From the sequence record OM386658.1: a stretch of DNA of 64,000 nt; one strand, written 5' to 3'. The notes under the pieces were generated by a model. The model saw only the letters and a list, made by a program, of their open reading frames with translations. It searched no databases and was not told the origin of the DNA. The stretch comes from Escherichia phage vB_EcoM_ESCO32. Below are positions 1-64,000 of the stretch, in pieces; the first letter of the stretch is position 1; every line of letters starts with the position of its first letter. The position numbers and the translations under genes were made by a program.

Positions 1-450
1 GCACAGGGCGGTATCCGAAATAGTGTATTAGCAGCTATTGCTCCAAATGAGTCCAGTAGTCTTGTAAGTAATACGACTAACTCTGTGTATCCTGTACGTG
101 ATACTATAGTTTATAAACAAAGCCAAAAGGGTAATGTTCTGTTTATTGTGCCAGACTACGATAAACTAAAAGATATTTACCAATCGGCTTGGGATACACC
201 AGATAAAGATATGGCTGAAGCATATGGGCTGTTGACTAAATTCTTAGATCAAGGTGCATCATGTGATAAGTGGATTGACTATTCTAAGATGGAAGGTGGT
301 CGTTTATCCATTAAATCAGAAATGCAATATATTCTTCAGTTTGCAAAACTTGGTGGTAAATCTTTGTACTATCTAAATAGCAGAACAAAATCGGCAACCT
401 CACTCGCTCAAGAGGATGAAGAATCCGGTTGTGAGGCTTGTAAGATGTAA
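1..450 (+). CDS. nrdA: class Ia ribonucleotide reductase large subunit, C-terminal part (5' end lies outside window)
   Basis: Frame 1 is open from base 1; C-terminal tail ...EDEESGCEACKM carries the redox Cys pair typical of R1 C-termini; nrdB follows. Confidence 0.75.
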   Translation, partial: AQGGIRNSVLAAIAPNESSSLVSNTTNSVYPVRDTIVYKQSQKGNVLFIVPDYDKLKDIYQSAWDTPDKDMAEAYGLLTKFLDQGASCDKWIDYSKMEGGRLSIKSEMQYILQFAKLGGKSLYYLNSRTKSATSLAQEDEESGCEACKM

Positions 451-457
451 TGAAACT

Positions 458-480
458 AGGGGGCTTTGTCCCCCCTTTCT
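458..480 (+). terminator. rho-independent terminator-like hairpin after nrdA
   Basis: GGGGG-cttTgt-CCCCC stem-loop followed by T-rich run; approx coordinates. Confidence 0.45.
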
Positions 481-491
481 TAAGGAGGAAT

Positions 492-827
492 ATGCCTACA
501 TTAGTTGTATTACCTGGAGCAACACCACAAAGACGCTGGGGAAATTATACACTGGTAGATAGTAAAGATTTTACATTCGATTGGTGTTGTCATTATATTG
601 CAGGTTTTCAATTTTCCAGTGTTGAAATATGGGCTTCCAATGATCCCATAGCTACCTGGTATGCTTTAACCAGAGCAAGGTATGAGGGAGAGGTTACTAT
701 ACTACTCACAAAGAGTGTATGGGACGCATTAGAGAAGGCTTACCTAGATGATGGTATGGAGAGAGAACACATTGATACAATAAAAGCAATGTGTGATATT
801 GTGGAGGATTTAAATGGCAGCAATTAA
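492..827 (+). CDS. hypothetical protein
   Basis: Track ORF 450..827 trimmed to ATG 492 preceded by TAAGGAGG; overlaps nrdB start by 14 nt; no recognisable domain. Confidence 0.55.
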   Translation: MPTLVVLPGATPQRRWGNYTLVDSKDFTFDWCCHYIAGFQFSSVEIWASNDPIATWYALTRARYEGEVTILLTKSVWDALEKAYLDDGMEREHIDTIKAMCDIVEDLNGSN

Positions 828-1899
828 CTTATACAACGACACTTACAAAGAAGGTTTCTACCCTGTATTTTTGGGAGAACAGTTAGGTATTTTTGATTCT
901 ATTAATGTAACATACCCAGAAATGCATCGTCTGTACAAACTACAAAAACAGCAAGATTGGGATGAAAACGAAGTAAACTTAGATCAGACACGAAAAGATT
1001 TCGTAGCTTGTTCTAAAAGCAACTATGATGTTATGATCAAAAACCTATCTTTCCAATGGGAAAATGATTCACTTGCTAAATCAATCATCACTTTGTTTGC
1101 ACCATTTTTAAGCAACAACGAAGCATGTGCAATGATGATGAAGCAATCAGAAATGGAAGTTTTACACGCTTTGACATATTCTGAAATTATTCGTCAGTGT
1201 ATCCCTAATCCAAATGAAGTTATCGATCAGATTATGGAGAACGAAAGAATCTTCCAGAGGATGGGTATAGTTGAAGAGATAATGAGTGATCTGGCAGAGG
1301 CAGGACATAAATATGCTCTAGGTCTGATTGAGAAGGATGATAACCTTCGTCTACTGATTCTGAAAGGAATGATTGCACTTATCGGTCTGGAAGGTATTCA
1401 GTTCATCTCCTCTTTTGCTGCAACATTTGCCTTAGCAGAGCAGCAATTGTTTGTAGGTGCAGCTAAACTCATTCAAAAAATTATGTTGGATGAACTATTG
1501 CACGTTAAAATGGATTATGCTATTATTGATGCACTGCTGAAAGATCCTGTCTGGAGAAAAGTATACGAAGATAATATCGACGTTCTGACAGAAATTCTTG
1601 ACACAGTAGTTGGACAAGAGGAAGATTGGTGTGACTATCTGTTTAGTGAAGGAAGGATTATCGTTGGCGGTAACGCAGAGTTGTTCAAACTTTGGGTTTA
1701 CTTCAATGCCGCGCCTATCTATCGCAGACTGAAAATGAAACACAAATTCCGTGCACCTAAGAAAAGTCCACTGCCTTGGATGGATGTTTGGTTAAATCCA
1801 GATCAAATTCAAGCAGCAGCACAAGAGATCCAAATTACAGCTTACAAACTGAATTCAGCAAATAAAGATGTAAGTGATGACGAGGAGTTAGACTTTTAA
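814..1899 (+). CDS. nrdB: class Ia ribonucleotide reductase small subunit (R2)
   Basis: 361 aa; motif EGIQFISSFAATFALAEQQLF...DELLH matches R2 di-iron site pattern; acidic C-terminal tail DDEELDF; GGAGG SD before ATG. Confidence 0.9.
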   Translation: MAAINLYNDTYKEGFYPVFLGEQLGIFDSINVTYPEMHRLYKLQKQQDWDENEVNLDQTRKDFVACSKSNYDVMIKNLSFQWENDSLAKSIITLFAPFLSNNEACAMMMKQSEMEVLHALTYSEIIRQCIPNPNEVIDQIMENERIFQRMGIVEEIMSDLAEAGHKYALGLIEKDDNLRLLILKGMIALIGLEGIQFISSFAATFALAEQQLFVGAAKLIQKIMLDELLHVKMDYAIIDALLKDPVWRKVYEDNIDVLTEILDTVVGQEEDWCDYLFSEGRIIVGGNAELFKLWVYFNAAPIYRRLKMKHKFRAPKKSPLPWMDVWLNPDQIQAAAQEIQITAYKLNSANKDVSDDEELDF

Positions 1900-2117
1900 T
1901 GAAACTACTTTGTGTTGGATTAATTTCTGACTTCAAAGACGTTTTCGAAAAGGGAGCCTCTTACGAGGCTTCCGAATTACAGAATGGTTTCTGTGATGTT
2001 TACGGCAAACGTTTAAAAAAGAATGGTGATCATTGGCTAGGAGTTATGTCTTGCGGTCACATTATAGTTAATGGTGTAGCCAAGTTTGAAATTATCAAAG
2101 GAGAAAAAGATGATTGA
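1899..2117 (+). CDS. hypothetical protein
   Basis: Track ORF; TAATG overlap with nrdB stop. Confidence 0.5.
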   Translation: MKLLCVGLISDFKDVFEKGASYEASELQNGFCDVYGKRLKKNGDHWLGVMSCGHIIVNGVAKFEIIKGEKDD

Positions 2118-2292
2118 TTTTGTTGATGTAGATATTAATTCTGACTTAACAGAAGATGAAGGTGGCGCTTTTGTGTGTTCAGATGGAGAAAAATGTTTTA
2201 CTCTGATGGTAGAAACTTATGACGGTATCACAGAAATTCTATTAACAGAGAATGAGTTAAAACAGATGTTAGAAAAGATTGAGGAGCTTTAA
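2110..2292 (+). CDS. hypothetical acidic protein
   Basis: Track ORF 2086..2292 trimmed to ATG 2110 preceded by AAGGAG. Confidence 0.5.
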   Translation: MIDFVDVDINSDLTEDEGGAFVCSDGEKCFTLMVETYDGITEILLTENELKQMLEKIEEL

Positions 2293-2294
2293 TA

Positions 2295-2441
2295 ATGGAT
2301 GATGTAAGTATTTGTCCTATCTGCGGGGGTACTGGGAATTTTATTGTTAGTATGGAACAATTTATTCCTTGTTGGAATTGTAACGGTTTAGGTTTCGTTC
2401 ATACAGAAGAAAAAGAAGAGGAGGAAGATAGTGGGAGTTGA
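2295..2441 (+). CDS. small Cys-rich (CxxC...CxxC) zinc-ribbon-like protein, 48 aa
   Basis: ORF below track threshold: MDDVSICPICGGTGN...CWNCNG...; starts 3 nt after upstream stop. Confidence 0.4.
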   Translation: MDDVSICPICGGTGNFIVSMEQFIPCWNCNGLGFVHTEEKEEEEDSGS

Positions 2442-2757
2442 TATTGCATGGCGTATGTTACAGGGTGCACCTTTTAATAAATGGGAAGAGGCTGTAGGAG
2501 AAGATCCTAAAATTGAAGAAGAATTTGATGGAGATTTGAACTGGTTCTTACAAGAAGGTCTTGATTTAAGTCGTATCTCTCCTTTCTATGATGCTGATGA
2601 ATCTTATTGCATATATGGCATTTATTTAGAAGGTGGCGAAGGAAGTATAGCTGTAGATCTTGAGCAACTAAATAAGAATGCAAAAGAAGCCTATGCACAA
2701 CTTCTTGAAAAATATAACATTGAAACGGAAACTATTATTTCTCAACACGTTTGGTAA
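2431..2757 (+). CDS. hypothetical protein
   Basis: Track ORF with GTG start 6 nt after GAGGAGG; in-frame ATG at 2455 is an alternative start. Confidence 0.5.
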   Translation: MGVDIAWRMLQGAPFNKWEEAVGEDPKIEEEFDGDLNWFLQEGLDLSRISPFYDADESYCIYGIYLEGGEGSIAVDLEQLNKNAKEAYAQLLEKYNIETETIISQHVW

Positions 2758-2770
2758 GGAGGATAGTAGA

Positions 2771-2968
2771 ATGATGCTAGATCAACTGATCAATGCTCCT
2801 CGCGTAACAGTAAGTCCAAAAACATTTGCATCACTTTTAGAAGATGCTAAAGAGGTTTATAACTTTACTGAAGAAGAGCTTCCTGTTCCTGTTGAAAAAG
2901 GTTCCAGATGGTTGTTTTATGAAGGTATTATTTTTACTGAAGGGAATAATTGGAAGGAGACTAAATGA
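2771..2968 (+). CDS. hypothetical protein
   Basis: Track ORF 2678..2968 trimmed to ATG 2771 preceded by AAGGAGG. Confidence 0.5.
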   Translation: MMLDQLINAPRVTVSPKTFASLLEDAKEVYNFTEEELPVPVEKGSRWLFYEGIIFTEGNNWKETK

Positions 2969-3954
2969 AATACTTAGTAACAGGTGGTTTAGGCTTTATT
3001 GGAAGTGCGGTAGTTCGTTTCCTGGCTAAAAATACTAAGAACGATATTTACGTTATAGATAAATGGGGTTACGCTTCAGATCCTAGAAATTTAGCAGAAA
3101 CACCTAATGTAAAGTTTTGTCGTGTTGACTTGACAAATGCGCAGGTAACTGCTAAGATTGTGGCAGATGTTAATCCAGATTATATAATGCATCTTGCAGC
3201 AGAAAGTCACGTAGATAATTCAATAGCATCACCGAGTGTTTTTATAAATTCAAATATTGTTGGGACATTTAATCTTCTAGAAGCTGTTCGTTTAATGGGA
3301 GATAAATCAAATCTTAAAATGTTCCATCATATTTCAACAGATGAAGTGTATGGTGATCTGGAAGAAGGGGATTATCCGTTTACAGAACAGAATCCTTATA
3401 AGCCAAGTAGTCCATATGCTGCATCTAAGGCAGCAAGCGATCATTTGGTAAGAGCGTGGCATCGTACTTATGGTATTCCGACAGTTATAACAAATTGTTC
3501 AAATAATTTTGGAGCATATCATCATCCAGAAAAACTAATACCTAAAACGATAACAAATATCTTGATGCATAAACCAATCCCTGTTTATGGCAATGGTCTT
3601 CAAGTAAGAGATTGGTTATACGTTGACGATCACGCAGAAGCATTACACCTAGTAGTAACTAAAGGCAAATCTGGAGAAACATATAATATTGGGAGCAGAA
3701 ACCCTAGAACTAATATTGATGTAATCTATATGATTTGTGATTATATGGATGCGGTGTATCCATCTGAAACAGATGCTTGTAGCCTCATTGAGATGGTTAC
3801 AGATAGACCTGGACATGATTTAAGATATGAAGTGAATCCTTATAAGATTGAAAAGGAATTAGGGTGGAAAGCTAAAGGCACATTTGAAGAAAAACTTTAT
3901 TCAACCATTGATTGGTATGTAGATAACAAAGAGTGGTGGGAAAATAAAGTTTAA
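2965..3954 (+). CDS. rmlB: dTDP-glucose 4,6-dehydratase
   Basis: 329 aa; N-terminal TGGLGFIGS Rossmann motif, YxxxK ([10 protein letters not shown]) catalytic motif, overall RfbB/RmlB-like. Confidence 0.9.
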
Positions 3955-3962
3955 GGAGGAGT

Positions 3963-4832
3963 ATGAAAGGTATTATCTTAGCAGGTGGTAGTGGAACAAG
4001 ACTTTACCCAGTTACTAAAGGGGTTAGTAAACAACTATTACCAATTTATGATAAGCCTATGATTTATTATCCGCTCTCTGTCCTAATGCTTTCTGGAATT
4101 AGGGAAATACTAATAATTACAACACCAGAAGATCAAATTAATTTTGTAAATCTTCTAGGTGATGGTTCTTCTTTTGGTATTTCCCTACAGTATGCAATAC
4201 AGGATAGCCCAAAAGGTTTAGCAGAAGCGTTTATTATTGGTGAGAACTTTATTGGTGAAGATTCTGTAGCACTTGTGCTAGGTGATAATTTATTCTTTGG
4301 TCAGAGTTTTGGTAGCATTTTAGATTCTGCTAAAGAACATATTGAAAAGAATGGTGGAGCTAATATTTTTGGGTATCACGTAAATGATCCTGAAAGATTT
4401 GGTGTTGTTGAGTTTGATTCTGAAGGTACAGTGGTGAGTATTGAAGAAAAACCAAAAGCACCAAAAAGCAACTACGCAATCACAGGCTTGTACTTTTACG
4501 ATAATTCTGTTATACAGAAAGCTAAGAGCGTTAAACCTTCTGCTAGAGGGGAGTTAGAGATTACAGATATAAATGAGATGTACTGGAAAGAAAAGACTTT
4601 ACGTGTCTGTAAACTAGGAAGAGGTTTCACTTGGCTGGATACAGGAACACATGAAAGTCTTATGGAAGCATCTCAATTTGTTCATGCAATAGAAAAGCAA
4701 CAAGGTATGAAGGTTGCATGCCTGGAAGAGATTGCTTTTAAAAATGAATGGATTACTTTAGACTCTGTAAAAAGTTCTGGAGAGGTTTTAAGTAAAACAG
4801 ACTACGGTAAGTATTTACTTAAATTAAAATAA
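3963..4832 (+). CDS. rmlA: glucose-1-phosphate thymidylyltransferase
   Basis: 289 aa; N-terminus [18 protein letters not shown]...[17 protein letters not shown] is the RmlA signature. Confidence 0.9.
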
Positions 4833-4844
4833 AGGGGGAATTAA

Positions 4845-5399
4845 ATGATTCAAGCAACAAAAATCGAAGATTTGTTGATCATTCAACCTGACGTTTACGG
4901 AGATGAACGTGGCTTTTTCTTAGAAAGTTTTAATCAGGCTTTATATGATCAATACATAGGTAAACAAAACTTTGTCCAAGATAACCATTCACGTTCTATT
5001 CGAGGAGTTCTACGTGGGCTTCATTTTCAAAAGAAAAACCCACAAGGGAAGTTAGTACGTTGTGTTCGTGGTGAAGTTTATGATGTTGCTGTAGATATTA
5101 GGGTTGGTAGTCCAACATTTGGAGAATGGGTAGGTGTTCTCTTATCTGAAAAGAATAAAACACAATTTTGGATTCCTCCTGGTTTCGCTCATGGCTTTGT
5201 TGTGATTAGTGACATTGCTGATTTTGAATATAAATGTACAGAATATTACGATCCGACTTCAGAGTGTAGTCTTGCGTGGAATGATCCAGATATCAATATT
5301 GATTGGGGTTTTGATTTAATCTTTAATGATATTAATTTTAAACCTATCTTGTCACAAAAAGATCAGGAAGCCAAAACACTAAAGGAGATCATATTTTGA
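4845..5399 (+). CDS. rmlC: dTDP-4-dehydrorhamnose 3,5-epimerase
   Basis: 184 aa cupin-type; RGFFLESF and RGLHFQ motifs typical of RmlC. Confidence 0.9.
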   Translation: MIQATKIEDLLIIQPDVYGDERGFFLESFNQALYDQYIGKQNFVQDNHSRSIRGVLRGLHFQKKNPQGKLVRCVRGEVYDVAVDIRVGSPTFGEWVGVLLSEKNKTQFWIPPGFAHGFVVISDIADFEYKCTEYYDPTSECSLAWNDPDINIDWGFDLIFNDINFKPILSQKDQEAKTLKEIIF

Positions 5400-6226
5400 C
5401 AAAATTTTTAATCTTTGGTTCAAAAGGTCAATTAGGACAATCTTTGGCAAAAGTTGCACCAGAAGATGTTATTTTGATTGAAGCAAGTGATATAGACATT
5501 ACCAACTTTAAAGATGTTATGAATAGTCTTGTACAGCACGTGCCTGATGTTGTTGTGAATTGTGCGGCTTACACGGCAGTAGATAAAGCTGAAGAAGATG
5601 TTAACACCTGTATAAATGTTAATGCATACGGTGCAACAAACATTGCCAAAGCATGTAATGATTTACTGATACAGTTTGTACATATTTCAACAGACTATGT
5701 TTTTGATGGGCATGTTGCTGGCACAGAAGATAGTAAAACAAACCCCTTGAACACCTACGGTTACAGTAAACAATTAGGTGAAACTTTAGTACAAACAGTT
5801 TGTCCTACAGCACTTACTATCAGAACAGCTTCTGTTTATAGTGAATTTGGACATAACTTTTTGAAAACTATGTTGGAACGCTACAACGGTGGTCAAAAAG
5901 AATTTAATGTAGTATGTGATCATTTGTCGTGTCCTACTTATGCACCTGATCTTGCAGAAACAATTTTTAAACTTGTAAAAGATGGTGTAAATAGTAAAAT
6001 TGTACACTATGCAGGTGCAGATTATATTTCTTGGTATGATTTTGCACGAAAGATATTTCTTGTTATAGATTTATCTGTTACAGTTAATCCTGTATCTGCT
6101 TCAACCTATAATTCCAAAGCAGTCAGACCAGCAACATCTTATTTAAAAACAGATCCTACTTTAAATCCGCGAAGTGTTGATAGCGGTATTGTAAGAACTT
6201 TAACTATACTTTTAAACAAGGAGTGA
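5396..6226 (+). CDS. rmlD: dTDP-4-dehydrorhamnose reductase
   Basis: 276 aa; TTG start overlapping rmlC stop, AAGGAG upstream; FGSKGQLGQ Rossmann motif, STDYVFDG motif as in RmlD. Confidence 0.85.
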   Translation: MTKFLIFGSKGQLGQSLAKVAPEDVILIEASDIDITNFKDVMNSLVQHVPDVVVNCAAYTAVDKAEEDVNTCINVNAYGATNIAKACNDLLIQFVHISTDYVFDGHVAGTEDSKTNPLNTYGYSKQLGETLVQTVCPTALTIRTASVYSEFGHNFLKTMLERYNGGQKEFNVVCDHLSCPTYAPDLAETIFKLVKDGVNSKIVHYAGADYISWYDFARKIFLVIDLSVTVNPVSASTYNSKAVRPATSYLKTDPTLNPRSVDSGIVRTLTILLNKE

Positions 6227-6228
6227 AA

Positions 6229-6489
6229 ATGAATTTTATTATCTACGGTAAACCAAATTGTCCTTTCTGCACTAACGCTAAGATTCTACTAGAACAGCGT
6301 GAACAGGATTTTAAATACCTTACCTTAGATGAAGACTATTCTTTAGATCAGATTCAGAATCTGGTTTTAGAGAAAACAGGTGTTCTACCACGCACATTTC
6401 CTCAGATTTTTGTGGAAGATGGTGAACAGCTAACCCACGTAGGAGGTTTTTCTGAACTACGTGAATTCATGGCTCAGATTGCGGAGTAA
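6229..6489 (+). CDS. nrdC: glutaredoxin-like thioredoxin (T4 NrdC-type)
   Basis: Track ORF trimmed to ATG 6229 after AAGGAG; CPFC active site near N-terminus, about 87 aa. Confidence 0.8.
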   Translation: MNFIIYGKPNCPFCTNAKILLEQREQDFKYLTLDEDYSLDQIQNLVLEKTGVLPRTFPQIFVEDGEQLTHVGGFSELREFMAQIAE

Positions 6490-6493
6490 CAAT

Positions 6494-6637
6494 ATGAAAG
6501 GTAAACAGAAACGTAAGATCTTTTCTCGTGCTTTGGCAACAGAGCTTAAGTCCCAAACTAAAAAGACGAAGCCTAAACGTGAAATGTCTCCTGAACACCT
6601 ACTGTTTCAAGAGCTAGATCATGGGGAGGGCGACTAA
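6494..6637 (+). CDS. small basic protein, 47 aa
   Basis: ORF below track threshold with GGAG SD; fills the nrdC-e gap. Confidence 0.35.
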   Translation: MKGKQKRKIFSRALATELKSQTKKTKPKREMSPEHLLFQELDHGEGD

Positions 6638-6649
6638 TATAAGGAAAAC

Positions 6650-7150
6650 ATGGCTAAAGTAGTTGATGTGTTTGATATGTTACGTTTTGATGAAGGACTA
6701 AAGCTAACTGTATATCCTGATACCGAAGGGTATTGGACAGTTGGTATTGGACACCTTCTGACAAAACTCAAAGATAAAGCAGAAGCTATACGCATTCTTG
6801 ATAACTTAGTAGGTAGAAAAACCAATGGAGTTATTACTGAAGCGGAAGCTAGAAGAATCTTTGAAAGTGACGTAAAGAAAGCGATACAACAAATCCATTC
6901 AAGTACCATATTATCTCCTATTTACGATAAAGTAAGTCCTAATCGTAAAATGGCTATTATTAATATGGTATTTCAAATGGGGTTGAAAGGTGCAGAATCT
7001 TTCAAAAATAGCTTGACTTTAGTGAGTAATTCATATTATACTCAAGCCTCTATAAATTTACGTAAAAGTAAATGGTATCGCCAAACGCCTAATCGCGCAG
7101 AGCGTGTAATTCAGGTGCTTAAAACTGGAACATTAGACGCTTATAACTAA
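6650..7150 (+). CDS. e: T4-type lysozyme (endolysin, muramidase)
   Basis: 166 aa; near-collinear with T4 lysozyme: MLRFDEGLKLTVYPDTEGYWTVGIGHLLTK...NMVFQMG...SKWYRQTPNRAERVIQVLKTGTLDAY. Confidence 0.9.
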   Translation: MAKVVDVFDMLRFDEGLKLTVYPDTEGYWTVGIGHLLTKLKDKAEAIRILDNLVGRKTNGVITEAEARRIFESDVKKAIQQIHSSTILSPIYDKVSPNRKMAIINMVFQMGLKGAESFKNSLTLVSNSYYTQASINLRKSKWYRQTPNRAERVIQVLKTGTLDAYN

Positions 7151-7152
7151 AC

Positions 7153-7174
7153 AAAGGGGCGAAAGCCCCTTTTA
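7153..7174 (+). terminator. rho-independent terminator
   Basis: GGGGC-GAAA-GCCCC hairpin plus TTTT directly after lysozyme stop. Confidence 0.6.
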
Positions 7175-7188
7175 TAAGGAGTGCAAAC

Positions 7189-7941
7189 ATGGGAAATAAA
7201 ACCGCAAAGGCTCGTCGTCAATCAGCAGCCAATGATGACAAACGTGCCAGTCGTTATGCGGCTAAAGCAGTAGGAAATGATGATTACCGTCTTGATGAAT
7301 TTACCCCTGTTGGGAATCAAGAAGCTATTGTAAGAAGCATGGTTTGGAATGATTTAACCATTGTTAACGCCCCAGCAGGAACAGGAAAAACGACAACAGC
7401 ACTATGGAAAGCATTGCAAATGCTTAAAGCTGGTGATTTCAGAAAGTTGATTTTCCTTAAAAACCCGACAGAAGTAGGTGATGACCAGATTGGTTTCTTA
7501 TCTGGAGATAAAACTGATAAACTAGCAGCACACTACGAATCAACTAAACGAATTTTCCAACAGTTTATGACTGCAAATAAATTGGAAAACGATATTGCAA
7601 GTGGCAAAATTGAACTTAATATTCCAAACTATGCACTAGGTGCTACGTGGGATAACAGCATTATTCTTATTGATGAAGTTCAACTTATGTCACCAAACAC
7701 AGTAAAACTTCTTCTTGAGCGAGCAGGTCTTAATACACGAATTGTCATTATGGGCGATGTTAATCAAACATATGCAATTAAACGAAGAGCTAACGGGTTA
7801 GGTGATTTGTTAGATCGTGTTGTTCCTATTAACGAAGAAGGAGAAAGGGAAGCTATTGTAGATTTTATTGGTTATGTTGAAATGACAACTGCTGATAACC
7901 AACGTTCCCGTTTGTCTCAGTTCATCACGGAAGTATATTAA
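7189..7941 (+). CDS. phoH: PhoH-like ATPase
   Basis: 250 aa; Walker A GTGKTT and Walker B ILIDEVQ, overall PhoH-like. Confidence 0.85.
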   Translation: MGNKTAKARRQSAANDDKRASRYAAKAVGNDDYRLDEFTPVGNQEAIVRSMVWNDLTIVNAPAGTGKTTTALWKALQMLKAGDFRKLIFLKNPTEVGDDQIGFLSGDKTDKLAAHYESTKRIFQQFMTANKLENDIASGKIELNIPNYALGATWDNSIILIDEVQLMSPNTVKLLLERAGLNTRIVIMGDVNQTYAIKRRANGLGDLLDRVVPINEEGEREAIVDFIGYVEMTTADNQRSRLSQFITEVY

Positions 7942-7977
7942 TAATTACAAGGCAAGGATGCCTGTTATGGAGGTTAA

Positions 7978-8472
7978 ATGACGCTAATTGAGATTGATCG
8001 CAATGGTATTGATGAATGCTATCAAGCTGGCTTAGTTAAGCCGAATGAGTTTAGACAGATTTATATTGACAAGATTGAAAAAGAGATATCTCTTCGTTTA
8101 GAGAACATGACAACTTTGCAAAAAGTTCAGATGTTTTTTAGTTGGTTAAAAGGCGAGGATTGGCTAACTAAATATTACCAGGAATTATCTGATAGTCAAG
8201 AAGGCTTGTTTGAGTGTATAATAAATATAGCTGGGTCTAATTCAGAATTACTCCTGATTGATGAAGAAGATTCTAAACTTCTTTTTCTTAGCAGTATCTT
8301 TCACAAGAAATCTATGTTAGTAAGAAATTGCAGTGATTTACTAAATCATCCACTAACAAGAACTAATAAAATTCTTGTGGATAAAGAAACACTAAGAGCT
8401 ATTGATTACCTCCGTAAATATGTAAGCGGTGGTAAAGCAGTCCTTAAAACACTACAGGAGGAAGTACAATGA
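7978..8472 (+). CDS. hypothetical protein
   Basis: Track ORF; GGAGG SD. Confidence 0.6.
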   Translation: MTLIEIDRNGIDECYQAGLVKPNEFRQIYIDKIEKEISLRLENMTTLQKVQMFFSWLKGEDWLTKYYQELSDSQEGLFECIINIAGSNSELLLIDEEDSKLLFLSSIFHKKSMLVRNCSDLLNHPLTRTNKILVDKETLRAIDYLRKYVSGGKAVLKTLQEEVQ

Positions 8473-9122
8473 CAACAATTATTGCAACACATAACAAAAT
8501 TCTATCTGATGGTAAAGTAACAGTAGGTAATCGAGTAGACACTTTAAATTTCAAGAAAGTGCGTAAAATTGGGGATTACCTTGTTGGTGGTGCAGGACGT
8601 CTGTCTTCTATCCTGACTTTCTTTTCTTGGTTCGAACAAAACTTACAGTGCCAGGCAGCACAAGAGACAATCCCAGGTTTGGTGATCCAGTCAGATCCTG
8701 ATAAAGAAGATGAAGAGTTTGTGGCATTAGTTGTTCACCCAGACGGTAAAATTTATATGCACGAGGGTAACAATCCAACGCGAGCATATCCTTTAACTGA
8801 AGATTATTATGCTGTTGGTAGTGGGGCAGATTTTGCTTTAGCAGCTTTAGACGCTGGGGCAACCCCAGAAGAAGCGATGGAAGTTGCAAAACTGCGAGAT
8901 GCTTTTTCAGGCGGTGAAACTTTTATCGAAGAGATCGAAGAACAACTGGAGTTAACAGCGGAAGATATTCTGAACTTCAGCAAGGAGCAACTAATTAGTA
9001 TGCTGTTGACTGGTGATCCTGATAGTGATGAAGCTGAAAGTATTTTAGCAGAAATGAAAGAATCACAAGAAAAAGTATTGACAGTCTCTGAAAAACTTGA
9101 TAAAGTGTCCTCTGATAATTAA
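8469..9122 (+). CDS. HslV / proteasome beta-like Ntn-hydrolase peptidase with acidic C-terminal extension
   Basis: 217 aa; MTTII N-terminus (Thr directly after Met), KKVRKI, GGAGRLSSILTFFSWFEQNL and YAVGSGADFALAALDAG align with HslV TTIV...KKVRRL...GFAGGTADAFTLFELFE...IAIGSGGPYAQAAA; about 70 extra acidic C-terminal residues. Confidence 0.6.
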   Translation: MTTIIATHNKILSDGKVTVGNRVDTLNFKKVRKIGDYLVGGAGRLSSILTFFSWFEQNLQCQAAQETIPGLVIQSDPDKEDEEFVALVVHPDGKIYMHEGNNPTRAYPLTEDYYAVGSGADFALAALDAGATPEEAMEVAKLRDAFSGGETFIEEIEEQLELTAEDILNFSKEQLISMLLTGDPDSDEAESILAEMKESQEKVLTVSEKLDKVSSDN

Positions 9123-9130
9123 TCTAGTAT

Positions 9131-9152
9131 AAACCCCCGCAAGGGGGTTATT
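9131..9152 (+). terminator. rho-independent terminator
   Basis: CCCCC-GCAA-GGGGG hairpin followed by TTATT. Confidence 0.55.
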
Positions 9153-9162
9153 AGGAGGAGAT

Positions 9163-9591
9163 ATGTTACCAGTACCTGTAATCTTTGTAGAAAAAGCCTA
9201 CTACTCTTTAGAACAAAATTGTAAAAGAGCTAAAAATTTTATTGAAAGTTTAGCAGAACAGCGTTACACTGTATCTAAAAAGGGATGGTTCAGAACTTCA
9301 CAATATTTAGTCAACCCTTTCGGAGAAGTTCGTGTGTTGTATGGCAACACAGAAAATATCTTAGAAAGAATGTTAGAACTAGACAGGATCTCCTCCTGTG
9401 ATTATCAACTGTTGAAATTTTACGATGTGTCAGAAAACGTTAAAAACTTTCTTGATGACTTATGTAAACGAAAAACAGAAGAAGATACAATACCAGTATC
9501 TATGGAAGAATTAACGTTCTTAAGAGATATTATGGTTTTTGAAGAAAACCCTGAAATCACAAAAGAGGAGATTTTAAGTAGTGGCAAATAA
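9163..9591 (+). CDS. hypothetical protein
   Basis: Track ORF; AGGAGGAG SD. Confidence 0.6.
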   Translation: MLPVPVIFVEKAYYSLEQNCKRAKNFIESLAEQRYTVSKKGWFRTSQYLVNPFGEVRVLYGNTENILERMLELDRISSCDYQLLKFYDVSENVKNFLDDLCKRKTEEDTIPVSMEELTFLRDIMVFEENPEITKEEILSSGK

Positions 9592-10090
9592 GTATGATCG
9601 TCCACCAACTGATTACTATCCTACTCCACAAAAATGTATAAATGCATTATTTAGTGTAATAGATTTTAATAACCTTAAAGAAGAAGGTTTTATTTTTGCA
9701 GAACCGTGTAAAGGCGCTGCTGCTGCAATTTATCAACATTTTCCAGAAGGATCAGAATATTGTGAGTTAGAAGAAGGGAAGGATTATTTTAACCACGAAT
9801 GGCATACTAAGCCGGATATTATAATCACAAATCCACCATTCAGACTTGCACTTGAGTTCTTGCAAAAGAGCTTAAAAGAAGCAGACGTTTGCATATACTT
9901 GTTGCGTCTTGGGTTCCTAGAGTCTATTAAACGAAGGGAATTCCATAAACAGAATCCACCAACAAATTTGATTGTTCTTTCTGAACGACCATCTTTTGTT
10001 GCAGGTGGTACTGATAAGACAGCATATGCTTGGTACGTCTACGACCCAAAAAACAGGCTGGGTTTAACTCAACCTTTCTATTTTGTTTAA
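9581..10090 (+). CDS. putative DNA N6-adenine (amino-) methyltransferase
   Basis: 169 aa, GTG start; NPPF catalytic tetrapeptide (motif IV) downstream of YYPTP and AEPCKGAAAA AdoMet-like segment. Confidence 0.55.
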   Translation: MANKYDRPPTDYYPTPQKCINALFSVIDFNNLKEEGFIFAEPCKGAAAAIYQHFPEGSEYCELEEGKDYFNHEWHTKPDIIITNPPFRLALEFLQKSLKEADVCIYLLRLGFLESIKRREFHKQNPPTNLIVLSERPSFVAGGTDKTAYAWYVYDPKNRLGLTQPFYFV

Positions 10091-10103
10091 GAGGAGCATT
10101 TTT

Positions 10104-10334
10104 ATGACCGAGAAATTTATTGTTACTATGGAACTCACCTTTGATGAAGAAGATTTTGATCTTCATGTATCAACTAAAGCAGATAACATTCACACAACAC
10201 AGAGTGTTGCAATCGCTATGTTCTTTAAGCAAGCAATTGCAAAACAAGCTGAAGTGTGTGCTGGTTTAGCTGTAGAGTACGCAGAAGTTGTCAAGGTTCT
10301 TGAAAGTGCTCGCAACAACGATTGGGATGAATAA
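10104..10334 (+). CDS. hypothetical protein
   Basis: Track ORF 10083..10334 trimmed to ATG 10104 after GAGGAG. Confidence 0.5.
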   Translation: MTEKFIVTMELTFDEEDFDLHVSTKADNIHTTQSVAIAMFFKQAIAKQAEVCAGLAVEYAEVVKVLESARNNDWDE

Positions 10335-10537
10335 TGGCATACAATTACTATCTGGTATATTTTAACGAAACTAAGAAAAAAGACACAGGAACTAATGTTT
10401 ATGCGGAATCCGAAGAACACGCAAAAGCTATTGGTTCAGTGCTTCTTTCTAGAATAGCAGGTGAAGAAATTCCTGTAGAGGCTATCTTTGCAGAAGTTGA
10501 CCCTGATATTCAAGAAGATGATATTACCACTACTTAA
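10334..10537 (+). CDS. hypothetical acidic protein
   Basis: Track ORF; TAATG overlap with upstream stop. Confidence 0.45.
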   Translation: MAYNYYLVYFNETKKKDTGTNVYAESEEHAKAIGSVLLSRIAGEEIPVEAIFAEVDPDIQEDDITTT

Positions 10538-10540
10538 CTG

Positions 10541-10569
10541 TTGACTTTAACATTAAGGTAGTGCATACT
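10541..10569 (+). promoter_or_regulatory. sigma70-like promoter upstream of recombinase gene
   Basis: TTGACT - 17 nt - CATACT; approx. Confidence 0.4.
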
Positions 10570-10594
10570 TCCTGCAACAGAACAGGAGGGTATT

Positions 10595-11257
10595 ATGAAG
10601 TTTGTACTGTATCATCGACTTTCTAAGAAGAAACAACAAGGCAACCAGTATGGTATAGAATCACAGGAAGCAGATATCCAACGCTTCCTGGATTCACAAG
10701 AAAATTATACTATTGTAGGTAGCTTTGCAGAGTTTTATTCTGGTAAAGGCGATTGGAAGCAACGTAGAGAGCTTGTAAAAGCTGTTAATCTTTGCAAAGA
10801 AACAGGTGCTACACTTGTTGTTGCTAAGGTTGACCGTCTGGGACGTAACACAGCTTCTGTTGCAACCTTGTTAGAGATGATTAATGTACGGATAGCAACT
10901 ATGCCCTCCGCTGAAAATATGATAATAAATATTTTAGCAGTTCTGGCAGAAGAAGAGGCTCGTGCAATATCTGATCGTGTTAAGAAGAGCCTTAAGGTAG
11001 CAAAAGCGAAGGGAACGCTTCTTGGTGCAGCAAACCCTAAATACAAAAGAACAGATTATACGAAAACGGAAGAAGCAAAACGCTCAAGAGAGTTTGCGCT
11101 TTCTTTAAAAGATTCTTTAGTTGCATACAGAGCTTGTAAAACGCCATATATGACGATTGCAAAGCATCTGAATGAATCAGGAAAGAGAACTATTCGTGGG
11201 AGTTTGTTCGATGCCAAAGCGGTACAACGTCTTTGTGCAAAATTGAATATTAAATAA
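10595..11257 (+). CDS. serine recombinase (resolvase/invertase family)
   Basis: 220 aa; N-terminal YHRLSKKKQ with catalytic Ser, VAKVDRLGRN matches the resolvase DRLGR motif, AVLAEEEARAISDRVKKSLKVAKAKG region, C-terminal HTH-like tail. Confidence 0.8.
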   Translation: MKFVLYHRLSKKKQQGNQYGIESQEADIQRFLDSQENYTIVGSFAEFYSGKGDWKQRRELVKAVNLCKETGATLVVAKVDRLGRNTASVATLLEMINVRIATMPSAENMIINILAVLAEEEARAISDRVKKSLKVAKAKGTLLGAANPKYKRTDYTKTEEAKRSREFALSLKDSLVAYRACKTPYMTIAKHLNESGKRTIRGSLFDAKAVQRLCAKLNIK

Positions 11258-11266
11258 GGAGGAAAC

Positions 11267-11470
11267 ATGGCAGTTCAATCTTTTGAGGAGACTGTTAAAA
11301 AACAATTCCTATCGAAGCGAGCGATGGTTGAATTTTTGCATTTTCTCGAAGTAGATAGGGTACTTATTGAGACTACACCAGATGGTAACTGGCAAGTCTC
11401 GTATATTGCCACCAGGCATATCGTAGACAGTACGAAAGAAGAAAGTTCGGAAGTTACGGTTGCTAGTTAA
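11267..11470 (+). CDS. hypothetical protein
   Basis: Track ORF; AAGGAGG SD. Confidence 0.55.
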   Translation: MAVQSFEETVKKQFLSKRAMVEFLHFLEVDRVLIETTPDGNWQVSYIATRHIVDSTKEESSEVTVAS

Positions 11471-11481
11471 AGGAGTTAAAT

Positions 11482-12054
11482 ATGCGTTTAGCTTTTAACG
11501 GGAAGATAAGCACAGCAAACATATTGTCAGCAGTAGGATTATTAGGTAAAAAATTCACACCTTTCAGTTTACCAGTTTGTGTAGATTTTGATCATGTGTT
11601 TGATATTAATAATCCTTCACGTTGTATCGCCAGAAGTAATATTGATAACCCAAGTGAAAATCTGTTTTATATTACTAAACCATCCCAAGCAATTTTGAAT
11701 CAATGGGAAGCAGGTCTGATTAAACCAGGTAAATATTTTGCATTACTACCTTGTAAATCATTGGCTATAGAGGACAGTCTAAACTATGCAAACAATCTTG
11801 TTGTTACAGCATTCATTGTCTCAGAAAAAGAAGAAACTGCGGCACTTGCAAACACTGTTAAATCTTTGTATGATGCTTTGGGTGTTACTTACACTACCTT
11901 CGTTTGTGAAGATATTCCACATTGCGTTGAATTCGTGGTGAATGGTGTAACTGTATGTCGTGTAGAAACAACTCAAGACGAAGACGTTTTTATTACTGTA
12001 GCCGATGTAATATCTGAACCTGTGTTTAGTTACGCAGTTTCATTAACACATTAA
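11482..12054 (+). CDS. hypothetical protein
   Basis: Track ORF; AAAGGAG SD. Confidence 0.6.
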   Translation: MRLAFNGKISTANILSAVGLLGKKFTPFSLPVCVDFDHVFDINNPSRCIARSNIDNPSENLFYITKPSQAILNQWEAGLIKPGKYFALLPCKSLAIEDSLNYANNLVVTAFIVSEKEETAALANTVKSLYDALGVTYTTFVCEDIPHCVEFVVNGVTVCRVETTQDEDVFITVADVISEPVFSYAVSLTH

Positions 12055-12064
12055 GGAGAAGGGG

Positions 12065-12391
12065 ATGAAAATAACGACAGAACAGGCTTTAATAGACAAA
12101 GGAAGGGAAATCTTAGAAAGTCATTTGGAGGATATTCAAAGGACTCCAGGGTATCTCGGCTGGCGTATACAAGAAGCCGTCGATTTTCTACCCCGTAAAA
12201 ATAAAGAGATTGAAGTAAGATCTCTATTCCTCCTTGTTAAAGTAGATGGTGACGCTATATACAAAGATGTAGCGTCTCACATTGAACAAATAGAAGAAAA
12301 AGCCTACAAAGAATTTGCAGATCTTGTTGTAGAACATAATATAGAAGGTAAAGTTAATATCTTTATACTTATGGATTTTGAGGAGAGTTGA
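12065..12391 (+). CDS. hypothetical protein
   Basis: Track ORF; AAGGAG SD. Confidence 0.6.
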   Translation: MKITTEQALIDKGREILESHLEDIQRTPGYLGWRIQEAVDFLPRKNKEIEVRSLFLLVKVDGDAIYKDVASHIEQIEEKAYKEFADLVVEHNIEGKVNIFILMDFEES

Positions 12392-13134
12392 TGTTAGTAT
12401 ATCAAGAAATTAGTGTAAAAGATGATCAAGACCTGTTTATTATTGGTGATTTACATGGTTGCTTTGATTTGTATCAGAAGGGTGTTAATACTTTAGGTAT
12501 CCGAGATCAAGATGTTGTTGTATCTTTAGGAGATCTTACAGATCGCGGCAAGCAGAATTTTCGTTGTGTTGTTGAATTCACCAGAAAGCTAAATCGTTAT
12601 GGTATTCGTGGAAATCATGAAGATATGATGATTAAAGGGTTGCTAGAAGGTGATAGACGATATTACGAATGTTGGTTTCAGAACGGAGGCCATACAGTTC
12701 TAGACGAGTGTGGAGAAGAGGGTGCAACTGCTCTTGCTTTGATGCTAGAAGATTTACCTGTTGTACTTGTTGTCAATTATCGTAATATGAAACTAGGCTT
12801 TATTCACGGTGGGTATCCTTCAGTTTTGGAACATTTACCAGTAACAGAAGTTTTGCCATTTTGTTTGAATATGAATAAAGAGCAAGTTTCTCGATTCACA
12901 GAATCTTTAATGTGGGATCGTGATATGATAGATTGCGCACTTGAAGGGATTCTTCTTCCTAGGGTTTCAGGAGTAGATTATGTATTTCACGGGCATTCTT
13001 ATGTTCCTAAACCTGTAATTAGCAGTAATAGGGTATATATGGACACAGGATCTTGCTTCAATGGTAATTTAACCTTTGCATATTTTGATGATTCAAATAC
13101 GTTACAATTTTATTCTACTTTAGAGGAGGATTAA
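12391..13134 (+). CDS. Ser/Thr protein phosphatase (calcineurin-like metallophosphoesterase, lambda-PPase type)
   Basis: Motifs GDLHGC, GDLTDRG, GNHE in canonical order; ATG 12391 after GAGGAG. Confidence 0.8.
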   Translation: MLVYQEISVKDDQDLFIIGDLHGCFDLYQKGVNTLGIRDQDVVVSLGDLTDRGKQNFRCVVEFTRKLNRYGIRGNHEDMMIKGLLEGDRRYYECWFQNGGHTVLDECGEEGATALALMLEDLPVVLVVNYRNMKLGFIHGGYPSVLEHLPVTEVLPFCLNMNKEQVSRFTESLMWDRDMIDCALEGILLPRVSGVDYVFHGHSYVPKPVISSNRVYMDTGSCFNGNLTFAYFDDSNTLQFYSTLEED

Positions 13135-13454
13135 TGTATAAAATCACAATTAAAGAAACAGTAGGAGAACTTACGAAAGAAACTACTATTGAGACGGAAG
13201 ATGTTGAGTTAGTCCAAGAGCTTTTATTTCCAAAACCAGAAATAAAAGACAATGATGAACAGTTGGATGAAGATAATGAGACAGCAAGGGATAAATGGAA
13301 GAAACAATTAGCGGAGATTTGGAAAAAGCCTGAAGTAACTCCTCCATACGATCCTCGTAGACCTTATTATCCTTGGGAAATTGGAAGCCCTTGGTTTACG
13401 TACCCTATTACTCCAATTGTTAATCCAATTGTTACTCCCAATATTACTTGTTAA
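13134..13454 (+). CDS. hypothetical Pro-rich protein
   Basis: Track ORF; GGAGG SD. Confidence 0.5.
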   Translation: MYKITIKETVGELTKETTIETEDVELVQELLFPKPEIKDNDEQLDEDNETARDKWKKQLAEIWKKPEVTPPYDPRRPYYPWEIGSPWFTYPITPIVNPIVTPNITC

Positions 13455-13464
13455 GGAGAAAACC

Positions 13465-14043
13465 ATGAGCGATTTATTCTACACAGGTGTTGGTAGCAGA
13501 GATATTACAGACGAAGAATGGGATACTATGGTATCTGTTGCAAAATGGTTATCTACATGGTTCATTTTGCGGTCTGGTAAAGCAGAAGGTGCAGATTCCG
13601 CATTTGAATGCGGGGTATATGATAGTGGGAACAATACGAAGAAAGAAATATACATCCCTTGGCTCTCGTTTAAAGGTAATGAGATAGAGGGAGAGGTTAT
13701 TGTTCTTGACAGACCAGATAGTGTAAACTATGCTTTAACCTTACAATATGCAAAAGAATTGCATCCAGCTTGGGACAGATTATCTCAAGGTGCTAAAAAA
13801 TTACATCAAAGAAATATCCACCAAGTTCTTGGAAGAGATCTTGAGAATCCAAAACCATCTTGTTTTCTTTTAGCTTGTGCAAATACAGATAAAAATGGAG
13901 ATCCTTTAGGTGGTACAAGAACAGCTTGGATGTTGGCTAAAAAGTTTAATGTCCCTTGTTTTAATATTCGAGGTAAAAGTAAAAAACAAATTTTCGAATT
14001 TATTAAGCCTATTTTAGAGGAGAATGGTCTTGTCCAGAAATAA
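13465..14043 (+). CDS. DprA/Smf-like (SLOG Rossmann) protein
   Basis: Track ORF trimmed to ATG 13465 after AAGGAG; GVGSRDITDEE...LRSGKAEGADSAFE fits the GSR...SG.A.G.D pattern of DprA/LOG-type Rossmann domains. Confidence 0.5.
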   Translation: MSDLFYTGVGSRDITDEEWDTMVSVAKWLSTWFILRSGKAEGADSAFECGVYDSGNNTKKEIYIPWLSFKGNEIEGEVIVLDRPDSVNYALTLQYAKELHPAWDRLSQGAKKLHQRNIHQVLGRDLENPKPSCFLLACANTDKNGDPLGGTRTAWMLAKKFNVPCFNIRGKSKKQIFEFIKPILEENGLVQK

Positions 14044-14548
14044 TATAAGCGTCATTAAAGATAGTTTTATTGATGTAACAAACGATATTGTACCTACAAT
14101 ACAATATATAGTTGAGGCACAAGGTTTAAACTTTATACGTGATAAAGTTAAGATTGTTTTTCATAACACTCCAGGTTTTGTAATAGTAGATTCAACAAAA
14201 ACGATGTATCCTACAGATCTGATTACTTTAGACAAAAACTTAACACAAGAAGAAGTAGAAATTCTTAACCTCTATTGGTTAGGTTTTAAAAGATACGAGG
14301 ATACAGCTTTATCCCGAATGTCAACTATTTTAGCTAACATTCTGGTTCGGAAAATTTCTAAACTATGGGATGAAGAAAACCCAGATGAAATAGTTTTACA
14401 CTTTGCTAAACCGGAAGACGGGGCATATGATATAGACACATCTGAAATGGCTTACGGGTTTATTATTTCTGGTAATGTATTACAGATGGAATCTTTATTG
14501 TATGTTGAGACAGTAAAACACAATAACAACTACGAGGAGGTTGTATGA
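14024..14548 (+). CDS. hypothetical protein
   Basis: Track ORF; SD is very close to ATG 14024, so in-frame TTG 14030 may be the true start. Confidence 0.5.
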   Translation: MVLSRNNISVIKDSFIDVTNDIVPTIQYIVEAQGLNFIRDKVKIVFHNTPGFVIVDSTKTMYPTDLITLDKNLTQEEVEILNLYWLGFKRYEDTALSRMSTILANILVRKISKLWDEENPDEIVLHFAKPEDGAYDIDTSEMAYGFIISGNVLQMESLLYVETVKHNNNYEEVV

Positions 14549-14802
14549 AAGGTTTAGAGTTTAACTTTGTAGATGCGTGGGAAGGATGGGATGAACTAGG
14601 AGTAGGGGATTTATGTTTTTATGATGTTACCTTGAAGGAAGAATACAAACATCTAGCTCCTAGTGAAGATTGCGATGTGATTCTATCTATCCTATTAAGT
14701 CAGTCTATAGTGCAATTTGATTTTCTAAAAGGTAGTGAGTGTATTGAAAGTAAAGCATTCCGTTTAGAAGTTTCTCTTGGTGAAGAAGTTCCTGTAGAAT
14801 AA
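14545..14802 (+). CDS. hypothetical protein
   Basis: Track ORF; GAGGAGG SD. Confidence 0.55.
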   Translation: MKGLEFNFVDAWEGWDELGVGDLCFYDVTLKEEYKHLAPSEDCDVILSILLSQSIVQFDFLKGSECIESKAFRLEVSLGEEVPVE

Positions 14803-14805
14803 TAT

Positions 14806-14829
14806 AAACCCGCTTCGGCGGGTTTTTTG
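14806..14829 (+). terminator. rho-independent terminator
   Basis: CCCGC-TTCG-GCGGG hairpin plus TTTTTT. Confidence 0.65.
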
Positions 14830-14858
14830 TTGACAACACCAGTTTTTTCGAATAAACT
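14830..14858 (+). promoter_or_regulatory. sigma70-like promoter
   Basis: TTGACA - 17 nt - TAAACT directly after the terminator, about 25 nt before gene 14885. Confidence 0.45.
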
Positions 14859-14884
14859 ACAGAAAAACAGAAGAGGAGATTAGC

Positions 14885-15295
14885 ATGTATTATAGTGATT
14901 ATTTTGTAAACCCAACAAAAGAACAACTTCAATCAGCAGTGGATAAGATGCAGATTGTAGTTAAAGAATGTGAGAAAATAAGAAAACAACTACAAGAAGA
15001 GACTGTTGTTGCTAATAAATGGTTTGGTCTTAAGAAGAAAGTTGTTAGTAAACACGATATCATCCTTGAAAAAGCAAAAACGACAGGAACTAGTTACGCC
15101 TTACAAGCCTTGTTACTAAATTACATTGATATAGAACAACATTCTCTTCTGCACTGTTGGCTTAACAGCCCTGGTATTGAGGATCTCTTGTTCTGGTTAT
15201 CGTGTGAATCTGTACTTTTAAATGAGAATGAGGCTTATCGTTTAAACTTCTGCCTCAAGGCAGAATTACCAGCTAGTGTTAAGGAGAAGAAGTAA
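14885..15295 (+). CDS. hypothetical protein
   Basis: Track ORF; AGAGGAG SD. Confidence 0.6.
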   Translation: MYYSDYFVNPTKEQLQSAVDKMQIVVKECEKIRKQLQEETVVANKWFGLKKKVVSKHDIILEKAKTTGTSYALQALLLNYIDIEQHSLLHCWLNSPGIEDLLFWLSCESVLLNENEAYRLNFCLKAELPASVKEKK

Positions 15296-15297
15296 TA

Positions 15298-16287
15298 ATG
15301 AAAGTTTTAAGTCTTTTTGATGGTATGTCAGGAGGAATGCTTGCGCTAAAAAGTGCAGGTATTGAAGTAGATACATATTATGCTTCAGAATTAGACAAAT
15401 TCGCCATAGCTGAAAGCCAAGCAAATTTTCCAGATATTATTCAGTTAGGTGATGTTACAAAATGGAGAGAATGGGATATTCCGTGGGGAGAAATTGATCT
15501 TTTGTTAGGTGGTAGTCCGTGTCAAGGCTTCTCTTCTTCTGGTAAGGGTTTGAACTTTCAAGATCCGCGATCTAAGCTATTCTTCGAATATGTTGAGATT
15601 CTTGAACATATTAAAAAGTTTAACCCTAATGTTAAGTTCATGCTTGAAAACGTTAAGATGAAAGTGGAGTGGGAAAACGTGATCACAAGTTACTTAGGTG
15701 TTGATCCCGTATTCATTAACTCCGCAGATTTCACGGCACAAAATAGACAACGTTTATACTGGTGCAACTGGGAAATAAAACCTTGGGATATTACCAATGA
15801 AGTGTTGCAAGATATCATTGAAGATGATAGTATCGTAGACAGAGATAAGGCTTATTGCATAGATGCAAATTATGCCAAAGGTGGTAATATAGAACAGTAT
15901 TTTGAAAAGAGTCGCAGACAACTGGTTTTTTATCCGGCAGCAATATATGGGCGTAGAATTAATGAAAATGGTAAACGTAGTACATCTAAAACTGATCGTT
16001 TGGTACATTGTTTGGAAGTTCAGGACAGTGAAAAAACTCGTTGCCTCACGACTGTGCCTAAAGACGTACTATTAGCCTACATTCCACCTGGAAGATATCT
16101 AGATGCCTTTGAAAAATTGAGTGAAGGCGTACATTATAGAAAGTTAACGGTTAAAGAGTGTTGCCGCTTGCAAGGTGTGCCAGATGATTACTTTAAAGTG
16201 AGTAGTAACACACAAGCATATAAGATGTTAGGCAATGGTTGGACTATACCTGTCATTGCACATATTCTTAAATGTATGGAGGAATAA
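15298..16287 (+). CDS. DNA (cytosine-5)-methyltransferase
   Basis: 329 aa; motif I LSLFDGMSGG, motif IV GGSPCQGFS, motif VI ENV, C-terminal RLQGVPDDY and GNGW. Confidence 0.85.
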   Translation: MKVLSLFDGMSGGMLALKSAGIEVDTYYASELDKFAIAESQANFPDIIQLGDVTKWREWDIPWGEIDLLLGGSPCQGFSSSGKGLNFQDPRSKLFFEYVEILEHIKKFNPNVKFMLENVKMKVEWENVITSYLGVDPVFINSADFTAQNRQRLYWCNWEIKPWDITNEVLQDIIEDDSIVDRDKAYCIDANYAKGGNIEQYFEKSRRQLVFYPAAIYGRRINENGKRSTSKTDRLVHCLEVQDSEKTRCLTTVPKDVLLAYIPPGRYLDAFEKLSEGVHYRKLTVKECCRLQGVPDDYFKVSSNTQAYKMLGNGWTIPVIAHILKCMEE

Positions 16288-16409
16288 TGGAAACATTGTG
16301 GAAAGGCTGGAAGACTGCTCTGATAGCTTTTATAATTCCATTAACTTTTCTTGGTTGGTGTTTTTGGGAATTTATCTTTTGGTTAATTTCCCATATACAT
16401 TGGGGGTAA
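16287..16409 (+). CDS. small hydrophobic peptide, 40 aa
   Basis: ORF below threshold, TAATG overlap with methyltransferase stop; predicted TM helix. Confidence 0.35.
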   Translation: METLWKGWKTALIAFIIPLTFLGWCFWEFIFWLISHIHWG

Positions 16410-16410
16410 T

Positions 16411-17019
16411 ATGACTCAAAAAGTTGCATATCAAGTAGATCGTGAAGATGGTGAAGGTAGTGTTGTAGTTTTTGATACACATGGCCTTGCAGCAAGACGC
16501 AAAGGAGCTTGTCTACTGGACATTGGTGGTGAAGATGAATACTGCACTGTACGTAGAGTAAAAGAATTTGATCAATATGCTGAAAAAGGTTTTGTACCTG
16601 TGAAAGCACTATTAGAAGCTGGATGGTGGATACCTAGTGCACATGATTATGATATTTTGGAAGATACAGATGAATTCAACAGCGAGGATTTTGTTTTTTC
16701 TCTGGATGAAAAATGCGTTTGGAAAGACTGGGATGAAATGGAACGCCATGCTTATTTTATAAACGAAGCATTAGATCGTAAAACTTGGTTTGAAAATACA
16801 GTTAAAGCAGCGTATCCTCAATTTACTTTTACACAGTTTTGGGGTGGCCCACATCATATTACTCATACAGCATATTTCGAGTTCCCAGGTTCACGTTATA
16901 AAGGTACTGTTTATTGGGATTGGGACGAGGACAAAGAACCTTCTGCTCAAGACTTCCGTTGCTATGTTTGTCAAGGTGATCAAGAAGCCCTTGACAAGTA
17001 CCTTAAAAGTCTGGTATAA
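16411..17019 (+). CDS. hypothetical protein
   Basis: Track ORF. Confidence 0.6.
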   Translation: MTQKVAYQVDREDGEGSVVVFDTHGLAARRKGACLLDIGGEDEYCTVRRVKEFDQYAEKGFVPVKALLEAGWWIPSAHDYDILEDTDEFNSEDFVFSLDEKCVWKDWDEMERHAYFINEALDRKTWFENTVKAAYPQFTFTQFWGGPHHITHTAYFEFPGSRYKGTVYWDWDEDKEPSAQDFRCYVCQGDQEALDKYLKSLV

Positions 17020-17035
17020 TCCGTAAAACTTAACC

Positions 17036-17061
17036 AAAGCCCCCAGGCAGGGGCTTTATTT
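17036..17061 (+). terminator. rho-independent terminator
   Basis: GCCCC-caggca-GGGGC hairpin plus TTTATTT. Confidence 0.55.
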
Positions 17062-17074
17062 GTCTGGAGAATAT

Positions 17075-17605
17075 ATGGGTTTTGATGACATGTTATTATA
17101 TGAGGAGGCTTGTGTGAAAGAAGCTATGGCTTTACCAGTTTTATCTATTGATATTACAACAGTAGACACTTTTTCAGATTGTGAAACGTGTGGATCGTAT
17201 TCGTCTATTGTACATGAGGTTAGTGGGGATTTAGGCACTTACGAAGATGGAGATTATGCAAGTTGTTTAGGTGATAATCGAGATGGTGAAGTGGCGAATG
17301 TTGCAAACTGGATTGCTTCTAAGTTAAAAGAAAGAAATCGTCCGTTCCCTAATCTTCTTACACCAGAAGCTATGCTTAAAGCTGAACAAGAGATGTATGA
17401 TTATGGTTATAAAGTAGATTATGACTATAATGATCCTAAATATAAAAAATTGAGTGACAAGTATTGGGAACTAGCTAATGCTTATGATAAATACTACTCT
17501 ACAGAAAACATTGTTAAATTGTTTTTAGATTTTGGAGTAGAAATTAATTGGGATTTCGAAGAGGAAGAGCGTTACGACGCATCTTCTTGGGATGATGATT
17601 ACTAA
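17075..17605 (+). CDS. hypothetical acidic protein
   Basis: Track ORF 17060..17605 trimmed to first ATG. Confidence 0.55.
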   Translation: MGFDDMLLYEEACVKEAMALPVLSIDITTVDTFSDCETCGSYSSIVHEVSGDLGTYEDGDYASCLGDNRDGEVANVANWIASKLKERNRPFPNLLTPEAMLKAEQEMYDYGYKVDYDYNDPKYKKLSDKYWELANAYDKYYSTENIVKLFLDFGVEINWDFEEEERYDASSWDDDY

Positions 17606-17616
17606 GAGGATATTGA

Positions 17617-18429
17617 ATGCGAAGAGTAATTTTTGTTAGTGGCGCAGGTTTAAGTGCAGACAGTGGGATTCGAACGTTCCGAACAGACACAGATAGTGGT
17701 CGTGCCTTATGGGAAGAATATGACTTAGAAGAGGTCTGCGATATTGGAGCTTTCCAAGCAGGTTATCGTGTGAGAACATCTCCAGATCTTCCAGTGGTCG
17801 GTGGTGTAGACGAGAACGGTATGGACTTGTATGCCAAAACACACGAATTTTATAACAAAAGACGTGTTGAGCTTAAAGATGTACAACCTAATGCTGCACA
17901 TATTCAAATAGCAAGGTGGTTTAAGGAATATCCTAACCAAGTAGTAAACTTGACAACAAACGTTGATGACCTACTAGAGCGAGCAGGTGTAGACAGGGAT
18001 TCTGTTATTCACGTGCACGGATATCTTCCTGAAGTAGTTTACCGTATGCATCCTGGAGATTACAAAACACTGGTAGACATTGGTTACAATAGTATAAACA
18101 TAGATGATTATAACTGGGTGAAGCCTAATGTTGTATTTTTTGGTGAGGCTGCACCTTTGTATGCAGATATGGCTCACTTGTTTGATACTTTGACCATGCA
18201 AGATTTGGTTGTTGTAGTAGGATGTTCAAACCAAGTTATCAATTTTAATTGGGAATTATTCCCTGCACTTAATATGGGTACAAAAATGATCGTTGTTAAC
18301 CCAGGAATTAATTACGAAGAAACTCTTCTTTACGAAGATAGAGGAGTCTTTGTTTATAGAGAAAAGGCAGCAGATGCTTTTAGCAATCCTGCTTTCATAA
18401 AAATGATAGAAGATCATTTGACTAAGTAA
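17617..18429 (+). CDS. Sir2-family (sirtuin-like) NAD-binding protein
   Basis: 270 aa; N-terminal VIFVSGAGLSADSGIRTFR matches the Sir2 GAGISxxxGIPxFR motif; GGAG SD. Confidence 0.7.
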   Translation: MRRVIFVSGAGLSADSGIRTFRTDTDSGRALWEEYDLEEVCDIGAFQAGYRVRTSPDLPVVGGVDENGMDLYAKTHEFYNKRRVELKDVQPNAAHIQIARWFKEYPNQVVNLTTNVDDLLERAGVDRDSVIHVHGYLPEVVYRMHPGDYKTLVDIGYNSINIDDYNWVKPNVVFFGEAAPLYADMAHLFDTLTMQDLVVVVGCSNQVINFNWELFPALNMGTKMIVVNPGINYEETLLYEDRGVFVYREKAADAFSNPAFIKMIEDHLTK

Positions 18430-18436
18430 CTTAACC

Positions 18437-18460
18437 AAGGGGGCGAAAGCCCCTTTTCTT
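18437..18460 (+). terminator. rho-independent terminator
   Basis: GGGGC-GAAA-GCCCC hairpin plus TTTT. Confidence 0.6.
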
Positions 18461-18473
18461 ATAGGAGAATATT

Positions 18474-18731
18474 ATGACCACAGAACAAATCGTTAAAGAC
18501 CATTTTATGATGCACTACGTTTATTACTTCAATAATAATCAACAGAAAGGTGAGGGATTTTGTTATCTATCTGCACAACAAGGTTTTGGTATCCGTCAAG
18601 CAGATATTAACGGGGCAGTGGCTGGGATTACAAAAGGCTTGGTTGCAAACCTTAAAGACAATGTTGTTGTTGTCCCAACATGCATCTCTTATCTCTCAAC
18701 CTGTCCTGAAGAAGATTTTATGCATTCCTAA
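18474..18731 (+). CDS. hypothetical protein
   Basis: Track ORF; AGGAG SD. Confidence 0.55.
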   Translation: MTTEQIVKDHFMMHYVYYFNNNQQKGEGFCYLSAQQGFGIRQADINGAVAGITKGLVANLKDNVVVVPTCISYLSTCPEEDFMHS

Positions 18732-18797
18732 AACCTCCTGTAACGCATTCTAACGCACTTTTTATTTTAGTAATACGTTTCCCTACCTTATGCAAAC

Positions 18798-18833
18798 AAA
18801 AGCCCCTAGAAGCGATTCTAGGGGCTTTATTTT
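18798..18833. terminator. bidirectional terminator at convergence of plus and minus transcription units
   Basis: 10-bp stem AGCCCCTAGA/TCTAGGGGCT flanked by A-run and T-run. Confidence 0.6.
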
Positions 18834-18906
18834 AGTCTTCTGTAAAATATCCTATGACAACAATGATAAAGATGATTAACACTACGATACTCTCTAGTAA
18901 AGTCAT

Positions 18907-19128
18907 CTATAAATCTCGTTCATATAGTTCAATTATCAATTCATCCTCTGCTGTTATCGTACCAATTTGCCAAGTGTGAAGATAAACCTCTGTGTAAGAG
19001 TGTATCTTACTATCTAACAAGCACAACCACGTATTGTTGCTTACCTTTTCTTGAATATGAACCTTAACCACGAAAGGGTGAGGGTTATCTACTAAGAAAC
19101 CAATACTACCTTCTACAACTACAGACAT
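18907..19128 (-). CDS. hypothetical protein
   Basis: Track ORF; AGGAGG SD. Confidence 0.55.
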   Translation of the reverse strand: MSVVVEGSIGFLVDNPHPFVVKVHIQEKVSNNTWLCLLDSKIHSYTEVYLHTWQIGTITAEDELIIELYERDL

Positions 19129-19184
19129 AATACCTCCTATTGTTTATGCTAAAAGTGTTTATAACATATAAAGAGCATATATAC

Positions 19185-19210
19185 AAGAAAACCCGCCGAA
19201 GCGGGTTTAT
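19185..19210 (-). terminator. rho-independent terminator (minus strand)
   Basis: ACCCGC-TTCG-GCGGGT hairpin with T-run on minus strand, just downstream of gene 19214..19537. Confidence 0.55.
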
Positions 19211-19213
19211 GCG

Positions 19214-19537
19214 TTATACAATGTGTTTTGTTTTAACGTGCGAAGATTTAAAAATCTTATTATGTAATGAAATACGATTATCACGGAACACATAATAGTT
19301 AGCAACATCTGGCTTATCAACACAGAGTGTAGCCACAACTTTCATAGGTATAGATACATTCTCACGAAGAGTAACACTACCTTTCAAACGTTCAGATGAA
19401 ATGTGAATCAAACCTTCTTTTTCATCAATGACAACTTCTTTAACATTTTTGAAATTATAACAAGAGTTGTCAATATAAGATACCCTTGCCTTTGTTTGCT
19501 TCTGTTTAGGACGAGAACCAGTGTTTATTTTTTGCAT
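19214..19537 (-). CDS. hypothetical protein
   Basis: Track ORF; AAGGA SD. Confidence 0.55.
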   Translation of the reverse strand: MQKINTGSRPKQKQTKARVSYIDNSCYNFKNVKEVVIDEKEGLIHISSERLKGSVTLRENVSIPMKVVATLCVDKPDVANYYVFRDNRISLHNKIFKSSHVKTKHIV

Positions 19538-19545
19538 AGTTTTCC

Positions 19546-19833
19546 TTATTTGCTTTCACGAGCAAAATAATAATTTTCATATTCATTACGTGTAACGATT
19601 TCTGGATGATCAGGTTCACCGTAACTAAGTTTAACTTCAGGATACACTTTGGTGTTGAACAGACACGTAACACCTCTCATATAATATCCTGTAGGACTTA
19701 AAACAACATCATCTTCACTTACACTTGAGAATTTTATTTCACCATTAGTATCTTTGACGACAATAAGAGCATGTTCAGGCCAATCAAGATTTTCTTCTTT
19801 TAGTTTTTCATAAACTTCTTGTACTAGTTCCAT
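19546..19833 (-). CDS. hypothetical protein
   Basis: Track ORF; GAGGAGG SD. Confidence 0.6.
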   Translation of the reverse strand: MELVQEVYEKLKEENLDWPEHALIVVKDTNGEIKFSSVSEDDVVLSPTGYYMRGVTCLFNTKVYPEVKLSYGEPDHPEIVTRNEYENYYFARESK

Positions 19834-19842
19834 ATTGCCTCC

Positions 19843-20016
19843 TCAGATTACAAATTTTTCTTCTTCTGGTTTCTCGTAGTTGGGAGAATAAACGTGGGAT
19901 GGATTAAAACCTTTAAAGCTACCTCGCCCTTTTCGTGGACAATTGAACGTCTTAGCTTGGTGATCACCAAAAGATTTACCACAATGTACACATTTATAAT
20001 TGGTATCTTTGAACAT
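19843..20016 (-). CDS. small Cys-rich zinc-finger-like protein, 57 aa
   Basis: MFKDTNYKCVHCGKSF...FNCPRKG; strong AAGGAG SD; better supported than the overlapping track ORF 19848..20045 in another frame. Confidence 0.45.
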   Translation of the reverse strand: MFKDTNYKCVHCGKSFGDHQAKTFNCPRKGRGSFKGFNPSHVYSPNYEKPEEEKFVI

Positions 20017-20172
20017 TTTACTCTCCTTTGAAAGATAGGCTGCACAATAGTACAGCCTTTTAGAAAATTAGTGTTTAAATTTTTCGATTACTTCGTCAAC
20101 TTTAGCGATGATAACATCCTGATACTTGTGACCAAAATAACCAACAACAACACCAACAATAAACGTCATCAT

Positions 20173-20772
20173 TTACTTCTCCTTTTTAACTATAATGGCT
20201 TCTTCATTCAGAGTAAACAGCAAGGAAGATGTATCACCAACACACCTTGCACCTGGAATGAGTTCTAAAATTTTAGAGGATATAGCAATAGTAGTGTCAT
20301 CCAGTACGTATTCCCCAGGTAACAATCTTAATGTTATTGGAAAATCTACAGATGCCAGACCAGAGAACATCCCATCATTCAGAAGAATAACTTCTAAACC
20401 GCTATCTTCTTGTTGTGCATTATGCACTTTTTCAGGTAAGAAGTCAATACATTGATTTAAAATTTCTACATCTAATTCTACACCAGTCCTAGCCTTATAA
20501 ACTCTAGCCAAATCTATGATCCGAGAATCAATGCTGGCGTAAGGAGATTCCAAGTGTTTTGGGTCAATAGGAGCAACGCGTAATTTACTATCGAGAGATA
20601 CCCACGTTACAATCCACATTTCACCAACCCCAGGTTGATCTCGCGCAGTAAGGAATTCTACTAATGCTCCAGGATTAGGCATTATGTAATCTTGTGTGAT
20701 CAACATGTTCTTCACTCGCAAAAGCATTCCTGGCTTTAGTAAGCCCTTCTCACCACTCCAATATTCTTTCAT
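20173..20772 (-). CDS. hypothetical protein
   Basis: Track ORF 20173..20817 trimmed to ATG with CAGGAGTG SD. Confidence 0.55.
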   Translation of the reverse strand: MKEYWSGEKGLLKPGMLLRVKNMLITQDYIMPNPGALVEFLTARDQPGVGEMWIVTWVSLDSKLRVAPIDPKHLESPYASIDSRIIDLARVYKARTGVELDVEILNQCIDFLPEKVHNAQQEDSGLEVILLNDGMFSGLASVDFPITLRLLPGEYVLDDTTIAISSKILELIPGARCVGDTSSLLFTLNEEAIIVKKEK

Positions 20773-20785
20773 TTTCACTCCTGAT

Positions 20786-21058
20786 TTAATGTCGTAGTTC
20801 ACTAAACTTACAAACAAAGTGAACGTTAAGAAAAGTTAGTTTTCGATCTGGTGTAAACTCTGTTACTGTTTTATACACCTGTGCAATACCGAACCTGTTG
20901 ACAGCAGGTACTGACAATTGGCTTATACACTTTATAGCTGATAGTTTTGCCTCTTCTTCAGATGCAAAATAGGTAAACATACCTTCTTCGTCAACTATAA
21001 TCTCTTGTGTAACACAGTCTACAAAACAAAAGAAGACGTTAGGTAATTTTTCCGACAT
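20786..21058 (-). CDS. hypothetical protein
   Basis: Track ORF 20786..21175 trimmed to internal ATG (the 5' part overlaps next gene in another frame). Confidence 0.45.
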   Translation of the reverse strand: MSEKLPNVFFCFVDCVTQEIIVDEEGMFTYFASEEEAKLSAIKCISQLSVPAVNRFGIAQVYKTVTEFTPDRKLTFLNVHFVCKFSELRH

Positions 21059-21059
21059 A

Positions 21060-21272
21060 TTAGTTGTTCCTGTACTTAGAGAACAAAGTATTGACCAACC
21101 AATCAGCAAACAGTAGTCCAAGTGTACCAATACCGTAACCAATAAGCATAATGTAAGGCACGGCTTTATTTTCATTACCTGTCATTACTTCGGGAAAAAT
21201 CAAAAATACGATACCGTTACCAACGATAATCCAAAACATAAGAAACACAAAAACACGAAGCAACATTCCCAT
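21060..21272 (-). CDS. small membrane protein (two predicted TM helices)
   Basis: Track ORF; AGGAGG SD; hydrophobic. Confidence 0.55.
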   Translation of the reverse strand: MGMLLRVFVFLMFWIIVGNGIVFLIFPEVMTGNENKAVPYIMLIGYGIGTLGLLFADWLVNTLFSKYRNN

Positions 21273-21273
21273 A

Positions 21274-21456
21274 TTATTCTTCCTCCTTCACTTCTTCAAC
21301 TTTACGAAGCATACGTTTATCAAATGTAGCTTTCTGTAGTTGCTCATTAACATCAAACCACACTACTTCGCAAGTATCATAAGTAGATACCATTACAGTC
21401 ATTAACATTTCTTCACTGGCAAGACGTACAATATCACCTGTTTTAATATTTACCAT
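21274..21456 (-). CDS. hypothetical protein
   Basis: Track ORF; GGAGG SD. Confidence 0.5.
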   Translation of the reverse strand: MVNIKTGDIVRLASEEMLMTVMVSTYDTCEVVWFDVNEQLQKATFDKRMLRKVEEVKEEE

Positions 21457-21860
21457 AACTCCTCCAGAAGTTTACCAAGTTTAGTTTTAAATTCATTATC
21501 CCACGCTATACGAACTATGTCAAGATCACCTTGTGCATTACGTTTTGTATCTAAGTAGTAACCACCATGCTCATAGCGGTGTTTTATATGCTCGATCAGA
21601 CGTTCTTTATCACTCTTAGATAAATAATCATCAAACTCCCCATTGAAAAGATCTAAGATTGTTTGTCTATTATCTCCTAATTGAGTGATTCTAAAGCTAA
21701 TCAGACACCCCTGTAAACCTATATCTGTTTGTTTAAGAGAAAACCCATGACCAAAGCCGCCTGTAACTATAACAAGCGGTTTTCCTGTGATAGAGCTTTT
21801 AATAACATCTTGCTTAGGTTCTGCCAAAGATGTTAGAAACCCTTTTAACCATTTGAACAT
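21450..21860 (-). CDS. hypothetical protein
   Basis: Track ORF; AGGAGGG SD. Confidence 0.55.
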   Translation of the reverse strand: MFKWLKGFLTSLAEPKQDVIKSSITGKPLVIVTGGFGHGFSLKQTDIGLQGCLISFRITQLGDNRQTILDLFNGEFDDYLSKSDKERLIEHIKHRYEHGGYYLDTKRNAQGDLDIVRIAWDNEFKTKLGKLLEELW

Positions 21861-21965
21861 AAACCCTCCTGTGTGGCGTGGCTTTGCCTAAGCGCCGAAG
21901 GCGCGGATCAAATATAAGCTGAATTTATTACGCCCAGGTAGCCAGGGCGCATAAATATCAGAAAT

Positions 21966-22214
21966 TTACCATCGAATAACTATTCGAGTAAAGTTTTCAT
22001 CGTAATGAGATGTTTCTGTATCAATAAAAGTTGAAAAACCTTCAGCATCCAAGCTAACTTTTACGAAAGTTGGATAAAGCGTGTATATAGCAGCTTCTCT
22101 GTCCCCATCTTTAGCTGCTCTTTCAATATACGCGTAGATGCTTTGTAAACTCTCTTTTGCTTTGTTAAGTTCTGCGTTTTCTGCCAGTTCTCTCATTTTA
22201 TCTGCTACAGTCAT
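21966..22214 (-). CDS. hypothetical protein
   Basis: Track ORF. Confidence 0.5.
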   Translation of the reverse strand: MTVADKMRELAENAELNKAKESLQSIYAYIERAAKDGDREAAIYTLYPTFVKVSLDAEGFSTFIDTETSHYDENFTRIVIRW

Positions 22215-22483
22215 TTGTCAGTATCCTTTTCAATAAAGCCTGTGGTTTTACAAGGTACACATTCATACATTTGTCCAACATCTGCAACCACCCAACCCAT
22301 TCCATTGCAATAAGGACAGATTGTTTTGTTCTCTTTAGCATACACAGCCAGAAGTCTTTCTTCTAGCTTGTTGTAATCAGCAAGAAGAACATAGTCTCCT
22401 TCTGGATCTGGTACAATATCACATTGACCAGCAGCACCTTGGCTGTACACCTCTAAATCATATCGTGTAACCATTATTCCCAC
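22211..22483 (-). CDS. hypothetical Cys-containing protein
   Basis: Track ORF; CPYCNG...CVPCK pairs. Confidence 0.5.
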   Translation of the reverse strand: MGIMVTRYDLEVYSQGAAGQCDIVPDPEGDYVLLADYNKLEERLLAVYAKENKTICPYCNGMGWVVADVGQMYECVPCKTTGFIEKDTDK

Positions 22484-22692
22484 TCCGCAATCAGTTTTGG
22501 ATTTTCTGCACGAGAATAGAATGTTGTAATGTCACCGTAAGTGTACTCTTGTTCCGACAGTTTTACAAGAGAGATCATTTCACGATCTGGAGTACCAGGA
22601 ATCCAGTCAAATACAGCAACGCCACGTGGTGTTACATAGAAACCAGATGTATTACCCGTAAACTTATCTTTTCCTTTATATAATTTGTACAC
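22474..22692 (-). CDS. hypothetical protein
   Basis: Track ORF, GTG start after GAGGAG. Confidence 0.5.
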   Translation of the reverse strand: MYKLYKGKDKFTGNTSGFYVTPRGVAVFDWIPGTPDREMISLVKLSEQEYTYGDITTFYSRAENPKLIAEWE

Positions 22693-22751
22693 TTTCTACT
22701 CCTCATAGATAGAATCTATTAAAAACCTGCTATCAATCGGTATAAACAGTT

Positions 22752-22818
22752 TTACTTTTCGTAAAAAACATGCTACCCTAATCTTATATACCGAGCGATA
22801 GCGAGGTAGAGAATATTC
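22752..22818 (+). repeat. conserved intergenic element, copy A (promoter-like)
   Basis: 18-nt core AAAAACATGCTACCCTAA plus GAGCGA.AGCGAG.TAG shared with copy B at 51214..51280; reads as TTTACT - 17 nt - TGcTACCCT extended -10. Confidence 0.45.
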
Positions 22819-22899
22819 CATGTTATACATGGAAAGAGTATATGTAATGTTACTAACTCTATAACTAACTATATACTCTTTATACCTTACTTACTACTC

Positions 22900-23142
22900 T
22901 TATTGAAGTTCAAAGATATCCCCATCTCCATCATATCCATACTCTAACTCTCCTGTATCATATAATACAATAAAGTCTGTATCATCTTCAATAAAAGATT
23001 TAGCATAATCTACTAACTCTTCATTATCTTCATACCCTTCCAGGTACTCAATACGACCATTGATACATTTAGCTGCAACAACTCCTGGGCCATTGCTTGG
23101 AGTCCACTCACTGTATACTCGCATACCTAATTCTTTAATCAT
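22900..23142 (-). CDS. hypothetical acidic protein
   Basis: Track ORF 22900..23163 trimmed to ATG after AGGAGA. Confidence 0.5.
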   Translation of the reverse strand: MIKELGMRVYSEWTPSNGPGVVAAKCINGRIEYLEGYEDNEELVDYAKSFIEDDTDFIVLYDTGELEYGYDGDGDIFELQ

Positions 23143-23359
23143 TGTTTGTCTCCTCATAATCAATGTAGTTGTAACACTTATTCTTTAAGAAATCTTCTGC
23201 TTGTTTCTTGTGTTTTAGAATGATGCACTTCTCTTTATTCTGTTCTACATCATTATGTAGATTGTATAAGTTAGATGCACCATACAGAATACCAATTAAC
23301 AAAAGCAAAAAGATTGCGGTTGATAACAAAAATTGTTGCAACTTGTTTACAGACTTCAT
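23135..23359 (-). CDS. membrane protein, paralogue of 27853..28071
   Basis: Track ORF; N-terminal TM helix; C-terminal KEKCIILKHKKQAEDFL shared with paralogue. Confidence 0.55.
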   Translation of the reverse strand: MKSVNKLQQFLLSTAIFLLLLIGILYGASNLYNLHNDVEQNKEKCIILKHKKQAEDFLKNKCYNYIDYEETNND

Positions 23360-23412
23360 AAACCCTCCTTATCGTTAGTACACATTGATACTAACAAGAA
23401 GTTAAGATCGTG

Positions 23413-23586
23413 TCAACATCTTTGTGTTAATTTTATCCACTGTTCACATTCTTCTTTTGTGTCGTACTCTACAGGCTTTCCTGTATCATTTCCACAACCA
23501 TCTCCGAACGTAGCCCACCAGGAGAATAGAAAACAAGTTTCTCTTACTCTCCACTTATTGGCATAAGGTACAACATAATAACTCAT
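23413..23586 (-). CDS. small Cys-rich protein, 57 aa
   Basis: ORF below threshold; ATGA overlap with upstream stop; fills gap. Confidence 0.3.
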   Translation of the reverse strand: MSYYVVPYANKWRVRETCFLFSWWATFGDGCGNDTGKPVEYDTKEECEQWIKLTQRC

Positions 23587-23834
23587 AAGATTGTGATCCT
23601 TAGCTCATTTTCTAAGGTATGTCTCACACATTCTTTGAAATTGTTATCAATATAAACCACACGTACTCCATGAGGTGTTTCTTTACATTCAAACACATTA
23701 TATACAGTGTCAGATAAGACATGTTGTACGTTTACTTGTCCAATACCATCTTTAACCACAACCATTACTTTCAGTAAACTTGTATGGTTTTTAACTTCAT
23801 CTTCTACGTATGCTACAACATCTTTGATATTCAT
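23583..23834 (-). CDS. hypothetical protein
   Basis: Track ORF. Confidence 0.55.
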   Translation of the reverse strand: MNIKDVVAYVEDEVKNHTSLLKVMVVVKDGIGQVNVQHVLSDTVYNVFECKETPHGVRVVYIDNNFKECVRHTLENELRITIL

Positions 23835-24130
23835 CGTTTCTCCTGTTTAAGTACGATATAAGATTGACGAGATTTCCATCGTCCTATCTTAACAAGGCAA
23901 ATAATGCCTCTCTTTAACAGATATTTCATATCTTCGTCATAAGCTGTTTGCAATTGCCACTTACTGTTAACAGGAAGAGAACCATGTACCCTTAAATGAG
24001 CTAACAAATACTTTCTTCGCTCCTTCCCATAAGGCAGATATTGCCATTCTTTCTTTGATACAGGTTCATGTACTTTACGATGCCAGTAAGTAAGGTGTCT
24101 TCTTTTATGTAAACCCCTATTCCTTACCAT
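23831..24130 (-). CDS. hypothetical basic protein
   Basis: Track ORF. Confidence 0.5.
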   Translation of the reverse strand: MVRNRGLHKRRHLTYWHRKVHEPVSKKEWQYLPYGKERRKYLLAHLRVHGSLPVNSKWQLQTAYDEDMKYLLKRGIICLVKIGRWKSRQSYIVLKQEKR

Positions 24131-24369
24131 TATACCTCTACCTCCGTTACCCCAGGATCTCTAGTCCAGGTGTAGTAGAGCATACCATCTTCTTTCAGTG
24201 CAATGCGATCACTTTCGTCTCGAAGATATAGGTCACATACTACGCGCAGTTGCGGATCTGATCCGAGTAGTTCTGAAACAATAAGGTCATCACCGCTCAT
24301 ACGAGCAACAATCACTGCATATTGACCAGTATCTGCATCAAAAATTGGTTGTCCGATGTTTAATTGCAT
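24130..24369 (-). CDS. hypothetical protein
   Basis: Track ORF. Confidence 0.5.
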   Translation of the reverse strand: MQLNIGQPIFDADTGQYAVIVARMSGDDLIVSELLGSDPQLRVVCDLYLRDESDRIALKEDGMLYYTWTRDPGVTEVEV

Positions 24370-24554
24370 TGTGTTGTCTCCTTATTCAGTACGTTGTTTT
24401 GTGCTGCGCACCAGCACTCATAAAAACCTTGGGTTAATGGCATAGTGTAATTTCCAGAAGGATCTCTTTCGAGATCCCCATCTGCATAACAACCACTACC
24501 TAAGAACCATTTTTCAAAATCGGATAAATCATACCAATCTACACTATTTTTCAT
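24360..24554 (-). CDS. hypothetical protein
   Basis: Track ORF 24360..24641 trimmed to ATG adjacent to upstream stop. Confidence 0.4.
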   Translation of the reverse strand: MKNSVDWYDLSDFEKWFLGSGCYADGDLERDPSGNYTMPLTQGFYECWCAAQNNVLNKETTQCN

Positions 24555-24555
24555 A

Positions 24556-25014
24556 TTATACTGTCTTATACCCGACAATGGCAACCTGATTCGTAGGCTT
24601 CCAACGACCAATAATCTCACCAGAAATCTCTGTGCTACCATTTATGTATTGGTAATGGGTATCATCATGATTAACCCACGCCATAACGTCAAGAGTAGGG
24701 GTTTTGACGTGTACCAGTAGTGTAGCCCATTCTGGGGCTTCTTTAATATCTACAGAATCTTGCCAATCTTCTTCGATGTGCCAAGTAGGTTCACCATCAA
24801 CATCTGTAATGAAGAAACGAGCTTTCATACGTTTAAAGAACATTGGTGTATACCCGTGATCGCACTCTGGGATAAAATCATCCATTGTCTCGTCATAGGT
24901 GAAATATTGTCCATCTTTGTAATGAAAAGATGCACAAAATAGTTCATTACGAGCAGGAACATGCCATACAGCTACAAAACTACGACCATGTGGATAATGT
25001 TTAACCTCTTGCAT
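24556..25014 (-). CDS. hypothetical protein
   Basis: Track ORF trimmed to ATG after AAGGAG. Confidence 0.55.
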   Translation of the reverse strand: MQEVKHYPHGRSFVAVWHVPARNELFCASFHYKDGQYFTYDETMDDFIPECDHGYTPMFFKRMKARFFITDVDGEPTWHIEEDWQDSVDIKEAPEWATLLVHVKTPTLDVMAWVNHDDTHYQYINGSTEISGEIIGRWKPTNQVAIVGYKTV

Positions 25015-25030
25015 AGTTTTCTCCTTATTT

Positions 25031-25375
25031 TTATTCAAAAGAATCAATTCGATTTTGTTCTATGTCAATTGCAGCATCTAAGATAAGTTTTAATGCTTCA
25101 AATTGCAAGTGTTCTTCTAAAGAGAAGACGTATAAAACAACGGATTCCAAGTAAGACAGCACCCCAAGACTAAGAGTTGCAATTTCTACTCCTGCATCGG
25201 AGAAGCCTGTTTGCAAAACTTCTTTGAAGAAACGTTGTTTATCAACAATAGCAGATAAAATAAGCGTTTTACACTCGTCTGCTGATCGTACTGTGCAGTA
25301 TATGTTGCTAAAAGAATCTAGCCACATTTTGATCATACCCTGTCGGTACATAAGGATTTCAATATCAGCCAACAT
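25031..25375 (-). CDS. hypothetical protein
   Basis: Track ORF 25031..25474 trimmed to ATG after GAGGAG. Confidence 0.5.
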   Translation of the reverse strand: MLADIEILMYRQGMIKMWLDSFSNIYCTVRSADECKTLILSAIVDKQRFFKEVLQTGFSDAGVEIATLSLGVLSYLESVVLYVFSLEEHLQFEALKLILDAAIDIEQNRIDSFE

Positions 25376-25376
25376 A

Positions 25377-25544
25377 TTATTTCTCCTCTGGAGAGAGATT
25401 AGGATTGATTTGATAGTAAAAATCAAAATCCTTGTGTTGATCGCACCATTCTTGAGCTTCTTTAAATGACGCAAATTGCATAGTGAATGTTGCCATCCAC
25501 GTGTTCATACTTTTATTGAACTTGTCGATAAAAAATGTTTGCAT
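25377..25544 (-). CDS. hypothetical protein
   Basis: Track ORF 25377..25565 trimmed to ATG after GGGAGG. Confidence 0.45.
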   Translation of the reverse strand: MQTFFIDKFNKSMNTWMATFTMQFASFKEAQEWCDQHKDFDFYYQINPNLSPEEK

Positions 25545-25762
25545 TATTCCTCCCATTTTATCCAAAGGCAGTATTCTGGAACATAAACCTCCTTCCCTTT
25601 GTTATTTACAAAGGTGTACTCCACAAATTCTGCTTTATATGTTTTGTTATATTCCTCTGCTGCTGGCACAGGACATTTTGTAATGCGCGTTTCAGTCCAA
25701 CGGCGGTGTATAACCGCCTTGTTCTTTGGATCAAATGGATGTATAAAGTGCGTTTTACTCAT
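25544..25762 (-). CDS. hypothetical protein
   Basis: Track ORF. Confidence 0.5.
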   Translation of the reverse strand: MSKTHFIHPFDPKNKAVIHRRWTETRITKCPVPAAEEYNKTYKAEFVEYTFVNNKGKEVYVPEYCLWIKWEE

Positions 25763-26159
25763 GCGCCATTTCCACCAGATTTTTAATCATAGTCTCTCGA
25801 CAGAGATTCCACATATCTGAAGCAACCATAGAGGCATATTCATCGGGGTTGGATTCTGGTAAAATCTCTTTAACGGCTTCTGGTGTCGGGTTGCACATAG
25901 CGGGTAGTGCTTTAAGTGCATCTTCAATAGAGAGCTTCTTACCTTCACTGTAAATAACTTCGTAATCATAGTCATTTACATCTTCTGGAATATCTCGATC
26001 CAGGAAACGTACAGTAGAGTTATGCATTTTGTTCATAGCTTCACTAACACCAGCGCCACAAAGCTGTGCAACTTCTTTAGAGATACAGTCACAAATAACA
26101 ACTTCGTAAGGCTTTCCACCATAATACTGCGCATTATATTTGATTTTAACAGACCACAT
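25755..26159 (-). CDS. hypothetical protein
   Basis: Track ORF; AAGGAG SD. Confidence 0.55.
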   Translation of the reverse strand: MWSVKIKYNAQYYGGKPYEVVICDCISKEVAQLCGAGVSEAMNKMHNSTVRFLDRDIPEDVNDYDYEVIYSEGKKLSIEDALKALPAMCNPTPEAVKEILPESNPDEYASMVASDMWNLCRETMIKNLVEMAHE

Positions 26160-26169
26160 ATTACTCTCC

Positions 26170-26856
26170 TTATTTAACGTGTTTTAGCAATTCAATGTTG
26201 GCAGAATAGTTTTCACCACAATTAGTAACGCTCAACAGTGACCATTTACAAGAGAATACACCTTTTAGATGATCTGGAACACACATCAGCGGAACATAAA
26301 CTGTTTCTGAATCTTCTGTTTGCTCTGTTTTGTTAACATTGCAACAAAATGGCAATACATCATCATGAATCATTTTACATTCACTCAAATTATCTAACAT
26401 ATGTGAAACTTGTTCTGAAGTTTCAAACATTTGTGCTTCACAAGCCAGCGCACCAACCACTTGATAAGCCTCTCCACACAAATCTTCTAGTTCTAAAATA
26501 CGTTCAGACATAGCTTCGATGATTGCTGATCGTGCTTCCACCTTAGTTTCTGCTTCTTTAATTTTCTTCTCAAGTTCTGCAATGTACTTCAGTAGCGCAC
26601 TAACAACATCTTGAGTATTTTCTTGGTCATCTTGGGAAATTTTTACCAAAGAAGAAGCTGCTTTGCAACGTACTTTAGGTTCTACATAACCAAAAGTCAT
26701 ATTTTCCGAAGAAGATTGTTGTGAAAACCAGTGTTTGTTCGAAGAAAACACAGGTTCATCTTCAAACCAGAACACATCTCCAGTGATATCACGAGCCATG
26801 AAATTTGCATTGTCTGGAACTTCGTAACGATGCCCTTCAAACATAATCTCTTTCAT
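26170..26856 (-). CDS. hypothetical protein with central coiled-coil-like segment
   Basis: Track ORF; GGAGG SD. Confidence 0.55.
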   Translation of the reverse strand: MKEIMFEGHRYEVPDNANFMARDITGDVFWFEDEPVFSSNKHWFSQQSSSENMTFGYVEPKVRCKAASSLVKISQDDQENTQDVVSALLKYIAELEKKIKEAETKVEARSAIIEAMSERILELEDLCGEAYQVVGALACEAQMFETSEQVSHMLDNLSECKMIHDDVLPFCCNVNKTEQTEDSETVYVPLMCVPDHLKGVFSCKWSLLSVTNCGENYSANIELLKHVK

Positions 26857-27440
26857 TACACATCCTCCATTTGGAACATCTCTTTGTGGTTAGAATAGAT
26901 CTGTTTGAAAATCTTGTCAAGGCGTTCATATGATTCTTTATGCTCTTGTTTCCATCCATGATTTCGGATTTTATCTGCCAAATCATAAGCCTCGCATAAA
27001 ACTTTGGCAAAGTTGGTATTATCTATAGCACAAGCCTCAAAACCTTGAACTAAACCCTCTACATCATACCATGTATAGTCAGAGTCACTAGGAGTCTTTC
27101 CTGCATCGGCTAAACGTTGCCTCACCCATTCGATACGTTTTTCATTCAAATGGCACTTACCTTCTCTACACTCTTGTTCTAATTCTTCTTTAGATTCATT
27201 GAATGGGTGAAGGACAGGTAGCTCTGCTTTTTGCAATTGCTCCAGATATTCTCCTACAATGCGCATAGCTTCACTGTGTGTACACTTTCTACCTGTGTGC
27301 CAGTAACGGAAGATACTTTCTGTTAAACAGATGTTTTTACTAAACATCGCATTATCTTTAACATTCGATCTATTAACCCAGTCTATATAATATACATAAA
27401 ACTGCAATAATTCATAACTGCTTGGTATAATTTTACTCAT
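26856..27440 (-). CDS. member of 4-gene paralogue family (LxFY...PFN...H.N..R..WV..R)
   Basis: Track ORF; AAGGAG SD; shares motifs with 28064..28432, 30356..30724, 30714..31091. Confidence 0.6.
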   Translation of the reverse strand: MSKIIPSSYELLQFYVYYIDWVNRSNVKDNAMFSKNICLTESIFRYWHTGRKCTHSEAMRIVGEYLEQLQKAELPVLHPFNESKEELEQECREGKCHLNEKRIEWVRQRLADAGKTPSDSDYTWYDVEGLVQGFEACAIDNTNFAKVLCEAYDLADKIRNHGWKQEHKESYERLDKIFKQIYSNHKEMFQMEDV

Positions 27441-27449
27441 AACCTCTCC

Positions 27450-27617
27450 TTAATTGTGAAAAATGTTATCGATCAGTATGACTAGTAGTACGAGGACAGA
27501 AGGGAGCAGGAATAGAAATCTTAACATTATGTGATGCGTGTGAGAAGCGGCTTTAGCGCCAGCCGCCAATAAGCCTACTAATCCTACAATAAAGAGCAGT
27601 TGTTCAGGGACACCCAT
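27450..27617 (-). CDS. small membrane protein, about 55 aa
   Basis: ORF below threshold; hydrophobic; approx coordinates. Confidence 0.3.
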   Translation of the reverse strand: MGVPEQLLFIVGLVGLLAAGAKAASHTHHIMLRFLFLLPSVLVLLVILIDNIFHN

Positions 27618-27618
27618 A

Positions 27619-27843
27619 TTATGGAACACTTGGATACTCCGTAAGTTTGGCTAATAGTTGGATATGTGGACACGTAAACTGTTGTCCTGGATAGCGTGAG
27701 CTAATGTCATCCAGTAAAGCAATCACAGCATTGTGCAATGCTTCGTAATCCTCATAATACACCATCTCTCCATTAGGATCTTCAACAATATCACAGTGAC
27801 AAGCGTGAGCAGTACACGCATCCCATTCCAGACGTTTTACCAT
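27619..27843 (-). CDS. hypothetical Cys/His-rich protein
   Basis: Track ORF; AAGGAGGG SD. Confidence 0.55.
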   Translation of the reverse strand: MVKRLEWDACTAHACHCDIVEDPNGEMVYYEDYEALHNAVIALLDDISSRYPGQQFTCPHIQLLAKLTEYPSVP

Positions 27844-27852
27844 AAACCCTCC

Positions 27853-28071
27853 TTACTCATACATTTGATAAGATACATAACGATTGCAATCAAGTGCGAG
27901 AAACTTTTCAGCATCTCTTTGATGCTTGAACACAATACACTGTTCTTTTTTAGCTGCACTTTCACGAGCTTCTCTTGCCATATACTCACCTAAACGAATG
28001 ATACTAGAGAATAACACGTATGCAAGAATAAGACAAATAGTGATTGCACAGAAAGTTTTAAACTTAACCAT
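27853..28071 (-). CDS. membrane protein, paralogue of 23135..23359
   Basis: Track ORF 27853..28101 trimmed to ATG after GGAGG; KEQCIVFKHQRDAEKFL shared with paralogue. Confidence 0.5.
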   Translation of the reverse strand: MVKFKTFCAITICLILAYVLFSSIIRLGEYMAREARESAAKKEQCIVFKHQRDAEKFLALDCNRYVSYQMYE

Positions 28072-28432
28072 TGTATTCCTCCATATCACGAATACGATCA
28101 ATCACCCATTGTACACGTTCTTTATTAAGGTGTGCAATGCCTAACTCTGTTTCCGTAAAGTAATGTGAGAAATCTGTATTAAATGGGTGTAAATGGTTCA
28201 AACCCGCTTTCTTAAACTGTTCCTTCATTTCCTCTCGTACAGAGGACTGGAGGTTTGCTACATTCTCAACATCTTTTATCCAAGCAATATTGTACAAGAA
28301 GTCTACAAGACACGTGCAAAGACCATAATGCTTTTTGCTAAAGTTTGTATCTTCTTGTTCTAACCACCACTCATAAAATTGTAGCAAATAGGGGCTGCTT
28401 TTCATGTTACACACTTTATTATTTTCTTGCAT
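28064..28432 (-). CDS. paralogue family member
   Basis: Track ORF; AAGGAG SD; LLQFYEWW...GLCTCL...HPFN...HLNKERVQWVIDRI. Confidence 0.6.
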   Translation of the reverse strand: MQENNKVCNMKSSPYLLQFYEWWLEQEDTNFSKKHYGLCTCLVDFLYNIAWIKDVENVANLQSSVREEMKEQFKKAGLNHLHPFNTDFSHYFTETELGIAHLNKERVQWVIDRIRDMEEYNG

Positions 28433-28441
28433 GGCTTCTCC

Positions 28442-28741
28442 TTAATGCCAATCTACGATCACTGAATCTACAAAACCCTCTTTGGTGTTTAAAGCATACA
28501 CCTTACTAAGCCCACGCTCTCGTAGTGCTTCCATAGCAAGATCAATCAAATCAACTTGGCGTTTCCTTGCTTGTTCATTTGTCGGATAGTCATCCAAACC
28601 GAAAACAGATGGTTTAAATGCTTTGGAGTATTTACCAGTTTTAGCCTGATCATAACAGTCCTGAATAACTTCATCAATAGGAAACCATAAACCTTCCCCG
28701 CTTTGCTTTGCAATACAGCGCAGTTTTTCTGTAACAGTCAT
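28442..28741 (-). CDS. hypothetical protein
   Basis: Track ORF; AAAGGAGAGG SD. Confidence 0.55.
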   Translation of the reverse strand: MTVTEKLRCIAKQSGEGLWFPIDEVIQDCYDQAKTGKYSKAFKPSVFGLDDYPTNEQARKRQVDLIDLAMEALRERGLSKVYALNTKEGFVDSVIVDWH

Positions 28742-28950
28742 TCTTCCTCTCCTTTCAATTTATACTCAAAGATACCATTCTTAATGTTATCTGTCAAATA
28801 AAGGTTATCTTCTATCTCTTCTTTTGTATACACATAAGCCTCCTTTTCCACGTCTGTCAGACCTTGCATCGGAGCTAGTAGCCACCAGCCCCGCCAGTCA
28901 AACATAGGAGACTTATCAGATACACGAAGAATGTATCTGGCATTACACAT
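28738..28950 (-). CDS. hypothetical protein
   Basis: Track ORF; start uncertain. Confidence 0.45.
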   Translation of the reverse strand: MCNARYILRVSDKSPMFDWRGWWLLAPMQGLTDVEKEAYVYTKEEIEDNLYLTDNIKNGIFEYKLKGEEE

Positions 28951-28953
28951 ATA

Positions 28954-29406
28954 TTATACGATGTTCACACTAATATCTGCAACACCAACAAGAGAATAGA
29001 CTTCAACTACACTCTGTGTACGATCCAGCTTGTAACGTTTCGCCTCTTTTTCAACTTCCTCACGGGAGATGGTTTCCATGATCGGAACTCCATCCACTAC
29101 AAGCAGGTATTTCTCTTCGTGTTTACTTTTTGGTGCTTCCTCTAAGACTTCTACAAAATACTCAAACTCACTTTTTGCAAGCAACGTGTAACACTGAAGA
29201 AAGTCTCCTTCATTTTGAGCGATAATTTCTTGTTCTCCTGCTAAGGATTGCAAAGCAGTGACACCATACCAATCATCCACATCTAATACACGAAAATAGG
29301 AATCACCTAAAAAAGAAGCAATCCTGCTATTACACTCAGACATGTTAGCAAACTTACGGATATAAGATGGGTTTTTAAAACGATACACTTTACCAATTTC
29401 AAACAT
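28954..29406 (-). CDS. hypothetical protein
   Basis: Track ORF; AAGGA SD. Confidence 0.55.
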   Translation of the reverse strand: MFEIGKVYRFKNPSYIRKFANMSECNSRIASFLGDSYFRVLDVDDWYGVTALQSLAGEQEIIAQNEGDFLQCYTLLAKSEFEYFVEVLEEAPKSKHEEKYLLVVDGVPIMETISREEVEKEAKRYKLDRTQSVVEVYSLVGVADISVNIV

Positions 29407-29417
29407 TACACAAATCC

Positions 29418-29594
29418 TTATTGTTCAAGAGTAAAAGGAATGATTTCACTATAGCTGTATTGCATGGCATTCACTTCTGCTTCTGCACGTTGTGCTAGTT
29501 CTAATGTTGCACAGATCTTGTAAGGTACAGTGCTGCATTGGCTCCAGCCTGGGGTATTCTTTGTTACTAAGTACACAGTAGTTTGTTTATCCAT
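29418..29594 (-). CDS. small protein, 58 aa
   Basis: ORF below threshold; GAGAGGAAAAG SD; fills gap. Confidence 0.35.
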   Translation of the reverse strand: MDKQTTVYLVTKNTPGWSQCSTVPYKICATLELAQRAEAEVNAMQYSYSEIIPFTLEQ

Positions 29595-29609
29595 CTTCTT
29601 TTCCTCTCT

Positions 29610-29825
29610 TTAAACAGTATATTCGTGTGGAAGGAAAACATAATCTTCTCCTTCAACAACATCAACTACTTCCCACTTCCAGCCAGGTACTTGGCTCATT
29701 GTCTTGAATGACACATAAGCAACTCCGCTGTAAGCGATATCGGCATCTAATATAAGAGGGAAAGCAACGTGTGTCAACCCCAGATAACCACAATTATTTT
29801 CAATACACACCTGAATGCTTTTCAT
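29610..29825 (-). CDS. hypothetical protein
   Basis: Track ORF 29610..29870 trimmed to ATG overlapping upstream stop. Confidence 0.45.
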   Translation of the reverse strand: MKSIQVCIENNCGYLGLTHVAFPLILDADIAYSGVAYVSFKTMSQVPGWKWEVVDVVEGEDYVFLPHEYTV

Positions 29826-29826
29826 G

Positions 29827-30285
29827 TTATGCTCCATTAAAGACGGGGCGTGTAGCATTACGTTCATCATTCACTGTAATAAGGTTTTTCATAACCATAA
29901 CACCCTGAATATAGCCTAGCCAACGATGGCGTTTGGTTTCAGACATACCATTACTCCCATCCTGAATTTCACTCAACATCCACAGTAAGTGGGGAACACC
30001 TGTTTCACTGGTATCTGGATCTTCTACAGAACTAAGAATCGTTTCATAGCGTTCACAAATTTCTGGGTAGAATTCATAATCCTGTTGTACATCTCGCATT
30101 TCTCGAATGAAGTGACGAGCAATAGGCTTCCCACGAAAATATTCATTGATGAAATCAATAACACACATCTCGCTGCCTGTCACCACGGAAGGCGTTCCTA
30201 TGTTAAATTGAACACTCACACCGCATTCTTTTACAAGATTATGTACACGCTCCGTGTTAGCAAGATACAAAGATACAGTTTTCAT
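29827..30285 (-). CDS. hypothetical protein
   Basis: Track ORF; GAGAGGTG SD. Confidence 0.55.
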   Translation of the reverse strand: MKTVSLYLANTERVHNLVKECGVSVQFNIGTPSVVTGSEMCVIDFINEYFRGKPIARHFIREMRDVQQDYEFYPEICERYETILSSVEDPDTSETGVPHLLWMLSEIQDGSNGMSETKRHRWLGYIQGVMVMKNLITVNDERNATRPVFNGA

Positions 30286-30355
30286 TTACACCTCTCATTA
30301 GTAGTTTGTTATGCGCGATATTGCATATTTTATGGAACACAGTGTACAGGCATTT

Positions 30356-30724
30356 CTATTCAATGCAAGCATTATTTGCATCTTCGATTCTGTCTTTCAC
30401 CCATTGAAGACGTAACGTGTTGGTATGACACGCCAAGTCTATACACTCTGAAAGGTAATCCATGCAATCTGCATTGAACGGAAGATTGTAGTCCAGTCCT
30501 GCACATGTAAATTGTTTCCTCATTTCGTATTTCAAACTATCCAACAAACGATCACGCCATCTTTTATCTTCTTCTCTAGTTACCTCACCAACAAAATCAT
30601 CTACATAATCTACCAGACAACCACATAAGCCACTCGTTGTGCGATTCATTGCAGGATGGTTGGCAATCCATGCTTTATAGAATCGTATTAAAGCTGCACT
30701 ACTCAACGGAATATTACTTTTCAT
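30356..30724 (-). CDS. paralogue family member
   Basis: Track ORF; LIRFYKAW...GLCGCL...LPFN...HTNTLRLQWVKDRI. Confidence 0.6.
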   Translation of the reverse strand: MKSNIPLSSAALIRFYKAWIANHPAMNRTTSGLCGCLVDYVDDFVGEVTREEDKRWRDRLLDSLKYEMRKQFTCAGLDYNLPFNADCMDYLSECIDLACHTNTLRLQWVKDRIEDANNACIE

Positions 30725-31091
30725 TATTACCCCCTAACACCAAACATGAATCGGCAATACGATCTTTCACCCACTGCAATCTCCCTGGGTTAGTATGGCA
30801 AGAATGTTTCTTACCTTCATCTTCATAACACAGAAGGTCATCATTAAAGGGCAGGAAGGAGGATAGCCCAGCACACGTGAATTGCAATTTCATCTCTTCT
30901 AGCGTTTTACTACGAACCATCTTGAAATGTTCTATATCTTCTTGCGTAGGTTTTTTCTTTGACATAGTGGTTGCCAGATAATCCATAAGGCAAATACACA
31001 AACCAACATTCTCACGATGCATTGAGGAATGATCTTCCATCCATGCTTTGTAAAATTCTAACAGCAGTGGACTGCTAAGAGGAACACACAT
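30714..31091 (-). CDS. paralogue family member
   Basis: Track ORF 30714..31148 trimmed to ATG after AAGGAG (matches paralogue N-termini); LLEFYKAW...GLCICL...LPFN...HTNPGRLQWVKDRI. Confidence 0.55.
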   Translation of the reverse strand: MCVPLSSPLLLEFYKAWMEDHSSMHRENVGLCICLMDYLATTMSKKKPTQEDIEHFKMVRSKTLEEMKLQFTCAGLSSFLPFNDDLLCYEDEGKKHSCHTNPGRLQWVKDRIADSCLVLGGNNEK

Positions 31092-31461
31092 ATCAGACTC
31101 CTTTATAAATTTACGTTTCATGCCACACATCATACAGCATCTTTTCATCTATTACAAGAACAGCAACATAGAAACATCATTAATGGAGGGCTTAGTATAG
31201 GAATTAGTATAGGTATTCCCTATCAATTATTCTATATATACCTATTATTTTTAACACACCCCTTTGTACATAATATAGACAAATAAATATCTATGCCACA
31301 AAAATTTTCCGGTATACCCGATTTATTTCGACACACCCTTTTTCATAAGCGTAAAGTCAATAATATCAATAACTTGCCGCAAAATACTGCTCGCTTGCGA
31401 GAGGTGCTTAACGCGATTTTCAGCGCCCCCCGATTTCTGCCGACCGTCCCCCTCAAATATC

Positions 31462-31480
31462 AATGAGAATAATTATCATT
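31462..31480. promoter_or_regulatory. Fur-box-like palindrome
   Basis: AATGAGAATAATTATCATT, followed by TTGCAT; approx. Confidence 0.4.
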
Positions 31481-31658
31481 TGCATTATCATTCAATGACT
31501 TATAAGACTTTTGATTATTTTCTGAGCAAGAAAGGTACTACTCACAACAAAACAGATAAATTCTAAGTAAATCAATGGCTTGGCAAGTCTAAACATCTAT
31601 ATACACCTTGCCAAATGAAATGATCTGGCGTGAAATAGTGCCACCCGTGGAAGATAAC

Positions 31659-31675
31659 TGATAATGATTATCATT
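31659..31675. promoter_or_regulatory. Fur-box-like palindrome (best copy)
   Basis: ctGATAATGATTATCATTtgc matches 16 of 19 positions of Fur consensus GATAATGATAATCATTATC; preceded by GATAAC hexamer. Confidence 0.45.
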
Positions 31676-32542
31676 TGCATACTTTCTGTACTATAAAACC
31701 GACTAAAAATCAAGATAATTCTGATTTATTGCGCTTTTAAGAAAGTAGGCTCAACAAATAGGGGAATACATTGCAACAAATGAGGTATGTTATAGGGGCA
31801 ATAGTATGAAAAATCATCTATTCAGATAAAATAATTTTGCGCAATAGTGGCAATATTTTTCTTGACAAGAAAGATTTCTTTGTGTTCACATAGCGCCCCC
31901 TGGAGGGTGGCGCATTATGATCATCAGTGTCATTATTCATTTCAGTGTTATTATTCACCATGTTTATTATATGCAGCTTATATTATAGCCAATGTTCTAA
32001 ACATTAGCTAATAATAACGCACCGCAACAATGTAAGGGAATACAATATACTCGTATATTGTTGCGCTTGCAATTGTTGCAAGCTACATAAGCACAAATAA
32101 TAACTATCGGTGATGGTTATTATGTGGGGTGTGTAGTTGCGTTATTATTAGCCGCCTATGTGTCCGGCATAGGCTGCTAATGATACGCTTGCGAATTATA
32201 TTTCTTGTTATAGTTATTGTATGAAATGATTACTACATGAAATGGTTATTTAGGTAATAGATAGGGAGGTAAAGATTAGATCATAAATAGATAGGATATT
32301 AATTATTTAGCAATGTTACTAACAATTTAATAGTTACTTTGTGCAACAATTCGATAGATTATAGTTATAGTTTTAAGGGTTAGATAGATTATAGTTAGCT
32401 TAGTAATGATTTACATTGATTATTGTTGTTTAATATAAGGTTATCAATAAGATAGTAACAGTATGTTATAAATAAAAGTAAGATAATTAGCTTTAATTTA
32501 GTTAGATAACTTATTATTTTATAAGTTAGATGGTCTTAAGTT

Positions 32543-32561
32543 AAGAATGATTATCATTATT
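32543..32561. promoter_or_regulatory. Fur-box-like palindrome
   Basis: AAGAATGATTATCATTATT. Confidence 0.4.
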
Positions 32562-32597
32562 GCATTATGCAGTTTATTGCATAAATAATCAGCTATA

Positions 32598-32618
32598 AAT
32601 GAAAATGATTATCACTTA
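32598..32618. promoter_or_regulatory. Fur-box-like palindrome
   Basis: AAATGAAAATGATTATCACTT; the segment AATGATTATCACTTA recurs at about 44268. Confidence 0.4.
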
Positions 32619-32821
32619 AGAGGAAAGACAAGAAAAAGGCTGTTTTTGCCAGATAGTTACATTGAGAAATTAAAAATAAGCGGTCTAAAACACGTTGTAA
32701 GCGCCTTATGATCTTCATGGTATGGTTGTTCATCTGCTCCTTGATTAGCTCGATACCGCGATCTATTCACTTTTTTCGGTGAACGTTTTTGATAGGTAAA
32801 AGCTATCATCTTTATTTAGGT

Positions 32822-32850
32822 AAAAAGAAAGGGCGCTTTGTGCGCCCTGG
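32822..32850 (-). terminator. rho-independent terminator (minus strand)
   Basis: GGGCGC-TTTGT-GCGCCC hairpin with T-run on minus strand after gene 32864..33247; same hairpin family at 34304 and 38518. Confidence 0.6.
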
Positions 32851-32863
32851 TGTGAAATGTTAT

Positions 32864-33247
32864 TTACTTATAAGCCGGATCGTTTGTTATATCAATCCAA
32901 TGAGCTAAATTAATTTTATTTTTTGCTTTCATTTTCTCGATCAAACGTTCGGCTAATGTCTCGGAACGAATATAAACATGCTCGCTAAAATCTTGCCCGG
33001 TTTCTTCGTCGATCATCTCGCGATATTCAATTTTCCCGATAAACGCATGATTCAGCGCATAAGTTTTACCCGTGTACCAGTTATGTAAATGGATCTCGCA
33101 TTTATAATCATCGCTATACCCTTCGGTTGTTCTAACTTCAACCAGATCGCCTTTAAACACTGATAAGCACCACATAGGATCACGATCTACAGCGCCGTTA
33201 AAATCTTTACCGTTTACAGTAGCCGCCAGGTTGATGATATTGCTCAT
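32864..33247 (-). CDS. hypothetical protein
   Basis: Track ORF; GAGGA SD. Confidence 0.6.
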   Translation of the reverse strand: MSNIINLAATVNGKDFNGAVDRDPMWCLSVFKGDLVEVRTTEGYSDDYKCEIHLHNWYTGKTYALNHAFIGKIEYREMIDEETGQDFSEHVYIRSETLAERLIEKMKAKNKINLAHWIDITNDPAYK

Positions 33248-33322
33248 GGTGATTCCTCGTTTACCGTTTAAAATTGCTTGCCCTACACGATAACTATAAG
33301 TTAACAGAGGCTATAAAGCAAG

Positions 33323-33553
33323 TTATTTTTCAAAAAATTTTTCTGCTGTGATATTCTTCCCAGTGGGGTTAGCTACTTTCAAAATTTTATCATGTACTGG
33401 ACGCCCGAAAGAATAAGATCCGTATACAGTAAACCAATAATCGCCGTCAGGCTGTACTATTACCGCCGCATAGGGTACGCCTTTTTCGTTATTGCTGACA
33501 AAATAGATCACATTGCCGTTAATAGCCTCAGCGCGTTTAATTTGTTCGATCAT
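33323..33553 (-). CDS. hypothetical protein
   Basis: Track ORF; preceded by PeSL-like cassette. Confidence 0.55.
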   Translation of the reverse strand: MIEQIKRAEAINGNVIYFVSNNEKGVPYAAVIVQPDGDYWFTVYGSYSFGRPVHDKILKVANPTGKNITAEKFFEK

Positions 33554-33571
33554 GATATGATTCCTATATTG

Positions 33572-33632
33572 GGCGGGAAACCATTTCCCGCCTTACGTGA
33601 TACATCTTAGTATAAGGGCGATCCGGTGTCAA
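33572..33632 (-). promoter_or_regulatory. PeSL-like cassette (early promoter + 5' stem-loop)
   Basis: Minus strand TTGACA - 17 nt - TAAGAT, then perfect 9-bp hairpin GGCGGGAAA-cca-TTTCCCGCC, then SD and ATG. Confidence 0.55.
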
Positions 33633-33645
33633 TAGATAAAGTTAA

Positions 33646-33882
33646 TTATTTTGCATAATCAATAACAGCGCATATTTTATCATTTACATCTTGTAAATCA
33701 AAGGCATAGGCGATCTTGCCTTGTAATTTTCCACGGGTGAAACAGATACGATAAACGCCGTTTTTACTGTCATCTTCTGATTTTAGTATTTTTGCAACTG
33801 TTGCAATTAACAGATCATCAGAGTAAGCGATAAAACCGCCACGTAAAATAGGTGATTTTTTGAGGATCATGACTTCTTTCAT
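33646..33882 (-). CDS. hypothetical protein
   Basis: Track ORF 33646..33930 trimmed to ATG after AGGAAAAG. Confidence 0.5.
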   Translation of the reverse strand: MKEVMILKKSPILRGGFIAYSDDLLIATVAKILKSEDDSKNGVYRICFTRGKLQGKIAYAFDLQDVNDKICAVIDYAK

Positions 33883-34303
33883 TTTCTTTTCCTGTTTTCG
33901 TTTTGGGTATGTTCTACCCTCTAAAAACAATATTAAACTGTTGTGATTTATCGGTCAATAGATGAGATTGTAAAGATTTGATAGTTTATTCCTTTGATGT
34001 TTTGTTATTTAATAGATATTAGCTATCAATATATAGCGGGATCTTCCGGTGATTATCTTCCCCTGTCCCCAGGTGCCGCCCGTTCCATAATAATAATCAA
34101 AAGCAGGATAAAAGGCAAGATAAAAGGCAAATTATTCCCTATGTGCTTTAAACGCTCTAAACAGCTTTCTAACAGCTTTTTCATCCTGGCAAGGTGATTA
34201 GTCATTGTTACCTTGTTTAAGCGGTTATAATCGGTTTTAGGCTGTTTTACGCCACCTTTTACGTTTATTCTTTACGTGTTACTTCCATCGTGAAAAAAGA
34301 ATA

Positions 34304-34335
34304 CAAAAAAGGGCGCTTAGTGCGCCCCTTTCTTT
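34304..34335 (-). terminator. rho-independent terminator
   Basis: GGGCGC-TTAGT-GCGCCC hairpin flanked by A and T runs. Confidence 0.6.
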
Positions 34336-34344
34336 TACCGTGTA

Positions 34345-34734
34345 TTAATATTCGTTATAATACATCGCTAACTTTTCATCAAAAGCCGATTGACGATCTG
34401 CATACTCCCAAAACATTTCTTGATCCTGTTGTTCGTCATCATCCATCATGTTGAATTGCGCAACCTCCTGGTAAGTGATCGCCATATTATAACGATAGGT
34501 GATCTCTTCTGCGATGTTTTCCGGTAAAGATGATTCTACACTGTCTAACAGCATATTTAACATCATTTCAGCCGCTTTTTCATCATTATCAAAGCAGTAA
34601 GCAGACCATGCCGCATGATGTTTATTTTTCATCTTTGCAATCAAGCCGTTGACTAAAAAAGGCGCTACGTTGTTAACGATACCCTGTAAAGATTGGAATT
34701 TTTCAACGTTAGAAACAGAAACCAGGTTGCGCAT
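34345..34734 (-). CDS. hypothetical acidic protein
   Basis: Track ORF 34345..34770 trimmed to ATG (longer form would run through the hairpin). Confidence 0.5.
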   Translation of the reverse strand: MRNLVSVSNVEKFQSLQGIVNNVAPFLVNGLIAKMKNKHHAAWSAYCFDNDEKAAEMMLNMLLDSVESSLPENIAEEITYRYNMAITYQEVAQFNMMDDDEQQDQEMFWEYADRQSAFDEKLAMYYNEY

Positions 34735-34757
34735 AGTATTTACCTTTTTGATTACCT

Positions 34758-34816
34758 GGCGGGAAACCATTTCCCGCCTACGTGGTAAATAATACCATAT
34801 TGGGGATCGGTGTCAA
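34758..34816 (-). promoter_or_regulatory. PeSL-like cassette
   Basis: TTGACA - 16 nt - TATTAT then GGCGGGAAA-cca-TTTCCCGCC hairpin. Confidence 0.55.
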
Positions 34817-34822
34817 TACTTT

Positions 34823-35209
34823 TTATTCAATATAAATCAAATTATCTTCACCAATGTAAGCATGCACCGATGGCATTAATTTAGCTGCATTTGTTAGGCG
34901 GTTGGCGGTGTTAGTAGTGTATATTTCAGGGCGATCCCAAAAGCCTACGCCGTGACCGTTACGGGTGAAATGTAAGTCATTCCCGATCTGGTTTGCTGTT
35001 GCGCCGTCGCTCATTGCCTCAGAGATAGCAGCATCATTGGCATCACAATAAGCCGCTACGTCATGAATGATCCGCTGATGGGCTTGATCTGAAAAATCAT
35101 AATCGTCTAAGTTATCAATAAAATAGCCTTCATGATCCCTGGCGGATTCAGCAAAAATAAAGGCTTCTTTATAACCGTTGATGATTTCAATAATGATTTC
35201 AGTTTTCAT
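34823..35209 (-). CDS. hypothetical protein
   Basis: Track ORF. Confidence 0.55.
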   Translation of the reverse strand: MKTEIIIEIINGYKEAFIFAESARDHEGYFIDNLDDYDFSDQAHQRIIHDVAAYCDANDAAISEAMSDGATANQIGNDLHFTRNGHGVGFWDRPEIYTTNTANRLTNAAKLMPSVHAYIGEDNLIYIE

Positions 35210-35421
35210 GCTGTACGCTCGACAATAATAATGGTTTGCGGTATCTCGTTTTCTACTACTAACAAGGCTTTTTTCTGTGTGATAGATATTTTAACACGTT
35301 GTAAAGTAGCGGTAAAATCTTTCATTTCATTATGCGCGGATTTAGTGCAATGCCATATTTCAGGTTTACCAATTTGCAAGCCGCGTAAAAATTCTGTTTT
35401 ACCTGTCTTATTCGTGATCAT
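35206..35421 (-). CDS. hypothetical protein
   Basis: Track ORF 35206..35439 trimmed to ATG after AAGGTG. Confidence 0.5.
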   Translation of the reverse strand: MITNKTGKTEFLRGLQIGKPEIWHCTKSAHNEMKDFTATLQRVKISITQKKALLVVENEIPQTIIIVERTA

Positions 35422-35431
35422 TTGATTCACC

Positions 35432-35536
35432 TTATCCAATACCGTGGGAAGATAGGATCATGTTAGCCATAGTTGCAACCAATCCAACCGATAACACCAG
35501 GCCAACTACTACAACCGTGAAAATTTTCTCTAACAT
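35432..35536 (-). CDS. small hydrophobic peptide, 34 aa
   Basis: MLEKIFTVVVVGLVLSVGLVATMANMILSSHGIG; GAGGGTAG SD; sits behind a PeSL-like cassette. Confidence 0.35.
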   Translation of the reverse strand: MLEKIFTVVVVGLVLSVGLVATMANMILSSHGIG

Positions 35537-35554
35537 GATTCTACCCTCATTAAT

Positions 35555-35616
35555 GGGCGTTGCCTTATTGCCCCGCCCTATGTCGTACACTTTACCAGAT
35601 AACTGAATATTGTCAA
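35555..35616 (-). promoter_or_regulatory. PeSL-like cassette (variant hairpin)
   Basis: TTGACA - 16 nt - TAAAGT then GGGCG...CGCCC hairpin; approx. Confidence 0.45.
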
Positions 35617-35617
35617 A

Positions 35618-35812
35618 CTATTTTTTACAAGGGATCAGTAAACTTCTTGCTACCGCTTCACGTAAACCTTTACTTTTTATTAAATCTATTGTTGCAGGGT
35701 GGCAAGTAAAAGCCTTTGACCATTTTTGATCACCTGGTTTACGGGCGAAAATGTAAACTTCTCCGTCGATTTCATCCCAACGAGTATTGCTTGTTAGTTT
35801 TTTAAGCGCCAT
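35618..35812 (-). CDS. hypothetical protein
   Basis: Track ORF 35618..35842 trimmed to ATG downstream of hairpin. Confidence 0.5.
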   Translation of the reverse strand: MALKKLTSNTRWDEIDGEVYIFARKPGDQKWSKAFTCHPATIDLIKSKGLREAVARSLLIPCKK

Positions 35813-35835
35813 GCTGATTTCTCTTTTAGTTATGA

Positions 35836-35891
35836 GCGGCACTATTGCCGCCCTACGAAATACATTCTACCCGATTTATAATTGTTGTCAA
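35836..35891 (-). promoter_or_regulatory. PeSL-like cassette
   Basis: TTGACA - 16 nt - TAGAAT then GCGGCA-ctat-TGCCGC hairpin. Confidence 0.5.
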
Positions 35892-35892
35892 A

Positions 35893-36162
35893 CTATTTTT
35901 TCAAGCTCGACCAGTCAAAACACGGGGCGATCTCGTTAAAACTTGTGCCCTGTAAAGCACATAATTTTTTAGCAATAGCCGCCGTGACCTGGCGCTGTAC
36001 GCGCGGATCTGCTACTGATTGGAGAAAGTAGGCGGCTTTATATGTGATCATGCTTTCGCCTGTTTCCTTGTTAACGTGGTGCACGGTTTTAGCCTTATCA
36101 TCTTTTACCAGGGTGTAACCGGATTCGATGGCCTTGATTGCAACGTCCAATGATATTTTCAT
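35893..36162 (-). CDS. hypothetical protein
   Basis: Track ORF. Confidence 0.55.
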   Translation of the reverse strand: MKISLDVAIKAIESGYTLVKDDKAKTVHHVNKETGESMITYKAAYFLQSVADPRVQRQVTAAIAKKLCALQGTSFNEIAPCFDWSSLKK

Positions 36163-36181
36163 GATTTATCTCTTTATTGAT

Positions 36182-36203
36182 GGCGGGGAATACTCCCCCC
36201 GCC
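36182..36203 (-). promoter_or_regulatory. leader stem-loop (PeSL-type hairpin without adjacent -35/-10)
   Basis: GGCGGGGAA-tact-CCCCCCGCC, about 20 nt upstream of gene 35893..36162 start. Confidence 0.4.
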
Positions 36204-36210
36204 TTATTAA

Positions 36211-36381
36211 TTACTCTTCATCGTCGCCGTTGTAGTATTCAATGCCGTTTTCATCGGTTACGGTAATATTAACGCCACCGATAGCAACACGATCACGGGC
36301 AAACGTCATGGCTTCATTTAAATCTTCAGACCAAAAAATATTGTGACCTTTGCGCGATACATAAAACATAGTCGGGATCAT
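36211..36381 (-). CDS. small protein, 56 aa
   Basis: ORF below threshold; AGAAGAGAAAC SD; behind a PeSL-like cassette. Confidence 0.4.
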   Translation of the reverse strand: MIPTMFYVSRKGHNIFWSEDLNEAMTFARDRVAIGGVNITVTDENGIEYYNGDDEE

Positions 36382-36404
36382 GATTTGTTTCTCTTCTGTT
36401 GTGA

Positions 36405-36464
36405 GCGGGAAACCACTTCCCGCCCTATGTGATAAACTTTACTACGTTGTTTTTCTGCTGTCAA
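36405..36464 (-). promoter_or_regulatory. PeSL-like cassette
   Basis: TTGACA - 17 nt - TAAAGT then GCGGGAA-accac-TTCCCGC hairpin. Confidence 0.5.
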
Positions 36465-36465
36465 A

Positions 36466-36750
36466 TTATTTTTTAATGTTTTGCCCTACAAAATTGATCA
36501 CTTCCTTAAGCTGTTTCTCAGTCATGATCGTGCCTGGTAATTCTTCTTTGATTTCTTCCGGTAAATAGATATTACCGCGCCAAGTTAATAAACAACAGTT
36601 TTGATCTTCGCAGATGGAATAAGAGAAGATCCACTCATTATCATTCTCAAGCTCCCAAAAGCACAAAAAATCTTCTTTCCCTAAGTTTTCAACGGTTAAG
36701 CATAATCCGCGACGTGCTGCATAGTTGGAAAGTGCTTTTGTGATCTTCAT
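36466..36750 (-). CDS. hypothetical Cys-rich protein
   Basis: Track ORF. Confidence 0.55.
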   Translation of the reverse strand: MKITKALSNYAARRGLCLTVENLGKEDFLCFWELENDNEWIFSYSICEDQNCCLLTWRGNIYLPEEIKEELPGTIMTEKQLKEVINFVGQNIKK

Positions 36751-36769
36751 AGCTTATCTCTTCTTTTAA

Positions 36770-36832
36770 GGCGGGGAAACCATTTCCCCGCTCTATGAGA
36801 TACAATATACTACCCGTTCGGTGTGCTGTCAA
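36770..36832 (-). promoter_or_regulatory. PeSL-like cassette
   Basis: TTGACA - 17 nt - TATATT then GCGGGGAAA-cca-TTTCCCCGC hairpin. Confidence 0.55.
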
Positions 36833-37156
36833 TCAATAATCTTCAATATTTTCTACATTGACAAAAGCATGTTTATTTTCTAAGTTTTCGCCGTACCATT
36901 GCCCCATGTTGATTTCTGCGGTGCGCAACCAGGACATGCCGCGTTGTATCTTTTTACTTGCAATCTCGATCCGGCTTTTGCATAGTGCTTTCGCTTGCAA
37001 TGTAAAAACACTATTGCCCTGTAATGCTTCCAGGTCATCATGTGCAAGGCGATACTCTTTAAAGCCTGATTCTATCATTTCAATAGCATCAAGTAAACGC
37101 GCGCGATGATAGAAAAAATCAGAGTTATCCAAATAAACACCGATCACAGATTTCAT
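36833..37156 (-). CDS. hypothetical protein
   Basis: Track ORF 36833..37216 trimmed to ATG after AAAAGGG. Confidence 0.5.
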   Translation of the reverse strand: MKSVIGVYLDNSDFFYHRARLLDAIEMIESGFKEYRLAHDDLEALQGNSVFTLQAKALCKSRIEIASKKIQRGMSWLRTAEINMGQWYGENLENKHAFVNVENIEDY

Positions 37157-37256
37157 AATTTTACCCTTTTGTTTGCGGCCTTTGCCGTTTTCAAGATATA
37201 TTTTAAAGCATAACAAAAAATTGTCAAACCTTTAAAGCGTACAACTATAAAACCTA

Positions 37257-37376
37257 TTAAAACACAATATATAACAACATGGCTATAGTAGCAATATAAC
37301 ATAAAACCATGCTTGTTTTCCTTCCTTCCTCATATGCTGGATTTATTACGCTATACTGTACGGGAATAACTTTCAT
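37257..37376 (-). CDS. small protein with hydrophobic C-terminus, 39 aa
   Basis: ORF below threshold; AAGGAAAC SD; approx. Confidence 0.3.
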   Translation of the reverse strand: MKVIPVQYSVINPAYEEGRKTSMVLCYIATIAMLLYIVF

Positions 37377-37385
37377 GTTGTTTCC

Positions 37386-37481
37386 TTAATGTCTTAAAAC
37401 GTGGTTTACAATAGAAACAAGTATACAGAAGAAAAAAGATCCTGACAATAAGATCCCGAAAAATAAATGTAAATAGGGCAT
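37386..37481 (-). CDS. small hydrophobic peptide, 31 aa
   Basis: MPYLHLFFGILLSGSFFFCILVSIVNHVLRH; strong TAAGGAG SD. Confidence 0.35.
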   Translation of the reverse strand: MPYLHLFFGILLSGSFFFCILVSIVNHVLRH

Positions 37482-37485
37482 GGTT

Positions 37486-37788
37486 TTACTCCTTAAAAAA
37501 ATCATTGACAATTAAACTGATAACGCCCAGCACCAGATCACCAGGTAGCGCCGCGCTTTCGTTGTTGCTTATTTGCACTTCCTCACTAGTACCAGCATGA
37601 TAAATCGCATGGTAAGCAATAGTATAATAACCTTTCGTTATTTCTTTAAGATTAATGATTAGCACGTTATTTGTTTCATCTTGAAACAATTTAGCGGTGA
37701 TAGTATTGTTTTCTTTTACACTATCGACTTTTATTGATGGATCAGTTACACCAGAAAAAAGAAAAAACGTTTTAGCTATGCCGTTCAT
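37486..37788 (-). CDS. hypothetical protein
   Basis: Track ORF; AAAGGAG SD. Confidence 0.6.
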   Translation of the reverse strand: MNGIAKTFFLFSGVTDPSIKVDSVKENNTITAKLFQDETNNVLIINLKEITKGYYTIAYHAIYHAGTSEEVQISNNESAALPGDLVLGVISLIVNDFFKE

Positions 37789-37835
37789 GTAGTTCTCCTT
37801 TGTTGTGTGTATCTTATAACGTGCTTTCTATGTTG

Positions 37836-38237
37836 TCAATCTTTTATCTCGGTGCATTTTGCTAGGGTATACGTTGCAAGTGCTGACACTAGTTTTTCAT
37901 TGCTACGATCTGCGGCTGTACTGTGTACTTTTTGAATACTTTTTAGCCACGGCGTAAAGTTTTGAGTAGTAAGCACACTAGTAATAATTTCACATGGCAC
38001 GTTTTCATTTAAACCGTTAGCTATAGATTTATCTATTTTTGCCGTTAGTTGTGTAACAGCACCATAAGCGATCATGTGTGAATCCTCCATGATTTCATCG
38101 GGGATCGCATTATTAATGATCATCACGTTTTCCATTGCATCAACGGCGCTTAATTCTGCTACTGTGGAGGATATTGCCGCGTGAGATGTTCCAACCATGC
38201 CAAAAGAGATTAAACCAGCGATCAATAATTTTTTCAT
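37836..38237 (-). CDS. predicted secreted/periplasmic protein (signal peptide)
   Basis: Track ORF trimmed to MKKLLIAGLISFGMVGTSHA-AISS: n/h/c regions with AxA-type cleavage site. Confidence 0.55.
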   Translation of the reverse strand: MKKLLIAGLISFGMVGTSHAAISSTVAELSAVDAMENVMIINNAIPDEIMEDSHMIAYGAVTQLTAKIDKSIANGLNENVPCEIITSVLTTQNFTPWLKSIQKVHSTAADRSNEKLVSALATYTLAKCTEIKD

Positions 38238-38245
38238 TTCTTGCC

Positions 38246-38428
38246 TCATATATGTTTTATTGAGATTATATTGTCACTATATACAACGTTTTTCAACGTG
38301 TCAATAAAAATCTTATTGCCTTCAATCCCCAGGATCACGCCGCTAGTTATGAAGCCATATTGATCACGGTATCGGGCGCATAACCTTTGCCCCTGGGCTA
38401 GTGCCTTGCTTATTTCTTCTAATCTCAT
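38246..38428 (-). CDS. hypothetical protein
   Basis: Track ORF; AGGAG SD. Confidence 0.55.
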   Translation of the reverse strand: MRLEEISKALAQGQRLCARYRDQYGFITSGVILGIEGNKIFIDTLKNVVYSDNIISIKHI

Positions 38429-38517
38429 TTTAAAGCTCCTGTAAAGCCGTCTAACGTTGATTTATAGGCTTGCCCTGGCGTTACCATTGCCTATGGGTAA
38501 CAAGCCTCTATATAAGC

Positions 38518-38546
38518 TAAAAGGGCGCTTATTGCGCCCTTTTTTG
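38518..38546 (-). terminator. rho-independent terminator
   Basis: GGGCGC-TTATT-GCGCCC hairpin plus T-run. Confidence 0.6.
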
Positions 38547-38684
38547 TTATTCGTTCCAGTATCTTTTTGTGCTGCGATCTCTTTTTGTTTTGTTCCGCTT
38601 ATCGCCTTTCTTGGTGATCTCTTCGTTCCAATTTTTACGCGCCTTGCTGCGGTTGAATTTTTCGATCTGCTGTGATGCGTTCAT
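38547..38684 (-). CDS. small basic protein, 45 aa
   Basis: ORF below threshold; AGAGGAAAAAAC SD and own terminator. Confidence 0.4.
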   Translation of the reverse strand: MNASQQIEKFNRSKARKNWNEEITKKGDKRNKTKRDRSTKRYWNE

Positions 38685-38699
38685 GTTTTTTCCTCTTAA

Positions 38700-39059
38700 T
38701 TACGCCACGTTATGCTGTTTTGCCAGGATTACGATCATGCTTGCAATATATAACCAATAATTTTCCCGCTCACGGGTAACGGTTGTTTCTTTGCTTGTTT
38801 CTTTTATGTACTTCCATTCAATTAACAAGTGATCGATCTCGTTATAATCAAAAGCAATATTGACTTCTGACGGTAAACCTTGTAACCATGAGGCTATTGC
38901 CTTGATCACGTTATAATTGTAACGTTTTTGATTATCGGGATACCAGTATTCAGAGTTAAAACGGCGCATCAGTTCGGTGATCTTTTCTTTTTCGGTTGTA
39001 GTACCATCAAAAGAAATAGCCGACACAATGTAAGTTTTAATTGCTTTTACTGATTTCAT
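38700..39059 (-). CDS. hypothetical protein
   Basis: Track ORF; behind PeSL-like cassette. Confidence 0.6.
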   Translation of the reverse strand: MKSVKAIKTYIVSAISFDGTTTEKEKITELMRRFNSEYWYPDNQKRYNYNVIKAIASWLQGLPSEVNIAFDYNEIDHLLIEWKYIKETSKETTVTRERENYWLYIASMIVILAKQHNVA

Positions 39060-39079
39060 AATCTTATCTCTTTATTGAT

Positions 39080-39139
39080 GGCGGGAAACCATTTCCCGCC
39101 GTTGTTGTTACTTTACTTATAAATGATGCTACTGTCAAA
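39080..39139 (-). promoter_or_regulatory. PeSL-like cassette
   Basis: TTGACA - 17 nt - TAAAGT then GGCGGGAAA-cca-TTTCCCGCC hairpin then conserved leader ATCAATAAAGAGATAA. Confidence 0.55.
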
Positions 39140-39145
39140 CGGATA

Positions 39146-39316
39146 TTATTTGTTTTTTAACGTTAATGTTCCCAGCTTATCAGCGTGACGCAGACCAGGA
39201 AAGATCCATTTTCCTGATTCATCTTTTACCGGGGCTTTAAGCGTAGCGCCCAGATTGGCGGCATTAACTTTACGTGCAACGTTGCGAGCGGCTTCACGGG
39301 TGGCGAAAGTGATCAT
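39146..39316 (-). CDS. small protein, 56 aa
   Basis: ORF below threshold; AGAGGAAAACACC SD; behind PeSL-like cassette. Confidence 0.4.
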   Translation of the reverse strand: MITFATREAARNVARKVNAANLGATLKAPVKDESGKWIFPGLRHADKLGTLTLKNK

Positions 39317-39340
39317 GGTGTTTTCCTCTTCTCTTTGTTA

Positions 39341-39401
39341 GGCGGTGGGCTATTCCACCGCCTTGATGAATATAGTTTACTTTATTTTGTTAAGATTGCA
39401 A
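39341..39401 (-). promoter_or_regulatory. PeSL-like cassette (variant)
   Basis: TTGCAA - 16 nt - TAAACT then GGCGGTGG-gctatt-CCACCGCC hairpin. Confidence 0.45.
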
Positions 39402-39407
39402 GCGGTT

Positions 39408-39623
39408 TTATGAAATAATTGTCAAAGTAAAATCATAATCTTTTGACAGTTTATATTGTACCTTGTTCCCGTAATAGTCACCTTTACGTAAAGATCCGCG
39501 AATACCTATTACATCCTTTACATCTTTAAGATTTTTCACGCCTGTAATGTCTTTATTGAAATGATCGTGATCAGAAAATAAAACCTGCTTTGCATTTTTT
39601 AACAATGTGCGGATATTAGCCAT
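39408..39623 (-). CDS. hypothetical protein
   Basis: Track ORF. Confidence 0.55.
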   Translation of the reverse strand: MANIRTLLKNAKQVLFSDHDHFNKDITGVKNLKDVKDVIGIRGSLRKGDYYGNKVQYKLSKDYDFTLTIIS

Positions 39624-39645
39624 TTGATAATCTCTCTCACTATGA

Positions 39646-39701
39646 GCGGCACTATTGCCGCCCTATGAATTACATTTTACTAATTTTAGTTATCTTGTCA
39701 A
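39646..39701 (-). promoter_or_regulatory. PeSL-like cassette
   Basis: TTGACA - 16 nt - TAAAAT then GCGGCA-ctat-TGCCGC hairpin. Confidence 0.5.
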
Positions 39702-39709
39702 TATTATTT

Positions 39710-39937
39710 TTAGTTTAATGCATCCAGGCACAACAAGCGATCAACATTTAGATCGGTTAGGCTAATCGTTGGCACCTGGTAGGATTCGATATATTCGACG
39801 CTCGACCACTGACCAAAATTAGCGACCGCCCAGCTATTCAAGGAAGAGTGAAGATCATCCCCTTTCTTCTCTGTGATGACTGCTACTACCTGGGAGCTTC
39901 CAACCGTACCGGATACGCGAACAATAACGATAGCCAT
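39710..39937 (-). CDS. hypothetical protein
   Basis: Track ORF. Confidence 0.55.
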   Translation of the reverse strand: MAIVIVRVSGTVGSSQVVAVITEKKGDDLHSSLNSWAVANFGQWSSVEYIESYQVPTISLTDLNVDRLLCLDALN

Positions 39938-39959
39938 AATTATAACCTTTCTTTGATTT

Positions 39960-40019
39960 GGCGGGAAACCATTTCCCGCCCTATGTGATAAACTATACCA
40001 GAATATAAAACGTTGTCAA
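39960..40019 (-). promoter_or_regulatory. PeSL-like cassette
   Basis: TTGACA - 16 nt - TATAGT then GGCGGGAAA-cca-TTTCCCGCC hairpin. Confidence 0.55.
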
Positions 40020-40028
40020 CTGTTTTTA

Positions 40029-40268
40029 TTACATTCCAACCATAGCGGCACGGATTGCAGTTTTACTATACTTGAATCCGTCCGGTGTTTTATCTTGTCC
40101 AGTTTGCTCCAGGAATAACATCATATCACGCGCGGCATCATTCTTATTTGTATTAGCTGCGATAAATTCACGCGCAAGATTATAAAAACCTTCATCGTTG
40201 TTGATCCAAAGGCTTACATTCCAATGAGTTTTGTTTTTGTGACCGTTGTACATTTTAGATTTAGCCAT
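40029..40268 (-). CDS. hypothetical protein
   Basis: Track ORF 40029..40325 trimmed to ATG downstream of hairpin. Confidence 0.5.
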   Translation of the reverse strand: MAKSKMYNGHKNKTHWNVSLWINNDEGFYNLAREFIAANTNKNDAARDMMLFLEQTGQDKTPDGFKYSKTAIRAAMVGM

Positions 40269-40292
40269 GATGTTAATCTCTTTTTCAGTGAG

Positions 40293-40351
40293 GCGGGAAC
40301 TATTCCCGCTCTCTATGCAAAACATTATACGCCTTTAAACCTAGTTTGCAA
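40293..40351 (-). promoter_or_regulatory. PeSL-like cassette
   Basis: TTGCAA - 16 nt - TATAAT then GCGGGAA-ctat-TCCCGC hairpin. Confidence 0.5.
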
Positions 40352-40370
40352 GTGCTTTTTAAAAATATGC

Positions 40371-40601
40371 TTAGATTGCAATCGCGTCTAGGCTATAATA
40401 ATAATAAGTGCCGTATTGGTGTACTTTATTACCTTTTATTTCAGTGCTGAATGAATCCGAACGATTAGCATATGATGTTAATTTATAATACTTTGCTTTA
40501 CTAATACGTTGCCATACACCGCAGATCCGCTGTAAGTAAGTAGTTTTATTAGTAGTAGTATCTTTTACGGTTTTAACTTCGGTCATATACATATTAGCCA
40601 T
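40371..40601 (-). CDS. hypothetical protein
   Basis: Track ORF 40371..40634 trimmed to ATG downstream of hairpin. Confidence 0.5.
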   Translation of the reverse strand: MANMYMTEVKTVKDTTTNKTTYLQRICGVWQRISKAKYYKLTSYANRSDSFSTEIKGNKVHQYGTYYYYSLDAIAI

Positions 40602-40621
40602 TTTATTATACCTAGTTATAG

Positions 40622-40683
40622 GCGGGGGAACCATTCCCCCGTCCTGATATGAAACATTTTACGCTTTTTATTCGTGCTGTCAA
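40622..40683 (-). promoter_or_regulatory. PeSL-like cassette
   Basis: TTGACA - 16 nt - TAAAAT then GCGGGGGAA-cca-TTCCCCCG hairpin. Confidence 0.5.
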
Positions 40684-40689
40684 TGCTTT

Positions 40690-41055
40690 TTATAAATCTT
40701 TTTTACGTTTAACATCGCTTGCATGACTGTATACAGCGATCCCATTGTCACGGCAAAAACGGGAAAGGTAAGCATAATTTGAAAAGTCTTTGCCTTCCAG
40801 GTTGATGACCTTGCTAAACTCTTCCAGGGCAACGGTATCAAAATGATCCCCGTAACCATAGTGAAACGGAACGTTAACGACTTCAATCAGTTTACCGCCG
40901 ATCTCAACGTCAACCATCAAAGAGAAATAAGTATTACCATAAGACTTTTGAAACCAGCGACGGGCGCTAATATGTACCGCTTCAATGCTGGATAGTTCAA
41001 TTTTAGCAGTGTTAGCCAGGGTAGCATAAGCAGAAACATTGATATTTTTAGCCAT
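40690..41055 (-). CDS. hypothetical protein
   Basis: Track ORF. Confidence 0.55.
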   Translation of the reverse strand: MAKNINVSAYATLANTAKIELSSIEAVHISARRWFQKSYGNTYFSLMVDVEIGGKLIEVVNVPFHYGYGDHFDTVALEEFSKVINLEGKDFSNYAYLSRFCRDNGIAVYSHASDVKRKKDL

Positions 41056-41150
41056 AGTCTTTAATCTCTTTTGATTAGTTAGGAGTATTCCCGATAAAAG
41101 TTATTATGCTTGTACTATCGTTCGTTGTCAATAGCACAAGACTAAAACTT

Positions 41151-41330
41151 TTAACGATAATCATCATATGCTTTATTGACCTGGCGAATATAGCATTCAA
41201 AAGCTAGATCAATAGATTTATATTCACGGATATAATTACCATAGGAAACCACATACATTTCTATAGCTTCCTCATATGCCAGGAGGATAGAATCTAAACC
41301 TACGATCTCAGTCTTCGCAATAATAGCCAT
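41151..41330 (-). CDS. hypothetical protein, 59 aa
   Basis: ORF just below track threshold; TAAGGAATAAAAGC SD; own TTGACA-16-TATAAT promoter. Confidence 0.45.
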   Translation of the reverse strand: MAIIAKTEIVGLDSILLAYEEAIEMYVVSYGNYIREYKSIDLAFECYIRQVNKAYDDYR

Positions 41331-41389
41331 GCTTTTATTCCTTAGTAATGTTTCAATCTATATAAGCATTATAGCTTACTGATTTTAGG

Positions 41390-41472
41390 TGTCAACTGAT
41401 TTTTTATTTCACCTTTGAGAAGTTGCCCCGCTCTATGTGGTACATATTACGGGGCTTGTTTGCATATGTCAA
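41390..41472 (-). promoter_or_regulatory. tandem sigma70-like promoters with variant leader hairpin
   Basis: Two TTGACA boxes about 77 nt apart with TATAAT / TAATAT -10 elements and GCCCCG...CGGGGC hairpin between them; approx. Confidence 0.4.
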
Positions 41473-41475
41473 CCC

Positions 41476-42030
41476 TTACACAATGCAATTTTCATAATTT
41501 TTTAAGGCTTGTATTTTTTCCTCTTCTGTCGGCGTGTATGGCTGGATCTCTTCCTCTTCCATGTTAGGCATGATTTCTTCCTCTTCCTCCTGGTCGTCCT
41601 GGTCTTCCTCTTGCGCTATGGTAACAAGTTTATTGATCTTCTCCTGGGCTTTAATCAATTTTGCATCTAGCACCATTTTAGCGGTGTTGTATACAGTCCA
41701 TGCCATGCGCTTTTCTTCGTATGCCTTATCTAGTGCGGCTAATTTAGCGGGATACTCTTCTAACACCTTAAAAGCCGGATCAATGCTATATAAGGGATTA
41801 TTTTTAGCGTCATCGCTTGGATCTGCGGCGCTTGCAATGTCAGCGTTACCGTTTGCCAGCCAACCAGGGCGAACGGATCGCGTCTTTGTGTGACCGTTGC
41901 TCTTTGCCGCTCGATTCCCTATCTGCTCCCCGCTGTACCCTACCATGTGATCGATCATGTCATCTGGTATTATGCGCGGATCATTAGCGTCATGCTTTAC
42001 CCATGACTGGATCACATATTCACGCCCCAT
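41476..42030 (-). CDS. hypothetical protein with acidic coiled-coil C-terminus
   Basis: Track ORF. Confidence 0.6.
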   Translation of the reverse strand: MGREYVIQSWVKHDANDPRIIPDDMIDHMVGYSGEQIGNRAAKSNGHTKTRSVRPGWLANGNADIASAADPSDDAKNNPLYSIDPAFKVLEEYPAKLAALDKAYEEKRMAWTVYNTAKMVLDAKLIKAQEKINKLVTIAQEEDQDDQEEEEEIMPNMEEEEIQPYTPTEEEKIQALKNYENCIV

Positions 42031-42292
42031 GTTCGTTCGCCTCTTCTGTTAGTAGTTTACACACCTTAAACATGCTTGCCGCGTCTTTTGACGGTAGCCA
42101 GCCTATGCGATACACTCCAGGATCTGGATTCGTTATATCCGTTAGTTGGGCATTACGATGATTAAAAATAGTGTAACCGCCGCCAGCACGGGGATAAACA
42201 TTATCTTTAAACCTGATAGCGTATCTCGCCAGGTTGAACGTCGTAGCATGTTCAAAAGCGATCACATTATCAAAAACTTTTAGAAAAAACAA
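42020..42292 (-). CDS. hypothetical protein
   Basis: Track ORF, TTG start 7 nt after GGAGGA. Confidence 0.5.
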   Translation of the reverse strand: MFFLKVFDNVIAFEHATTFNLARYAIRFKDNVYPRAGGGYTIFNHRNAQLTDITNPDPGVYRIGWLPSKDAASMFKVCKLLTEEANEHGA

Positions 42293-42294
42293 GA

Positions 42295-42441
42295 TTATCC
42301 TCCCCAGCGTTTAAAGCCCGTTGCACGGTTATTTTTTAACTCTCGTTTTAGTCTCTTGCAACGGTTTACAAGTGCAAACCGTGCCGGAGTGGTAACAGTA
42401 GCGCCGTTTTTGGTGTGAATACTCATTACATATTGTTTCAT
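42295..42441 (-). CDS. small basic protein, 48 aa
   Basis: ORF below threshold; AGGATAAAA SD; behind PeSL-like cassette. Confidence 0.35.
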   Translation of the reverse strand: MKQYVMSIHTKNGATVTTPARFALVNRCKRLKRELKNNRATGFKRWGG

Positions 42442-42460
42442 AAAGTTTTATCCTATGTAA

Positions 42461-42513
42461 GCGGGAACTATTCCCGCTTTAAGATAGCTTATCAGGTTTT
42501 AGTGCAATGTCAA
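42461..42513 (-). promoter_or_regulatory. PeSL-like cassette
   Basis: TTGACA - 16 nt - TAAGCT then GCGGGAA-ctat-TCCCGC hairpin. Confidence 0.5.
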
Positions 42514-42519
42514 CCGTTT

Positions 42520-42882
42520 TTATTCGTAAATTTTACCGCTTTCCACCCATACCATAACACGGCGCATGTTATCCCATGCATCTTGTCGCAGATTTAAGGC
42601 ATGCAATTCTTCCGTGGTGCTCATACCTGGAACGGGCTTATTATACGTTACAAAGAGATCGCCAGCATATTCATAAGCCAGGGTAAGATCACATTGAATC
42701 ATCTTTTTAATCATAGCATCAAGCATCATATTAGCGGCATGTTGATCACGTTTTAACGGTAATGTCGCGATCTGTGTGCGATAGCTTTCGATCCGTGCAT
42801 CCACTGCATCACGCGAAAGATTTTTCACGTCATCGCGGAAAGATACCAGGTTTAACATGATAGTATTGATTTGCTTGCTCAT
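42520..42882 (-). CDS. hypothetical protein
   Basis: Track ORF. Confidence 0.6.
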   Translation of the reverse strand: MSKQINTIMLNLVSFRDDVKNLSRDAVDARIESYRTQIATLPLKRDQHAANMMLDAMIKKMIQCDLTLAYEYAGDLFVTYNKPVPGMSTTEELHALNLRQDAWDNMRRVMVWVESGKIYE

Positions 42883-42904
42883 TGTGTTACCCTTTCTTTG
42901 ATTT

Positions 42905-42964
42905 GGCGGGAAACCATTTCCCGCCCTATGTGGTATATATTACTAAATTATTTTTCAGTGTCAA
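42905..42964 (-). promoter_or_regulatory. PeSL-like cassette
   Basis: TTGACA - 16 nt - TAATAT then GGCGGGAAA-cca-TTTCCCGCC hairpin. Confidence 0.55.
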
Positions 42965-42967
42965 GCC

Positions 42968-43240
42968 TTAAAGCAAAAATGCTACATCTTGCGCTTTTAG
43001 TGTAGTGTCGATCATTTTCGGGCTTTTATAATCAACAAAGCGCGCGGTTTTTTCAATAGCGAAACCTAAATAATCTTGCTTATTGAAATTACATTCTTTT
43101 TTAAATGTTTCCCGTGCCACGGTGATCGCTGCATCCAGGGATAAACGCCCATCAATATTAATATTAGCGAAAGATCCGCCACCGCGCATAGGTTTACCAG
43201 TGATACCCATTACGATCATTGATGCGCTATATGATGCCAT
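42968..43240 (-). CDS. hypothetical protein
   Basis: Track ORF. Confidence 0.55.
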   Translation of the reverse strand: MASYSASMIVMGITGKPMRGGGSFANINIDGRLSLDAAITVARETFKKECNFNKQDYLGFAIEKTARFVDYKSPKMIDTTLKAQDVAFLL

Positions 43241-43254
43241 GATTATTTCTCTCT

Positions 43255-43310
43255 TCTGTTATGAGCGGCACTATTGCCGCCCTATGTGATACATCTTATC
43301 AGATTAAAAA
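43255..43310 (-). promoter_or_regulatory. PeSL-like cassette
   Basis: TTGATA - 16 nt - TAAGAT then GCGGCA-ctat-TGCCGC hairpin. Confidence 0.5.
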
Positions 43311-43328
43311 ACGTTATCAAGAATATTT

Positions 43329-43424
43329 TTAAAAAATAATAACCGCTACTACAACCCAAAATGGAACGGCGAGAATGATAGCGTTAATCGTTCCAACCGC
43401 CAAGCTGTTTTCTTTCTTGATCAT
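43329..43424 (-). CDS. small hydrophobic peptide, 31 aa
   Basis: MIKKENSLAVGTINAIILAVPFWVVVAVIIF; weak SD; approx. Confidence 0.3.
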   Translation of the reverse strand: MIKKENSLAVGTINAIILAVPFWVVVAVIIF

Positions 43425-43692
43425 CGTTATCAACCTTTTATAAGTAATGTTATTGTGACGGTGGATTGTGGAGATCCTCACCTTTGCCCGTCCTGCATTG
43501 CGCCCTCCTTTTGTTTATTGTCGTTGTGCCTCGCCCCCCTCGACAAGATGAATAATACGCTACCAGGTGAGGAACGTCAACCCCTTTTTTAATCTTTTTT
43601 TCATTTCTTTTTTGCTTGCTATCTATAAAGGAAAGGGGCTATTATCTTTCTACCGCGCCAACCAGGGCGCACATCAAAGAAAGGGCGATACC

Positions 43693-43959
43693 ATGACAAA
43701 TACTACTTTACACCTCATGCACTCATTAGGCTGGCAAGGCGGCACGGTGCACCAGGTAGCAAGCGCAACGGGCTTAAAGGTTGAAACCGTTCTCAACCTG
43801 GGCGATCATAAGGTGGAAGAAATAGATCATTTTGATACGTTCGCAAATGGTTATCTATGGGCTTGCAGTGGCGGCGGGGAAAGCAAGATCCCACCAGGGG
43901 CGCGGGGTGATATGTATTTTTGGTTAGGTGTCCTATCCTGGCAAGAAAACAAAAAATAA
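43693..43959 (+). CDS. hypothetical protein (lone plus-strand gene at edge of minus-strand block)
   Basis: Track ORF 43567..43959 trimmed to ATG 43693; upstream TTGCTA-18-TATTAT and small hairpin. Confidence 0.45.
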   Translation: MTNTTLHLMHSLGWQGGTVHQVASATGLKVETVLNLGDHKVEEIDHFDTFANGYLWACSGGGESKIPPGARGDMYFWLGVLSWQENKK

Positions 43960-43961
43960 TA

Positions 43962-43990
43962 TTGACAAGCCCAGGGATCGGGCTTATACT
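43962..43990 (+). promoter_or_regulatory. near-consensus sigma70 promoter with no ORF downstream
   Basis: TTGACA - 17 nt - TATACT; downstream about 200 nt are GC-rich with inverted repeats and no SD-ATG ORF. Confidence 0.5.
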
Positions 43991-44221
43991 GTCTTACATA
44001 CAGAAGAGGAAGCGCCACCCCCACGGCGTAAAGGCGGGGCTAACATACCAGGGCACTACTGGTTGGAAGGTTGATCGCCGGTAGCTCGTCTAAAATAAAT
44101 TTGTAAAGAAATGTAAAGATAAAAATAATTGCTTGCTTTTGTTGTTGGTTATGCTATTCTTATTGTATGGCGAGGGGACACGGGAGCGCGAGACAAACAC
44201 CGCCCCTGCGCGTTATTCTCT

Positions 44222-44332
44222 AAATGAGAAAATTCTCATTTGCTAATGATTCTCATTCTCTTACTGAGAATGATTATCACTTACATAGTTAAATGATAAT
44301 GATTCTCATTTACAAATGAGAATCATTATCAT
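44222..44332. promoter_or_regulatory. cluster of five Fur-box-like palindromes
   Basis: AAATGAGAAAATTCTCATTT; TAATGATTCTCATT; GAGAATGATTATCACTT; GATAATGATTCTCATTTAC (15 of 19 to Fur consensus); AATGAGAATCATTATCAT. Confidence 0.45.
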
Positions 44333-44354
44333 ACGCACACCTATAAAAACACGA

Positions 44355-44557
44355 AATTGAACTTTTCATTTTTGATTTTTCTACGGAAAAAGGCAAAAAA
44401 ACTTTAAATAAACTGGGGAATTTTTAAAAAATTGAAGTTTTCATTTTCTAAACCTGGATAGAAATACGTACAAAAACTTTAAATAATTTTGACCAAACTT
44501 GAACTTTTCATTTTCTAAATTTGTACCCAAAAATCTGTAAAAACTTTAAATAATTTT
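44355..44557. repeat. three tandem direct repeats of a 66-76 bp unit
   Basis: Each unit has TTGAA(C/G)TTTTCATTTT and AAAAACTTTAAATAA boxes separated by about 22 variable nt; approx. Confidence 0.55.
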
Positions 44558-44772
44558 GTCCTTTTTATAAAAATGATTTTACTGTTCTGTTATAAATAGT
44601 AGCTAAGAGATAATGTGTCTTTTAAAAACCAAATAGCATAGTCCAACAAACAAATTAAATAATTTATTAACAGAGTACAAAATAATACTTACTCTGGATA
44701 TATTATTCAGAGGGTGAATTTCCGTACATGAAACCCACACCCCTTTTTATAAAAATAAAAATTTTCAAAATA

Positions 44773-45324
44773 TCAGGAAATATCAGATTGTGCTTTTAGA
44801 TAAACAGCAAGGTCTGTATGCCATTTTCCTAAAAGATTTTGTCCTTTCCAACAGTCCTTATTTTCCACATCACGATCCCACATCCCCATTTTGATACCAT
44901 AAATAGAATCATAAGGGCTTGCCTCTACGAACTCCTTATCGGCGTAAGCAATAAGTTTATTTTTGAGATCTTCATTTTGTGTGTATTTAAGATACAAACC
45001 ACGCTTGACAATCTTCTCTCGTAAAGAAGTCCAGGTATCTTCATCATAATCTTTAACTAATCTGCCTAGTCGCTTATAATATGCTTGTTCTTTTTCTCCT
45101 GTATATCTTAGACCTCCGGTTAAAATAGAAGATGCAATGTTGTAATCATAAAATAAACATGCTTTTCTCCACATCATATATTGTTCCACACAAGTAAATT
45201 CAACAGAACTTGTAATAGAATTATTATACTTGGGAGCTAAAGGTTCAATAAAAGATGATAGATACCAGTTGCTAAATTCATCTTTTGCCGAGAAGAAGAA
45301 CACATACTTATCAGTAATCCGCAT
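44773..45324 (-). CDS. NADAR-domain protein (YbiA/DUF1768-like)
   Basis: 183 aa; FSNWY...VEQYMMWRKACLF...GQNLLGKWHTDL resemble YbiA/NADAR motifs FSNF...SEHYFQAQKF...N.LG; AAGGAGG SD. Confidence 0.55.
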   Translation of the reverse strand: MRITDKYVFFFSAKDEFSNWYLSSFIEPLAPKYNNSITSSVEFTCVEQYMMWRKACLFYDYNIASSILTGGLRYTGEKEQAYYKRLGRLVKDYDEDTWTSLREKIVKRGLYLKYTQNEDLKNKLIAYADKEFVEASPYDSIYGIKMGMWDRDVENKDCWKGQNLLGKWHTDLAVYLKAQSDIS

Positions 45325-46503
45325 TTACACCTCCTTACTGTATACTAACTTGCCACCATGTTGTGTAATAATTTTTTGAAGATTTTCCAAATCAGAAGCA
45401 CTTACTGTTTCTGTATGACCATCTTTCAACTCTCTTGCTGTTAAAATACCAGTTTTTAGTTTTTTCTTTATAGCTCTTTCAGCAGCCTTACACTGTTTCA
45501 CTGTACTAAAATCATATAAACAAATACGCTCCATAAAAAACATATTATGCCTATTTTGATTGTTTAATCGCCTGTCACTATCTTTAGCTATGCCAAACTT
45601 AAGAGCAACTATAATATCATTATCTTTAACAATATTAATATATAATTGCTGTTGACTATGACCTGCACATTGTGGACAACCTTGACCGTGGCTTAATAAG
45701 TTATTAACACGCCCTATCTGCTCCCCATGCACAAGACAAAGATATTTAAACTTACCTGTAGAAGATGGTTTGGTAATCCAATCTACCCAGACATACCCTT
45801 TCCCTTCTACTTCCTTTTTTACCCTATAGGTGATCTGGTCTTCTGTATACTGATAGTTCCCACAACGACACGGAATGTACCCTTGTTTAAGGCGATTTCC
45901 TTTAGAGTAAAATTTACCATCACAAACACCTGCTTGAACATATTCATCATGAGAGCAAACAGGACATTCAACCATCCAGGTAATATGCCTACATCCTTTA
46001 CCCCGTGTTCCTGTGTTAGTGAAGATAGTGCCTTCCTTAAATTTCCCTGTAGAAAAGAAACCTGCAATATGTTGATCGTCGGACATTGTTTGTTTCTCCC
46101 TCCTACATTGTGGACAACCTCGACCGACTTTAAATTGATCAATTGCTGTACTTTGCCATCTATTCCCACAATGGCACAACAAATCAAGTTTTGTGTAACA
46201 CCCTTTCCATTCTCCAACGTACCCTAATACTTGATACTCCTTCTTCTGTGCTATCTCTTCCAAGATCGGTAATTCTGCTTCCCATGTTAACGGCTTATTC
46301 CTTGCACATGTCGGACAACCACGTCCATTCTTAAAATCATTAATGCTCGTGGTGTTCCATTCTCCATGATCAGAGCAAGATAGCTTAAGTTTAGTCTTGT
46401 TCCCTTTCCATTCTCCCGTCCATCCTAAGATTTGGATTTGCTTACTCTCTGCTATTGGTTGACACTCTTCTTTATATTGTTCCCATGATTTTGGTGCTAC
46501 CAT
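45325..46503 (-). CDS. putative nuclease: triplicated Zn-ribbon repeats plus C-terminal GIY-YIG-like (T5orf172-type) domain
   Basis: 392 aa; three repeats of G(W/Y)xGEWKG..TKLxLxC...GRGCPxC; C-terminal LYINIVKDNDIIVALKFGIAKDSDRRL resembles the T5orf172 pattern. Confidence 0.5.
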   Translation of the reverse strand: MVAPKSWEQYKEECQPIAESKQIQILGWTGEWKGNKTKLKLSCSDHGEWNTTSINDFKNGRGCPTCARNKPLTWEAELPILEEIAQKKEYQVLGYVGEWKGCYTKLDLLCHCGNRWQSTAIDQFKVGRGCPQCRREKQTMSDDQHIAGFFSTGKFKEGTIFTNTGTRGKGCRHITWMVECPVCSHDEYVQAGVCDGKFYSKGNRLKQGYIPCRCGNYQYTEDQITYRVKKEVEGKGYVWVDWITKPSSTGKFKYLCLVHGEQIGRVNNLLSHGQGCPQCAGHSQQQLYINIVKDNDIIVALKFGIAKDSDRRLNNQNRHNMFFMERICLYDFSTVKQCKAAERAIKKKLKTGILTARELKDGHTETVSASDLENLQKIITQHGGKLVYSKEV

Positions 46504-46540
46504 CTACTACTCCTTTTATTAAATCTGGCATCAATACAAG

Positions 46541-46566
46541 AAAACCCGCCGGAGCGGGTTTTTATT
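46541..46566. terminator. bidirectional rho-independent terminator
   Basis: AACCCGC-cgga-GCGGGTT hairpin flanked by A and T runs, downstream of gene 46578..47705. Confidence 0.6.
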
Positions 46567-46577
46567 TGCTGGCTTAC

Positions 46578-47705
46578 TTAAAACACGCTTGCCAAAGTTG
46601 CACCATTGGTGATAGTTGGTTCCAGAACAATACGGAAAGAATCTTCTGGATCATCACTAAACACAACGATTTTACCACCTGTAATAAGATCTGCTTTCAT
46701 TTTTGTCGCATTCAATGGAATTCGAGCATCGCCTTCATCATCAAAAACCACGTAAGAGCTATTAGCAAGGGCTTCTTTAGAGTCTGCATCACTTGGAGAT
46801 GACAAGTACACGTCTAGTGTGCACGAGCCACCTAAAAAGATTGCAGGTGTAAAGTTATGCCAACTAGATACCCAGCTAACTTTCTGAAGTTTTCCATTAA
46901 TAACAACGCTACTGATATCCCATTTATTACCCCCACCCAAAGAAACGCCCATCATAGAGATACATTCTTTAAAGGATAAATCAGGGTAGAAATTAAGTTC
47001 TTCTACTATACCTTGGATCACATCAAAGGACAACTCTAAACTTACATCCCAAAGTCTTTGGAAATTATCAAAGTGTGCTTTGTTATCCAGGTTTTTATCT
47101 AAATAGTCAATCATAGTTTCTAGTGAGATTTTATCATAATTAAAATTATAAAACACACGACTAGGACGATTTAAAAAGAATTCAGAGATAAAACCACTGT
47201 TTTTAGTCAGAATAAACAGTTTATTACCACTGCCAGTACCATCTAACAAAGTGAGAAGTGCTTCTTGATCTTGTTTCTTCTCATACACTTTATCAAACTC
47301 GTCAAAAATAATCACTGCTTTGTCGGTGATCTTGCTAATAAGTTCAATGAAATTAGCATCACTGTAGGCTTGAGTAACCATAATAGTAGGAATACCTTCT
47401 TCTACAAGGTCACGACTAATGAGTTTGGCTAACATAGTTTTACCACTACCCTTAGTTCCTGTCAGAAGCAATCCTGTATTTTTACCTTGTGCACTCCGGC
47501 GATGGAATGTACGGATAACGTGATTTGCTCGTTTTTCTGTTTCACCATACAGAACATCCGGTACACCTGTCAGATTACCACGGCTTAAAAAATAATTGCC
47601 AAGGGGATCACGACTAACAGTATAGAATCCAGGTGGAAGATAGTTAGATTCCACGCCCATATCTTTATTTACACTTACAATATCACCATAAATCGTGTAT
47701 TTCAT
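46578..47705 (-). CDS. P-loop (AAA-like) ATPase, paralogue of 62467..63627
   Basis: 375 aa; Walker A GTKGSGKT, Walker B IIFDEFD; collinear similarity to the 62467..63627 product. Confidence 0.65.
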   Translation of the reverse strand: MKYTIYGDIVSVNKDMGVESNYLPPGFYTVSRDPLGNYFLSRGNLTGVPDVLYGETEKRANHVIRTFHRRSAQGKNTGLLLTGTKGSGKTMLAKLISRDLVEEGIPTIMVTQAYSDANFIELISKITDKAVIIFDEFDKVYEKKQDQEALLTLLDGTGSGNKLFILTKNSGFISEFFLNRPSRVFYNFNYDKISLETMIDYLDKNLDNKAHFDNFQRLWDVSLELSFDVIQGIVEELNFYPDLSFKECISMMGVSLGGGNKWDISSVVINGKLQKVSWVSSWHNFTPAIFLGGSCTLDVYLSSPSDADSKEALANSSYVVFDDEGDARIPLNATKMKADLITGGKIVVFSDDPEDSFRIVLEPTITNGATLASVF

Positions 47706-47716
47706 TTTAACCCCTT

Positions 47717-48154
47717 TTATTTTTGTTGAGATGAACGAATTAAATCAGCAGCAAATTCAATCAGATACACTTTTGGTGCAATAATGATTTTTAGCCAATC
47801 AAAATTCGAAAAGAAAATAACAAATCCTAAAAAGAAAAAGAAAGCACAGACAACAAGGCCAACAATAGGTAAAGCAGATACTTCACCATAGCGATCTCGT
47901 GACCACAGGCATTCTTTATCTTTAATTGCTTTTACGAGGTTCCGCACAGCAATAAAAGTAATAAACATAAAGCAAATACTAAAAAGTTGCCATAAACCTG
48001 CGGATACTGCTTTCCACACTAATAGTTGATGGATTACTTCTGGAATTTGTTGTTTTCCAAACTCTACAACATCACTCATTGTTTGAATAGTGACGTTAAC
48101 CATGTTCAGAAGTACATCCGTTGCTTTATCTGCGATTGCGTTTGTTTTACTCAT
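47717..48154 (-). CDS. membrane protein (multiple TM helices)
   Basis: Track ORF; hydrophobic segments. Confidence 0.55.
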   Translation of the reverse strand: MSKTNAIADKATDVLLNMVNVTIQTMSDVVEFGKQQIPEVIHQLLVWKAVSAGLWQLFSICFMFITFIAVRNLVKAIKDKECLWSRDRYGEVSALPIVGLVVCAFFFFLGFVIFFSNFDWLKIIIAPKVYLIEFAADLIRSSQQK

Positions 48155-48168
48155 TCTTTATTCCTCAC

Positions 48169-48342
48169 TTACCTTTTAAGGAAACCAATCATAATGAAGA
48201 ACCACATCCAGGCAGGAGAGATAATAAAGCCAAAGAAACCGCAAATAACCGCTTTCTTAATCTCTTCCAGACAACCCACCAGGAAAAGAACGAGTGAGAC
48301 TACAATCCAAATAGCCATAAATACTGTAACAAAGAAACTCAT
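48169..48342 (-). CDS. small membrane protein, 57 aa
   Basis: ORF below threshold; GGAGAAAGG SD; two hydrophobic segments. Confidence 0.4.
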   Translation of the reverse strand: MSFFVTVFMAIWIVVSLVLFLVGCLEEIKKAVICGFFGFIISPAWMWFFIMIGFLKR

Positions 48343-48362
48343 ACCTTTCTCCCGTCTGTATT

Positions 48363-48614
48363 TTAAAATTCAACCACCACTTTATCGAGGTGCTCTGCTT
48401 CAACTTGATCTAATGTTAACACCTCAACTAAACCCTTGTCAATACCTAATTTAATAACATCAACATATTGTCCAAACAGATCCTGGATAGATATCTTGTG
48501 TTCGACAACAACAACCACTTCATTCCCTTTTGTGAATTCTCTCCATACACGTCCACATTTGAAAATAAAGTCTGCTTCATCTGCTGTTATCATTTTAGGT
48601 TTGATACTTAACAT
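48363..48614 (-). CDS. hypothetical protein
   Basis: Track ORF. Confidence 0.55.
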   Translation of the reverse strand: MLSIKPKMITADEADFIFKCGRVWREFTKGNEVVVVVEHKISIQDLFGQYVDVIKLGIDKGLVEVLTLDQVEAEHLDKVVVEF

Positions 48615-48952
48615 TATAAAACTCCGTACTCTGGTTCAATATTATGCTTACGACAAATGGCATCCCAACGCTCATTACCAAAACTTCTTCCATGTAGTGC
48701 ATCGTATGCGAAATGTTCTGCCAACCACATTACTACACCATCTGGTTCAGTGTCAAGCGGAATTCGAAACTCTCGATCATAACGCATACGGAGAACAAAC
48801 TCATTACCGTCTTCCAGCAGGTGCATATGACTTTTAGCTCGTGATGCCAAATCGAAGAAAGGAGGTTCATCGTTCCAAACGTGACGCTCAACTTCAACAC
48901 CATGATCAACTACCAAAGTGGCAATTACTTCTCTCATTTCTTTACTAAACAT
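48614..48952 (-). CDS. hypothetical protein
   Basis: Track ORF; AGGAGGG SD. Confidence 0.55.
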   Translation of the reverse strand: MFSKEMREVIATLVVDHGVEVERHVWNDEPPFFDLASRAKSHMHLLEDGNEFVLRMRYDREFRIPLDTEPDGVVMWLAEHFAYDALHGRSFGNERWDAICRKHNIEPEYGVL

Positions 48953-49050
48953 ATTAAAGCCCTCCTAATTTAATAGTCCACTCAACACCTGTTAGATAAC
49001 TTCTTTACACAAGTATACTAAGAACATATAAGTGATTTTACCAGATATGT

Positions 49051-49404
49051 TTAGCTCCACAAATTATGGAAATACTTAGCAAACAAAATACGACCTTCTA
49101 AACGCTTTTGCCGTTGTTTTTCATTAACTTCTTCAGGTGGAGTTGAATCCTTAAAAGAGGACTCCATTTTTTCAAGAATTTCTAACCAGTGTTCTGCTGC
49201 TCGTTCTTCCATATAAGGTAGATAGTCACCTTTAGCGTGTGGGTACATCCGACGAAGTAACCCGCTAGGAATTTTAACATTGTTTGTGGCTATCACTTTT
49301 GCACGATATGCAGAAAGTGCGTTGTAGATCAGTTTACTTAGTGTCACATCCAGATCAAGAAGATCACTCTCTTCAAATTGAATTTTATCGTGTACAATTT
49401 TCAT
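49051..49404 (-). CDS. hypothetical protein
   Basis: Track ORF; AAGGAG SD. Confidence 0.55.
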   Translation of the reverse strand: MKIVHDKIQFEESDLLDLDVTLSKLIYNALSAYRAKVIATNNVKIPSGLLRRMYPHAKGDYLPYMEERAAEHWLEILEKMESSFKDSTPPEEVNEKQRQKRLEGRILFAKYFHNLWS

Positions 49405-49415
49405 ATCACTCTCCT

Positions 49416-49706
49416 TTATAGTAAAACACGTTTTGCACTGCTTGGTGCATTGTCGAACATGTTTATCACTTTGTCAAGTTTGTGTATTAACTCGTTCGTA
49501 ATGTTCCACTCTTTGTATGATCTCCATTGTTTCTTATTCTCACCTACCTGGTGTAAAACTTTGATTGGTGCATTCAAACGTACATTGCGTTCTTTGTCCT
49601 CTTCAAAAGAGGCTAACCATTTTTCGTTATGCCCATGAACAGCAATAATAATGCCAAAACCATCAAAAGTTTCTGTAATATTCTTAGTTGCTAGTGTGAT
49701 GTTCAT
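49416..49706 (-). CDS. hypothetical protein
   Basis: Track ORF; AGAGG SD. Confidence 0.55.
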   Translation of the reverse strand: MNITLATKNITETFDGFGIIIAVHGHNEKWLASFEEDKERNVRLNAPIKVLHQVGENKKQWRSYKEWNITNELIHKLDKVINMFDNAPSSAKRVLL

Positions 49707-49765
49707 ATCTAACCTCTTTTGTTACGATACCCACAGAGTACCAGAAACTAATTTCAAATCAAGTA

Positions 49766-49793
49766 TTGACATACATTTTTATTTTGTTAAGAT
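49766..49793 (+). promoter_or_regulatory. sigma70-like promoter at strand switch
   Basis: TTGACA - 16 nt - TAAGAT, about 30 nt before gene 49825. Confidence 0.45.
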
Positions 49794-49824
49794 TAGCGCA
49801 TACCAAATGAAAGGAGAAAAACAA

Positions 49825-50004
49825 ATGCAAAACATCGAACTAACTTCTATCGAAGCTAAAGAAGCAATGAAGGAAGATAGACGTGTTGAACATAACCGTT
49901 TTTGCGGTGGTGAGTGGTTTGAGATGGAATTCAGATCGGAAGTTTGGCAAGGGAGTGATGGGGCTGTAATCAAAAAGGAAAGAAGAAATGATCTACAAAA
50001 ATAA
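49825..50004 (+). CDS. hypothetical protein, 59 aa
   Basis: Track ORF 49651..50004 trimmed to ATG after AAAGGAG. Confidence 0.5.
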   Translation: MQNIELTSIEAKEAMKEDRRVEHNRFCGGEWFEMEFRSEVWQGSDGAVIKKERRNDLQK

Positions 50005-50140
50005 GTTCACTGGCTGTCTGCGTAAATTTATTGACAAAAAAGGGTATGTTTCTGTTGACAATGGTGTTACGTGGGTGCAAAATGGCACTTCAGAACAACT
50101 GGTCAAGGCTTTACCTTACTACGAGGAGTTTACAAAATGA
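49988..50140 (+). CDS. small protein, 50 aa
   Basis: ORF below threshold; AAAGGAAAG SD; ATGA overlap with next gene. Confidence 0.35.
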   Translation: MIYKNKFTGCLRKFIDKKGYVSVDNGVTWVQNGTSEQLVKALPYYEEFTK

Positions 50141-50337
50141 CAGAATGGGTAAAAGTAGAAGATCCATACGATATCCCACTAGGTGAGTATGTGGTGGTAA
50201 TGGAAGATGGTGAAAAAGGGTATTGTGAAGTGCATAAAAGTATGTCTGGTAAGATTATTGTGGTGAACCATCATTTTCACTTTGATTACCCTCCTATTGT
50301 GGCATATATGCCTTTACCTAAATATGAAGGGGATTAA
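50137..50337 (+). CDS. hypothetical protein
   Basis: Track ORF 50071..50337 trimmed to ATG 50137 after GAGGAG. Confidence 0.5.
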   Translation: MTEWVKVEDPYDIPLGEYVVVMEDGEKGYCEVHKSMSGKIIVVNHHFHFDYPPIVAYMPLPKYEGD

Positions 50338-50484
50338 ATGTTATTCTTTAAACTTAATATTGCTTTTTGTTTGTTTGCAAACATTGCATTCTGGGTACTA
50401 GGTAGTGTAAAATTAGGCTACTTCTTTACTGTACTACAAGCTATTTGTTTAGCTGGTCAAATAATCACTAAGGGGCGAGTATGA
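50338..50484 (+). CDS. small membrane peptide, 48 aa
   Basis: ORF below threshold; hydrophobic; ATGA overlap with next gene. Confidence 0.3.
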   Translation: MLFFKLNIAFCLFANIAFWVLGSVKLGYFFTVLQAICLAGQIITKGRV

Positions 50485-50909
50485 CACAACAAATTCAAGA
50501 CAAATTTAATGAACTCTATCCAGCAAGTGAAAGCGGCACTCATAACGTGCGTAAATCGCTCTATAACGTCTTTAAAGCAGGATGGGAGGCTTGCCTTCAG
50601 GCTCAAGAAAAACCAGCGTCAGAGACGCGTAACGGCTTTTATATCCCGATTGTTGAAAGTGAGGAAGGATGGGGTAGCAAACATGATGGTTATATGGTAG
50701 GATTCACCATAGAAGATCTTGAAGAACGCCGTAAAGTCTTTGAGGCAGCTAATACAGAAAAGTATGGCTACTATTATGAACGACCTGTTCGTTACATTCC
50801 TGTTGTGCTTAGTCCTAAAGCTGTTGAAACAATGTCTGCAACAGAAAAAGAAAGGACGCGCCATTGTGTATGGTTTGATGATATTGACGACTTTCGATTT
50901 GGAGAATAA
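50481..50909 (+). CDS. hypothetical protein
   Basis: Track ORF. Confidence 0.55.
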   Translation: MTQQIQDKFNELYPASESGTHNVRKSLYNVFKAGWEACLQAQEKPASETRNGFYIPIVESEEGWGSKHDGYMVGFTIEDLEERRKVFEAANTEKYGYYYERPVRYIPVVLSPKAVETMSATEKERTRHCVWFDDIDDFRFGE

Positions 50910-50912
50910 TTT

Positions 50913-51185
50913 ATGAAAAATAAACACCCTTACTATCAACTATTGCATGTACTGCGCCGATTGCGCAATAAGCAGATTGAAGATTTCCGTCACTTCAAGC
51001 GTGATCGTGTGAATCGTCAATGGATGGATCATCGTTTCTTCTCTTTAACTGTACGTAAGTTCCGTGAAGAGATTAAGAAGACAGACCAGGTAATTGCAGG
51101 TGCTAAACGTGCAATCTCTATGTCAAAAATCACAGGTGTAAATCATATGTACGACTTCAAAACAGACTCTGTTGTACCTATGTAA
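50913..51185 (+). CDS. hypothetical basic protein
   Basis: Track ORF. Confidence 0.55.
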   Translation: MKNKHPYYQLLHVLRRLRNKQIEDFRHFKRDRVNRQWMDHRFFSLTVRKFREEIKKTDQVIAGAKRAISMSKITGVNHMYDFKTDSVVPM

Positions 51186-51213
51186 AGTATTTTGTAAAGT
51201 TTTGTGGAGAGTA

Positions 51214-51280
51214 TTGACTTTTTCAGAAAAACATGCTACCCTAAACCTGAAAGGTGACGAGCGAAGCGAGTTAGTATTCT
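51214..51280 (+). repeat. conserved intergenic element, copy B (promoter-like)
   Basis: TTGACT - 17 nt - TGcTACCCT with the same 18-nt core AAAAACATGCTACCCTAA and GAGCGAAGCGAGTTAG as copy A; followed by hairpin GTTCCTG...CAGGAAC and gene 51349. Confidence 0.5.
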
Positions 51281-51348
51281 CTATAGATATTGTTCCTGTC
51301 ACTCATGGAGGGGCAGGAACAGAGTATATTACTGTATAGGAGAATGCT

Positions 51349-51555
51349 ATGGATATTACTACACTAAAGTTTATACTTCTCTTCTTACTTATAGTTATAG
51401 GATTAATTGTTATACCCTATCTATATGTCTACATGTTATCTCGTAAGTATGGTTATGAGCGTATACCATTTTACTATTTAATACCTGTCTTAGTTATCTA
51501 TCTATTTCTCTTTTGTAGATATTGTCCTGAACTAGTCCTGAACATTGGAAGTTAG
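51349..51555 (+). CDS. small membrane protein
   Basis: Track ORF; AGGAGAA SD; two hydrophobic helices. Confidence 0.55.
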   Translation: MDITTLKFILLFLLIVIGLIVIPYLYVYMLSRKYGYERIPFYYLIPVLVIYLFLFCRYCPELVLNIGS

Positions 51556-51674
51556 AACCTGTTGAAGTTTACCATCGTGTATGGAAGACAAAATACAGAT
51601 CTAACAGTAATTAGTTATTGACTCTATCTACTAAATAATCTAGACTCTATGTAAAGTTTACTAAGGAGATTACT

Positions 51675-51839
51675 ATGCAAAACATTTCTATCACTAAAAC
51701 AAAAAGATCTGTACCTAAACTTACTCACTCTACCTACCCTGTTATCATCCGAAAAGGAAAAGAATGGATTAAAGATGATCATGGTGGTTATGTAGAAGTG
51801 TCAAAGCTGAAAGAAGCAGAAGTTAACTTTGTACGCTAA
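51675..51839 (+). CDS. small protein, 54 aa
   Basis: ORF below threshold; AAGGAG SD; N-terminus MQNI like gene 49825. Confidence 0.4.
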   Translation: MQNISITKTKRSVPKLTHSTYPVIIRKGKEWIKDDHGGYVEVSKLKEAEVNFVR

Positions 51840-51849
51840 GGAGTAGATT

Positions 51850-52131
51850 ATGACTGAAGAGTTTAAGCAATGGTTTGATAAAAACTTTCTACCCCATCTG
51901 TGGCCTAATGAAGAAGAACGTCAAGAGATGATGATCTACACTTGGCTTGCCTGGCGGGATGGCATCCGTAGCAAAGAAGCACAGGAAGAGGAACCTATTG
52001 CTTACATCTTTAAACATCCGGCAGGTAAGTTGTTTTGGGCTTTAACAGACGAAAGTAATAAAGATCACCATGATGTTATTCCTGTGTATGCCAAGAACAA
52101 TGTGAAGGATCAATCAGATGACAATGTATAG
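51850..52131 (+). CDS. hypothetical protein
   Basis: Track ORF; AAGGAG SD. Confidence 0.55.
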   Translation: MTEEFKQWFDKNFLPHLWPNEEERQEMMIYTWLAWRDGIRSKEAQEEEPIAYIFKHPAGKLFWALTDESNKDHHDVIPVYAKNNVKDQSDDNV

Positions 52132-52600
52132 CATATGGGGTAGAATGGGTGAAGACCATGACTACTATTGCTTGAAAAGTAACGTTGAACAGGCAGATGT
52201 TGATCAAATTATAAAGCACTACCTGAAAACATGGCGTGAGGTGGAGTTTAGAGAGTTCGCTATCCTCCATAGTCAAGAAGGAGAAAAGGAGATAGACATG
52301 AGTACACTAACTAAAGCAGTACAAACGCATAAGGAATACGAGGAAGCAGTTAAAGACGAAGTGAACCCTACTTCACTGACGTTCGAAAACCTTACTCCTT
52401 TATTTTGGTCATATGATGGTAATGAAATTTTTACACATGATACACCAGAGGCTGTTAAAAATTGGGAAGGCTGTTGTAATTCCTATGAGGTATTATATGT
52501 CGTAGAAGAAGATGATACGTACATTATGTTCCGCATAGATAACGGTTGTGGTGATCAGTGGGATATTGTTCTTTCTAAACATTTGCAATTGGGTGGTTAA
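52118..52600 (+). CDS. hypothetical protein
   Basis: Track ORF. Confidence 0.55.
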   Translation: MTMYSIWGRMGEDHDYYCLKSNVEQADVDQIIKHYLKTWREVEFREFAILHSQEGEKEIDMSTLTKAVQTHKEYEEAVKDEVNPTSLTFENLTPLFWSYDGNEIFTHDTPEAVKNWEGCCNSYEVLYVVEEDDTYIMFRIDNGCGDQWDIVLSKHLQLGG

Positions 52601-52601
52601 A

Positions 52602-52964
52602 ATGCTAAAGTACCTGATGATCACTTGGTTATGTTTACTTTCATTTGCGGGACATGCAACAGAGGGTTTTAAACTTGGTGCTGACGGTACTAAATTCTTT
52701 ACATATTGGGGTGGGAAAGCCTTATACCAAGAAGAAAAGAATAGCATAGAGTGTACGGTTAGTAAGAAGATTAAATCAGTAGATCAATATGGGGATGCCT
52801 ATACTGGTGTAGGTTTTAACTGTGGAAAAGATTTATTTCTATTTGTTAAGAAGTATTTAGATGTTAACCTTGTATTGCTTATTGTTGTAGATCCTGCTAA
52901 GTTTGAAGAGCGTAAAGCATATCGTGCAGATATGTTCCTAGAATATGATGATAAGGAGAAATAA
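52602..52964 (+). CDS. predicted secreted protein (signal peptide)
   Basis: Track ORF 52548..52964 trimmed to ATG 52602; MLKYLMITWLCLLSFAGHA-TEG signal-peptide-like N-terminus. Confidence 0.5.
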   Translation: MLKYLMITWLCLLSFAGHATEGFKLGADGTKFFTYWGGKALYQEEKNSIECTVSKKIKSVDQYGDAYTGVGFNCGKDLFLFVKKYLDVNLVLLIVVDPAKFEERKAYRADMFLEYDDKEK

Positions 52965-53315
52965 ATGCTTGATGTAATTATTAATGGTGTTAAATATATT
53001 CCTTATGTAGAGAAAAGCAATCCTGATGCCTTGGATGTTATGTTTGAGGATTCAGATCTTGGTACTGTCACTGTACGGGAATATTTCCGACAACTACTCT
53101 CTACGTTATGGAGAGAAGAAGAGTGTTTTAATGGTAAACGTCCATTTGGTAACTCATGCTGGCAATTTGATATGATCCGCGCCTTAATTGAGGCAGGGTA
53201 TATTGAAGGTACAGTTGTGTACGATGAAGATGGATATCCAGAAGAGACTGACTACGACAGCAAAGAAGCTAATAAATTTATACAGGGCTTGATTGCACAG
53301 ATGTGTTTGGGTTAA
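52965..53315 (+). CDS. hypothetical protein
   Basis: Track ORF; AAGGAG SD. Confidence 0.55.
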   Translation: MLDVIINGVKYIPYVEKSNPDALDVMFEDSDLGTVTVREYFRQLLSTLWREEECFNGKRPFGNSCWQFDMIRALIEAGYIEGTVVYDEDGYPEETDYDSKEANKFIQGLIAQMCLG

Positions 53316-53316
53316 T

Positions 53317-53703
53317 ATGAAAGTATTAAATTTTTACCACTTAGGTAAAGTAATACCTGAAGGTGCAGTTTACATTGGCAGAGCTATGCCTCATATGGGG
53401 TTAAAAGCCTCAAAGTTTGCAAATCCTTTTAAGTTAAAGGATGATGAACCACGAGGGTCAACTATACAAAGATATAAAGAGTGGTTGTGGGAACAAATTC
53501 GTTGTGGTAAAATCACTCTTGAGGATTTGTTAGAATTAGAAGGGAAAGACTTAGTTTGCTTCTGCGCACCTCAACCTTGTCATGGTGATGTGTTGGTAGC
53601 AGCGGTTGCTTGGGCTAGAACAGAGTGGGATAAAAGGCATCCTACTTACACAGATGATTATTGGATTTGGGAGGATATTTATGAAGACTACACAAGAAAT
53701 TAA
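53317..53703 (+). CDS. DUF4326-like protein
   Basis: Track ORF trimmed to ATG 53317; YIGRAMP...FANPF...CFCAPQPCHGDVL motif pattern recalled for DUF4326. Confidence 0.45.
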   Translation: MKVLNFYHLGKVIPEGAVYIGRAMPHMGLKASKFANPFKLKDDEPRGSTIQRYKEWLWEQIRCGKITLEDLLELEGKDLVCFCAPQPCHGDVLVAAVAWARTEWDKRHPTYTDDYWIWEDIYEDYTRN

Positions 53704-54046
53704 GGTATTTGATCTGTCAGGCTTAGATATGGAAAAAGCAACCCTGTATCATCACGATAAAGATAATATTACGTACATCTACATCGGAGCAGATAAATAT
53801 AACATTCCTGAAAACTCCCTAGCGGTAATGAAGGAAGGGGATATGCCTTTGCAAGAGAAGATGATTGGTTTTTCCTTTCGTCAAGATGTTAAGATGGATG
53901 GTGTTATTGCTATCTTCCAGGTAGACGAGTTTTATATGGTTACTTTTGTCACACCAAATTTCACCAATATCAATGGGGAAGAGGCAGCAAACGATGTTAT
54001 TGTTCTAACGTTGGGTAATGCCTTAAAAGATTTAGAAAACGTTTAA
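53681..54046 (+). CDS. hypothetical protein
   Basis: Track ORF 53606..54046 trimmed to ATG 53681. Confidence 0.5.
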   Translation: MKTTQEIKVFDLSGLDMEKATLYHHDKDNITYIYIGADKYNIPENSLAVMKEGDMPLQEKMIGFSFRQDVKMDGVIAIFQVDEFYMVTFVTPNFTNINGEEAANDVIVLTLGNALKDLENV

Positions 54047-54067
54047 CAAACCAATAAGGAAAATATA

Positions 54068-54583
54068 ATGTTTTTTGATGCTCAATCTCCACTTGTTGAC
54101 TCTGTAAGCAGGGCGGTAATATATCCAGACTTTGATGAAAGAGAAATATGGCTTAAGGAACACCACTATGATCCAGAAAATGTCAACTGGTGCAATCTGG
54201 ATGTTGGTAAGTATCCGCGAGATAAGGGCATCTTGAAATATTATGCTTGCTATACGGTGGATAACATCTATGAATACTACGTGTTTCGTAGTTTGATTAT
54301 CCATTTAAATAAATTGGGTGCTCTAACAGGGGATTCTCAATTCACTCTAGGCCACTATAAACCATTTAAGAAAGGTGGAGAGCACTTTCCAAGCAATTGG
54401 ATTATACAAACATTAAAAGATAATTCTCGTGCTAGTGATGTTATCCCAGACAAAAAAGAAAAGTGGACATGGCATGAGCAAATGGAGTATATTATACAAC
54501 ATATGCCACAACGTGTATTGTATGAGGAAAAGTTGGTCAACCGTTGTGCCGAGTTAATACAGATTGTTAAAGGGTTTTACTAG
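54068..54583 (+). CDS. hypothetical protein
   Basis: Track ORF; AAGGAAAA SD. Confidence 0.55.
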   Translation: MFFDAQSPLVDSVSRAVIYPDFDEREIWLKEHHYDPENVNWCNLDVGKYPRDKGILKYYACYTVDNIYEYYVFRSLIIHLNKLGALTGDSQFTLGHYKPFKKGGEHFPSNWIIQTLKDNSRASDVIPDKKEKWTWHEQMEYIIQHMPQRVLYEEKLVNRCAELIQIVKGFY

Positions 54584-54591
54584 GGGGAAAT

Positions 54592-55068
54592 ATGTCTAAA
54601 CGTTTTGGTCGTAATCAAAAAAGAAAGTTAAGTGCTCAACTAGCAGCTTTGCAAAAAGAGGTTAACACTTTACAAAAAAGTGTTTGTGAACTTAAGGAAC
54701 AAAACCAACTTGAAAAAGAGTGTATCCAGCTTACACAGGAAGTTATTGGTGAGTATTTTCCTTCACTAGTTCCTAAGAAGGTGGCTCTTAGGGAAAATCT
54801 ACCTTTTACCTTGTCCTTAATGCAAGCAAATGATAGATTCCAAACTGAAACTGATGATTTGATGTTTGCAATGCATCAATTACATGGTTTAGAATATACA
54901 GCACAAGTGGATAAACTTCGTAACATGTTATATGTGCGGGTAGAAACACCTAAAGGTGAGACAGTAGCTTTTAATTATAATTTCCAACAGCTACCTGATC
55001 ATATTATTGAACAAATTTTAAAACGAGATTTTGTTCCTATGCTTGTTAAACAAATTAAGAGAGGTTGA
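54592..55068 (+). CDS. hypothetical protein
   Basis: Track ORF; AGGGGGAAA SD. Confidence 0.55.
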   Translation: MSKRFGRNQKRKLSAQLAALQKEVNTLQKSVCELKEQNQLEKECIQLTQEVIGEYFPSLVPKKVALRENLPFTLSLMQANDRFQTETDDLMFAMHQLHGLEYTAQVDKLRNMLYVRVETPKGETVAFNYNFQQLPDHIIEQILKRDFVPMLVKQIKRG

Positions 55069-55069
55069 A

Positions 55070-57844
55070 ATGGCTAAGAAAGAGTTGAGCTTCACTCCGA
55101 CAGAAGAGCAAACAGCTATTAAGGAGGCTTTTCCAGACCATCGCTTTTTAACTATCCAAGCTAAATCTGGGTCAGGCAAAACGTCAACACTTTATTTGCT
55201 GGCTAACAGTACAGAAGATCGCATTCTTTACTTAGCTTTCAATAAAAGCATGGCAGAAGAAGCACGACGTAAGATGCCACTAAATGTAGAATGCCGTACA
55301 TTGCATTCTATTTGCTATCAATTCCTGGATCATCGTTTACGTGCAAAACTGTCACGACCAGAAGGACAGTATGTTAACGTTGCAGGTACAGGTAGTGAGA
55401 TAGCAAAGAAATTTAAGATTAATAATCTTATTGATAAACGAGGGAAAACACTTTTAACTCGTGCTATGATCGGTTTAATGATCAAGCAAACCGTAGGTAA
55501 GTTTGAATTTTCGGATGATCCTTTTATCAGCCGTAAACATTTTCCTAGTGTACATCTTGCAGATATTAAAAGAAAAGGTATTAACGAACACAAACTAATT
55601 ACAGAAGTAGTTAAGTATGCAAAACAATTGTGGCGAGAGCGCATCGATCCTAACACAGACACTTTGATGACGCATGACACCTATGTAAAATTGTTTGAAT
55701 TATCTGGTGCTGATCTTGGTTATGATATTATTTTTGGTGATGAATTCCAGGATGTTAACCCTGCATTCTTATCTATTCTGCGAAATGCTAAATCTGCAAA
55801 ACAAATTGTGGTAGTGGGCGATGAATTCCAATGTGTGTCGGAAAACACGGTACTTAATACCGAGAATGGTCAGGTTACAATGAAAGACCTGCAAATCGGT
55901 GATAAGGTAGAGTCTTATTCTAATGGTAAAGTTACATTTAGAAAAGTAACAAATAAGACTTTATCTACACGTACAAAAGGTAGGAATATTATTACTGCCA
56001 CAGGTAAAACTTTAGATATGACACATAACCATCGTATTTGGGCTTCATCCTATGTTCTGAAAGATGATCAGATGGTGGTATACCTAATGTGGAGGAAAGA
56101 TTTAGGTTTCCGAGTAGGGATCACTAACAAATTCGATGATAAAGAAGGTTTTTCTAAACTGGGGCAACGTACACGTTCTGAAAAAGCACAGAAATTGTGG
56201 GTGTTGGATATTGTTGAAAACCGTGAAGCTGCTATGGAAAAAGAAATGGCATACAGTTTACAATATGGCATTCCTACTTGTGTATTTGAAGCAAGTTCAC
56301 GCGGCATTAATCAAGAAAGGATCAATAACATTTTTGAACAATTCGGACAAAACGGTTTTAAACTTTTAGAGGATAAAGATTATCATTTTGCTTATCCACA
56401 TTGGCACAGCATCAATTGTGCAGTAGATGAAAGAAAAATGTTAACAGTGACTTTGCGAGCACAAGGTTGTAAAGGAACACAAGTTAGTTTTGAGTGGACA
56501 GAAAGTGAAATGTCAATCTATGCTTCACTCATTGAAGCAGGTGTAAGCGTAAGTGTTGCTAAGTTGGAAGGTCGTTACCGTGTACGTAAATATTTCAATT
56601 CTTATCGTGAAGCATTGAGTTTTGCACAAAAGATCCTTGAAATAGTGCCGTTTGCATCTTTAAAAGAATGCATGTCCTCTGTGAACACCGCCAAATATAC
56701 TTTAATTCCGGCGGCGGGTTTGTTTAAAGGCATGTCTGTGTTGGTAAAAGATGGTGATACTGTAACGGCAGAAGAAATTGTGGACATTGTAGATAGTGAA
56801 GGTATCTATTATGATATTGAAGTAGAGGATACTGCTAACTTCTTTGGCAATGAAATTCTTAGCCACAACTGCATTTATCAATTTAGAGGTAGCTCTAATA
56901 TGATGATTGAAACAGCTAAGTATGGGGCAGAGCTTCCATTAACTGCTTGCTTCCGTTTTGGCCCCAAAGTGGCAAACATTGCCAATATGATTTTAAGCGA
57001 TAAAGAACCTTTGCGTCATCCTTTGGTTGGTAAAGGCTTTGATACTGTAGTAGGTAGCTACAAATCAGATGTTGTAGACTATACAAAACCTTACACTATC
57101 ATCTTTCGCAAGAATTTAACCTTGCTTATGGAGGCAATGGATCGTATTGCAGATGGGGAAGAAATTATTATTAACGTAGACACCAGGGATTTTATCTCTA
57201 TGGTAGATAGTGTTAATGCTCTTCGGAGAGGAGATATTGAGAAAGTAAAACATGAAACTGTATTACCTTACGCAGACTGGGATGAATTTGTTGAGTGTGC
57301 AGAGGCTGATCCAGATGCTAAACGCTTGTTAAACATTGTAGTTTCTGGTAAGGCAAACACTATAGCACATACACTTAGAACGCATAGAAATTCTCCTACA
57401 GCAAAAGTCACACTGACTACAGCACATAAGTCTAAAGGTTTGGAGTGGGATCAGGTTATTGTTGCTAATGATTTTCCTTCCAATTATGATAAAAAGACTG
57501 GTGAGTGGGTAGGACTAGAAGAGGCAGAGCGAAACCTACTGTATGTAGCGCATACCCGTTGTGTTAAATGCTTACAATGGAACACAACCGTACAGGAGAT
57601 TATAGATATCAACCGTGTTGCAACAGAGAAAGTACCAACAAGCACCACTTTACCGATCAATGGTATTAAACTTGGTGTATTTGGCGCTGGCACATCTCGA
57701 AAAGCTGTAGAAAAATTTGTTGCAGATTCTTTTGATGGTAACTATAATCATGCACAAGCATATGAGAGTTGGCTAGAGGAAGGTGAAGGTGATTTTTTAG
57801 GTGAAATAAATCTTTTACCAGACATAAATAAACTGGTAAACTAA
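55070..57844 (+). CDS. UvrD/PcrA-like superfamily 1 helicase containing an intein
   Basis: Track ORF trimmed to ATG 55070; Walker A AKSGSGKTST, motif II IIFGDEFQD; motif III is split (VVVGDEFQ / CIYQFRGSS) by a 346-aa insertion. Confidence 0.8.
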   Translation: MAKKELSFTPTEEQTAIKEAFPDHRFLTIQAKSGSGKTSTLYLLANSTEDRILYLAFNKSMAEEARRKMPLNVECRTLHSICYQFLDHRLRAKLSRPEGQYVNVAGTGSEIAKKFKINNLIDKRGKTLLTRAMIGLMIKQTVGKFEFSDDPFISRKHFPSVHLADIKRKGINEHKLITEVVKYAKQLWRERIDPNTDTLMTHDTYVKLFELSGADLGYDIIFGDEFQDVNPAFLSILRNAKSAKQIVVVGDEFQCVSENTVLNTENGQVTMKDLQIGDKVESYSNGKVTFRKVTNKTLSTRTKGRNIITATGKTLDMTHNHRIWASSYVLKDDQMVVYLMWRKDLGFRVGITNKFDDKEGFSKLGQRTRSEKAQKLWVLDIVENREAAMEKEMAYSLQYGIPTCVFEASSRGINQERINNIFEQFGQNGFKLLEDKDYHFAYPHWHSINCAVDERKMLTVTLRAQGCKGTQVSFEWTESEMSIYASLIEAGVSVSVAKLEGRYRVRKYFNSYREALSFAQKILEIVPFASLKECMSSVNTAKYTLIPAAGLFKGMSVLVKDGDTVTAEEIVDIVDSEGIYYDIEVEDTANFFGNEILSHNCIYQFRGSSNMMIETAKYGAELPLTACFRFGPKVANIANMILSDKEPLRHPLVGKGFDTVVGSYKSDVVDYTKPYTIIFRKNLTLLMEAMDRIADGEEIIINVDTRDFISMVDSVNALRRGDIEKVKHETVLPYADWDEFVECAEADPDAKRLLNIVVSGKANTIAHTLRTHRNSPTAKVTLTTAHKSKGLEWDQVIVANDFPSNYDKKTGEWVGLEEAERNLLYVAHTRCVKCLQWNTTVQEIIDINRVATEKVPTSTTLPINGIKLGVFGAGTSRKAVEKFVADSFDGNYNHAQAYESWLEEGEGDFLGEINLLPDINKLVN
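55832..56869 (+). mobile_element. intein (346 aa) inserted in helicase motif III
   Basis: Starts with Cys (CVSENTVLN, block A), block B LDMTHNHRIW, C-terminal blocks YYDIEVEDTANFFGNEILSHN ending His-Asn, followed by +1 Cys; size implies an internal endonuclease-like domain. Confidence 0.75.
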
Positions 57845-57854
57845 GGGGGTTAAA

Positions 57855-58106
57855 GTGGCAGGGTATCATTTGAAGGAGATTAGCAAAGAGGAATATGGTT
57901 CTGTTGCTAAGATTCAAGAAGAGCTTTATGAACTTCAAGATGCTATTGATCAAGATTGCAAGCTGATGCAACTTATTGAGTTATCAGATATTGTAGGCGC
58001 TGTTGAAGGTGTTCTTGAACAGCATTTTCCTGGTATGACGCTTCAAGATTTGATCACTATGTCAAACATTACTAAACGTGCATTCCGCAATGGAGGTCGA
58101 TCATGA
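57855..58106 (+). CDS. possible MazG-like nucleotide pyrophosphohydrolase
   Basis: 83 aa, GTG start after AAGGGGG; EExxEL...ELSDIVGAVEGVLE pattern weakly like MazG-family helices. Confidence 0.35.
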   Translation: MAGYHLKEISKEEYGSVAKIQEELYELQDAIDQDCKLMQLIELSDIVGAVEGVLEQHFPGMTLQDLITMSNITKRAFRNGGRS

Positions 58107-58675
58107 ATGTTGCAGTAATAGCTCAAGCTATTGATTACTATGGTCGATTTGCACAAATGTTAGAAGTTCCATATCTCGTGGATGCTGATATACTGGCGTA
58201 TACACTACCAGAAAATAAAGAGGATCGCCCATTAGGGCATCCTAACGGTAAATACTATGTAGCTAGTGCAGAACAATCTTTCCTGCAAATGGAGAAGGAT
58301 GGTTTTGAATTTGCAGTAGGTAATCCGTATATGGCACTAACACCATGTTACCGCACAGAAGAAAATTTAGATGATACCCATTTTAATATTTTCTTGAAAT
58401 TGGAGTTGATTGAGTTCTACCCTGATGCTACAATTGAAGAGTATGCTAACTCTATACGCTGTTTCTTCTCTACTTATTATGGAGTTAAAACATATTTAGT
58501 ACCCACTAATATTGGGGTTGACGTAGAGGATGAATATGGTTTAGAATTAGGTTCATTCGGTATGAGGGAGTCTCCAAGAGGTCATCCTTATATCTATGCA
58601 ACAGGTATTGCGGAGCCTAGGGCTTCACTGGCAATAAACCGTGTTGTAAATAACATTCAAAGCATTAGCAAATAA
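58103..58675 (+). CDS. hypothetical protein
   Basis: Track ORF. Confidence 0.55.
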   Translation: MNVAVIAQAIDYYGRFAQMLEVPYLVDADILAYTLPENKEDRPLGHPNGKYYVASAEQSFLQMEKDGFEFAVGNPYMALTPCYRTEENLDDTHFNIFLKLELIEFYPDATIEEYANSIRCFFSTYYGVKTYLVPTNIGVDVEDEYGLELGSFGMRESPRGHPYIYATGIAEPRASLAINRVVNNIQSISK

Positions 58676-58687
58676 AAGGAGAATAGA

Positions 58688-59122
58688 ATGTCTATTGTGA
58701 CACAAATGAAAGCAGATCGTATCTTAGCACGTACAACCGATAAGGGTGCTTTTGCTTTGTTAACTAATATTATTGGTGAGTTTGACCTTGCTCGTACTCA
58801 AAAGGCAAATCTAAACAAATCAGAAGACGATATTATGATTAACATTGTTAAGATTGGTATTGCACACGCTAAAGAGGAACTAGACTCACTTAAGAAAGTT
58901 AATGCCTCCATTAGCAAATGTGAGCGAGCTATGCGTGATATCACCACTCTGGAAAAATATTTGCCAGAAATGCTATCTGAAGATGATCTTCGAGCTATTG
59001 CTGAAGAATTTGCCTTGACAGGCAAGAAAATGCCAGATATGATGAAACACCTTAAAGCAGAGTATCCGAATCAATATGATGGAAAACTTGCTTCTACCAT
59101 TGCAAAAGAAATTTTAAACTAA
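58688..59122 (+). CDS. GatB/YqeY-domain protein
   Basis: 144 aa; EKYLPEMLSEDDLRAIAEEF matches the YqeY motif EEYLPEQLSEEEL; AAAGGAG SD. Confidence 0.6.
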   Translation: MSIVTQMKADRILARTTDKGAFALLTNIIGEFDLARTQKANLNKSEDDIMINIVKIGIAHAKEELDSLKKVNASISKCERAMRDITTLEKYLPEMLSEDDLRAIAEEFALTGKKMPDMMKHLKAEYPNQYDGKLASTIAKEILN

Positions 59123-59139
59123 TTTAGAAGGAGAACATA

Positions 59140-60090
59140 ATGATTGCATTTTACGCTAATAAACTGGAAGTTAAAAAAGCAGCAGAAGAGATGGGTATCC
59201 TGCATATTCTTAACGAAGCAATTCACAAGAGTTTTGGTTACACAACTGAAGCAGAAATCAATGATCTGATTCACAGTGTTAATGATTTGTTCTTCTACCC
59301 TAACTTTCTACAGCAGTTAGATGGTTGTGGATTTGAATATATGGAGCTTCATCCTGAATATACATTTATGGAAGTAACACCTGAAGGTTTTCTGGAGATT
59401 ATTCGTACTGAATATCTTGCTAAAGAGGATAAAGAAAAAGATATGGCTGAAAAAGTACAACTGACTGTGCATAATACGTGTTTCCTGGATACTGAGGCCA
59501 CGGAAGAAAATATTAATTATCTGCTTTCCGTTTGTAATCCTCGTTGTCCACAACCACATTGGAAAAATGCAGATCATTATCTAATGTATTCAACTGAAGA
59601 AAACATTACTTTCTTCGATGAAAACAGTGGTATTAATGGTGCACATAAGAATTCTCCATATAGGAAAGATCGGTTTGTAGTTGATGTAAAAACATTTACT
59701 AAACTGTTTGATGAGTATTATTCAAAAAATGAAAGTAAGACTGAATCTTCACCAAAACCACGTTTTCGCCGACCGCGTAAACCTGTGCCTACTCGTTCTG
59801 TAAGTTATGTTCGTATCATTTACACTACACAGCAGGTATATACTCTTAAGAACGTAAGTGCTCTTACTGTACAAGAAGATGCAATTAATATTGTGCGCAA
59901 TAATGTTATTACAGAGGGTATTGAGGAAAAGATTATGTCTGTTATCGATCCTAAACTTGTTATGGCAATCATTATTAATGAACCAAAAGGTGTAACAACA
60001 TTGTTCCGAAATATTCACGGTACTTGGGAAACTCAAGTTGACGGTTTGACTTCTGACGGTTGTACACGTATTACCAAAAACCTTGACTAA
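59140..60090 (+). CDS. hypothetical protein
   Basis: Track ORF; GAAGGAG SD. Confidence 0.6.
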   Translation: MIAFYANKLEVKKAAEEMGILHILNEAIHKSFGYTTEAEINDLIHSVNDLFFYPNFLQQLDGCGFEYMELHPEYTFMEVTPEGFLEIIRTEYLAKEDKEKDMAEKVQLTVHNTCFLDTEATEENINYLLSVCNPRCPQPHWKNADHYLMYSTEENITFFDENSGINGAHKNSPYRKDRFVVDVKTFTKLFDEYYSKNESKTESSPKPRFRRPRKPVPTRSVSYVRIIYTTQQVYTLKNVSALTVQEDAINIVRNNVITEGIEEKIMSVIDPKLVMAIIINEPKGVTTLFRNIHGTWETQVDGLTSDGCTRITKNLD

Positions 60091-60137
60091 GATCAAGGAC
60101 AATCTTACGAAAAAGATTTAAAATAAAGATCCACCCT

Positions 60138-60166
60138 AAAGCCAGCTTAATGCTGGCTTTTATTTT
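60138..60166 (+). terminator. rho-independent terminator
   Basis: GCCAGC-ttaat-GCTGGC hairpin plus TTTTATTTT. Confidence 0.55.
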
Positions 60167-60179
60167 CCACGGAGGATTA

Positions 60180-61979
60180 ATGACCCAAAAACTATATGAG
60201 GATGTAATCGGATTCCTCGAACAAACATCCGAAGAATTTACTCGTGAAAATGCAAACAAACCTGCAATGATTGTTAATACTCACCGAGACTTACTAGCAG
60301 GTATCCTAAGCAAGCACATGGCAATGACCCATATTTTACCGGAAGATCTGGCAGAATGGCATAAGAGTGGGTATGGTCACATTCACGATTTAGATTATTT
60401 ACTCTCACCTCTAACTAATTGTTGCCTGGTAAATTACCAAGATATGCTTGAGAACGGTTTCCGTATTGGTAATGCGCATATTGAAAAACCAAAATCTATT
60501 GGCGTAGCAACTACTGTCCTAACTCAAATTATTCAAGCAGTAGCTTCTAGCCAATATGGTGGACAAACTTGTGCACATGTTGATACTGGGCTTAGTCAAT
60601 ACGTTAAAGCAAGTTTTAATAAAATATATGCCGATGTTGGCGATTATGATATTGCTATGCGTATGGTAGATAAACAGGTCTATGATGCAATGCAAACTTT
60701 AATCTACCAGGTGAACACTCTAATGAGTGTAAATGGTCAGTCACCTTTTATAACAATTAGTTTAGGTTTGGATACCTCTGCTTTTGGTAGAATGATCACT
60801 AAAAACTACCTAATGGTGCACAAACAAGGATTGGGAAAAGATAGGGTAACTCCTGTGTTTCCTAAAGTTATCTTCTTCTTGGAAGATGGTGTTAACATGA
60901 AAGCTGGCGATCCAAATTATGATTTGAAGCAACTGGCAATGGAGTGTTGTGCTGAACGCATTTATCCTGATTTTATCTCTGTACCTTTAAACAAAGAAGT
61001 TACAGGATCTTCAGATGGTCGCGTTACAAGCATGGGTTGCCGTAGCTTCTTGTCATACTATGCAACAGAGCAAGGTGAAAAATATGATGGTCGTTTCAAC
61101 TTAGGCGTAGTTTCTTTAAACTTACCTATCATTGCAGCAGAGTCCCGTGAAAAGGGCATCTTATTTACTGAACTGTTGGAACAACATATGGAGATGGCGT
61201 ATAAGGCACATATGCTACGTGTTAACCGTATTAGACATACCAAAGCATCTCAAAACCCTACATTGTTTATGGAAGGGGCTTTAGCTCGACTAGAAGCTAA
61301 TGAAGAGATTGGTAAACTATTCGAAGGTGGTTATGCCTCTATTAGTATCGGTTATGTAGGTTTAGCAGAAGCTATGGAGATTTTATACCCAGGTAACACC
61401 AATCCAAAAGCAATGGGTAAAAACATCCTTCAATATATGAAGGATATCTGTGGCACATTTAAAGAACGTTCTGGTTTAGCTTTTAGTTTGTATGGAACAC
61501 CAGCAGAATCCTTGTGCTATAAATTTGCCAAAGCATTAAATGATCGCTATCCTGGTTCTATTGATCGTGACTACTTGACAAACTCTTTCCATCAACCTGT
61601 GTGGATGCACACTACCCCGTTCCAAAAGTGGGATTATGAGGAAGGTTTTGCACAAATCAGTAATGGTGGGAACATAGGTTATGTAGAAACACCAAACCTT
61701 AAAAATAACTTGCAAGCACTGGAAACTCTTGTAGATTATGCCTACAACAAAATTCCTTATTTTGGCGTGAACCAACCTGTAGATCAGTGTTTCAAATGTG
61801 GTTTTCATGGTGAATTTAAGGCAACAGCTAAAGGCTTCGAGTGTCCAAGTTGTGGCAATCATGAGGAAGAATCTATATCTGTAATCAGAAGAGTGTCAGG
61901 ATATCTTTCTGCCCCTAACTCTCGCCCTTATAATAAAGGTAAAATGCAAGAGGTATTAGAAAGGGAGAAACATTTTTGA
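60180..61979 (+). CDS. nrdD: anaerobic ribonucleoside-triphosphate reductase (class III)
   Basis: Track ORF trimmed to ATG 60180 after GGAGG; about 599 aa; C-terminal Cys cluster CFKCGFHG...CPSCG and glycyl-radical-type RRVSGYL motif. Confidence 0.85.
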   Translation: MTQKLYEDVIGFLEQTSEEFTRENANKPAMIVNTHRDLLAGILSKHMAMTHILPEDLAEWHKSGYGHIHDLDYLLSPLTNCCLVNYQDMLENGFRIGNAHIEKPKSIGVATTVLTQIIQAVASSQYGGQTCAHVDTGLSQYVKASFNKIYADVGDYDIAMRMVDKQVYDAMQTLIYQVNTLMSVNGQSPFITISLGLDTSAFGRMITKNYLMVHKQGLGKDRVTPVFPKVIFFLEDGVNMKAGDPNYDLKQLAMECCAERIYPDFISVPLNKEVTGSSDGRVTSMGCRSFLSYYATEQGEKYDGRFNLGVVSLNLPIIAAESREKGILFTELLEQHMEMAYKAHMLRVNRIRHTKASQNPTLFMEGALARLEANEEIGKLFEGGYASISIGYVGLAEAMEILYPGNTNPKAMGKNILQYMKDICGTFKERSGLAFSLYGTPAESLCYKFAKALNDRYPGSIDRDYLTNSFHQPVWMHTTPFQKWDYEEGFAQISNGGNIGYVETPNLKNNLQALETLVDYAYNKIPYFGVNQPVDQCFKCGFHGEFKATAKGFECPSCGNHEEESISVIRRVSGYLSAPNSRPYNKGKMQEVLEREKHF

Positions 61980-62446
61980 ATTACGCCGGATATGAACCTG
62001 TTGACATGCTCAACGGTGACGGTGTAAGATGCTCTTTGTGGGTGAGCGGTTGTAGCCACGGTTGCCGTGGCTGCTTTAACCAGAAAGCCTGGTCGTATAA
62101 CTACGGACAAGAGTTCACTACTGAAACATTAGATCTTATCTTGAAAGATTTATCTCGACCTTTCATTAAAGGATTAACAGTTTTAGGTGGTGAACCTCTT
62201 GACAAAGAGAACATTGACACTGTAGCGTATGTTCTTGAGAAGGTAAGAGATTGTTTTGGAAACAAAAAAGATATTGTCTTATACACAGGATATCTTTTTG
62301 AAGAAATTCCAGAGAAAATTAAAAAACTGGTTGACATAGTGATAGATGGTAAGTATGATATGAATCAACCAACAACGAAACGTTATAGAGGCTCAGATAA
62401 TCAACGAATGTGGGTTAAGAAAGACAACATTTGGGAATCTGACTAA
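61976..62446 (+). CDS. nrdG: anaerobic RNR activating protein (radical SAM)
   Basis: 156 aa; TTG start overlapping nrdD stop; N-terminus NYAGYEPVDMLNGDGVRCSLWVSGCSHGCRGC parallels T4 NrdG MNYHQYYPVDIVNGPGTRCTLFVSGC...C..C. Confidence 0.85.
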   Translation: MNYAGYEPVDMLNGDGVRCSLWVSGCSHGCRGCFNQKAWSYNYGQEFTTETLDLILKDLSRPFIKGLTVLGGEPLDKENIDTVAYVLEKVRDCFGNKKDIVLYTGYLFEEIPEKIKKLVDIVIDGKYDMNQPTTKRYRGSDNQRMWVKKDNIWESD

Positions 62447-62466
62447 ATTAAATAGAGGAGAAAACT

Positions 62467-63627
62467 ATGTTTACAGTATTCGGCAATCAAATCTTCCTGC
62501 GTCAGAAATCTGGTACAGATATTGAAGAAATTCCAGCAGGAACTTTTGGTGTAGGTGTTACTCAAAGTGGTGAGTTCTTCCTGTATCCTAAAAACGATAT
62601 GGAAGTGCCTTCAGTAACATACGGTGATACTGATGATAAATCAGAACGTATTATCAAAACGTTCCTTAGCCGCAAAGGTAAAAACACAGGTGTTCTCCTT
62701 GAGGGTACGAAAGGTAGCGGTAAAACTTTGCAAGCTAAAATGCTGTCTTCTGCTCTTCGTGAAATGGGTATTCCTACTATTTCTATCGGCAGTGCTTTTA
62801 ATGGCGAAGGTTTTATCAATTTTATGTCTAAAATCACACAACCTGTGATGATTATGATCGATGAATTTGATAAACTGTATGCTGAAAAAGATGCACAAGA
62901 TGGTTTGCTTACCCTGTTGGATGGTGTTGGTGGCTACGACAAACTGTTTGTATTGACTAAAAATGATGGTTATGTATCAGAATTTTTGCGTAATCGTCCT
63001 AGCCGTATTTTCTACAGTTTTAGCTATAAGAAACTACCTAAAGCTACTATGGATGATTATCTGGCTAAAAATCTGGAGAACAAAGCCTTCTTACCAGATT
63101 TTGAAACGCTTTATAATCTCTCCGTGGATTTGAACTTTGATATTGTTCAGTCATTAGTAGAAGAACTTAACCGTTACCCTAATGACAAATTCTCTGATGC
63201 ACTTGCATTGATGGGTATCAGTATTACTGAACACCGCTATGCTGCAAAAGAGGTTAAACTTCTGAAAGTTAACGGTGTAGATCGTACAGGAGATGTTTCG
63301 TCAGATACCGATATTGACGGTATGACAGCACAAGGTTTGTTTAGCGGTAATCGTTATGTTGTAGCTGTAGACCATAAACTAGGTGAAGAGCATCTTCCTG
63401 AAATGGAAGGGATTGTTACCGTAGAAGATAAAGATGAAGAAGGTGACTACTACTGGGGTGTAGACCGTATCTTGCTAACGTATGATGAAAAACACATTCG
63501 TACAATGGGTGGTGACGGTTATCACTTTATGTTCACCGATGATAAAGGTAACAACATTGAAGTTGTTATTAAAAACAAAGAACGTAAAAACTACACAGAG
63601 TATGTGTTTGGTGGTCGTTCTTACTAA
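62467..63627 (+). CDS. P-loop (AAA-like) ATPase, paralogue of 46578..47705
   Basis: 386 aa; Walker A GTKGSGKT, Walker B IMIDEFD; AGGAG SD. Confidence 0.7.
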   Translation: MFTVFGNQIFLRQKSGTDIEEIPAGTFGVGVTQSGEFFLYPKNDMEVPSVTYGDTDDKSERIIKTFLSRKGKNTGVLLEGTKGSGKTLQAKMLSSALREMGIPTISIGSAFNGEGFINFMSKITQPVMIMIDEFDKLYAEKDAQDGLLTLLDGVGGYDKLFVLTKNDGYVSEFLRNRPSRIFYSFSYKKLPKATMDDYLAKNLENKAFLPDFETLYNLSVDLNFDIVQSLVEELNRYPNDKFSDALALMGISITEHRYAAKEVKLLKVNGVDRTGDVSSDTDIDGMTAQGLFSGNRYVVAVDHKLGEEHLPEMEGIVTVEDKDEEGDYYWGVDRILLTYDEKHIRTMGGDGYHFMFTDDKGNNIEVVIKNKERKNYTEYVFGGRSY

Positions 63628-63633
63628 GTGATA

Positions 63634-63660
63634 AAAGGAGGCGAAAGCCTCCTTTATTTA
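63634..63660 (+). terminator. rho-independent terminator
   Basis: GGAGGC-GAAA-GCCTCC hairpin plus TTTATTT. Confidence 0.6.
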
Positions 63661-63673
63661 TATGGAGGGTATT

Positions 63674-63865
63674 ATGGATCATTATTTTGTTTTTAAAGAT
63701 AAAGTTGATACCGCAGGTGGTCACGTTGCTAAAAATGATCGTGACATTAAAGAAGTATTAGGAGATCTGATTAACATTTTAGAACAAAAAGAGTTGCTTT
63801 TAGATAAGGATATTGCTAGACTTCTGGGTGTGGGGATAAGTGACATACAAAGATTACCATTCTAA
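63674..63865 (+). CDS. hypothetical protein
   Basis: Track ORF 63662..63865 trimmed to ATG after GGAGGG. Confidence 0.5.
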   Translation: MDHYFVFKDKVDTAGGHVAKNDRDIKEVLGDLINILEQKELLLDKDIARLLGVGISDIQRLPF

Positions 63866-63876
63866 AGGGGAAGAAA

Positions 63877-64000
63877 ATGCTTACAGATGATGAATATAAA
63901 GCTATCCAGGAAAAACTAACGGAGCTTGAAATTCTTGCTGTCAATATTAAAGATCAATCACATGCTGGAAAGTTACTACAGCAAGAGATCAATAAAATTA
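63877..64000 (+). CDS. hypothetical protein, N-terminal part (3' end outside window)
   Basis: ATG after AAGGGGAAGAAA; open to end of window. Confidence 0.4.
   Translation, partial: MLTDDEYKAIQEKLTELEILAVNIKDQSHAGKLLQQEINKI

What the first reader, a model, noticed from the sequence alone, without database searches (positions are those of the whole stretch)
33572..43310. About 10-kb array of promoter + stem-loop + small-ORF cassettes (PeSL-like hyperplastic region)
At least 15 intergenic regions on the minus strand repeat one design: TTGACA-like -35, 16-17 nt, TAnnnT -10, then a near-perfect palindromic hairpin (most often GGCGGGAAA-cca-TTTCCCGCC, with variants GCGGCA-ctat-TGCCGC and GCGGGAA-ctat-TCCCGC), a short conserved leader and a small ORF of 30-130 aa. 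This matches the promoter-early-stem-loop (PeSL) elements described for T4-type phages, which are thought to mediate modular gene shuffling. Density here is about one cassette per 350-600 bp, and several cassettes drive ORFs below 60 aa that the track does not list.
Basis: partly seen in the sequence, partly recalled or inferred. Interest (0 to 1): 0.7.

Follow-up and report, generated by a model that had tools for sequence, protein, structure and literature searches.

The report
Repeated early promoter–hairpin gene cassettes
A 10-kb stretch of a phi92-like E. coli phage carries about 15 copies of one ~85-bp expression cassette (host-type promoter, a hairpin at the very start of the mRNA, a standard leader), each driving small genes of unknown function. 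Related and unrelated phages have gained, lost and swapped genes at these cassettes.

Summary
On the minus strand of 33.3-43.6 kb there are about 22 strong sigma-70-type promoters. Fifteen are followed 9-12 nt after the -10 by a GC-rich 7-9 bp hairpin, an open purine-rich leader and a small ORF. None is expected by chance.

The window is a phi92-like myovirus (Justusliebigvirus). The array runs toward the right genome end and is the only place in the genome with this hairpin.

The PeSL analogy is partly supported.
- Supported: the cassettes sit in a hyperplastic ORFan region. In five relatives, 28 of 35 indel or replacement breakpoints fall inside them, with chimeric cassettes at the junctions.
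- Supported and extended: whole modules are shared at 80-95% identity with rV5-like and jumbo PBECO4-like phages.
- Not supported: the hairpin is not placed or built like a PeSL terminator. It lies downstream of the predicted start site, has no U-tract, and real terminators occur elsewhere in the array.

Stem changes keep pairing in the sense RNA. I read the hairpin as a 5'-terminal mRNA stem-loop, most likely protecting and insulating short early transcripts, within a repeat that also serves as a recombination substrate. This is a new variant of a known kind. No transcript ends were mapped.

The parts
33248..43580 (-). Whole array: about 32 small minus-strand genes (31-184 aa), about 22 sigma-70-type promoters, 16 cassette hairpins. 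It is transcribed toward the phi92-type right genome end.
   Evidence: homologous to phi92 gp225-gp248
43238..43320 (-). Cassette: TTGATA-16-TAAGAT, hairpin 43263-43282 GGGCGGCAatagTGCCGCTC (one G.U), leader, ATG 43240 (90 aa)
42880..42964 (-). Cassette: TTGACA-16-TAATAT, hairpin 42905-42925 GGCGGGAAAtggTTTCCCGCC, ATG 42882 (120 aa)
42439..42513 (-). Cassette: TTGACA-16-TAAGCT, hairpin 42459-42479 AAGCGGGAAtagTTCCCGCTT, ATG 42441. Drives three coupled genes (48, 90, 184 aa).
40599..40683 (-). Cassette: TTGACA-16-TAAAAT, hairpin 40623-40641 CGGGGGAAtggTTCCCCCG, ATG 40601 (76 aa). The module is 89% identical to jumbo phage PBECO4.
40266..40351 (-). Cassette: TTGCAA-16-TATAAT, hairpin 40293-40309 GCGGGAAtagTTCCCGC, ATG 40268 (79 aa). 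PBECO4-type cassette (AGTACTTGCAA...).
39935..40019 (-). Cassette: TTGACA-16-TATAGT, hairpin 39960-39980 GGCGGGAAAtggTTTCCCGCC, ATG 39937 (75 aa)
39621..39701 (-). Cassette: TTGACA-16-TAAAAT, hairpin 39644-39663 GGGCGGCAatagTGCCGCTC, ATG 39623 (71 aa)
39314..39401 (-). Cassette: TTGCAA-16-TAAACT, hairpin 39340-39363 AGGCGGTGGaatagcCCACCGCCT, ATG 39316 (56 aa)
39057..39138 (-). Cassette: TTGACA-17-TAAAGT, hairpin 39080-39100, ATG 39059 (119 aa, then 45 aa, then the terminator)
36748..36832 (-). Cassette: TTGACA-17-TATATT, hairpin 36771-36791 GCGGGGAAAtggTTTCCCCGC, ATG 36750 (94 aa)
36379..36464 (-). Cassette: TTGACA-17-TAAAGT, hairpin 36403-36425 GGGCGGGAAGtggTTTCCCGCTC (two G.U), ATG 36381 (56 aa)
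36182..36203 (-). Hairpin GGCGGGGGGAGTATTCCCCGCC plus a standard leader but no promoter. It lies between the 56-aa gene and the 89-aa gene (ATG 36162), so transcription must read through it.
35810..35891 (-). Cassette: TTGACA-16-TAGAAT, hairpin 35834-35853, ATG 35812 (64 aa)
35534..35616 (-). Cassette with an irregular hairpin (35555-35578, 5+2 bp), ATG 35536. Drives 34-, 71- and 128-aa genes. The module is 86% identical to rV5-like slur16.
34732..34816 (-). Cassette: TTGACA-16-TATTAT, hairpin 34758-34778, ATG 34734 (129 aa)
33551..33632 (-). Cassette: TTGACA-17-TAAGAT, hairpin 33572-33592, ATG 33553 (76 aa; the gene is 94% identical to rV5-like slur16)
43552..43580 (-). First promoter of the leftward unit (TTGACG-17-TATTAT), no family hairpin. 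Its -35 is fused to the -10 of cassette 42513 in phage muut.
41368..41472 (-). Tandem promoters. 41472 is followed by a half hairpin (GAGCGGGGCAAC). 41395 is a perfect TTGACA-16-TATAAT without a hairpin, ATG 41330 (59 aa).
41103..41131 (-). Promoter TTGACA-17-CATAAT with a degenerate half hairpin (CGGGAATACTCC), ATG 41055 (121 aa)
37200..38304 (-). Three promoters without the family hairpin (-35 at 38304, 37839, 37227)
33930..33958 (-). Promoter TTGACC-17-TAATAT without a hairpin. Its -35 region is one end of a one-gene indel (33640-33953) absent from ZYD, muut, PD211 and tuntematon.
38519..38543 (-). Likely true terminator inside the array: hairpin AAAAGGGCGC..GCGCCCTTTT (read from the sequence; the scan scores it on the plus strand only)
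34305..34333 (-). Canonical intrinsic terminator (hairpin + TTTTTT) after the 129-aa gene
32830..32848 (-). Canonical intrinsic terminator after the last gene of the array (32864-33247)

Best explanation
The region is the early accessory-gene (ORFan) array of a phi92-like phage. It is built from repeats of one ~85-bp expression cassette with these parts, in order:
- an A-rich stretch that includes the stop codon of the preceding gene;
- a near-consensus sigma-70 promoter (TTGACA, 16-17 nt, TAnnnT);
- about 10 nt, often CACATAG;
- a GC-rich 7-9 bp hairpin with an AAURG-type loop;
- about 20 nt of open, purine-rich leader with a weak GAG-type ribosome-binding site;
- ATG.

Inferred mechanism:
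1. Unmodified host RNA polymerase starts about 7-8 nt after the -10, so each early mRNA begins with 0-4 free nucleotides followed by the hairpin.
2. This 5'-terminal stem-loop most likely shields the short mRNAs from 5'-end-dependent decay (RppH, then RNase E). It also keeps the standard leader and ribosome-binding site from pairing with whatever ORF follows, so any gene placed behind a cassette is expressed.
3. It is not a terminator: transcription from upstream promoters reads through it until one of the true terminators.

Shown by comparison: because the cassette is repeated every few hundred bases, homologous recombination between copies deletes, inserts or replaces single-gene modules. 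Similar cassettes in rV5-like and PBECO4-like phages allow exchange of modules between lineages.
For: Anatomy and statistics:
- 12 strict and 15 total cassettes, against 0 in simulations.
- The hairpin motif occurs only in this segment of a complete relative genome.
- The distance from the -10 to the stem is 9-12 nt in 76 of 96 instances from 8 phages.

Folding:
- All 15 predicted leaders fold with the hairpin at the 5' end (dG -13 to -18.7 kcal/mol, z -2.4 to -6.4). The rest of the leader is open.

Selection on pairing:
- 39 distinct hairpin sequences were found.
- On 31 loop-centred copies, 88% of cells are paired against 72% in shuffles and 38-63% when the partner is slid. Seven of 10 pairs change on both sides.
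- In orthologous cassettes the stems change at 0.04-0.05 per site, against 0.128 in the promoter spacer and 0.075 at third codon positions.
- Single stem changes are A<->G or C<->U that keep G.U in the sense RNA. Two are compensatory doubles.

Not terminators:
- The tails are A-rich.
- The scan calls canonical minus-strand terminators only at 34333-34305 and 32848-32830. A third terminator-like hairpin at 38519-38543 is scored on the plus strand.
- The promoter-less hairpin at 36182-36203 sits inside a two-gene unit.

Recombination:
- 28 of 35 unique breakpoints lie in the intergenic cassettes, which make up 25% of the length (p = 6e-11). Junction overlaps are 7-71 bp.
- alia has a chimera of the 40683 promoter with the 40351 hairpin and leader. 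muut has a chimeric promoter.

Cross-lineage exchange:
- Modules are 86-95% identical to rV5-like slur16, in a different order, and 80-89% identical to jumbo phage PBECO4, which has its own version of the cassette.
- The neighbouring 8 kb has no such hits among the sampled listing.

Established knowledge: RppH and RNase E need single-stranded 5' ends, which explains stabilisation by 5' structures (review PMC3997798).
Against: - No transcript ends were mapped, so the start site is only predicted.
- With a start at the predicted purine, 3-4 nt stay unpaired. From memory of the ompA work, this is near the upper limit reported for protective 5' hairpins. A start 2 nt further upstream would weaken the effect.
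- Other sigma-70-like promoters in the window (for example + strand 49766 and 51618) and about 8 promoters in the array lack the hairpin, so it is not needed for early expression in general.
- Breakpoints in intergenic DNA are also favoured simply because they leave genes intact.
- The hairpin set used for the covariation count was chosen by its ability to pair.
- In T4-type PeSLs, a stem-loop without an obvious requirement for a U-tract reduced downstream expression strongly.
Confidence: 0.55

Rival explanations
1. Classical PeSL reading: the stem-loop is a terminator or attenuator for transcription coming from the upstream gene. Each cassette is then a terminator-promoter pair that isolates neighbouring genes.
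For: PeSL stem-loops of G-run/C-run type behaved like a strong terminator in a reporter (PMC2839356). The GenBank record of the relative ASO2A annotates these hairpins as WebGeSTer 'rho-independent terminators'. The hairpins lie about 45 nt after the stop codon of the upstream gene.
Against: - The hairpin is downstream of the promoter's own start site, so it would also stop that promoter's transcript at about +25.
- The tails are A-rich, and none is called on the minus strand.
- Canonical terminators with T-runs are used at other places in the same array.
- The promoter-less copy at 36182-36203 precedes a gene that has no promoter of its own.
- The spacing is fixed relative to the -10, not to the upstream stop codon.
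Confidence: 0.12
2. The RNA hairpin is a recognition site for a phage- or host-encoded factor. Examples would be an endoribonuclease that shuts off early mRNAs, an N/boxB-like antiterminator, or a factor that marks phage transcripts as self.
For: The apical part is more conserved than needed for pairing alone: A12, T17 and T18 are invariant, and the loop is mostly U(G/A)G in 31 distinct copies. The CACATAG motif is conserved just upstream.
Against: In rV5-like slur16 the hairpins at the same position have quite different stems and loops, which fits a generic structural role better. No candidate factor was identified. The first genes of the neighbouring units hit only families of unknown function.
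Confidence: 0.13
3. The palindrome acts as double-stranded DNA: an operator at +4 to +25 for a dimeric repressor that turns early promoters off, or a cruciform that stimulates recombination.
For: Perfect palindromes overlap the initial transcribed region, which is a usual operator position. The inner half-sites GGGAA/TTCCC recur. [quoted passage not shown]
Against: - Variation between copies is compensatory rather than conserving one half-site sequence.
- Single changes give G.T on the sense strand, which is C.A on the other strand. This fits sense-strand RNA pairing, not a symmetric DNA site.
- Crossovers are spread over the whole cassette, not fixed at the palindrome.
Confidence: 0.08
4. The hairpin has no function of its own. 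It is carried along as part of a repeat that spreads by duplication and recombination.
For: The hairpin occurs only in the variable array, not at other promoters of the phage. Several degenerate half copies exist (41472, 41131, 33321).
Against: Stems evolve more slowly than the promoter spacer and third codon positions, and they change in pairing-preserving ways. The same architecture with unrelated stem sequences occurs in rV5-like phages.
Confidence: 0.08

Closest known systems
PeSLs (promoter-early stem-loops) of T4-type phages (Arbiol et al. 2010, PMC2839356; Comeau et al. 2014, PMC4122927)
   Same: Both are ~100-bp repeats that combine a near-consensus sigma-70 early promoter, an AT-rich upstream stretch, a G-run/C-run stem-loop, a Shine-Dalgarno site and a start codon. 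Both are concentrated in hyperplastic regions next to ORFans. In both, indels and replacements between relatives have their ends in the repeats.
   Different: The host phage lineage differs (Stephanstirmvirinae, not T4-like). The stem-loop here is always 9-12 nt downstream of the -10, inside the 5' UTR, rather than between or over the promoter hexamers. It has no terminator features. Exchange with two other phage lineages is seen. Mini-circles were not tested.
5'-terminal stabilising stem-loops of E. coli mRNAs (ompA, papA) and of T7 gene 10 mRNA (Emory, Bouvet and Belasco 1992; reviewed in PMC3997798; the T7 case is from memory)
   Same: A stable hairpin lies within a few nucleotides of the predicted 5' end and is followed by an unstructured leader. 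The stem sequence varies while the pairing is kept.
   Different: Here it is a repeated, mobile part of about 15 cassettes in one array. Its stabilising effect and the true 5' ends have not been measured.
Integron gene-cassette arrays (attC hairpins between small ORFs)
   Same: Both are arrays of small, mostly unknown genes separated by palindromic repeats, with the cassette as the unit of gain and loss.
   Different: Each unit here has its own promoter. No integrase is adjacent. Junctions lie at varied positions with 7-71 bp of shared sequence, which indicates homologous rather than site-specific recombination. The hairpins are short perfect stems, not attC-like.
Terminal early 'host-takeover' gene clusters of large virulent phages (SPO1 terminal-repeat module, T5 pre-early region; from memory)
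   Same: Both are dense clusters of small genes with strong host-type promoters next to a genome end with direct terminal repeats.
   Different: No shared sequence or proteins were shown. The time of expression and the order of DNA entry are unknown for phi92-like phages.

Membership tests
PeSL (T4-type promoter-early stem-loop) | Near-consensus sigma-70 early promoter with an AT-rich upstream region | tested here: met
   TTGACA-16/17-TAnnnT, with 10-12 of 12 matches at 22 minus-strand sites, and A-rich stretches before the -35
PeSL (T4-type promoter-early stem-loop) | Stem-loop placed between -35 and -10 or overlapping the -10 (the most common positions) | tested here: not met
   The stem starts 9-12 nt after the -10 in 76 of 96 instances and never lies within the promoter
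PeSL (T4-type promoter-early stem-loop) | Stem-loop acts as a terminator or attenuator of upstream transcription | not testable with these tools
   The sequence argues against it: A-rich tails, not called on the minus strand, and a promoter-less copy inside a two-gene unit. Function was not measured.
PeSL (T4-type promoter-early stem-loop) | Preferentially located in hyperplastic regions next to ORFans | tested here: met
   The motif is confined to this segment of a complete relative genome. Nineteen of 20 proteins hit PHROGs of unknown function and one hit none. Coverage by relatives ranges from 99% down to 1%.
PeSL (T4-type promoter-early stem-loop) | Indel and replacement breakpoints between close relatives lie in the repeats | tested here: met
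   28 of 35 breakpoints lie in the cassettes, p = 6e-11, and chimeric cassettes are present
PeSL (T4-type promoter-early stem-loop) | Recombination between flanking copies yields mini-circles | not testable with these tools
   This needs inverse PCR on infected cells or virions
PeSL (T4-type promoter-early stem-loop) | Host genome is a T4-type myovirus | tested here: not met
   The window is 95-98% identical to Justusliebigvirus phages
5'-terminal mRNA-stabilising stem-loop (ompA type) | Stable hairpin within a few nucleotides of the transcript's 5' end | tested here: inconclusive
   With the predicted start site, 0-4 nt are unpaired and dG is -13 to -18.7 kcal/mol. The start site is predicted, not mapped.
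5'-terminal mRNA-stabilising stem-loop (ompA type) | Pairing rather than sequence is what is kept | tested here: met
   39 distinct hairpins; compensatory and G.U-preserving changes. Caveat: the copies were selected by their ability to pair.
5'-terminal mRNA-stabilising stem-loop (ompA type) | Lengthens mRNA half-life in an RppH/RNase E-dependent way | not testable with these tools
   This needs half-life measurements
Intrinsic (rho-independent) terminator | GC-rich hairpin directly followed by a U-tract on the transcribed strand | tested here: not met
   None of the 16 cassette hairpins passes on the minus strand. Only two non-cassette sites do: 34333-34305 and 32848-32830.
Integron attC cassette | Site-specific recombination at a fixed point by a nearby integrase | tested here: not met
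   Junctions lie at different positions in the cassette with 7-71 bp overlaps. No integrase is annotated next to the array in relatives.
Any Rfam RNA family | Match at the gathering score | tested here: not met
   No hit at gathering in the 64-kb window. Only chance-level hits (E 0.2-0.4) in 32.5-44.8 kb.

The most novel reading that the evidence does not exclude
The promoter / 5'-hairpin / leader cassette is a shared plug-in expression module. It lets at least three unrelated groups of large virulent coliphages (phi92-like, rV5-like and the jumbo PBECO4-like phages) trade single early genes by homologous recombination during co-infection. In that sense it is an integron-like accessory gene pool without an integrase. 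The hairpin additionally marks these short phage mRNAs as resistant to 5'-end-dependent decay.
Probability: 0.35. Interest if true: 0.7.

Novelty: new variant of a known kind. Interest (0 to 1): 0.55.

Why it matters
It would extend cassette-mediated gene shuffling, so far described only for T4-type phages, to other large coliphages that are widely used in therapy collections. It would also show that the shuffling reaches across phage subfamilies.

It would correct a recurring annotation in which these hairpins are labelled as terminators placed between a promoter and its gene.

It offers a compact, naturally standardised early-expression unit: a strong promoter, a 5' protective hairpin and an open leader. 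Its parts can be tested directly.

It also gives a practical handle for finding the fast-evolving early genes that are likely to act against host functions and defences.

Tried and rejected
- Rfam at gathering score and at relaxed E-value: nothing.
- A first gapped pattern search used the wrong spacing and found nothing. It was replaced by scripts.
- A scan of IMG/VR for the commonest hairpin gave only 3 stretches from 2 contigs, too few to use.
- A symmetric count of mismatch types across all hairpins was noisy: G.T 8-9, G.A 8, A.C/C.A 3. The orthologue-based count was used instead.
- I looked for an Srd-like or other RNA-decay factor among the first genes of the neighbouring transcription units. 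Only families of unknown function were hit, so the idea that the hairpins protect phage mRNA from phage-stimulated RNase E stays untested.
- Literature searches for a description of these elements in phi92-like, rV5-like or PBECO4-like phages found none. The rV5 paper lists promoters only. The ASO2A paper only counts promoters and terminators.
- The phi92 genome paper and a 2026 preprint on promoter-terminator coupling are not held, so prior description cannot be excluded.
- An integron-like site-specific mechanism was rejected because the junction positions vary.
- A plus-strand terminator role was rejected: only 2 of 16 hairpins have a T-rich tail on that strand.

Full report
**What the window is.** The 9.9 kb of the finding is 95-98% identical to E. 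coli myoviruses of the phi92 group: ZYD, alia, ESCO8, VEcB, muut and phi92 itself (genus Justusliebigvirus, subfamily Stephanstirmvirinae). All genes of the region are on the minus strand and are annotated as hypothetical in every relative inspected. In phi92 the homologous genes are gp225-gp248. They are the last genes before the right direct terminal repeat. The 343-bp phi92 repeat corresponds to window 31409-31751. So the array is transcribed toward the phi92-type right genome end. Its last gene (32864-33247) ends about 1.1 kb before the terminal repeat.

**The observation.** Reading the minus strand shows the same intergenic design again and again.
- A strict scan required TTGACA with at most one mismatch, 16-18 nt, TAnnnT, then a perfect GC-rich stem of at least 6 bp beginning 2-20 nt after the -10. 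It finds 12 sites on the minus strand, all between 33632 and 43320. None appears in 200 Markov-1 simulations of the region.
- With two TTGCAA -35 variants and one irregular hairpin there are 15 promoter+hairpin cassettes. There is also one hairpin+leader without a promoter (36182-36203) and about eight promoters without a full hairpin.
- The tool's own consensus scan lists 22 sites with at least 10 of 12 matches on the minus strand against 3 on the plus strand.
- In the complete genome of the closest relative (ZYD, 146 kb), the hairpin motif with up to 3 mismatches occurs only in the homologous 78.3-87.3 kb segment.

**Anatomy of the cassette.** A cassette runs from the stop codon of the preceding gene to the ATG of the next gene. 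It has these parts:
- an A-rich stretch;
- the -35 hexamer, a 16-17 nt spacer, and the -10 hexamer (some with TG upstream);
- about 10 nt, often (G)TATCACATAG;
- the hairpin: 7-9 bp, GC-rich at the base, A-U pairs next to a U(G/A)G or AU(A/G)G loop;
- about 20 nt rich in A and purines, containing AAGAGA-like weak ribosome-binding sites;
- ATG.

I took the first purine 7-8 nt after the -10 as the start site. The predicted 5' UTRs are then 38-56 nt long, mostly 43-48 nt. All 15 begin with 0-4 unpaired nucleotides followed by the hairpin. The remainder of the leader is predicted open (dG -13 to -18.7 kcal/mol, z -2.4 to -6.4 against dinucleotide shuffles).

**The hairpin is not built like a terminator.**
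- None of the cassette hairpins is followed by a T-run on the minus strand; the tails are A-rich.
- The terminator scan calls only 34333-34305 and 32848-32830 on that strand. It scores the hairpin at 38519-38543 on the plus strand only, although on the minus strand its stem also ends in a TTTT run. The phage therefore uses canonical terminators where transcription should stop.
- The promoter-less hairpin at 36182-36203 lies between the 56-aa gene and the 89-aa gene. The 89-aa gene has no promoter of its own, so polymerase must pass the hairpin.
- Across eight phages, the distance from the -10 to the stem is 9-12 nt in 76 of 96 instances. The hairpin is thus positioned relative to the start of its own transcript.

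**Evidence that pairing is selected, and in the sense RNA.**
- The 96 promoter-associated hairpins from the window and seven other phages comprise 39 distinct sequences.
- On 31 distinct loop-centred copies, 88% of cells form pairs, against 72% in shuffles and 38-63% when the partner is slid. Seven of ten pairs show changes on both sides (53 cells against 19.7 in shuffles, 0 of 500 shuffles as high). These copies were chosen because they pair, so this count is supportive rather than independent.
- A less circular test uses orthologous cassettes in five relatives. Differences per site are shown below.

| Cassette part | Differences per site |
|---|---|
| -35 hexamer | 0.022 |
| -10 hexamer | 0.062 |
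| Promoter spacer | 0.128 |
| Discriminator / initial transcribed region | 0.091 |
| Stems | 0.039-0.053 |
| Loop | 0.063 |
| Leader | 0.060 |
| Codon positions 1 / 2 / 3 | 0.032 / 0.020 / 0.075 |

- The stems are therefore more constrained than the spacer and than third codon positions.
- Single stem substitutions are almost all A<->G or C<->U changes that convert a Watson-Crick pair to G.U, or back, in the sense strand. By my count about 7 are allowed transitions and 1-2 are disallowed.
- Two are compensatory doubles: 42919+42911 in PD211 and 43276+43269 in tuntematon.
- The remaining changes swap one perfect hairpin type for another.
- A G.U pair in the sense strand is a C.A mismatch in the other strand. 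The pattern therefore fits an RNA structure in the mRNA better than a symmetric DNA site.

**Evidence for shuffling.** I chained BLAST alignments of the window against ZYD, alia, muut, PD211 and the Phapecoctavirus tuntematon. This gives 35 unique breakpoints. Twenty-eight lie in the intergenic cassettes, which make up 25% of the length (binomial p = 6e-11). Selection for intact genes would by itself favour intergenic breakpoints. However, many junctions show 7-71 bp that belong to both flanks, which is the mark of recombination between repeats.
- alia lacks the 76-aa gene (40371-40601). It has one cassette whose promoter half equals the window's 40683 cassette and whose hairpin and leader equal the 40351 cassette.
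- muut lacks 42522-43572. It has a promoter with the -35 of the 43580 promoter and the -10 of the 42513 cassette.
- ZYD, muut, PD211 and tuntematon lack the gene at 33646-33882, with the junction in the shared "atctaTTGAC" of two promoters.
- Crossovers lie at different places along the cassette, so the process looks like homologous rather than site-specific recombination.
- Coverage of the region by the 288 matching phage records ranges from 99% down to 1%, at high identity for what is retained. This is the pattern of a hyperplastic region.

**Beyond the phi92 group.**
- tuntematon has 14 strict cassettes of the same design, with further stem variants.
- The rV5-like phage slur16 (Vequintavirinae) has the same architecture in its early region but with much more varied GC-rich hairpins.
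- slur16 shares three modules with the window at 86-95% nucleotide identity: 33327-33556, 35208-35628 and 41149-41342. These lie side by side in slur16 but are dispersed in the window.
- The jumbo phage PBECO4 (Asteriusvirus, 348 kb) has its own version: AGTACTTGCAA, 16-17 nt, TATAAT, about 12 nt, GCGGGAAnnnTTCCCGC, leader, ATG.
- PBECO4 shares the window's 40024-40668 at 80-89% identity, including the 40351 cassette, which is of the PBECO4 type.
- By contrast, a sensitive BLAST of the neighbouring 8 kb (45-53 kb) finds only Stephanstirmvirinae and a few other records. No rV5-like or Asteriusvirus phage appears among the 30 records listed, which were sampled across the whole ranking.
- One 96-nt cassette alone matches 462 places in 142 phage records, with 1-7 places per record among those listed. 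These include a few Pectobacterium, Enterobacter, Klebsiella and Serratia phages of similar genome size.
- Single-gene modules bounded by these cassettes therefore move between lineages.

**Comparison with what is known.** PeSLs of T4-type phages are composite early-promoter/stem-loop repeats in hyperplastic regions. They mediate indels and replacements, and their stem-loop is described as a terminator or attenuator, usually between the promoter hexamers or over the -10 (PMC2839356; PMC4122927).
- The present elements share the promoter, the location and the evolutionary behaviour.
- They fail two anatomical features (position and terminator build of the stem-loop), and they are in another phage lineage.
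- They work like PeSLs as recombination substrates, but they should not be filed as PeSLs.
- The position of the hairpin matches 5'-terminal stabilising stem-loops. Both RppH and the 5' sensor of RNase E need single-stranded 5' ends, which explains stabilisation by 5' structures (review PMC3997798).
- No Rfam family matches.
- In the literature I could search, I found no description of these elements in phi92-like, rV5-like or PBECO4-like phages. The GenBank record of the relative ASO2A annotates them as a "promoter" followed 10 nt later by a "rho-independent terminator" in front of each gene. The accompanying paper only counts them. The phi92 genome paper is not held, so an earlier mention cannot be excluded.

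**Most likely mechanism, and what is shown versus inferred.**

Shown:
- the repeats and their fixed geometry;
- pairing conserved in the sense strand;
- the absence of terminator features;
- breakpoints and chimeras inside the cassettes;
- sharing of modules between lineages.

Inferred:
- host RNA polymerase starts 3-4 nt before the hairpin early in infection;
- the hairpin protects these short, mostly monocistronic mRNAs from 5'-end-dependent decay and insulates a standard, open ribosome-binding region from the variable ORF;
- read-through from upstream promoters continues to the true terminators.

Weak points:
- the start sites are unmapped;
- 3-4 predicted free nucleotides is near the limit for protection;
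- about eight promoters in the array and other promoters in the window lack the hairpin.

**Rivals.**
- A true terminator/attenuator, which is the PeSL reading.
- A binding or processing site for a specific factor. The conserved AAURG apex and the CACATAG motif leave room for this.
- A DNA operator or cruciform.
- A functionless passenger of the repeat.

Each rival is given with its test in the report sections.

**Verdict.** The finding is real. It is a new variant of a known kind and of moderate interest. The cross-lineage exchange and the 5'-end role of the hairpin are the parts worth testing.

Noticed in passing
window 31409-31751 (and the non-coding stretch 31.4-32.8 kb): Both ends of the 343-bp direct terminal repeat of phi92 match the window exactly at 31409-31458 and 31708-31758. 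The window therefore runs across the phi92-type genome end (a collapsed or permuted assembly). About 1.1 kb without annotated genes, with several AT-rich palindromes, lies between the repeat and the last gene of the array.
   Followed up: partly
window 44222-44332 and 44428-44558: The divergent intergenic region upstream of the array holds an 18-bp-stem AT-rich palindrome (ATGATAATGATTCTCATTtgtaAATGAGAATCATTATCAT), two further AATGAGAAT-type palindromes, and a 67-bp tandem repeat with 2 copies. Relatives annotate repeat_regions here. It may be an origin or a regulatory region.
   Followed up: partly
window 34770 and 40634 (hairpin loops AATGG): The ATG inside the hairpin loop is in frame with the downstream gene in at least two cassettes. 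ORF callers, and at 34770 also the ZYD annotation (426-nt CDS), therefore start the protein inside the hairpin (141 aa instead of 129; 87 aa instead of 76). For the second gene the PHROG profile alignment supports the shorter start.
   Followed up: partly
L016 (MZ726793.1, phage ASO2A) 146.9-151.1 kb: The GenBank record annotates 'promoter' followed about 10 nt later by 'rho-independent terminator predicted by WebGeSTer' directly upstream of many CDSs. This is the same cassette, labelled in a way that makes no transcriptional sense.
   Followed up: yes
hits H1-H3, H23 (MG065639 and others) and H4 (PQ110661): Records named 'Campylobacter phage A150/A145/A110a/C3' are 95-96% identical to this coliphage region. 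Phage ZYD is filed under Vequintavirus although it is 98% identical to Justusliebigvirus phages. The host or taxonomy labels are probably wrong.
   Followed up: no
window 32001-44000 compared with its flanks: The array has slightly higher GC than the flanks (0.38-0.42 against 0.35-0.39). Its GC skew is much weaker than that of other minus-strand gene blocks (-0.05 to -0.09 against -0.15 to -0.23). Its sense strand is more A-rich. This fits a different origin or turnover of these genes.
   Followed up: no
window 41368-41472, 41075-41131, 33245-33321: There are decayed cassettes: a promoter with only the 5' half of a hairpin followed 77 bp later by a second perfect promoter; a promoter with the half hairpin CGGGAATACTCC; and a degenerate TTGCTT promoter with GTGTAGGGCAAGC. 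They look like remnants of recombination within cassettes.
   Followed up: partly
start codons of the 32 array genes: Seventeen of 32 proteins begin with MA (ATGGC.) or MK (ATGAA.). The similarity between cassettes may therefore extend into the first two codons, or those second codons may be favoured for expression.
   Followed up: no
L014 (PBECO4) 144-157 kb: The hexamer AGTACT recurs in most intergenic regions of this jumbo-phage early region, directly abutting the -35 (AGTACTTGCAA). It is a lineage-specific addition to the cassette and its role is unknown.
   Followed up: no

What the first reader, a model, noticed from the sequence alone, without database searches (positions are those of the whole stretch)
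35432..43424. Unlisted small ORFs (30-59 aa), several hydrophobic or Cys-rich, with good Shine-Dalgarno sites
Gaps in the minus-strand block are filled by short ORFs the track omits, for example hydrophobic peptides at 35432..35536, 37386..37481, 43329..43424, 27450..27617 and 48169..48342, basic peptides at 38547..38684 and 42295..42441, and Cys-pair mini-proteins at 19843..20016 and 2295..2441. Many sit directly behind a PeSL-like cassette. Small membrane peptides in phages often act in lysis timing or superinfection exclusion.
Basis: seen in the sequence. Interest (0 to 1): 0.45.

Follow-up and report, generated by a model that had tools for sequence, protein, structure and literature searches.

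The report
Small genes of a phi92-like phage
The short reading frames are, with one unresolved exception, genuine small phage genes that a 60-amino-acid length cut-off hid; close relatives already annotate them, so this is ordinary and their functions remain unknown.

Summary
The window comes from an Escherichia phage of the phi92 group (Justusliebigvirus), 98% identical to vB_EcoM_ZYD. All nine short ORFs exist exactly where stated, and their descriptions as hydrophobic, basic or Cys-pair hold.

Seven are supported as real genes by comparison with relatives. The frames stay open, substitutions concentrate at third codon positions, and pN/pS is 0.00-0.37. An eighth (48169..48342) rests only on a full-length PHROG match and intact, almost invariant copies.

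Seven match existing families. 38547..38684 belongs to the T7 gene 1.1 family (Pfam PF08200). phi92 annotates three of them as gp237, gp228 and gp070.

One ORF, 37386..37481, stays unresolved. It occurs only in near-identical genomes and has just 8 variable sites. In the sister genus a promoter/stem-loop cassette occupies its interval.

Only two ORFs sit directly behind a promoter/stem-loop cassette here. Five follow the preceding gene directly.

No ORF lies next to a recognisable lysis gene. A role in superinfection exclusion is untested. A further unlisted membrane micro-gene lies at 37257..37376.

Verdict: real but ordinary, already known, low interest.

The parts
35432..35536 (-). Micro-gene A, 34 aa, a single-pass hydrophobic peptide (MLEKIFTVVVVGLVLSVGLVATMANMILSSHGIG).
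   Evidence: Full-length match to phrog_14631 (34/34, E 5e-21). Intact in 12 relatives of both genera, pN/pS 0.19, and 10 of 16 variable sites at codon position 3 (P=0.016). A 1-nt indel upstream in L009 breaks the GTG extension that some records annotate, so the ATG at 35536 is the start.
35555..35616 (-). Promoter (TTGACA-N16-TAAAGT, 35616->35589) plus GC stem-loop (35578->35555), directly upstream of A.
37386..37481 (-). ORF B, 31 aa, hydrophobic. Coding status is unresolved.
   Evidence: For coding: AAGGAG lies 7 nt before the ATG and the start is 5 nt after the stop of the gp240 homologue. It is intact in all 17 aligned sequences and is annotated in ZYD, Bas60, Bas62, KMB37 and Antha. Against, or neutral: only 8 variable sites, 4 synonymous and 4 not (P about 0.10). 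It is confined to 55 records that are 95-99% identical, with no outside homologue. A promoter/stem-loop cassette replaces the interval in Mt1B1_P17, and the interval carries TTGTCA-N17-TATACT. The coding strand is 48% T.
37257..37376 (-). Micro-gene J, 39 aa, with a C-terminal transmembrane segment.
   Evidence: AAGGA SD. Matches phrog_10979 'membrane protein' at 5-39/39. A same-length homologue, Mt1B1_P17 gp016, is annotated 'membrane protein'. Intact in all 17 aligned sequences. Codon model P(frame) 0.996.
38547..38684 (-). Micro-gene F, 45 aa, net charge +9, a member of the T7 gene 1.1 family and equivalent to phi92 gp237.
   Evidence: Pfam PF08200 at 42.5 bits against a cut-off of 21, covering 2-40/40. 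Matches phrog_2490. Shares 14 of 18 residues with T7 gp1.1 over KGxKxNKTKRDRSxKRxW. Phapecoctavirus homologues are 60% identical, pN/pS 0.37, with 31 of 60 variable sites at position 3. Annotated as the phi92 gp237 homologue in PATM.
38519..38545 (-). Palindromic GC hairpin with A/T runs on both sides, immediately after F. Probably a bidirectional terminator.
   Evidence: Annotated as a terminator in PATM and Schickermooser.
42295..42441 (-). Micro-gene G, 48 aa, net charge +11, equivalent to phi92 gp228.
   Evidence: Of 7 variable sites, 6 are at position 3 and there are no amino-acid changes (pN/pS 0.00, P=0.007). Database homologues of 48-49 aa are 74-79% identical and carry precomputed Pfam PF26851. 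Matches phrog_8393. ZYD notes Phi_gp228. The AlphaFold model is a beta-hairpin plus a long helix at pLDDT 70.
42461..42513 (-). Promoter (TTGACA-N16-TAAGCT, 42513->42486) plus stem-loop GCGGGAATAGTTCCCGC (42477->42461), directly upstream of G.
43329..43424 (-). Micro-gene C, 31 aa, a C-terminally anchored hydrophobic peptide and the first gene of the minus-strand block.
   Evidence: Intact in 13 relatives of both genera, pN/pS 0.27, with 16 of 30 variable sites at position 3 (P=0.019). Annotated as Mt1B1_P17 gp031 and Schickermooser gp163. In Phapecoctavirus it lies at a different genome position, behind a canonical cassette with an AAGAGG SD. Homology starts at the ATG and runs through the downstream promoter.
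43425..43580 (-). Promoter TTGACG-N17-TATTAT (43580->43552) and a 115-nt leader upstream of C. The leader contains AAGGAGG plus a 6-codon mini-ORF (43498..43478).
   Evidence: The leader shows no fold signal (z=+0.83) and no Rfam match.
27450..27617 (-). Micro-gene D, 55 aa (59 aa if the GTG at 27629 is the start), with two hydrophobic segments.
   Evidence: Across 12 variable sites there is a single amino-acid change, V41I, and no site at codon position 2 (pN/pS 0.03, P=0.008). Annotated in phage AV123. An ORF this long appears in 0.1% of gap shuffles.
48169..48342 (-). Micro-gene E, 57 aa, with two hydrophobic segments.
   Evidence: Matches phrog_22950 at 57/57, E 7e-40. Strong GGGAGAAAGG SD. 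Identical protein in 5 relatives with only 1 variable site, so there is no selection test. Codon model P 0.997. Shuffle probability 0.3%.
19843..20016 (-). Micro-gene H, 57 aa, with C-x2-C-x6-H-x6-C, a putative zinc finger.
   Evidence: Matches phrog_10623 at 56/56. A syntenic Phapecoctavirus homologue is 82% identical while its neighbours are 23% and 51% identical. pN/pS 0.16, with 24 of 37 variable sites at position 3 (P=9e-5). The Cys and His ligands are conserved.
2295..2441 (+). Micro-gene I, 48 aa, with two CxxCxGxG motifs and an acidic tail, equivalent to phi92 gp070.
   Evidence: phi92 annotates gp070 as 'putative DnaJ chaperone'. A Phapecoctavirus homologue found in the matching DNA stretch (L022) is 51% identical and keeps both motifs. 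Matches phrog_8027. Pfam hits to DnaJ_CXXCXGXG, Anti-TRAP and DUF5351 are below threshold. Codon model P 1.000.

Best explanation
The nine ORFs are a mixed set of ordinary small genes in the accessory gene blocks of a phi92-like phage (Justusliebigvirus). The ORF track missed them only because they are shorter than 60 aa.

In the 34-43.6 kb minus-strand block almost every gene has the same layout: a near-consensus sigma-70 promoter, then a GC-rich hairpin a few bases into the transcript, then a Shine-Dalgarno site and an ATG. A and G are transcribed from their own cassettes, and C from a promoter with a long leader. B, D, E, F and I are translated from the mRNA of the preceding gene, through their own SD or by coupling at the stop codon.

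The products fall into three classes:
- One- or two-pass inner-membrane micro-proteins: A, C, D, E and the additional J at 37257..37376.
- Very basic small proteins: F, a T7 gp1.1-family member, and G, predicted as a beta-hairpin plus a basic helix.
- Small zinc-binding proteins: H, and I with two DnaJ-type CxxCxGxG motifs.

Shown here: the ORFs exist, and seven of them are conserved with signs of purifying selection. E is intact in relatives and matches a PHROG family full-length, but it varies too little for a selection test. Seven fall in known families, and the cassette layout is as described. The module made of C plus its downstream promoter sits at different genome positions in the two genera.

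Inferred: expression is early and host-polymerase-dependent. These are dispensable accessory proteins that act on host membrane or nucleic-acid targets. For the membrane peptides, superinfection exclusion or host takeover is more likely than lysis control.

B (37386..37481) may be a lineage-specific membrane peptide or merely an open frame in a T-rich promoter spacer. I put that at about even odds.
For: Identity of the phage: 98.3% identity to vB_EcoM_ZYD over 9 kb, with 287 related records. phi92, alia and PATM are classified as Justusliebigvirus.

Existence and properties of the ORFs.

Family matches:
- PHROG families for A, E, F, G, H, I and J.
- Pfam PF08200 for F, plus direct similarity to T7 gp1.1.

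Annotation in relatives:
- ZYD annotates A, B, C and G.
- phi92 gp237, gp228 and gp070 correspond to F, G and I.
- Mt1B1_P17 gp031 and gp016 correspond to C and J.
- AV123 annotates D.

Purifying selection in the claimed frame:
- pN/pS is 0.19 for A, 0.27 for C, 0.03 for D, 0.37 for F, 0.00 for G and 0.16 for H.
- Third-position excess gives P between 9e-5 and 0.019 for A, C, F, G and H. D has no position-2 changes (P=0.008).
- The other two sense frames give pN/pS from 0.45 to 2.6.

Controls: spurious ORFs that overlap real genes acquire stops or frameshifts in the same relatives.

Synteny: H is 82% identical between genera while its neighbours are 23% and 51% identical. A Phapecoctavirus homologue of I, 51% identical, keeps both zinc motifs.

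Cassette layout.

Module movement of C.
Against: - There is no expression data of any kind. No ribosome profiling, proteomic or transcript-mapping data for this phage group turned up in the two literature searches aimed at it.
- E has only one variable site, so it has no selection test.
- B fails to reach significance, has no homologue outside a 95-99% identical clade, and scores poorly in a codon-usage model (P=0.002). That model also fails the well-supported hydrophobic genes C and D.
- Function is unknown for every one of these proteins. All matching PHROGs are 'unknown function', except J's, which is labelled 'membrane protein'. The fold search for G gave nothing (best E = 2).
Confidence: 0.85

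Rival explanations
1. One reading: the hydrophobic peptides (A, B, C, D, E) control lysis timing as holins or antiholins, or mediate superinfection exclusion at the inner membrane.
For: - They are predicted membrane peptides.
- They lie in blocks with sigma-70-type promoters, which suits an early-acting exclusion function.
- From general knowledge, small early membrane proteins such as T4 Imm and Sp block DNA entry.
Against: - No neighbour of D, E, H, A or B matches a family annotated with a lysis function. All are of unknown function except an ATPase.
- There is no Pfam, PHROG or NCBIfam match to any holin, antiholin or exclusion family.
- Holins are typically late genes next to an endolysin, and that is not the layout here.
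- Nothing tests exclusion either way.
Confidence: 0.2
2. The short ORFs are chance open frames in AT-rich spacers and regulatory regions, not genes. This is applied to the whole set, and separately to B.
For: - Shuffled gaps yield a 31-34 aa ATG ORF 15-39% of the time.
- T-rich DNA automatically reads as a hydrophobic 'peptide', and B is 48% T.
- A promoter/stem-loop cassette of the same length replaces B's interval in Mt1B1_P17, and the interval contains TTGTCA-N17-TATACT.
- B's substitution pattern is not significantly coding-like (P about 0.10).
- Another annotated ORF in the same gap, K at 37153..37302, is frameshifted in 2 of 17 relatives.
Against: - For A, C, D, F, G, H and I, frame-specific purifying selection and cross-genus homologues rule this out.
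- For B, a consensus AAGGAG sits at ideal spacing, the frame is intact in all 17 aligned sequences, and three of its four amino-acid changes are conservative (S/T, I/M, R/K).
Confidence: 0.45
3. G (42295..42441) is the N-terminal remnant of a longer gene split by a frameshift from the 90-aa ORF that starts 2 nt after its stop. The idea arises because G aligns only to positions 2-48 of a 111-position PHROG profile.
For: phrog_8393 has a profile length of 111, and G covers positions 2-48. The next ORF (42020..42292) starts with TTG immediately downstream and in a different frame.
Against: - Independent database homologues at 74-79% identity are also 48-49 aa with their own stops.
- G shows zero amino-acid change across 7 variable sites.
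- G has its own promoter, stem-loop and SD.
- Phapecoctavirus has the 90-aa protein (85 aa there) with no G-like sequence upstream.
Confidence: 0.03

Closest known systems
Annotated small genes of phage phi92 and relatives (phi92 gp237, gp228, gp070; vB_EcoM_ZYD; BASEL phages Bas60 and Bas62; Mt1B1_P17 gp031 and gp016)
   Same: These are the same genes at 90-100% protein identity and in the same genomic context.
   Different: Annotation is inconsistent between records. Some use a GTG-extended start for A. Some call the doubtful ORF K and miss J. ZYD calls an overlapping frame in place of F.
Bacteriophage T7 gene 1.1 protein family (Pfam PF08200, Phage_1_1)
   Same: F scores 42.5 bits against a cut-off of 21 over the whole model. 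It is the same size, equally basic, and shares KGxKxNKTKRDRSxKRxW with T7 gp1.1.
   Different: F lives in a 146-kb myovirus rather than a T7-like podovirus. It is followed by a terminator rather than by a gene 1.2 homologue. The family has no known function; the T7 record calls gp1.1 'hypothetical protein'.
PeSL cassettes of T4-type phages (Arbiol et al. 2010, PMC2839356; Comeau et al. 2014, PMC4122927)
   Same: Both have repeated near-consensus sigma-70 promoters paired with conserved GC stem-loops, placed between small accessory genes. Both coincide with gene replacement and relocation between related genomes, as seen for the C module and the B interval.
   Different: The phage lineage is different (phi92-like, not T4-like). 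Here the hairpin lies downstream of the -10 element, a few bases into the transcript, and is mostly not followed by a U-run. It looks like a 5' mRNA hairpin rather than the terminator described for PeSLs (PMC4122927).
Early membrane exclusion proteins of T-even phages (T4 Imm, Sp). This comparison is from general knowledge.
   Same: Both are small inner-membrane proteins encoded in early, host-polymerase-transcribed accessory regions.
   Different: There is no sequence similarity. The peptides here are much shorter (31-57 aa), and no functional data exist.
DnaJ-type zinc-finger / anti-TRAP CxxCxGxG mini-proteins
   Same: I carries two CxxCxGxG motifs that are conserved across genera. phi92 labels the homologue 'putative DnaJ chaperone'.
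   Different: All Pfam and NCBIfam scores are below the family thresholds (19.5 against 32.7, and 20.4 against 65). There is no J-domain, so it is not a DnaJ.

Membership tests
Pfam PF08200 Phage_1_1 (T7 gene 1.1), tested for F at 38547..38684 | Score above the curated gathering threshold, over the full model. | tested here: met
   42.5 bits against a cut-off of 21, model positions 2-40 of 40.
Pfam PF08200 Phage_1_1 (T7 gene 1.1), tested for F at 38547..38684 | Direct similarity to the founding member, T7 gp1.1, with matching size and charge. | tested here: met
   BLASTP finds 14 of 18 identical residues over KGxKxNKTKRDRSxKRxW, E 4e-7. F is 45 aa against 42 aa for gp1.1, with net charge +9.
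PHROG families (A: 14631, E: 22950, F: 2490, G: 8393, H: 10623, I: 8027, J: 10979) | A significant profile match. | tested here: met
   E-values range from 7e-40 to 1e-7. A, E, H and J match full-length. G covers only positions 2-48 of 111, and I covers 2-50 of 153.
PHROG, Pfam or NCBIfam family for B, C and D | Any profile match. | tested here: not met
   No hits. C and D are nevertheless supported by direct comparison with relatives.
PeSL (promoter-early stem-loop) cassette | A near-consensus sigma-70 promoter coupled to a conserved GC stem-loop, repeated between genes. | tested here: met
   About 20 promoters on the minus strand match 10-12 of 12 consensus positions, and most are followed by GGCGGGAAATGGTTTCCCGCC-type hairpins.
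PeSL (promoter-early stem-loop) cassette | The stem-loop acts as a transcription terminator. | tested here: inconclusive
   Only 3 minus-strand terminator-like sites lie in the block, and none coincides with a cassette hairpin. The cassette hairpins lack a following U-run on the sense strand and lie downstream of the -10 element. Function cannot be tested here.
PeSL (promoter-early stem-loop) cassette | Association with gene insertion, replacement or relocation between related genomes. | tested here: met
   C plus its downstream promoter lies at a different position in Phapecoctavirus, with homology ending at the hairpin. A cassette replaces the B interval in Mt1B1_P17.
   True for A and G. 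C has a 115-nt leader, and H has a stem-loop only. B, D, E, F and I follow a gene directly. The C and F homologues do follow cassettes in Phapecoctavirus.
Holin / antiholin (lysis timing) | At least one transmembrane segment. | tested here: met
   Hydropathy maxima are 2.5-3.0 over 17 residues for A to E.
Holin / antiholin (lysis timing) | Location in a lysis cassette next to an endolysin or spanin, or homology to a holin family. | tested here: not met
   The neighbours scanned are of unknown function or an ATPase. There is no holin-family hit.
Superinfection exclusion membrane proteins | Homology to a known exclusion protein, or demonstrated exclusion. | not testable with these tools
   No homology was found. 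The function needs plating assays.
DnaJ central zinc-finger domain (PF00684), tested for I at 2295..2441 | Two or more CxxCxGxG motifs. | tested here: met
   CPICGGTG and CWNCNGLG, conserved as CPVCGGTG and CLNCHGEG in Phapecoctavirus.
DnaJ central zinc-finger domain (PF00684), tested for I at 2295..2441 | Score above the Pfam gathering threshold. | tested here: not met
   19.5 bits against a cut-off of 32.7.

The most novel reading that the evidence does not exclude
ORF B (37386..37481) could be a very young, lineage-specific membrane micro-gene. On this reading it arose de novo in Justusliebigvirus from the T-rich promoter spacer that still occupies the same interval, between the gp240 and J homologues, in Phapecoctavirus. 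It would have gained a consensus AAGGAG-ATG from the last codons of the upstream gene. More broadly, the promoter/stem-loop cassettes of phi92-like phages could both shuffle and give birth to early membrane micro-proteins, with C plus its downstream promoter as a mobile unit.
Probability: 0.2. Interest if true: 0.45.

Novelty: already known. Interest (0 to 1): 0.15.

Why it matters
This is mainly an annotation point. A 60-aa cut-off hides about ten real genes named in this finding. It also hides roughly twenty further gap ORFs in the window that are preceded by an SD-like motif.

GenBank records for this phage group treat these genes inconsistently. They differ on the start of A, some call the doubtful K instead of the conserved J, and ZYD calls an overlapping frame in place of F.

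The micro-proteins are reasonable candidates for screens of host takeover, toxicity or exclusion in phi92-like phages, some of which are used in therapy collections. Nothing here changes what is known about phage biology.

Tried and rejected
- **tblastn of the hydrophobic peptides against the phage collection.** The low-complexity filter masks them. B scores only 31 bits at 100% identity, and D finds nothing, so I used DNA searches and local tblastn without masking instead.
- **The search for homologous proteins.** It refuses queries under 40 aa, so A, B and C could not be searched there.
- **Exhaustive HMMER search with B.** It returned only a repeat protein and a 33-aa deletion-fusion variant.
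- **Codon-usage frame model trained on 37 long ORFs.** It works for soluble micro-genes but fails the well-supported hydrophobic genes C and D, so I rejected it as a test for B.
- **IMG/VR locus harvest.** It added only two close relatives.
- **G as a split gene.** Rejected.
- **Structure of G.** The model has pLDDT 70 and no fold match (best E = 2). The PDB sequence search found nothing meaningful.
- **PF26851.** It is attached to G homologues in the database, but it is absent from the local Pfam copy, so I could not name it.
- **Rfam and tRNA scans of the block.** Nothing found.
- **Fold of the 115-nt leader upstream of C.** No signal.
- **Literature.** No expression data for this phage group were found.

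Full report
**What the window is**

Region 35000-44000 is 98.3% identical to Escherichia phage vB_EcoM_ZYD. It matches 287 phage records, the best of them phi92-like phages of the genus Justusliebigvirus. The sister genus Phapecoctavirus (phAPEC8, Mt1B1_P17, Schickermooser, ZCKP1) matches in pieces at 85-90% identity.

GC skew and ORF layout show a minus-strand gene block from about 34 to 43.6 kb.

**Checking the observation**

All nine ORFs are present at the stated coordinates with ATG starts. Eight are on the minus strand, and 2295..2441 is on the plus strand.

I label them as follows:

| Label | Coordinates | Strand |
|---|---|---|
| A | 35432..35536 | - |
| B | 37386..37481 | - |
| C | 43329..43424 | - |
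| D | 27450..27617 | - |
| E | 48169..48342 | - |
| F | 38547..38684 | - |
| G | 42295..42441 | - |
| H | 19843..20016 | - |
| I | 2295..2441 | + |

The descriptions are correct:
- A to E have hydropathy maxima of 2.5-3.0.
- F and G have net charges of +9 and +11.
- H has C-x2-C-x6-H-x6-C.
- I has two CxxCxGxG motifs.

Shine-Dalgarno sites are strong for B, E, F, H, I and A, moderate for G and weak for C. D's ATG has none, but GGAG lies 7 nt before an in-frame GTG at 27629.

The ORFs are 'unlisted' simply because the ORF list starts at 60 aa.

In dinucleotide shuffles of each gap, an ORF of 31-34 aa turns up in 15-39% of trials, or 2-7% with an SD-like motif. An ORF of 45-57 aa turns up in 5% or fewer. 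The three shortest ORFs therefore need comparative evidence.

**Comparative evidence**

I fetched 31 related loci from both genera. I located homologues with unmasked tblastn and blastn. I then counted substitutions by codon position and estimated pooled Nei-Gojobori pN/pS in all six frames.

| ORF | pN/pS in claimed frame | Variable sites at codon positions 1/2/3 | Test |
|---|---|---|---|
| A | 0.19 | 4/2/10 | P=0.016 |
| C | 0.27 | 7/7/16 | P=0.019 |
| D | 0.03 | 5/0/7 | no position-2 change, P=0.008 |
| F | 0.37 | 16/13/31 | P=0.003 |
| G | 0.00 | 1/0/6 | P=0.007 |
| H | 0.16 | 8/5/24 | P=9e-5 |

- The other two sense frames give ratios from 0.45 to 2.6.
- The antisense frame that shares third positions mirrors the signal, as expected.
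- Control ORFs that overlap real genes (34053, 40680, 36880) pick up stop codons in the same relatives.
- H is 82% identical between genera, while its flanking genes are 23% and 51% identical.
- I has a Phapecoctavirus homologue, 51% identical, in the matching DNA stretch; it preserves both zinc motifs.
- E is identical at the protein level in five relatives, with one variable site. It has no selection test, but it matches a PHROG family full-length and has a strong SD.

**Family matches and existing annotation**

- PHROG families match A (34/34), E (57/57), F, G, H (56/56) and I.
- F passes the Pfam threshold for Phage_1_1, the T7 gene 1.1 family, at 42.5 bits against 21. It shares 14 of 18 residues with T7 gp1.1 itself.
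- G has database homologues of 48-49 aa at 74-79% identity. They carry precomputed Pfam PF26851, which is not in the local Pfam copy.
- ZYD annotates A, B, C and G. phi92 gp237, gp228 and gp070 are F, G and I. Mt1B1_P17 and Schickermooser annotate C. AV123 annotates D.

These are therefore known hypothetical genes, not new ones.

**The unresolved case, B**

The 661-nt region around B occurs in only 55 records, all 95-99% identical. An exhaustive profile search finds no outside homologue. It finds only a 33-aa variant in which a deletion fuses B's first 21 residues to the C-terminus of the 128-aa protein at 34823..35209.

Across 17 aligned sequences B is always intact. It shows just 8 variable sites, 4 synonymous and 4 not (S13T, I20M, R30K, P2H), giving P of about 0.10.

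In Mt1B1_P17 the same interval, between the gp240 and J homologues, holds a promoter/stem-loop cassette of similar length. The B interval itself contains TTGTCA-N17-TATACT and is 48% T on the coding strand.

In favour of B, a consensus AAGGAG lies 7 nt before the ATG. Several submitters annotate it, including the BASEL phages Bas60 and Bas62.

I leave B at roughly even odds.

Directly downstream of B lies J (37257..37376). It is 39 aa, has an AAGGA SD and a C-terminal transmembrane segment.
- It matches phrog_10979 'membrane protein'.
- It has a same-length homologue annotated 'membrane protein' in Phapecoctavirus.

Several GenBank records instead annotate the overlapping 49-aa ORF K (37153..37302). 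K spans the next promoter, is frameshifted in 2 of 17 relatives and has a GTG start in a third. K is probably a mis-call.

A window-wide scan finds 42 gap ORFs of 25-59 aa, about 20 of them with an SD-like motif.

**Regulatory layout**

The block carries about 20 minus-strand promoters that match 10-12 of 12 sigma-70 consensus positions. Most are followed after about 10 nt by a GC hairpin such as GGCGGGAAATGGTTTCCCGCC, and then by an SD and an ATG.

This resembles the PeSL cassettes of T4-type phages (PMC2839356, PMC4122927). Here, however, the hairpin lies just inside the transcript and lacks a U-run, so it looks more like a 5' mRNA hairpin than a terminator. That is an inference.

Positions of the micro-ORFs relative to cassettes:
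- Only A and G sit directly behind a cassette.
- C follows a promoter and a 115-nt leader.
- H follows a hairpin only.
- B, D, E, F and I follow the preceding gene directly.

In Phapecoctavirus, C and F do sit behind canonical cassettes. There C lies at a different genome position. Homology with the window starts at the ATG and extends through the downstream promoter to the hairpin. That fits cassette-mediated module shuffling.

**Function**

None of the micro-proteins has a known function. Ten neighbouring proteins, including those flanking D, E and H, are of unknown function or an ATPase. There is no match to holin, antiholin or exclusion families.

The early-type promoter layout argues against lysis timing. 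Superinfection exclusion or host takeover remains a reasonable but untested guess for the membrane peptides.

G is predicted as a beta-hairpin plus a long basic helix at pLDDT 70, with no fold match. Nucleic-acid binding by F and G is inferred from charge alone.

**Verdict**

The coding interpretation is supported by comparison for seven of nine ORFs and by family match for E. It is open for B.

The cassette claim is only partly right, and the functional suggestion is unsupported. Everything found is ordinary for a large lytic phage and is already present in public annotation.

Noticed in passing
window 31660-31678, 32543-32561, 44242-44260, 44295-44313, 56372-56390: Fur-box-like palindromes (GATAATGATAATCATTATC, up to 3 mismatches) give 6 matches at 5 sites, against 0.04 expected from shuffles. 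Four of the sites lie near the two ends of the early minus-strand block (31.4-32.6 kb and 44.23-44.34 kb). They could mark iron/Fur-responsive phage promoters or Fur titration sites.
   Followed up: partly
window 44354-44574: Three tandem direct repeats of about 75 nt. They are AT-rich and each contains AAAAACTTTAAATAA. Phage alia annotates repeat_region features in roughly this area. They could be iterons or origin-like elements.
   Followed up: no
The Justusliebigvirus records I inspected do not annotate it.
   Followed up: yes
window 37153-37302 (-): A 49-aa ORF (K) annotated in ZYD, Bas60, Bas62, KMB37 and Antha. It spans the promoter of the next gene, is frameshifted in 2 of 17 relatives and has a GTG start in a third. 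It is probably a mis-annotation.
   Followed up: yes
window 34000-43600 (-), e.g. 39960-40019: In the repeated promoter/stem-loop cassettes the GC hairpin starts about 11 nt after the -10 element and is not followed by a U-run. It would sit at the extreme 5' end of each mRNA as a possible stabiliser, rather than acting as a terminator as described for T4-type PeSLs.
   Followed up: partly
window 43478-43498 (-), within the leader 43425-43551: A consensus AAGGAGG followed by a 6-codon mini-ORF (MQDGQR*) in the 115-nt GC-rich leader upstream of C. It is conserved in the Justusliebigvirus relatives inspected. There is no RNA fold signal and no Rfam match.
   Followed up: partly
window 43240-43424 versus L016 7010-7215: The micro-gene C and the promoter downstream of it form a module that sits at different genome positions in Justusliebigvirus and Phapecoctavirus. 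Homology ends at the cassette hairpin.
   Followed up: partly
L001 3962-4132 (about window 38461-38631, -): ZYD annotates a 56-aa TTG-start ORF that overlaps F in another frame and runs across the terminator hairpin. That frame is not open in the window. It is probably a mis-call that displaces the real T7 gp1.1-family gene.
   Followed up: partly
window 16287-16409 (+), 20068-20172 (-), 23413-23586 (-), 25377-25544 (-), 50338-50484 (+), 51675-51839 (+), 6494-6637 (+): Further gap ORFs under 60 aa that are preceded by an SD-like motif. All except 6494-6637, which lies outside the fetched loci, are intact in the Justusliebigvirus relatives that cover them. 20068-20172 also has a 61%-identical Phapecoctavirus homologue. 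Two of them (16287, 50338) are hydrophobic.
   Followed up: partly
about window 22000 (L005 7524-7634, L006 8079-8189, L007 7379-7489): A paralogue of the CxxCxGxG mini-protein I (ENKTICPYCSGMGWVVADVGQMYECVPCKTTGF). It is also present in Phapecoctavirus.
   Followed up: no
MG065645, MG065689, MG065639, MG065656 (phages collection): Records named 'Campylobacter phage' (marked UNVERIFIED in the two records I opened, A145 and A110a) that are 95% identical to this E. coli phage. The two opened records are classified as Justusliebigvirus. They are probably mislabelled or contaminants.
   Followed up: no
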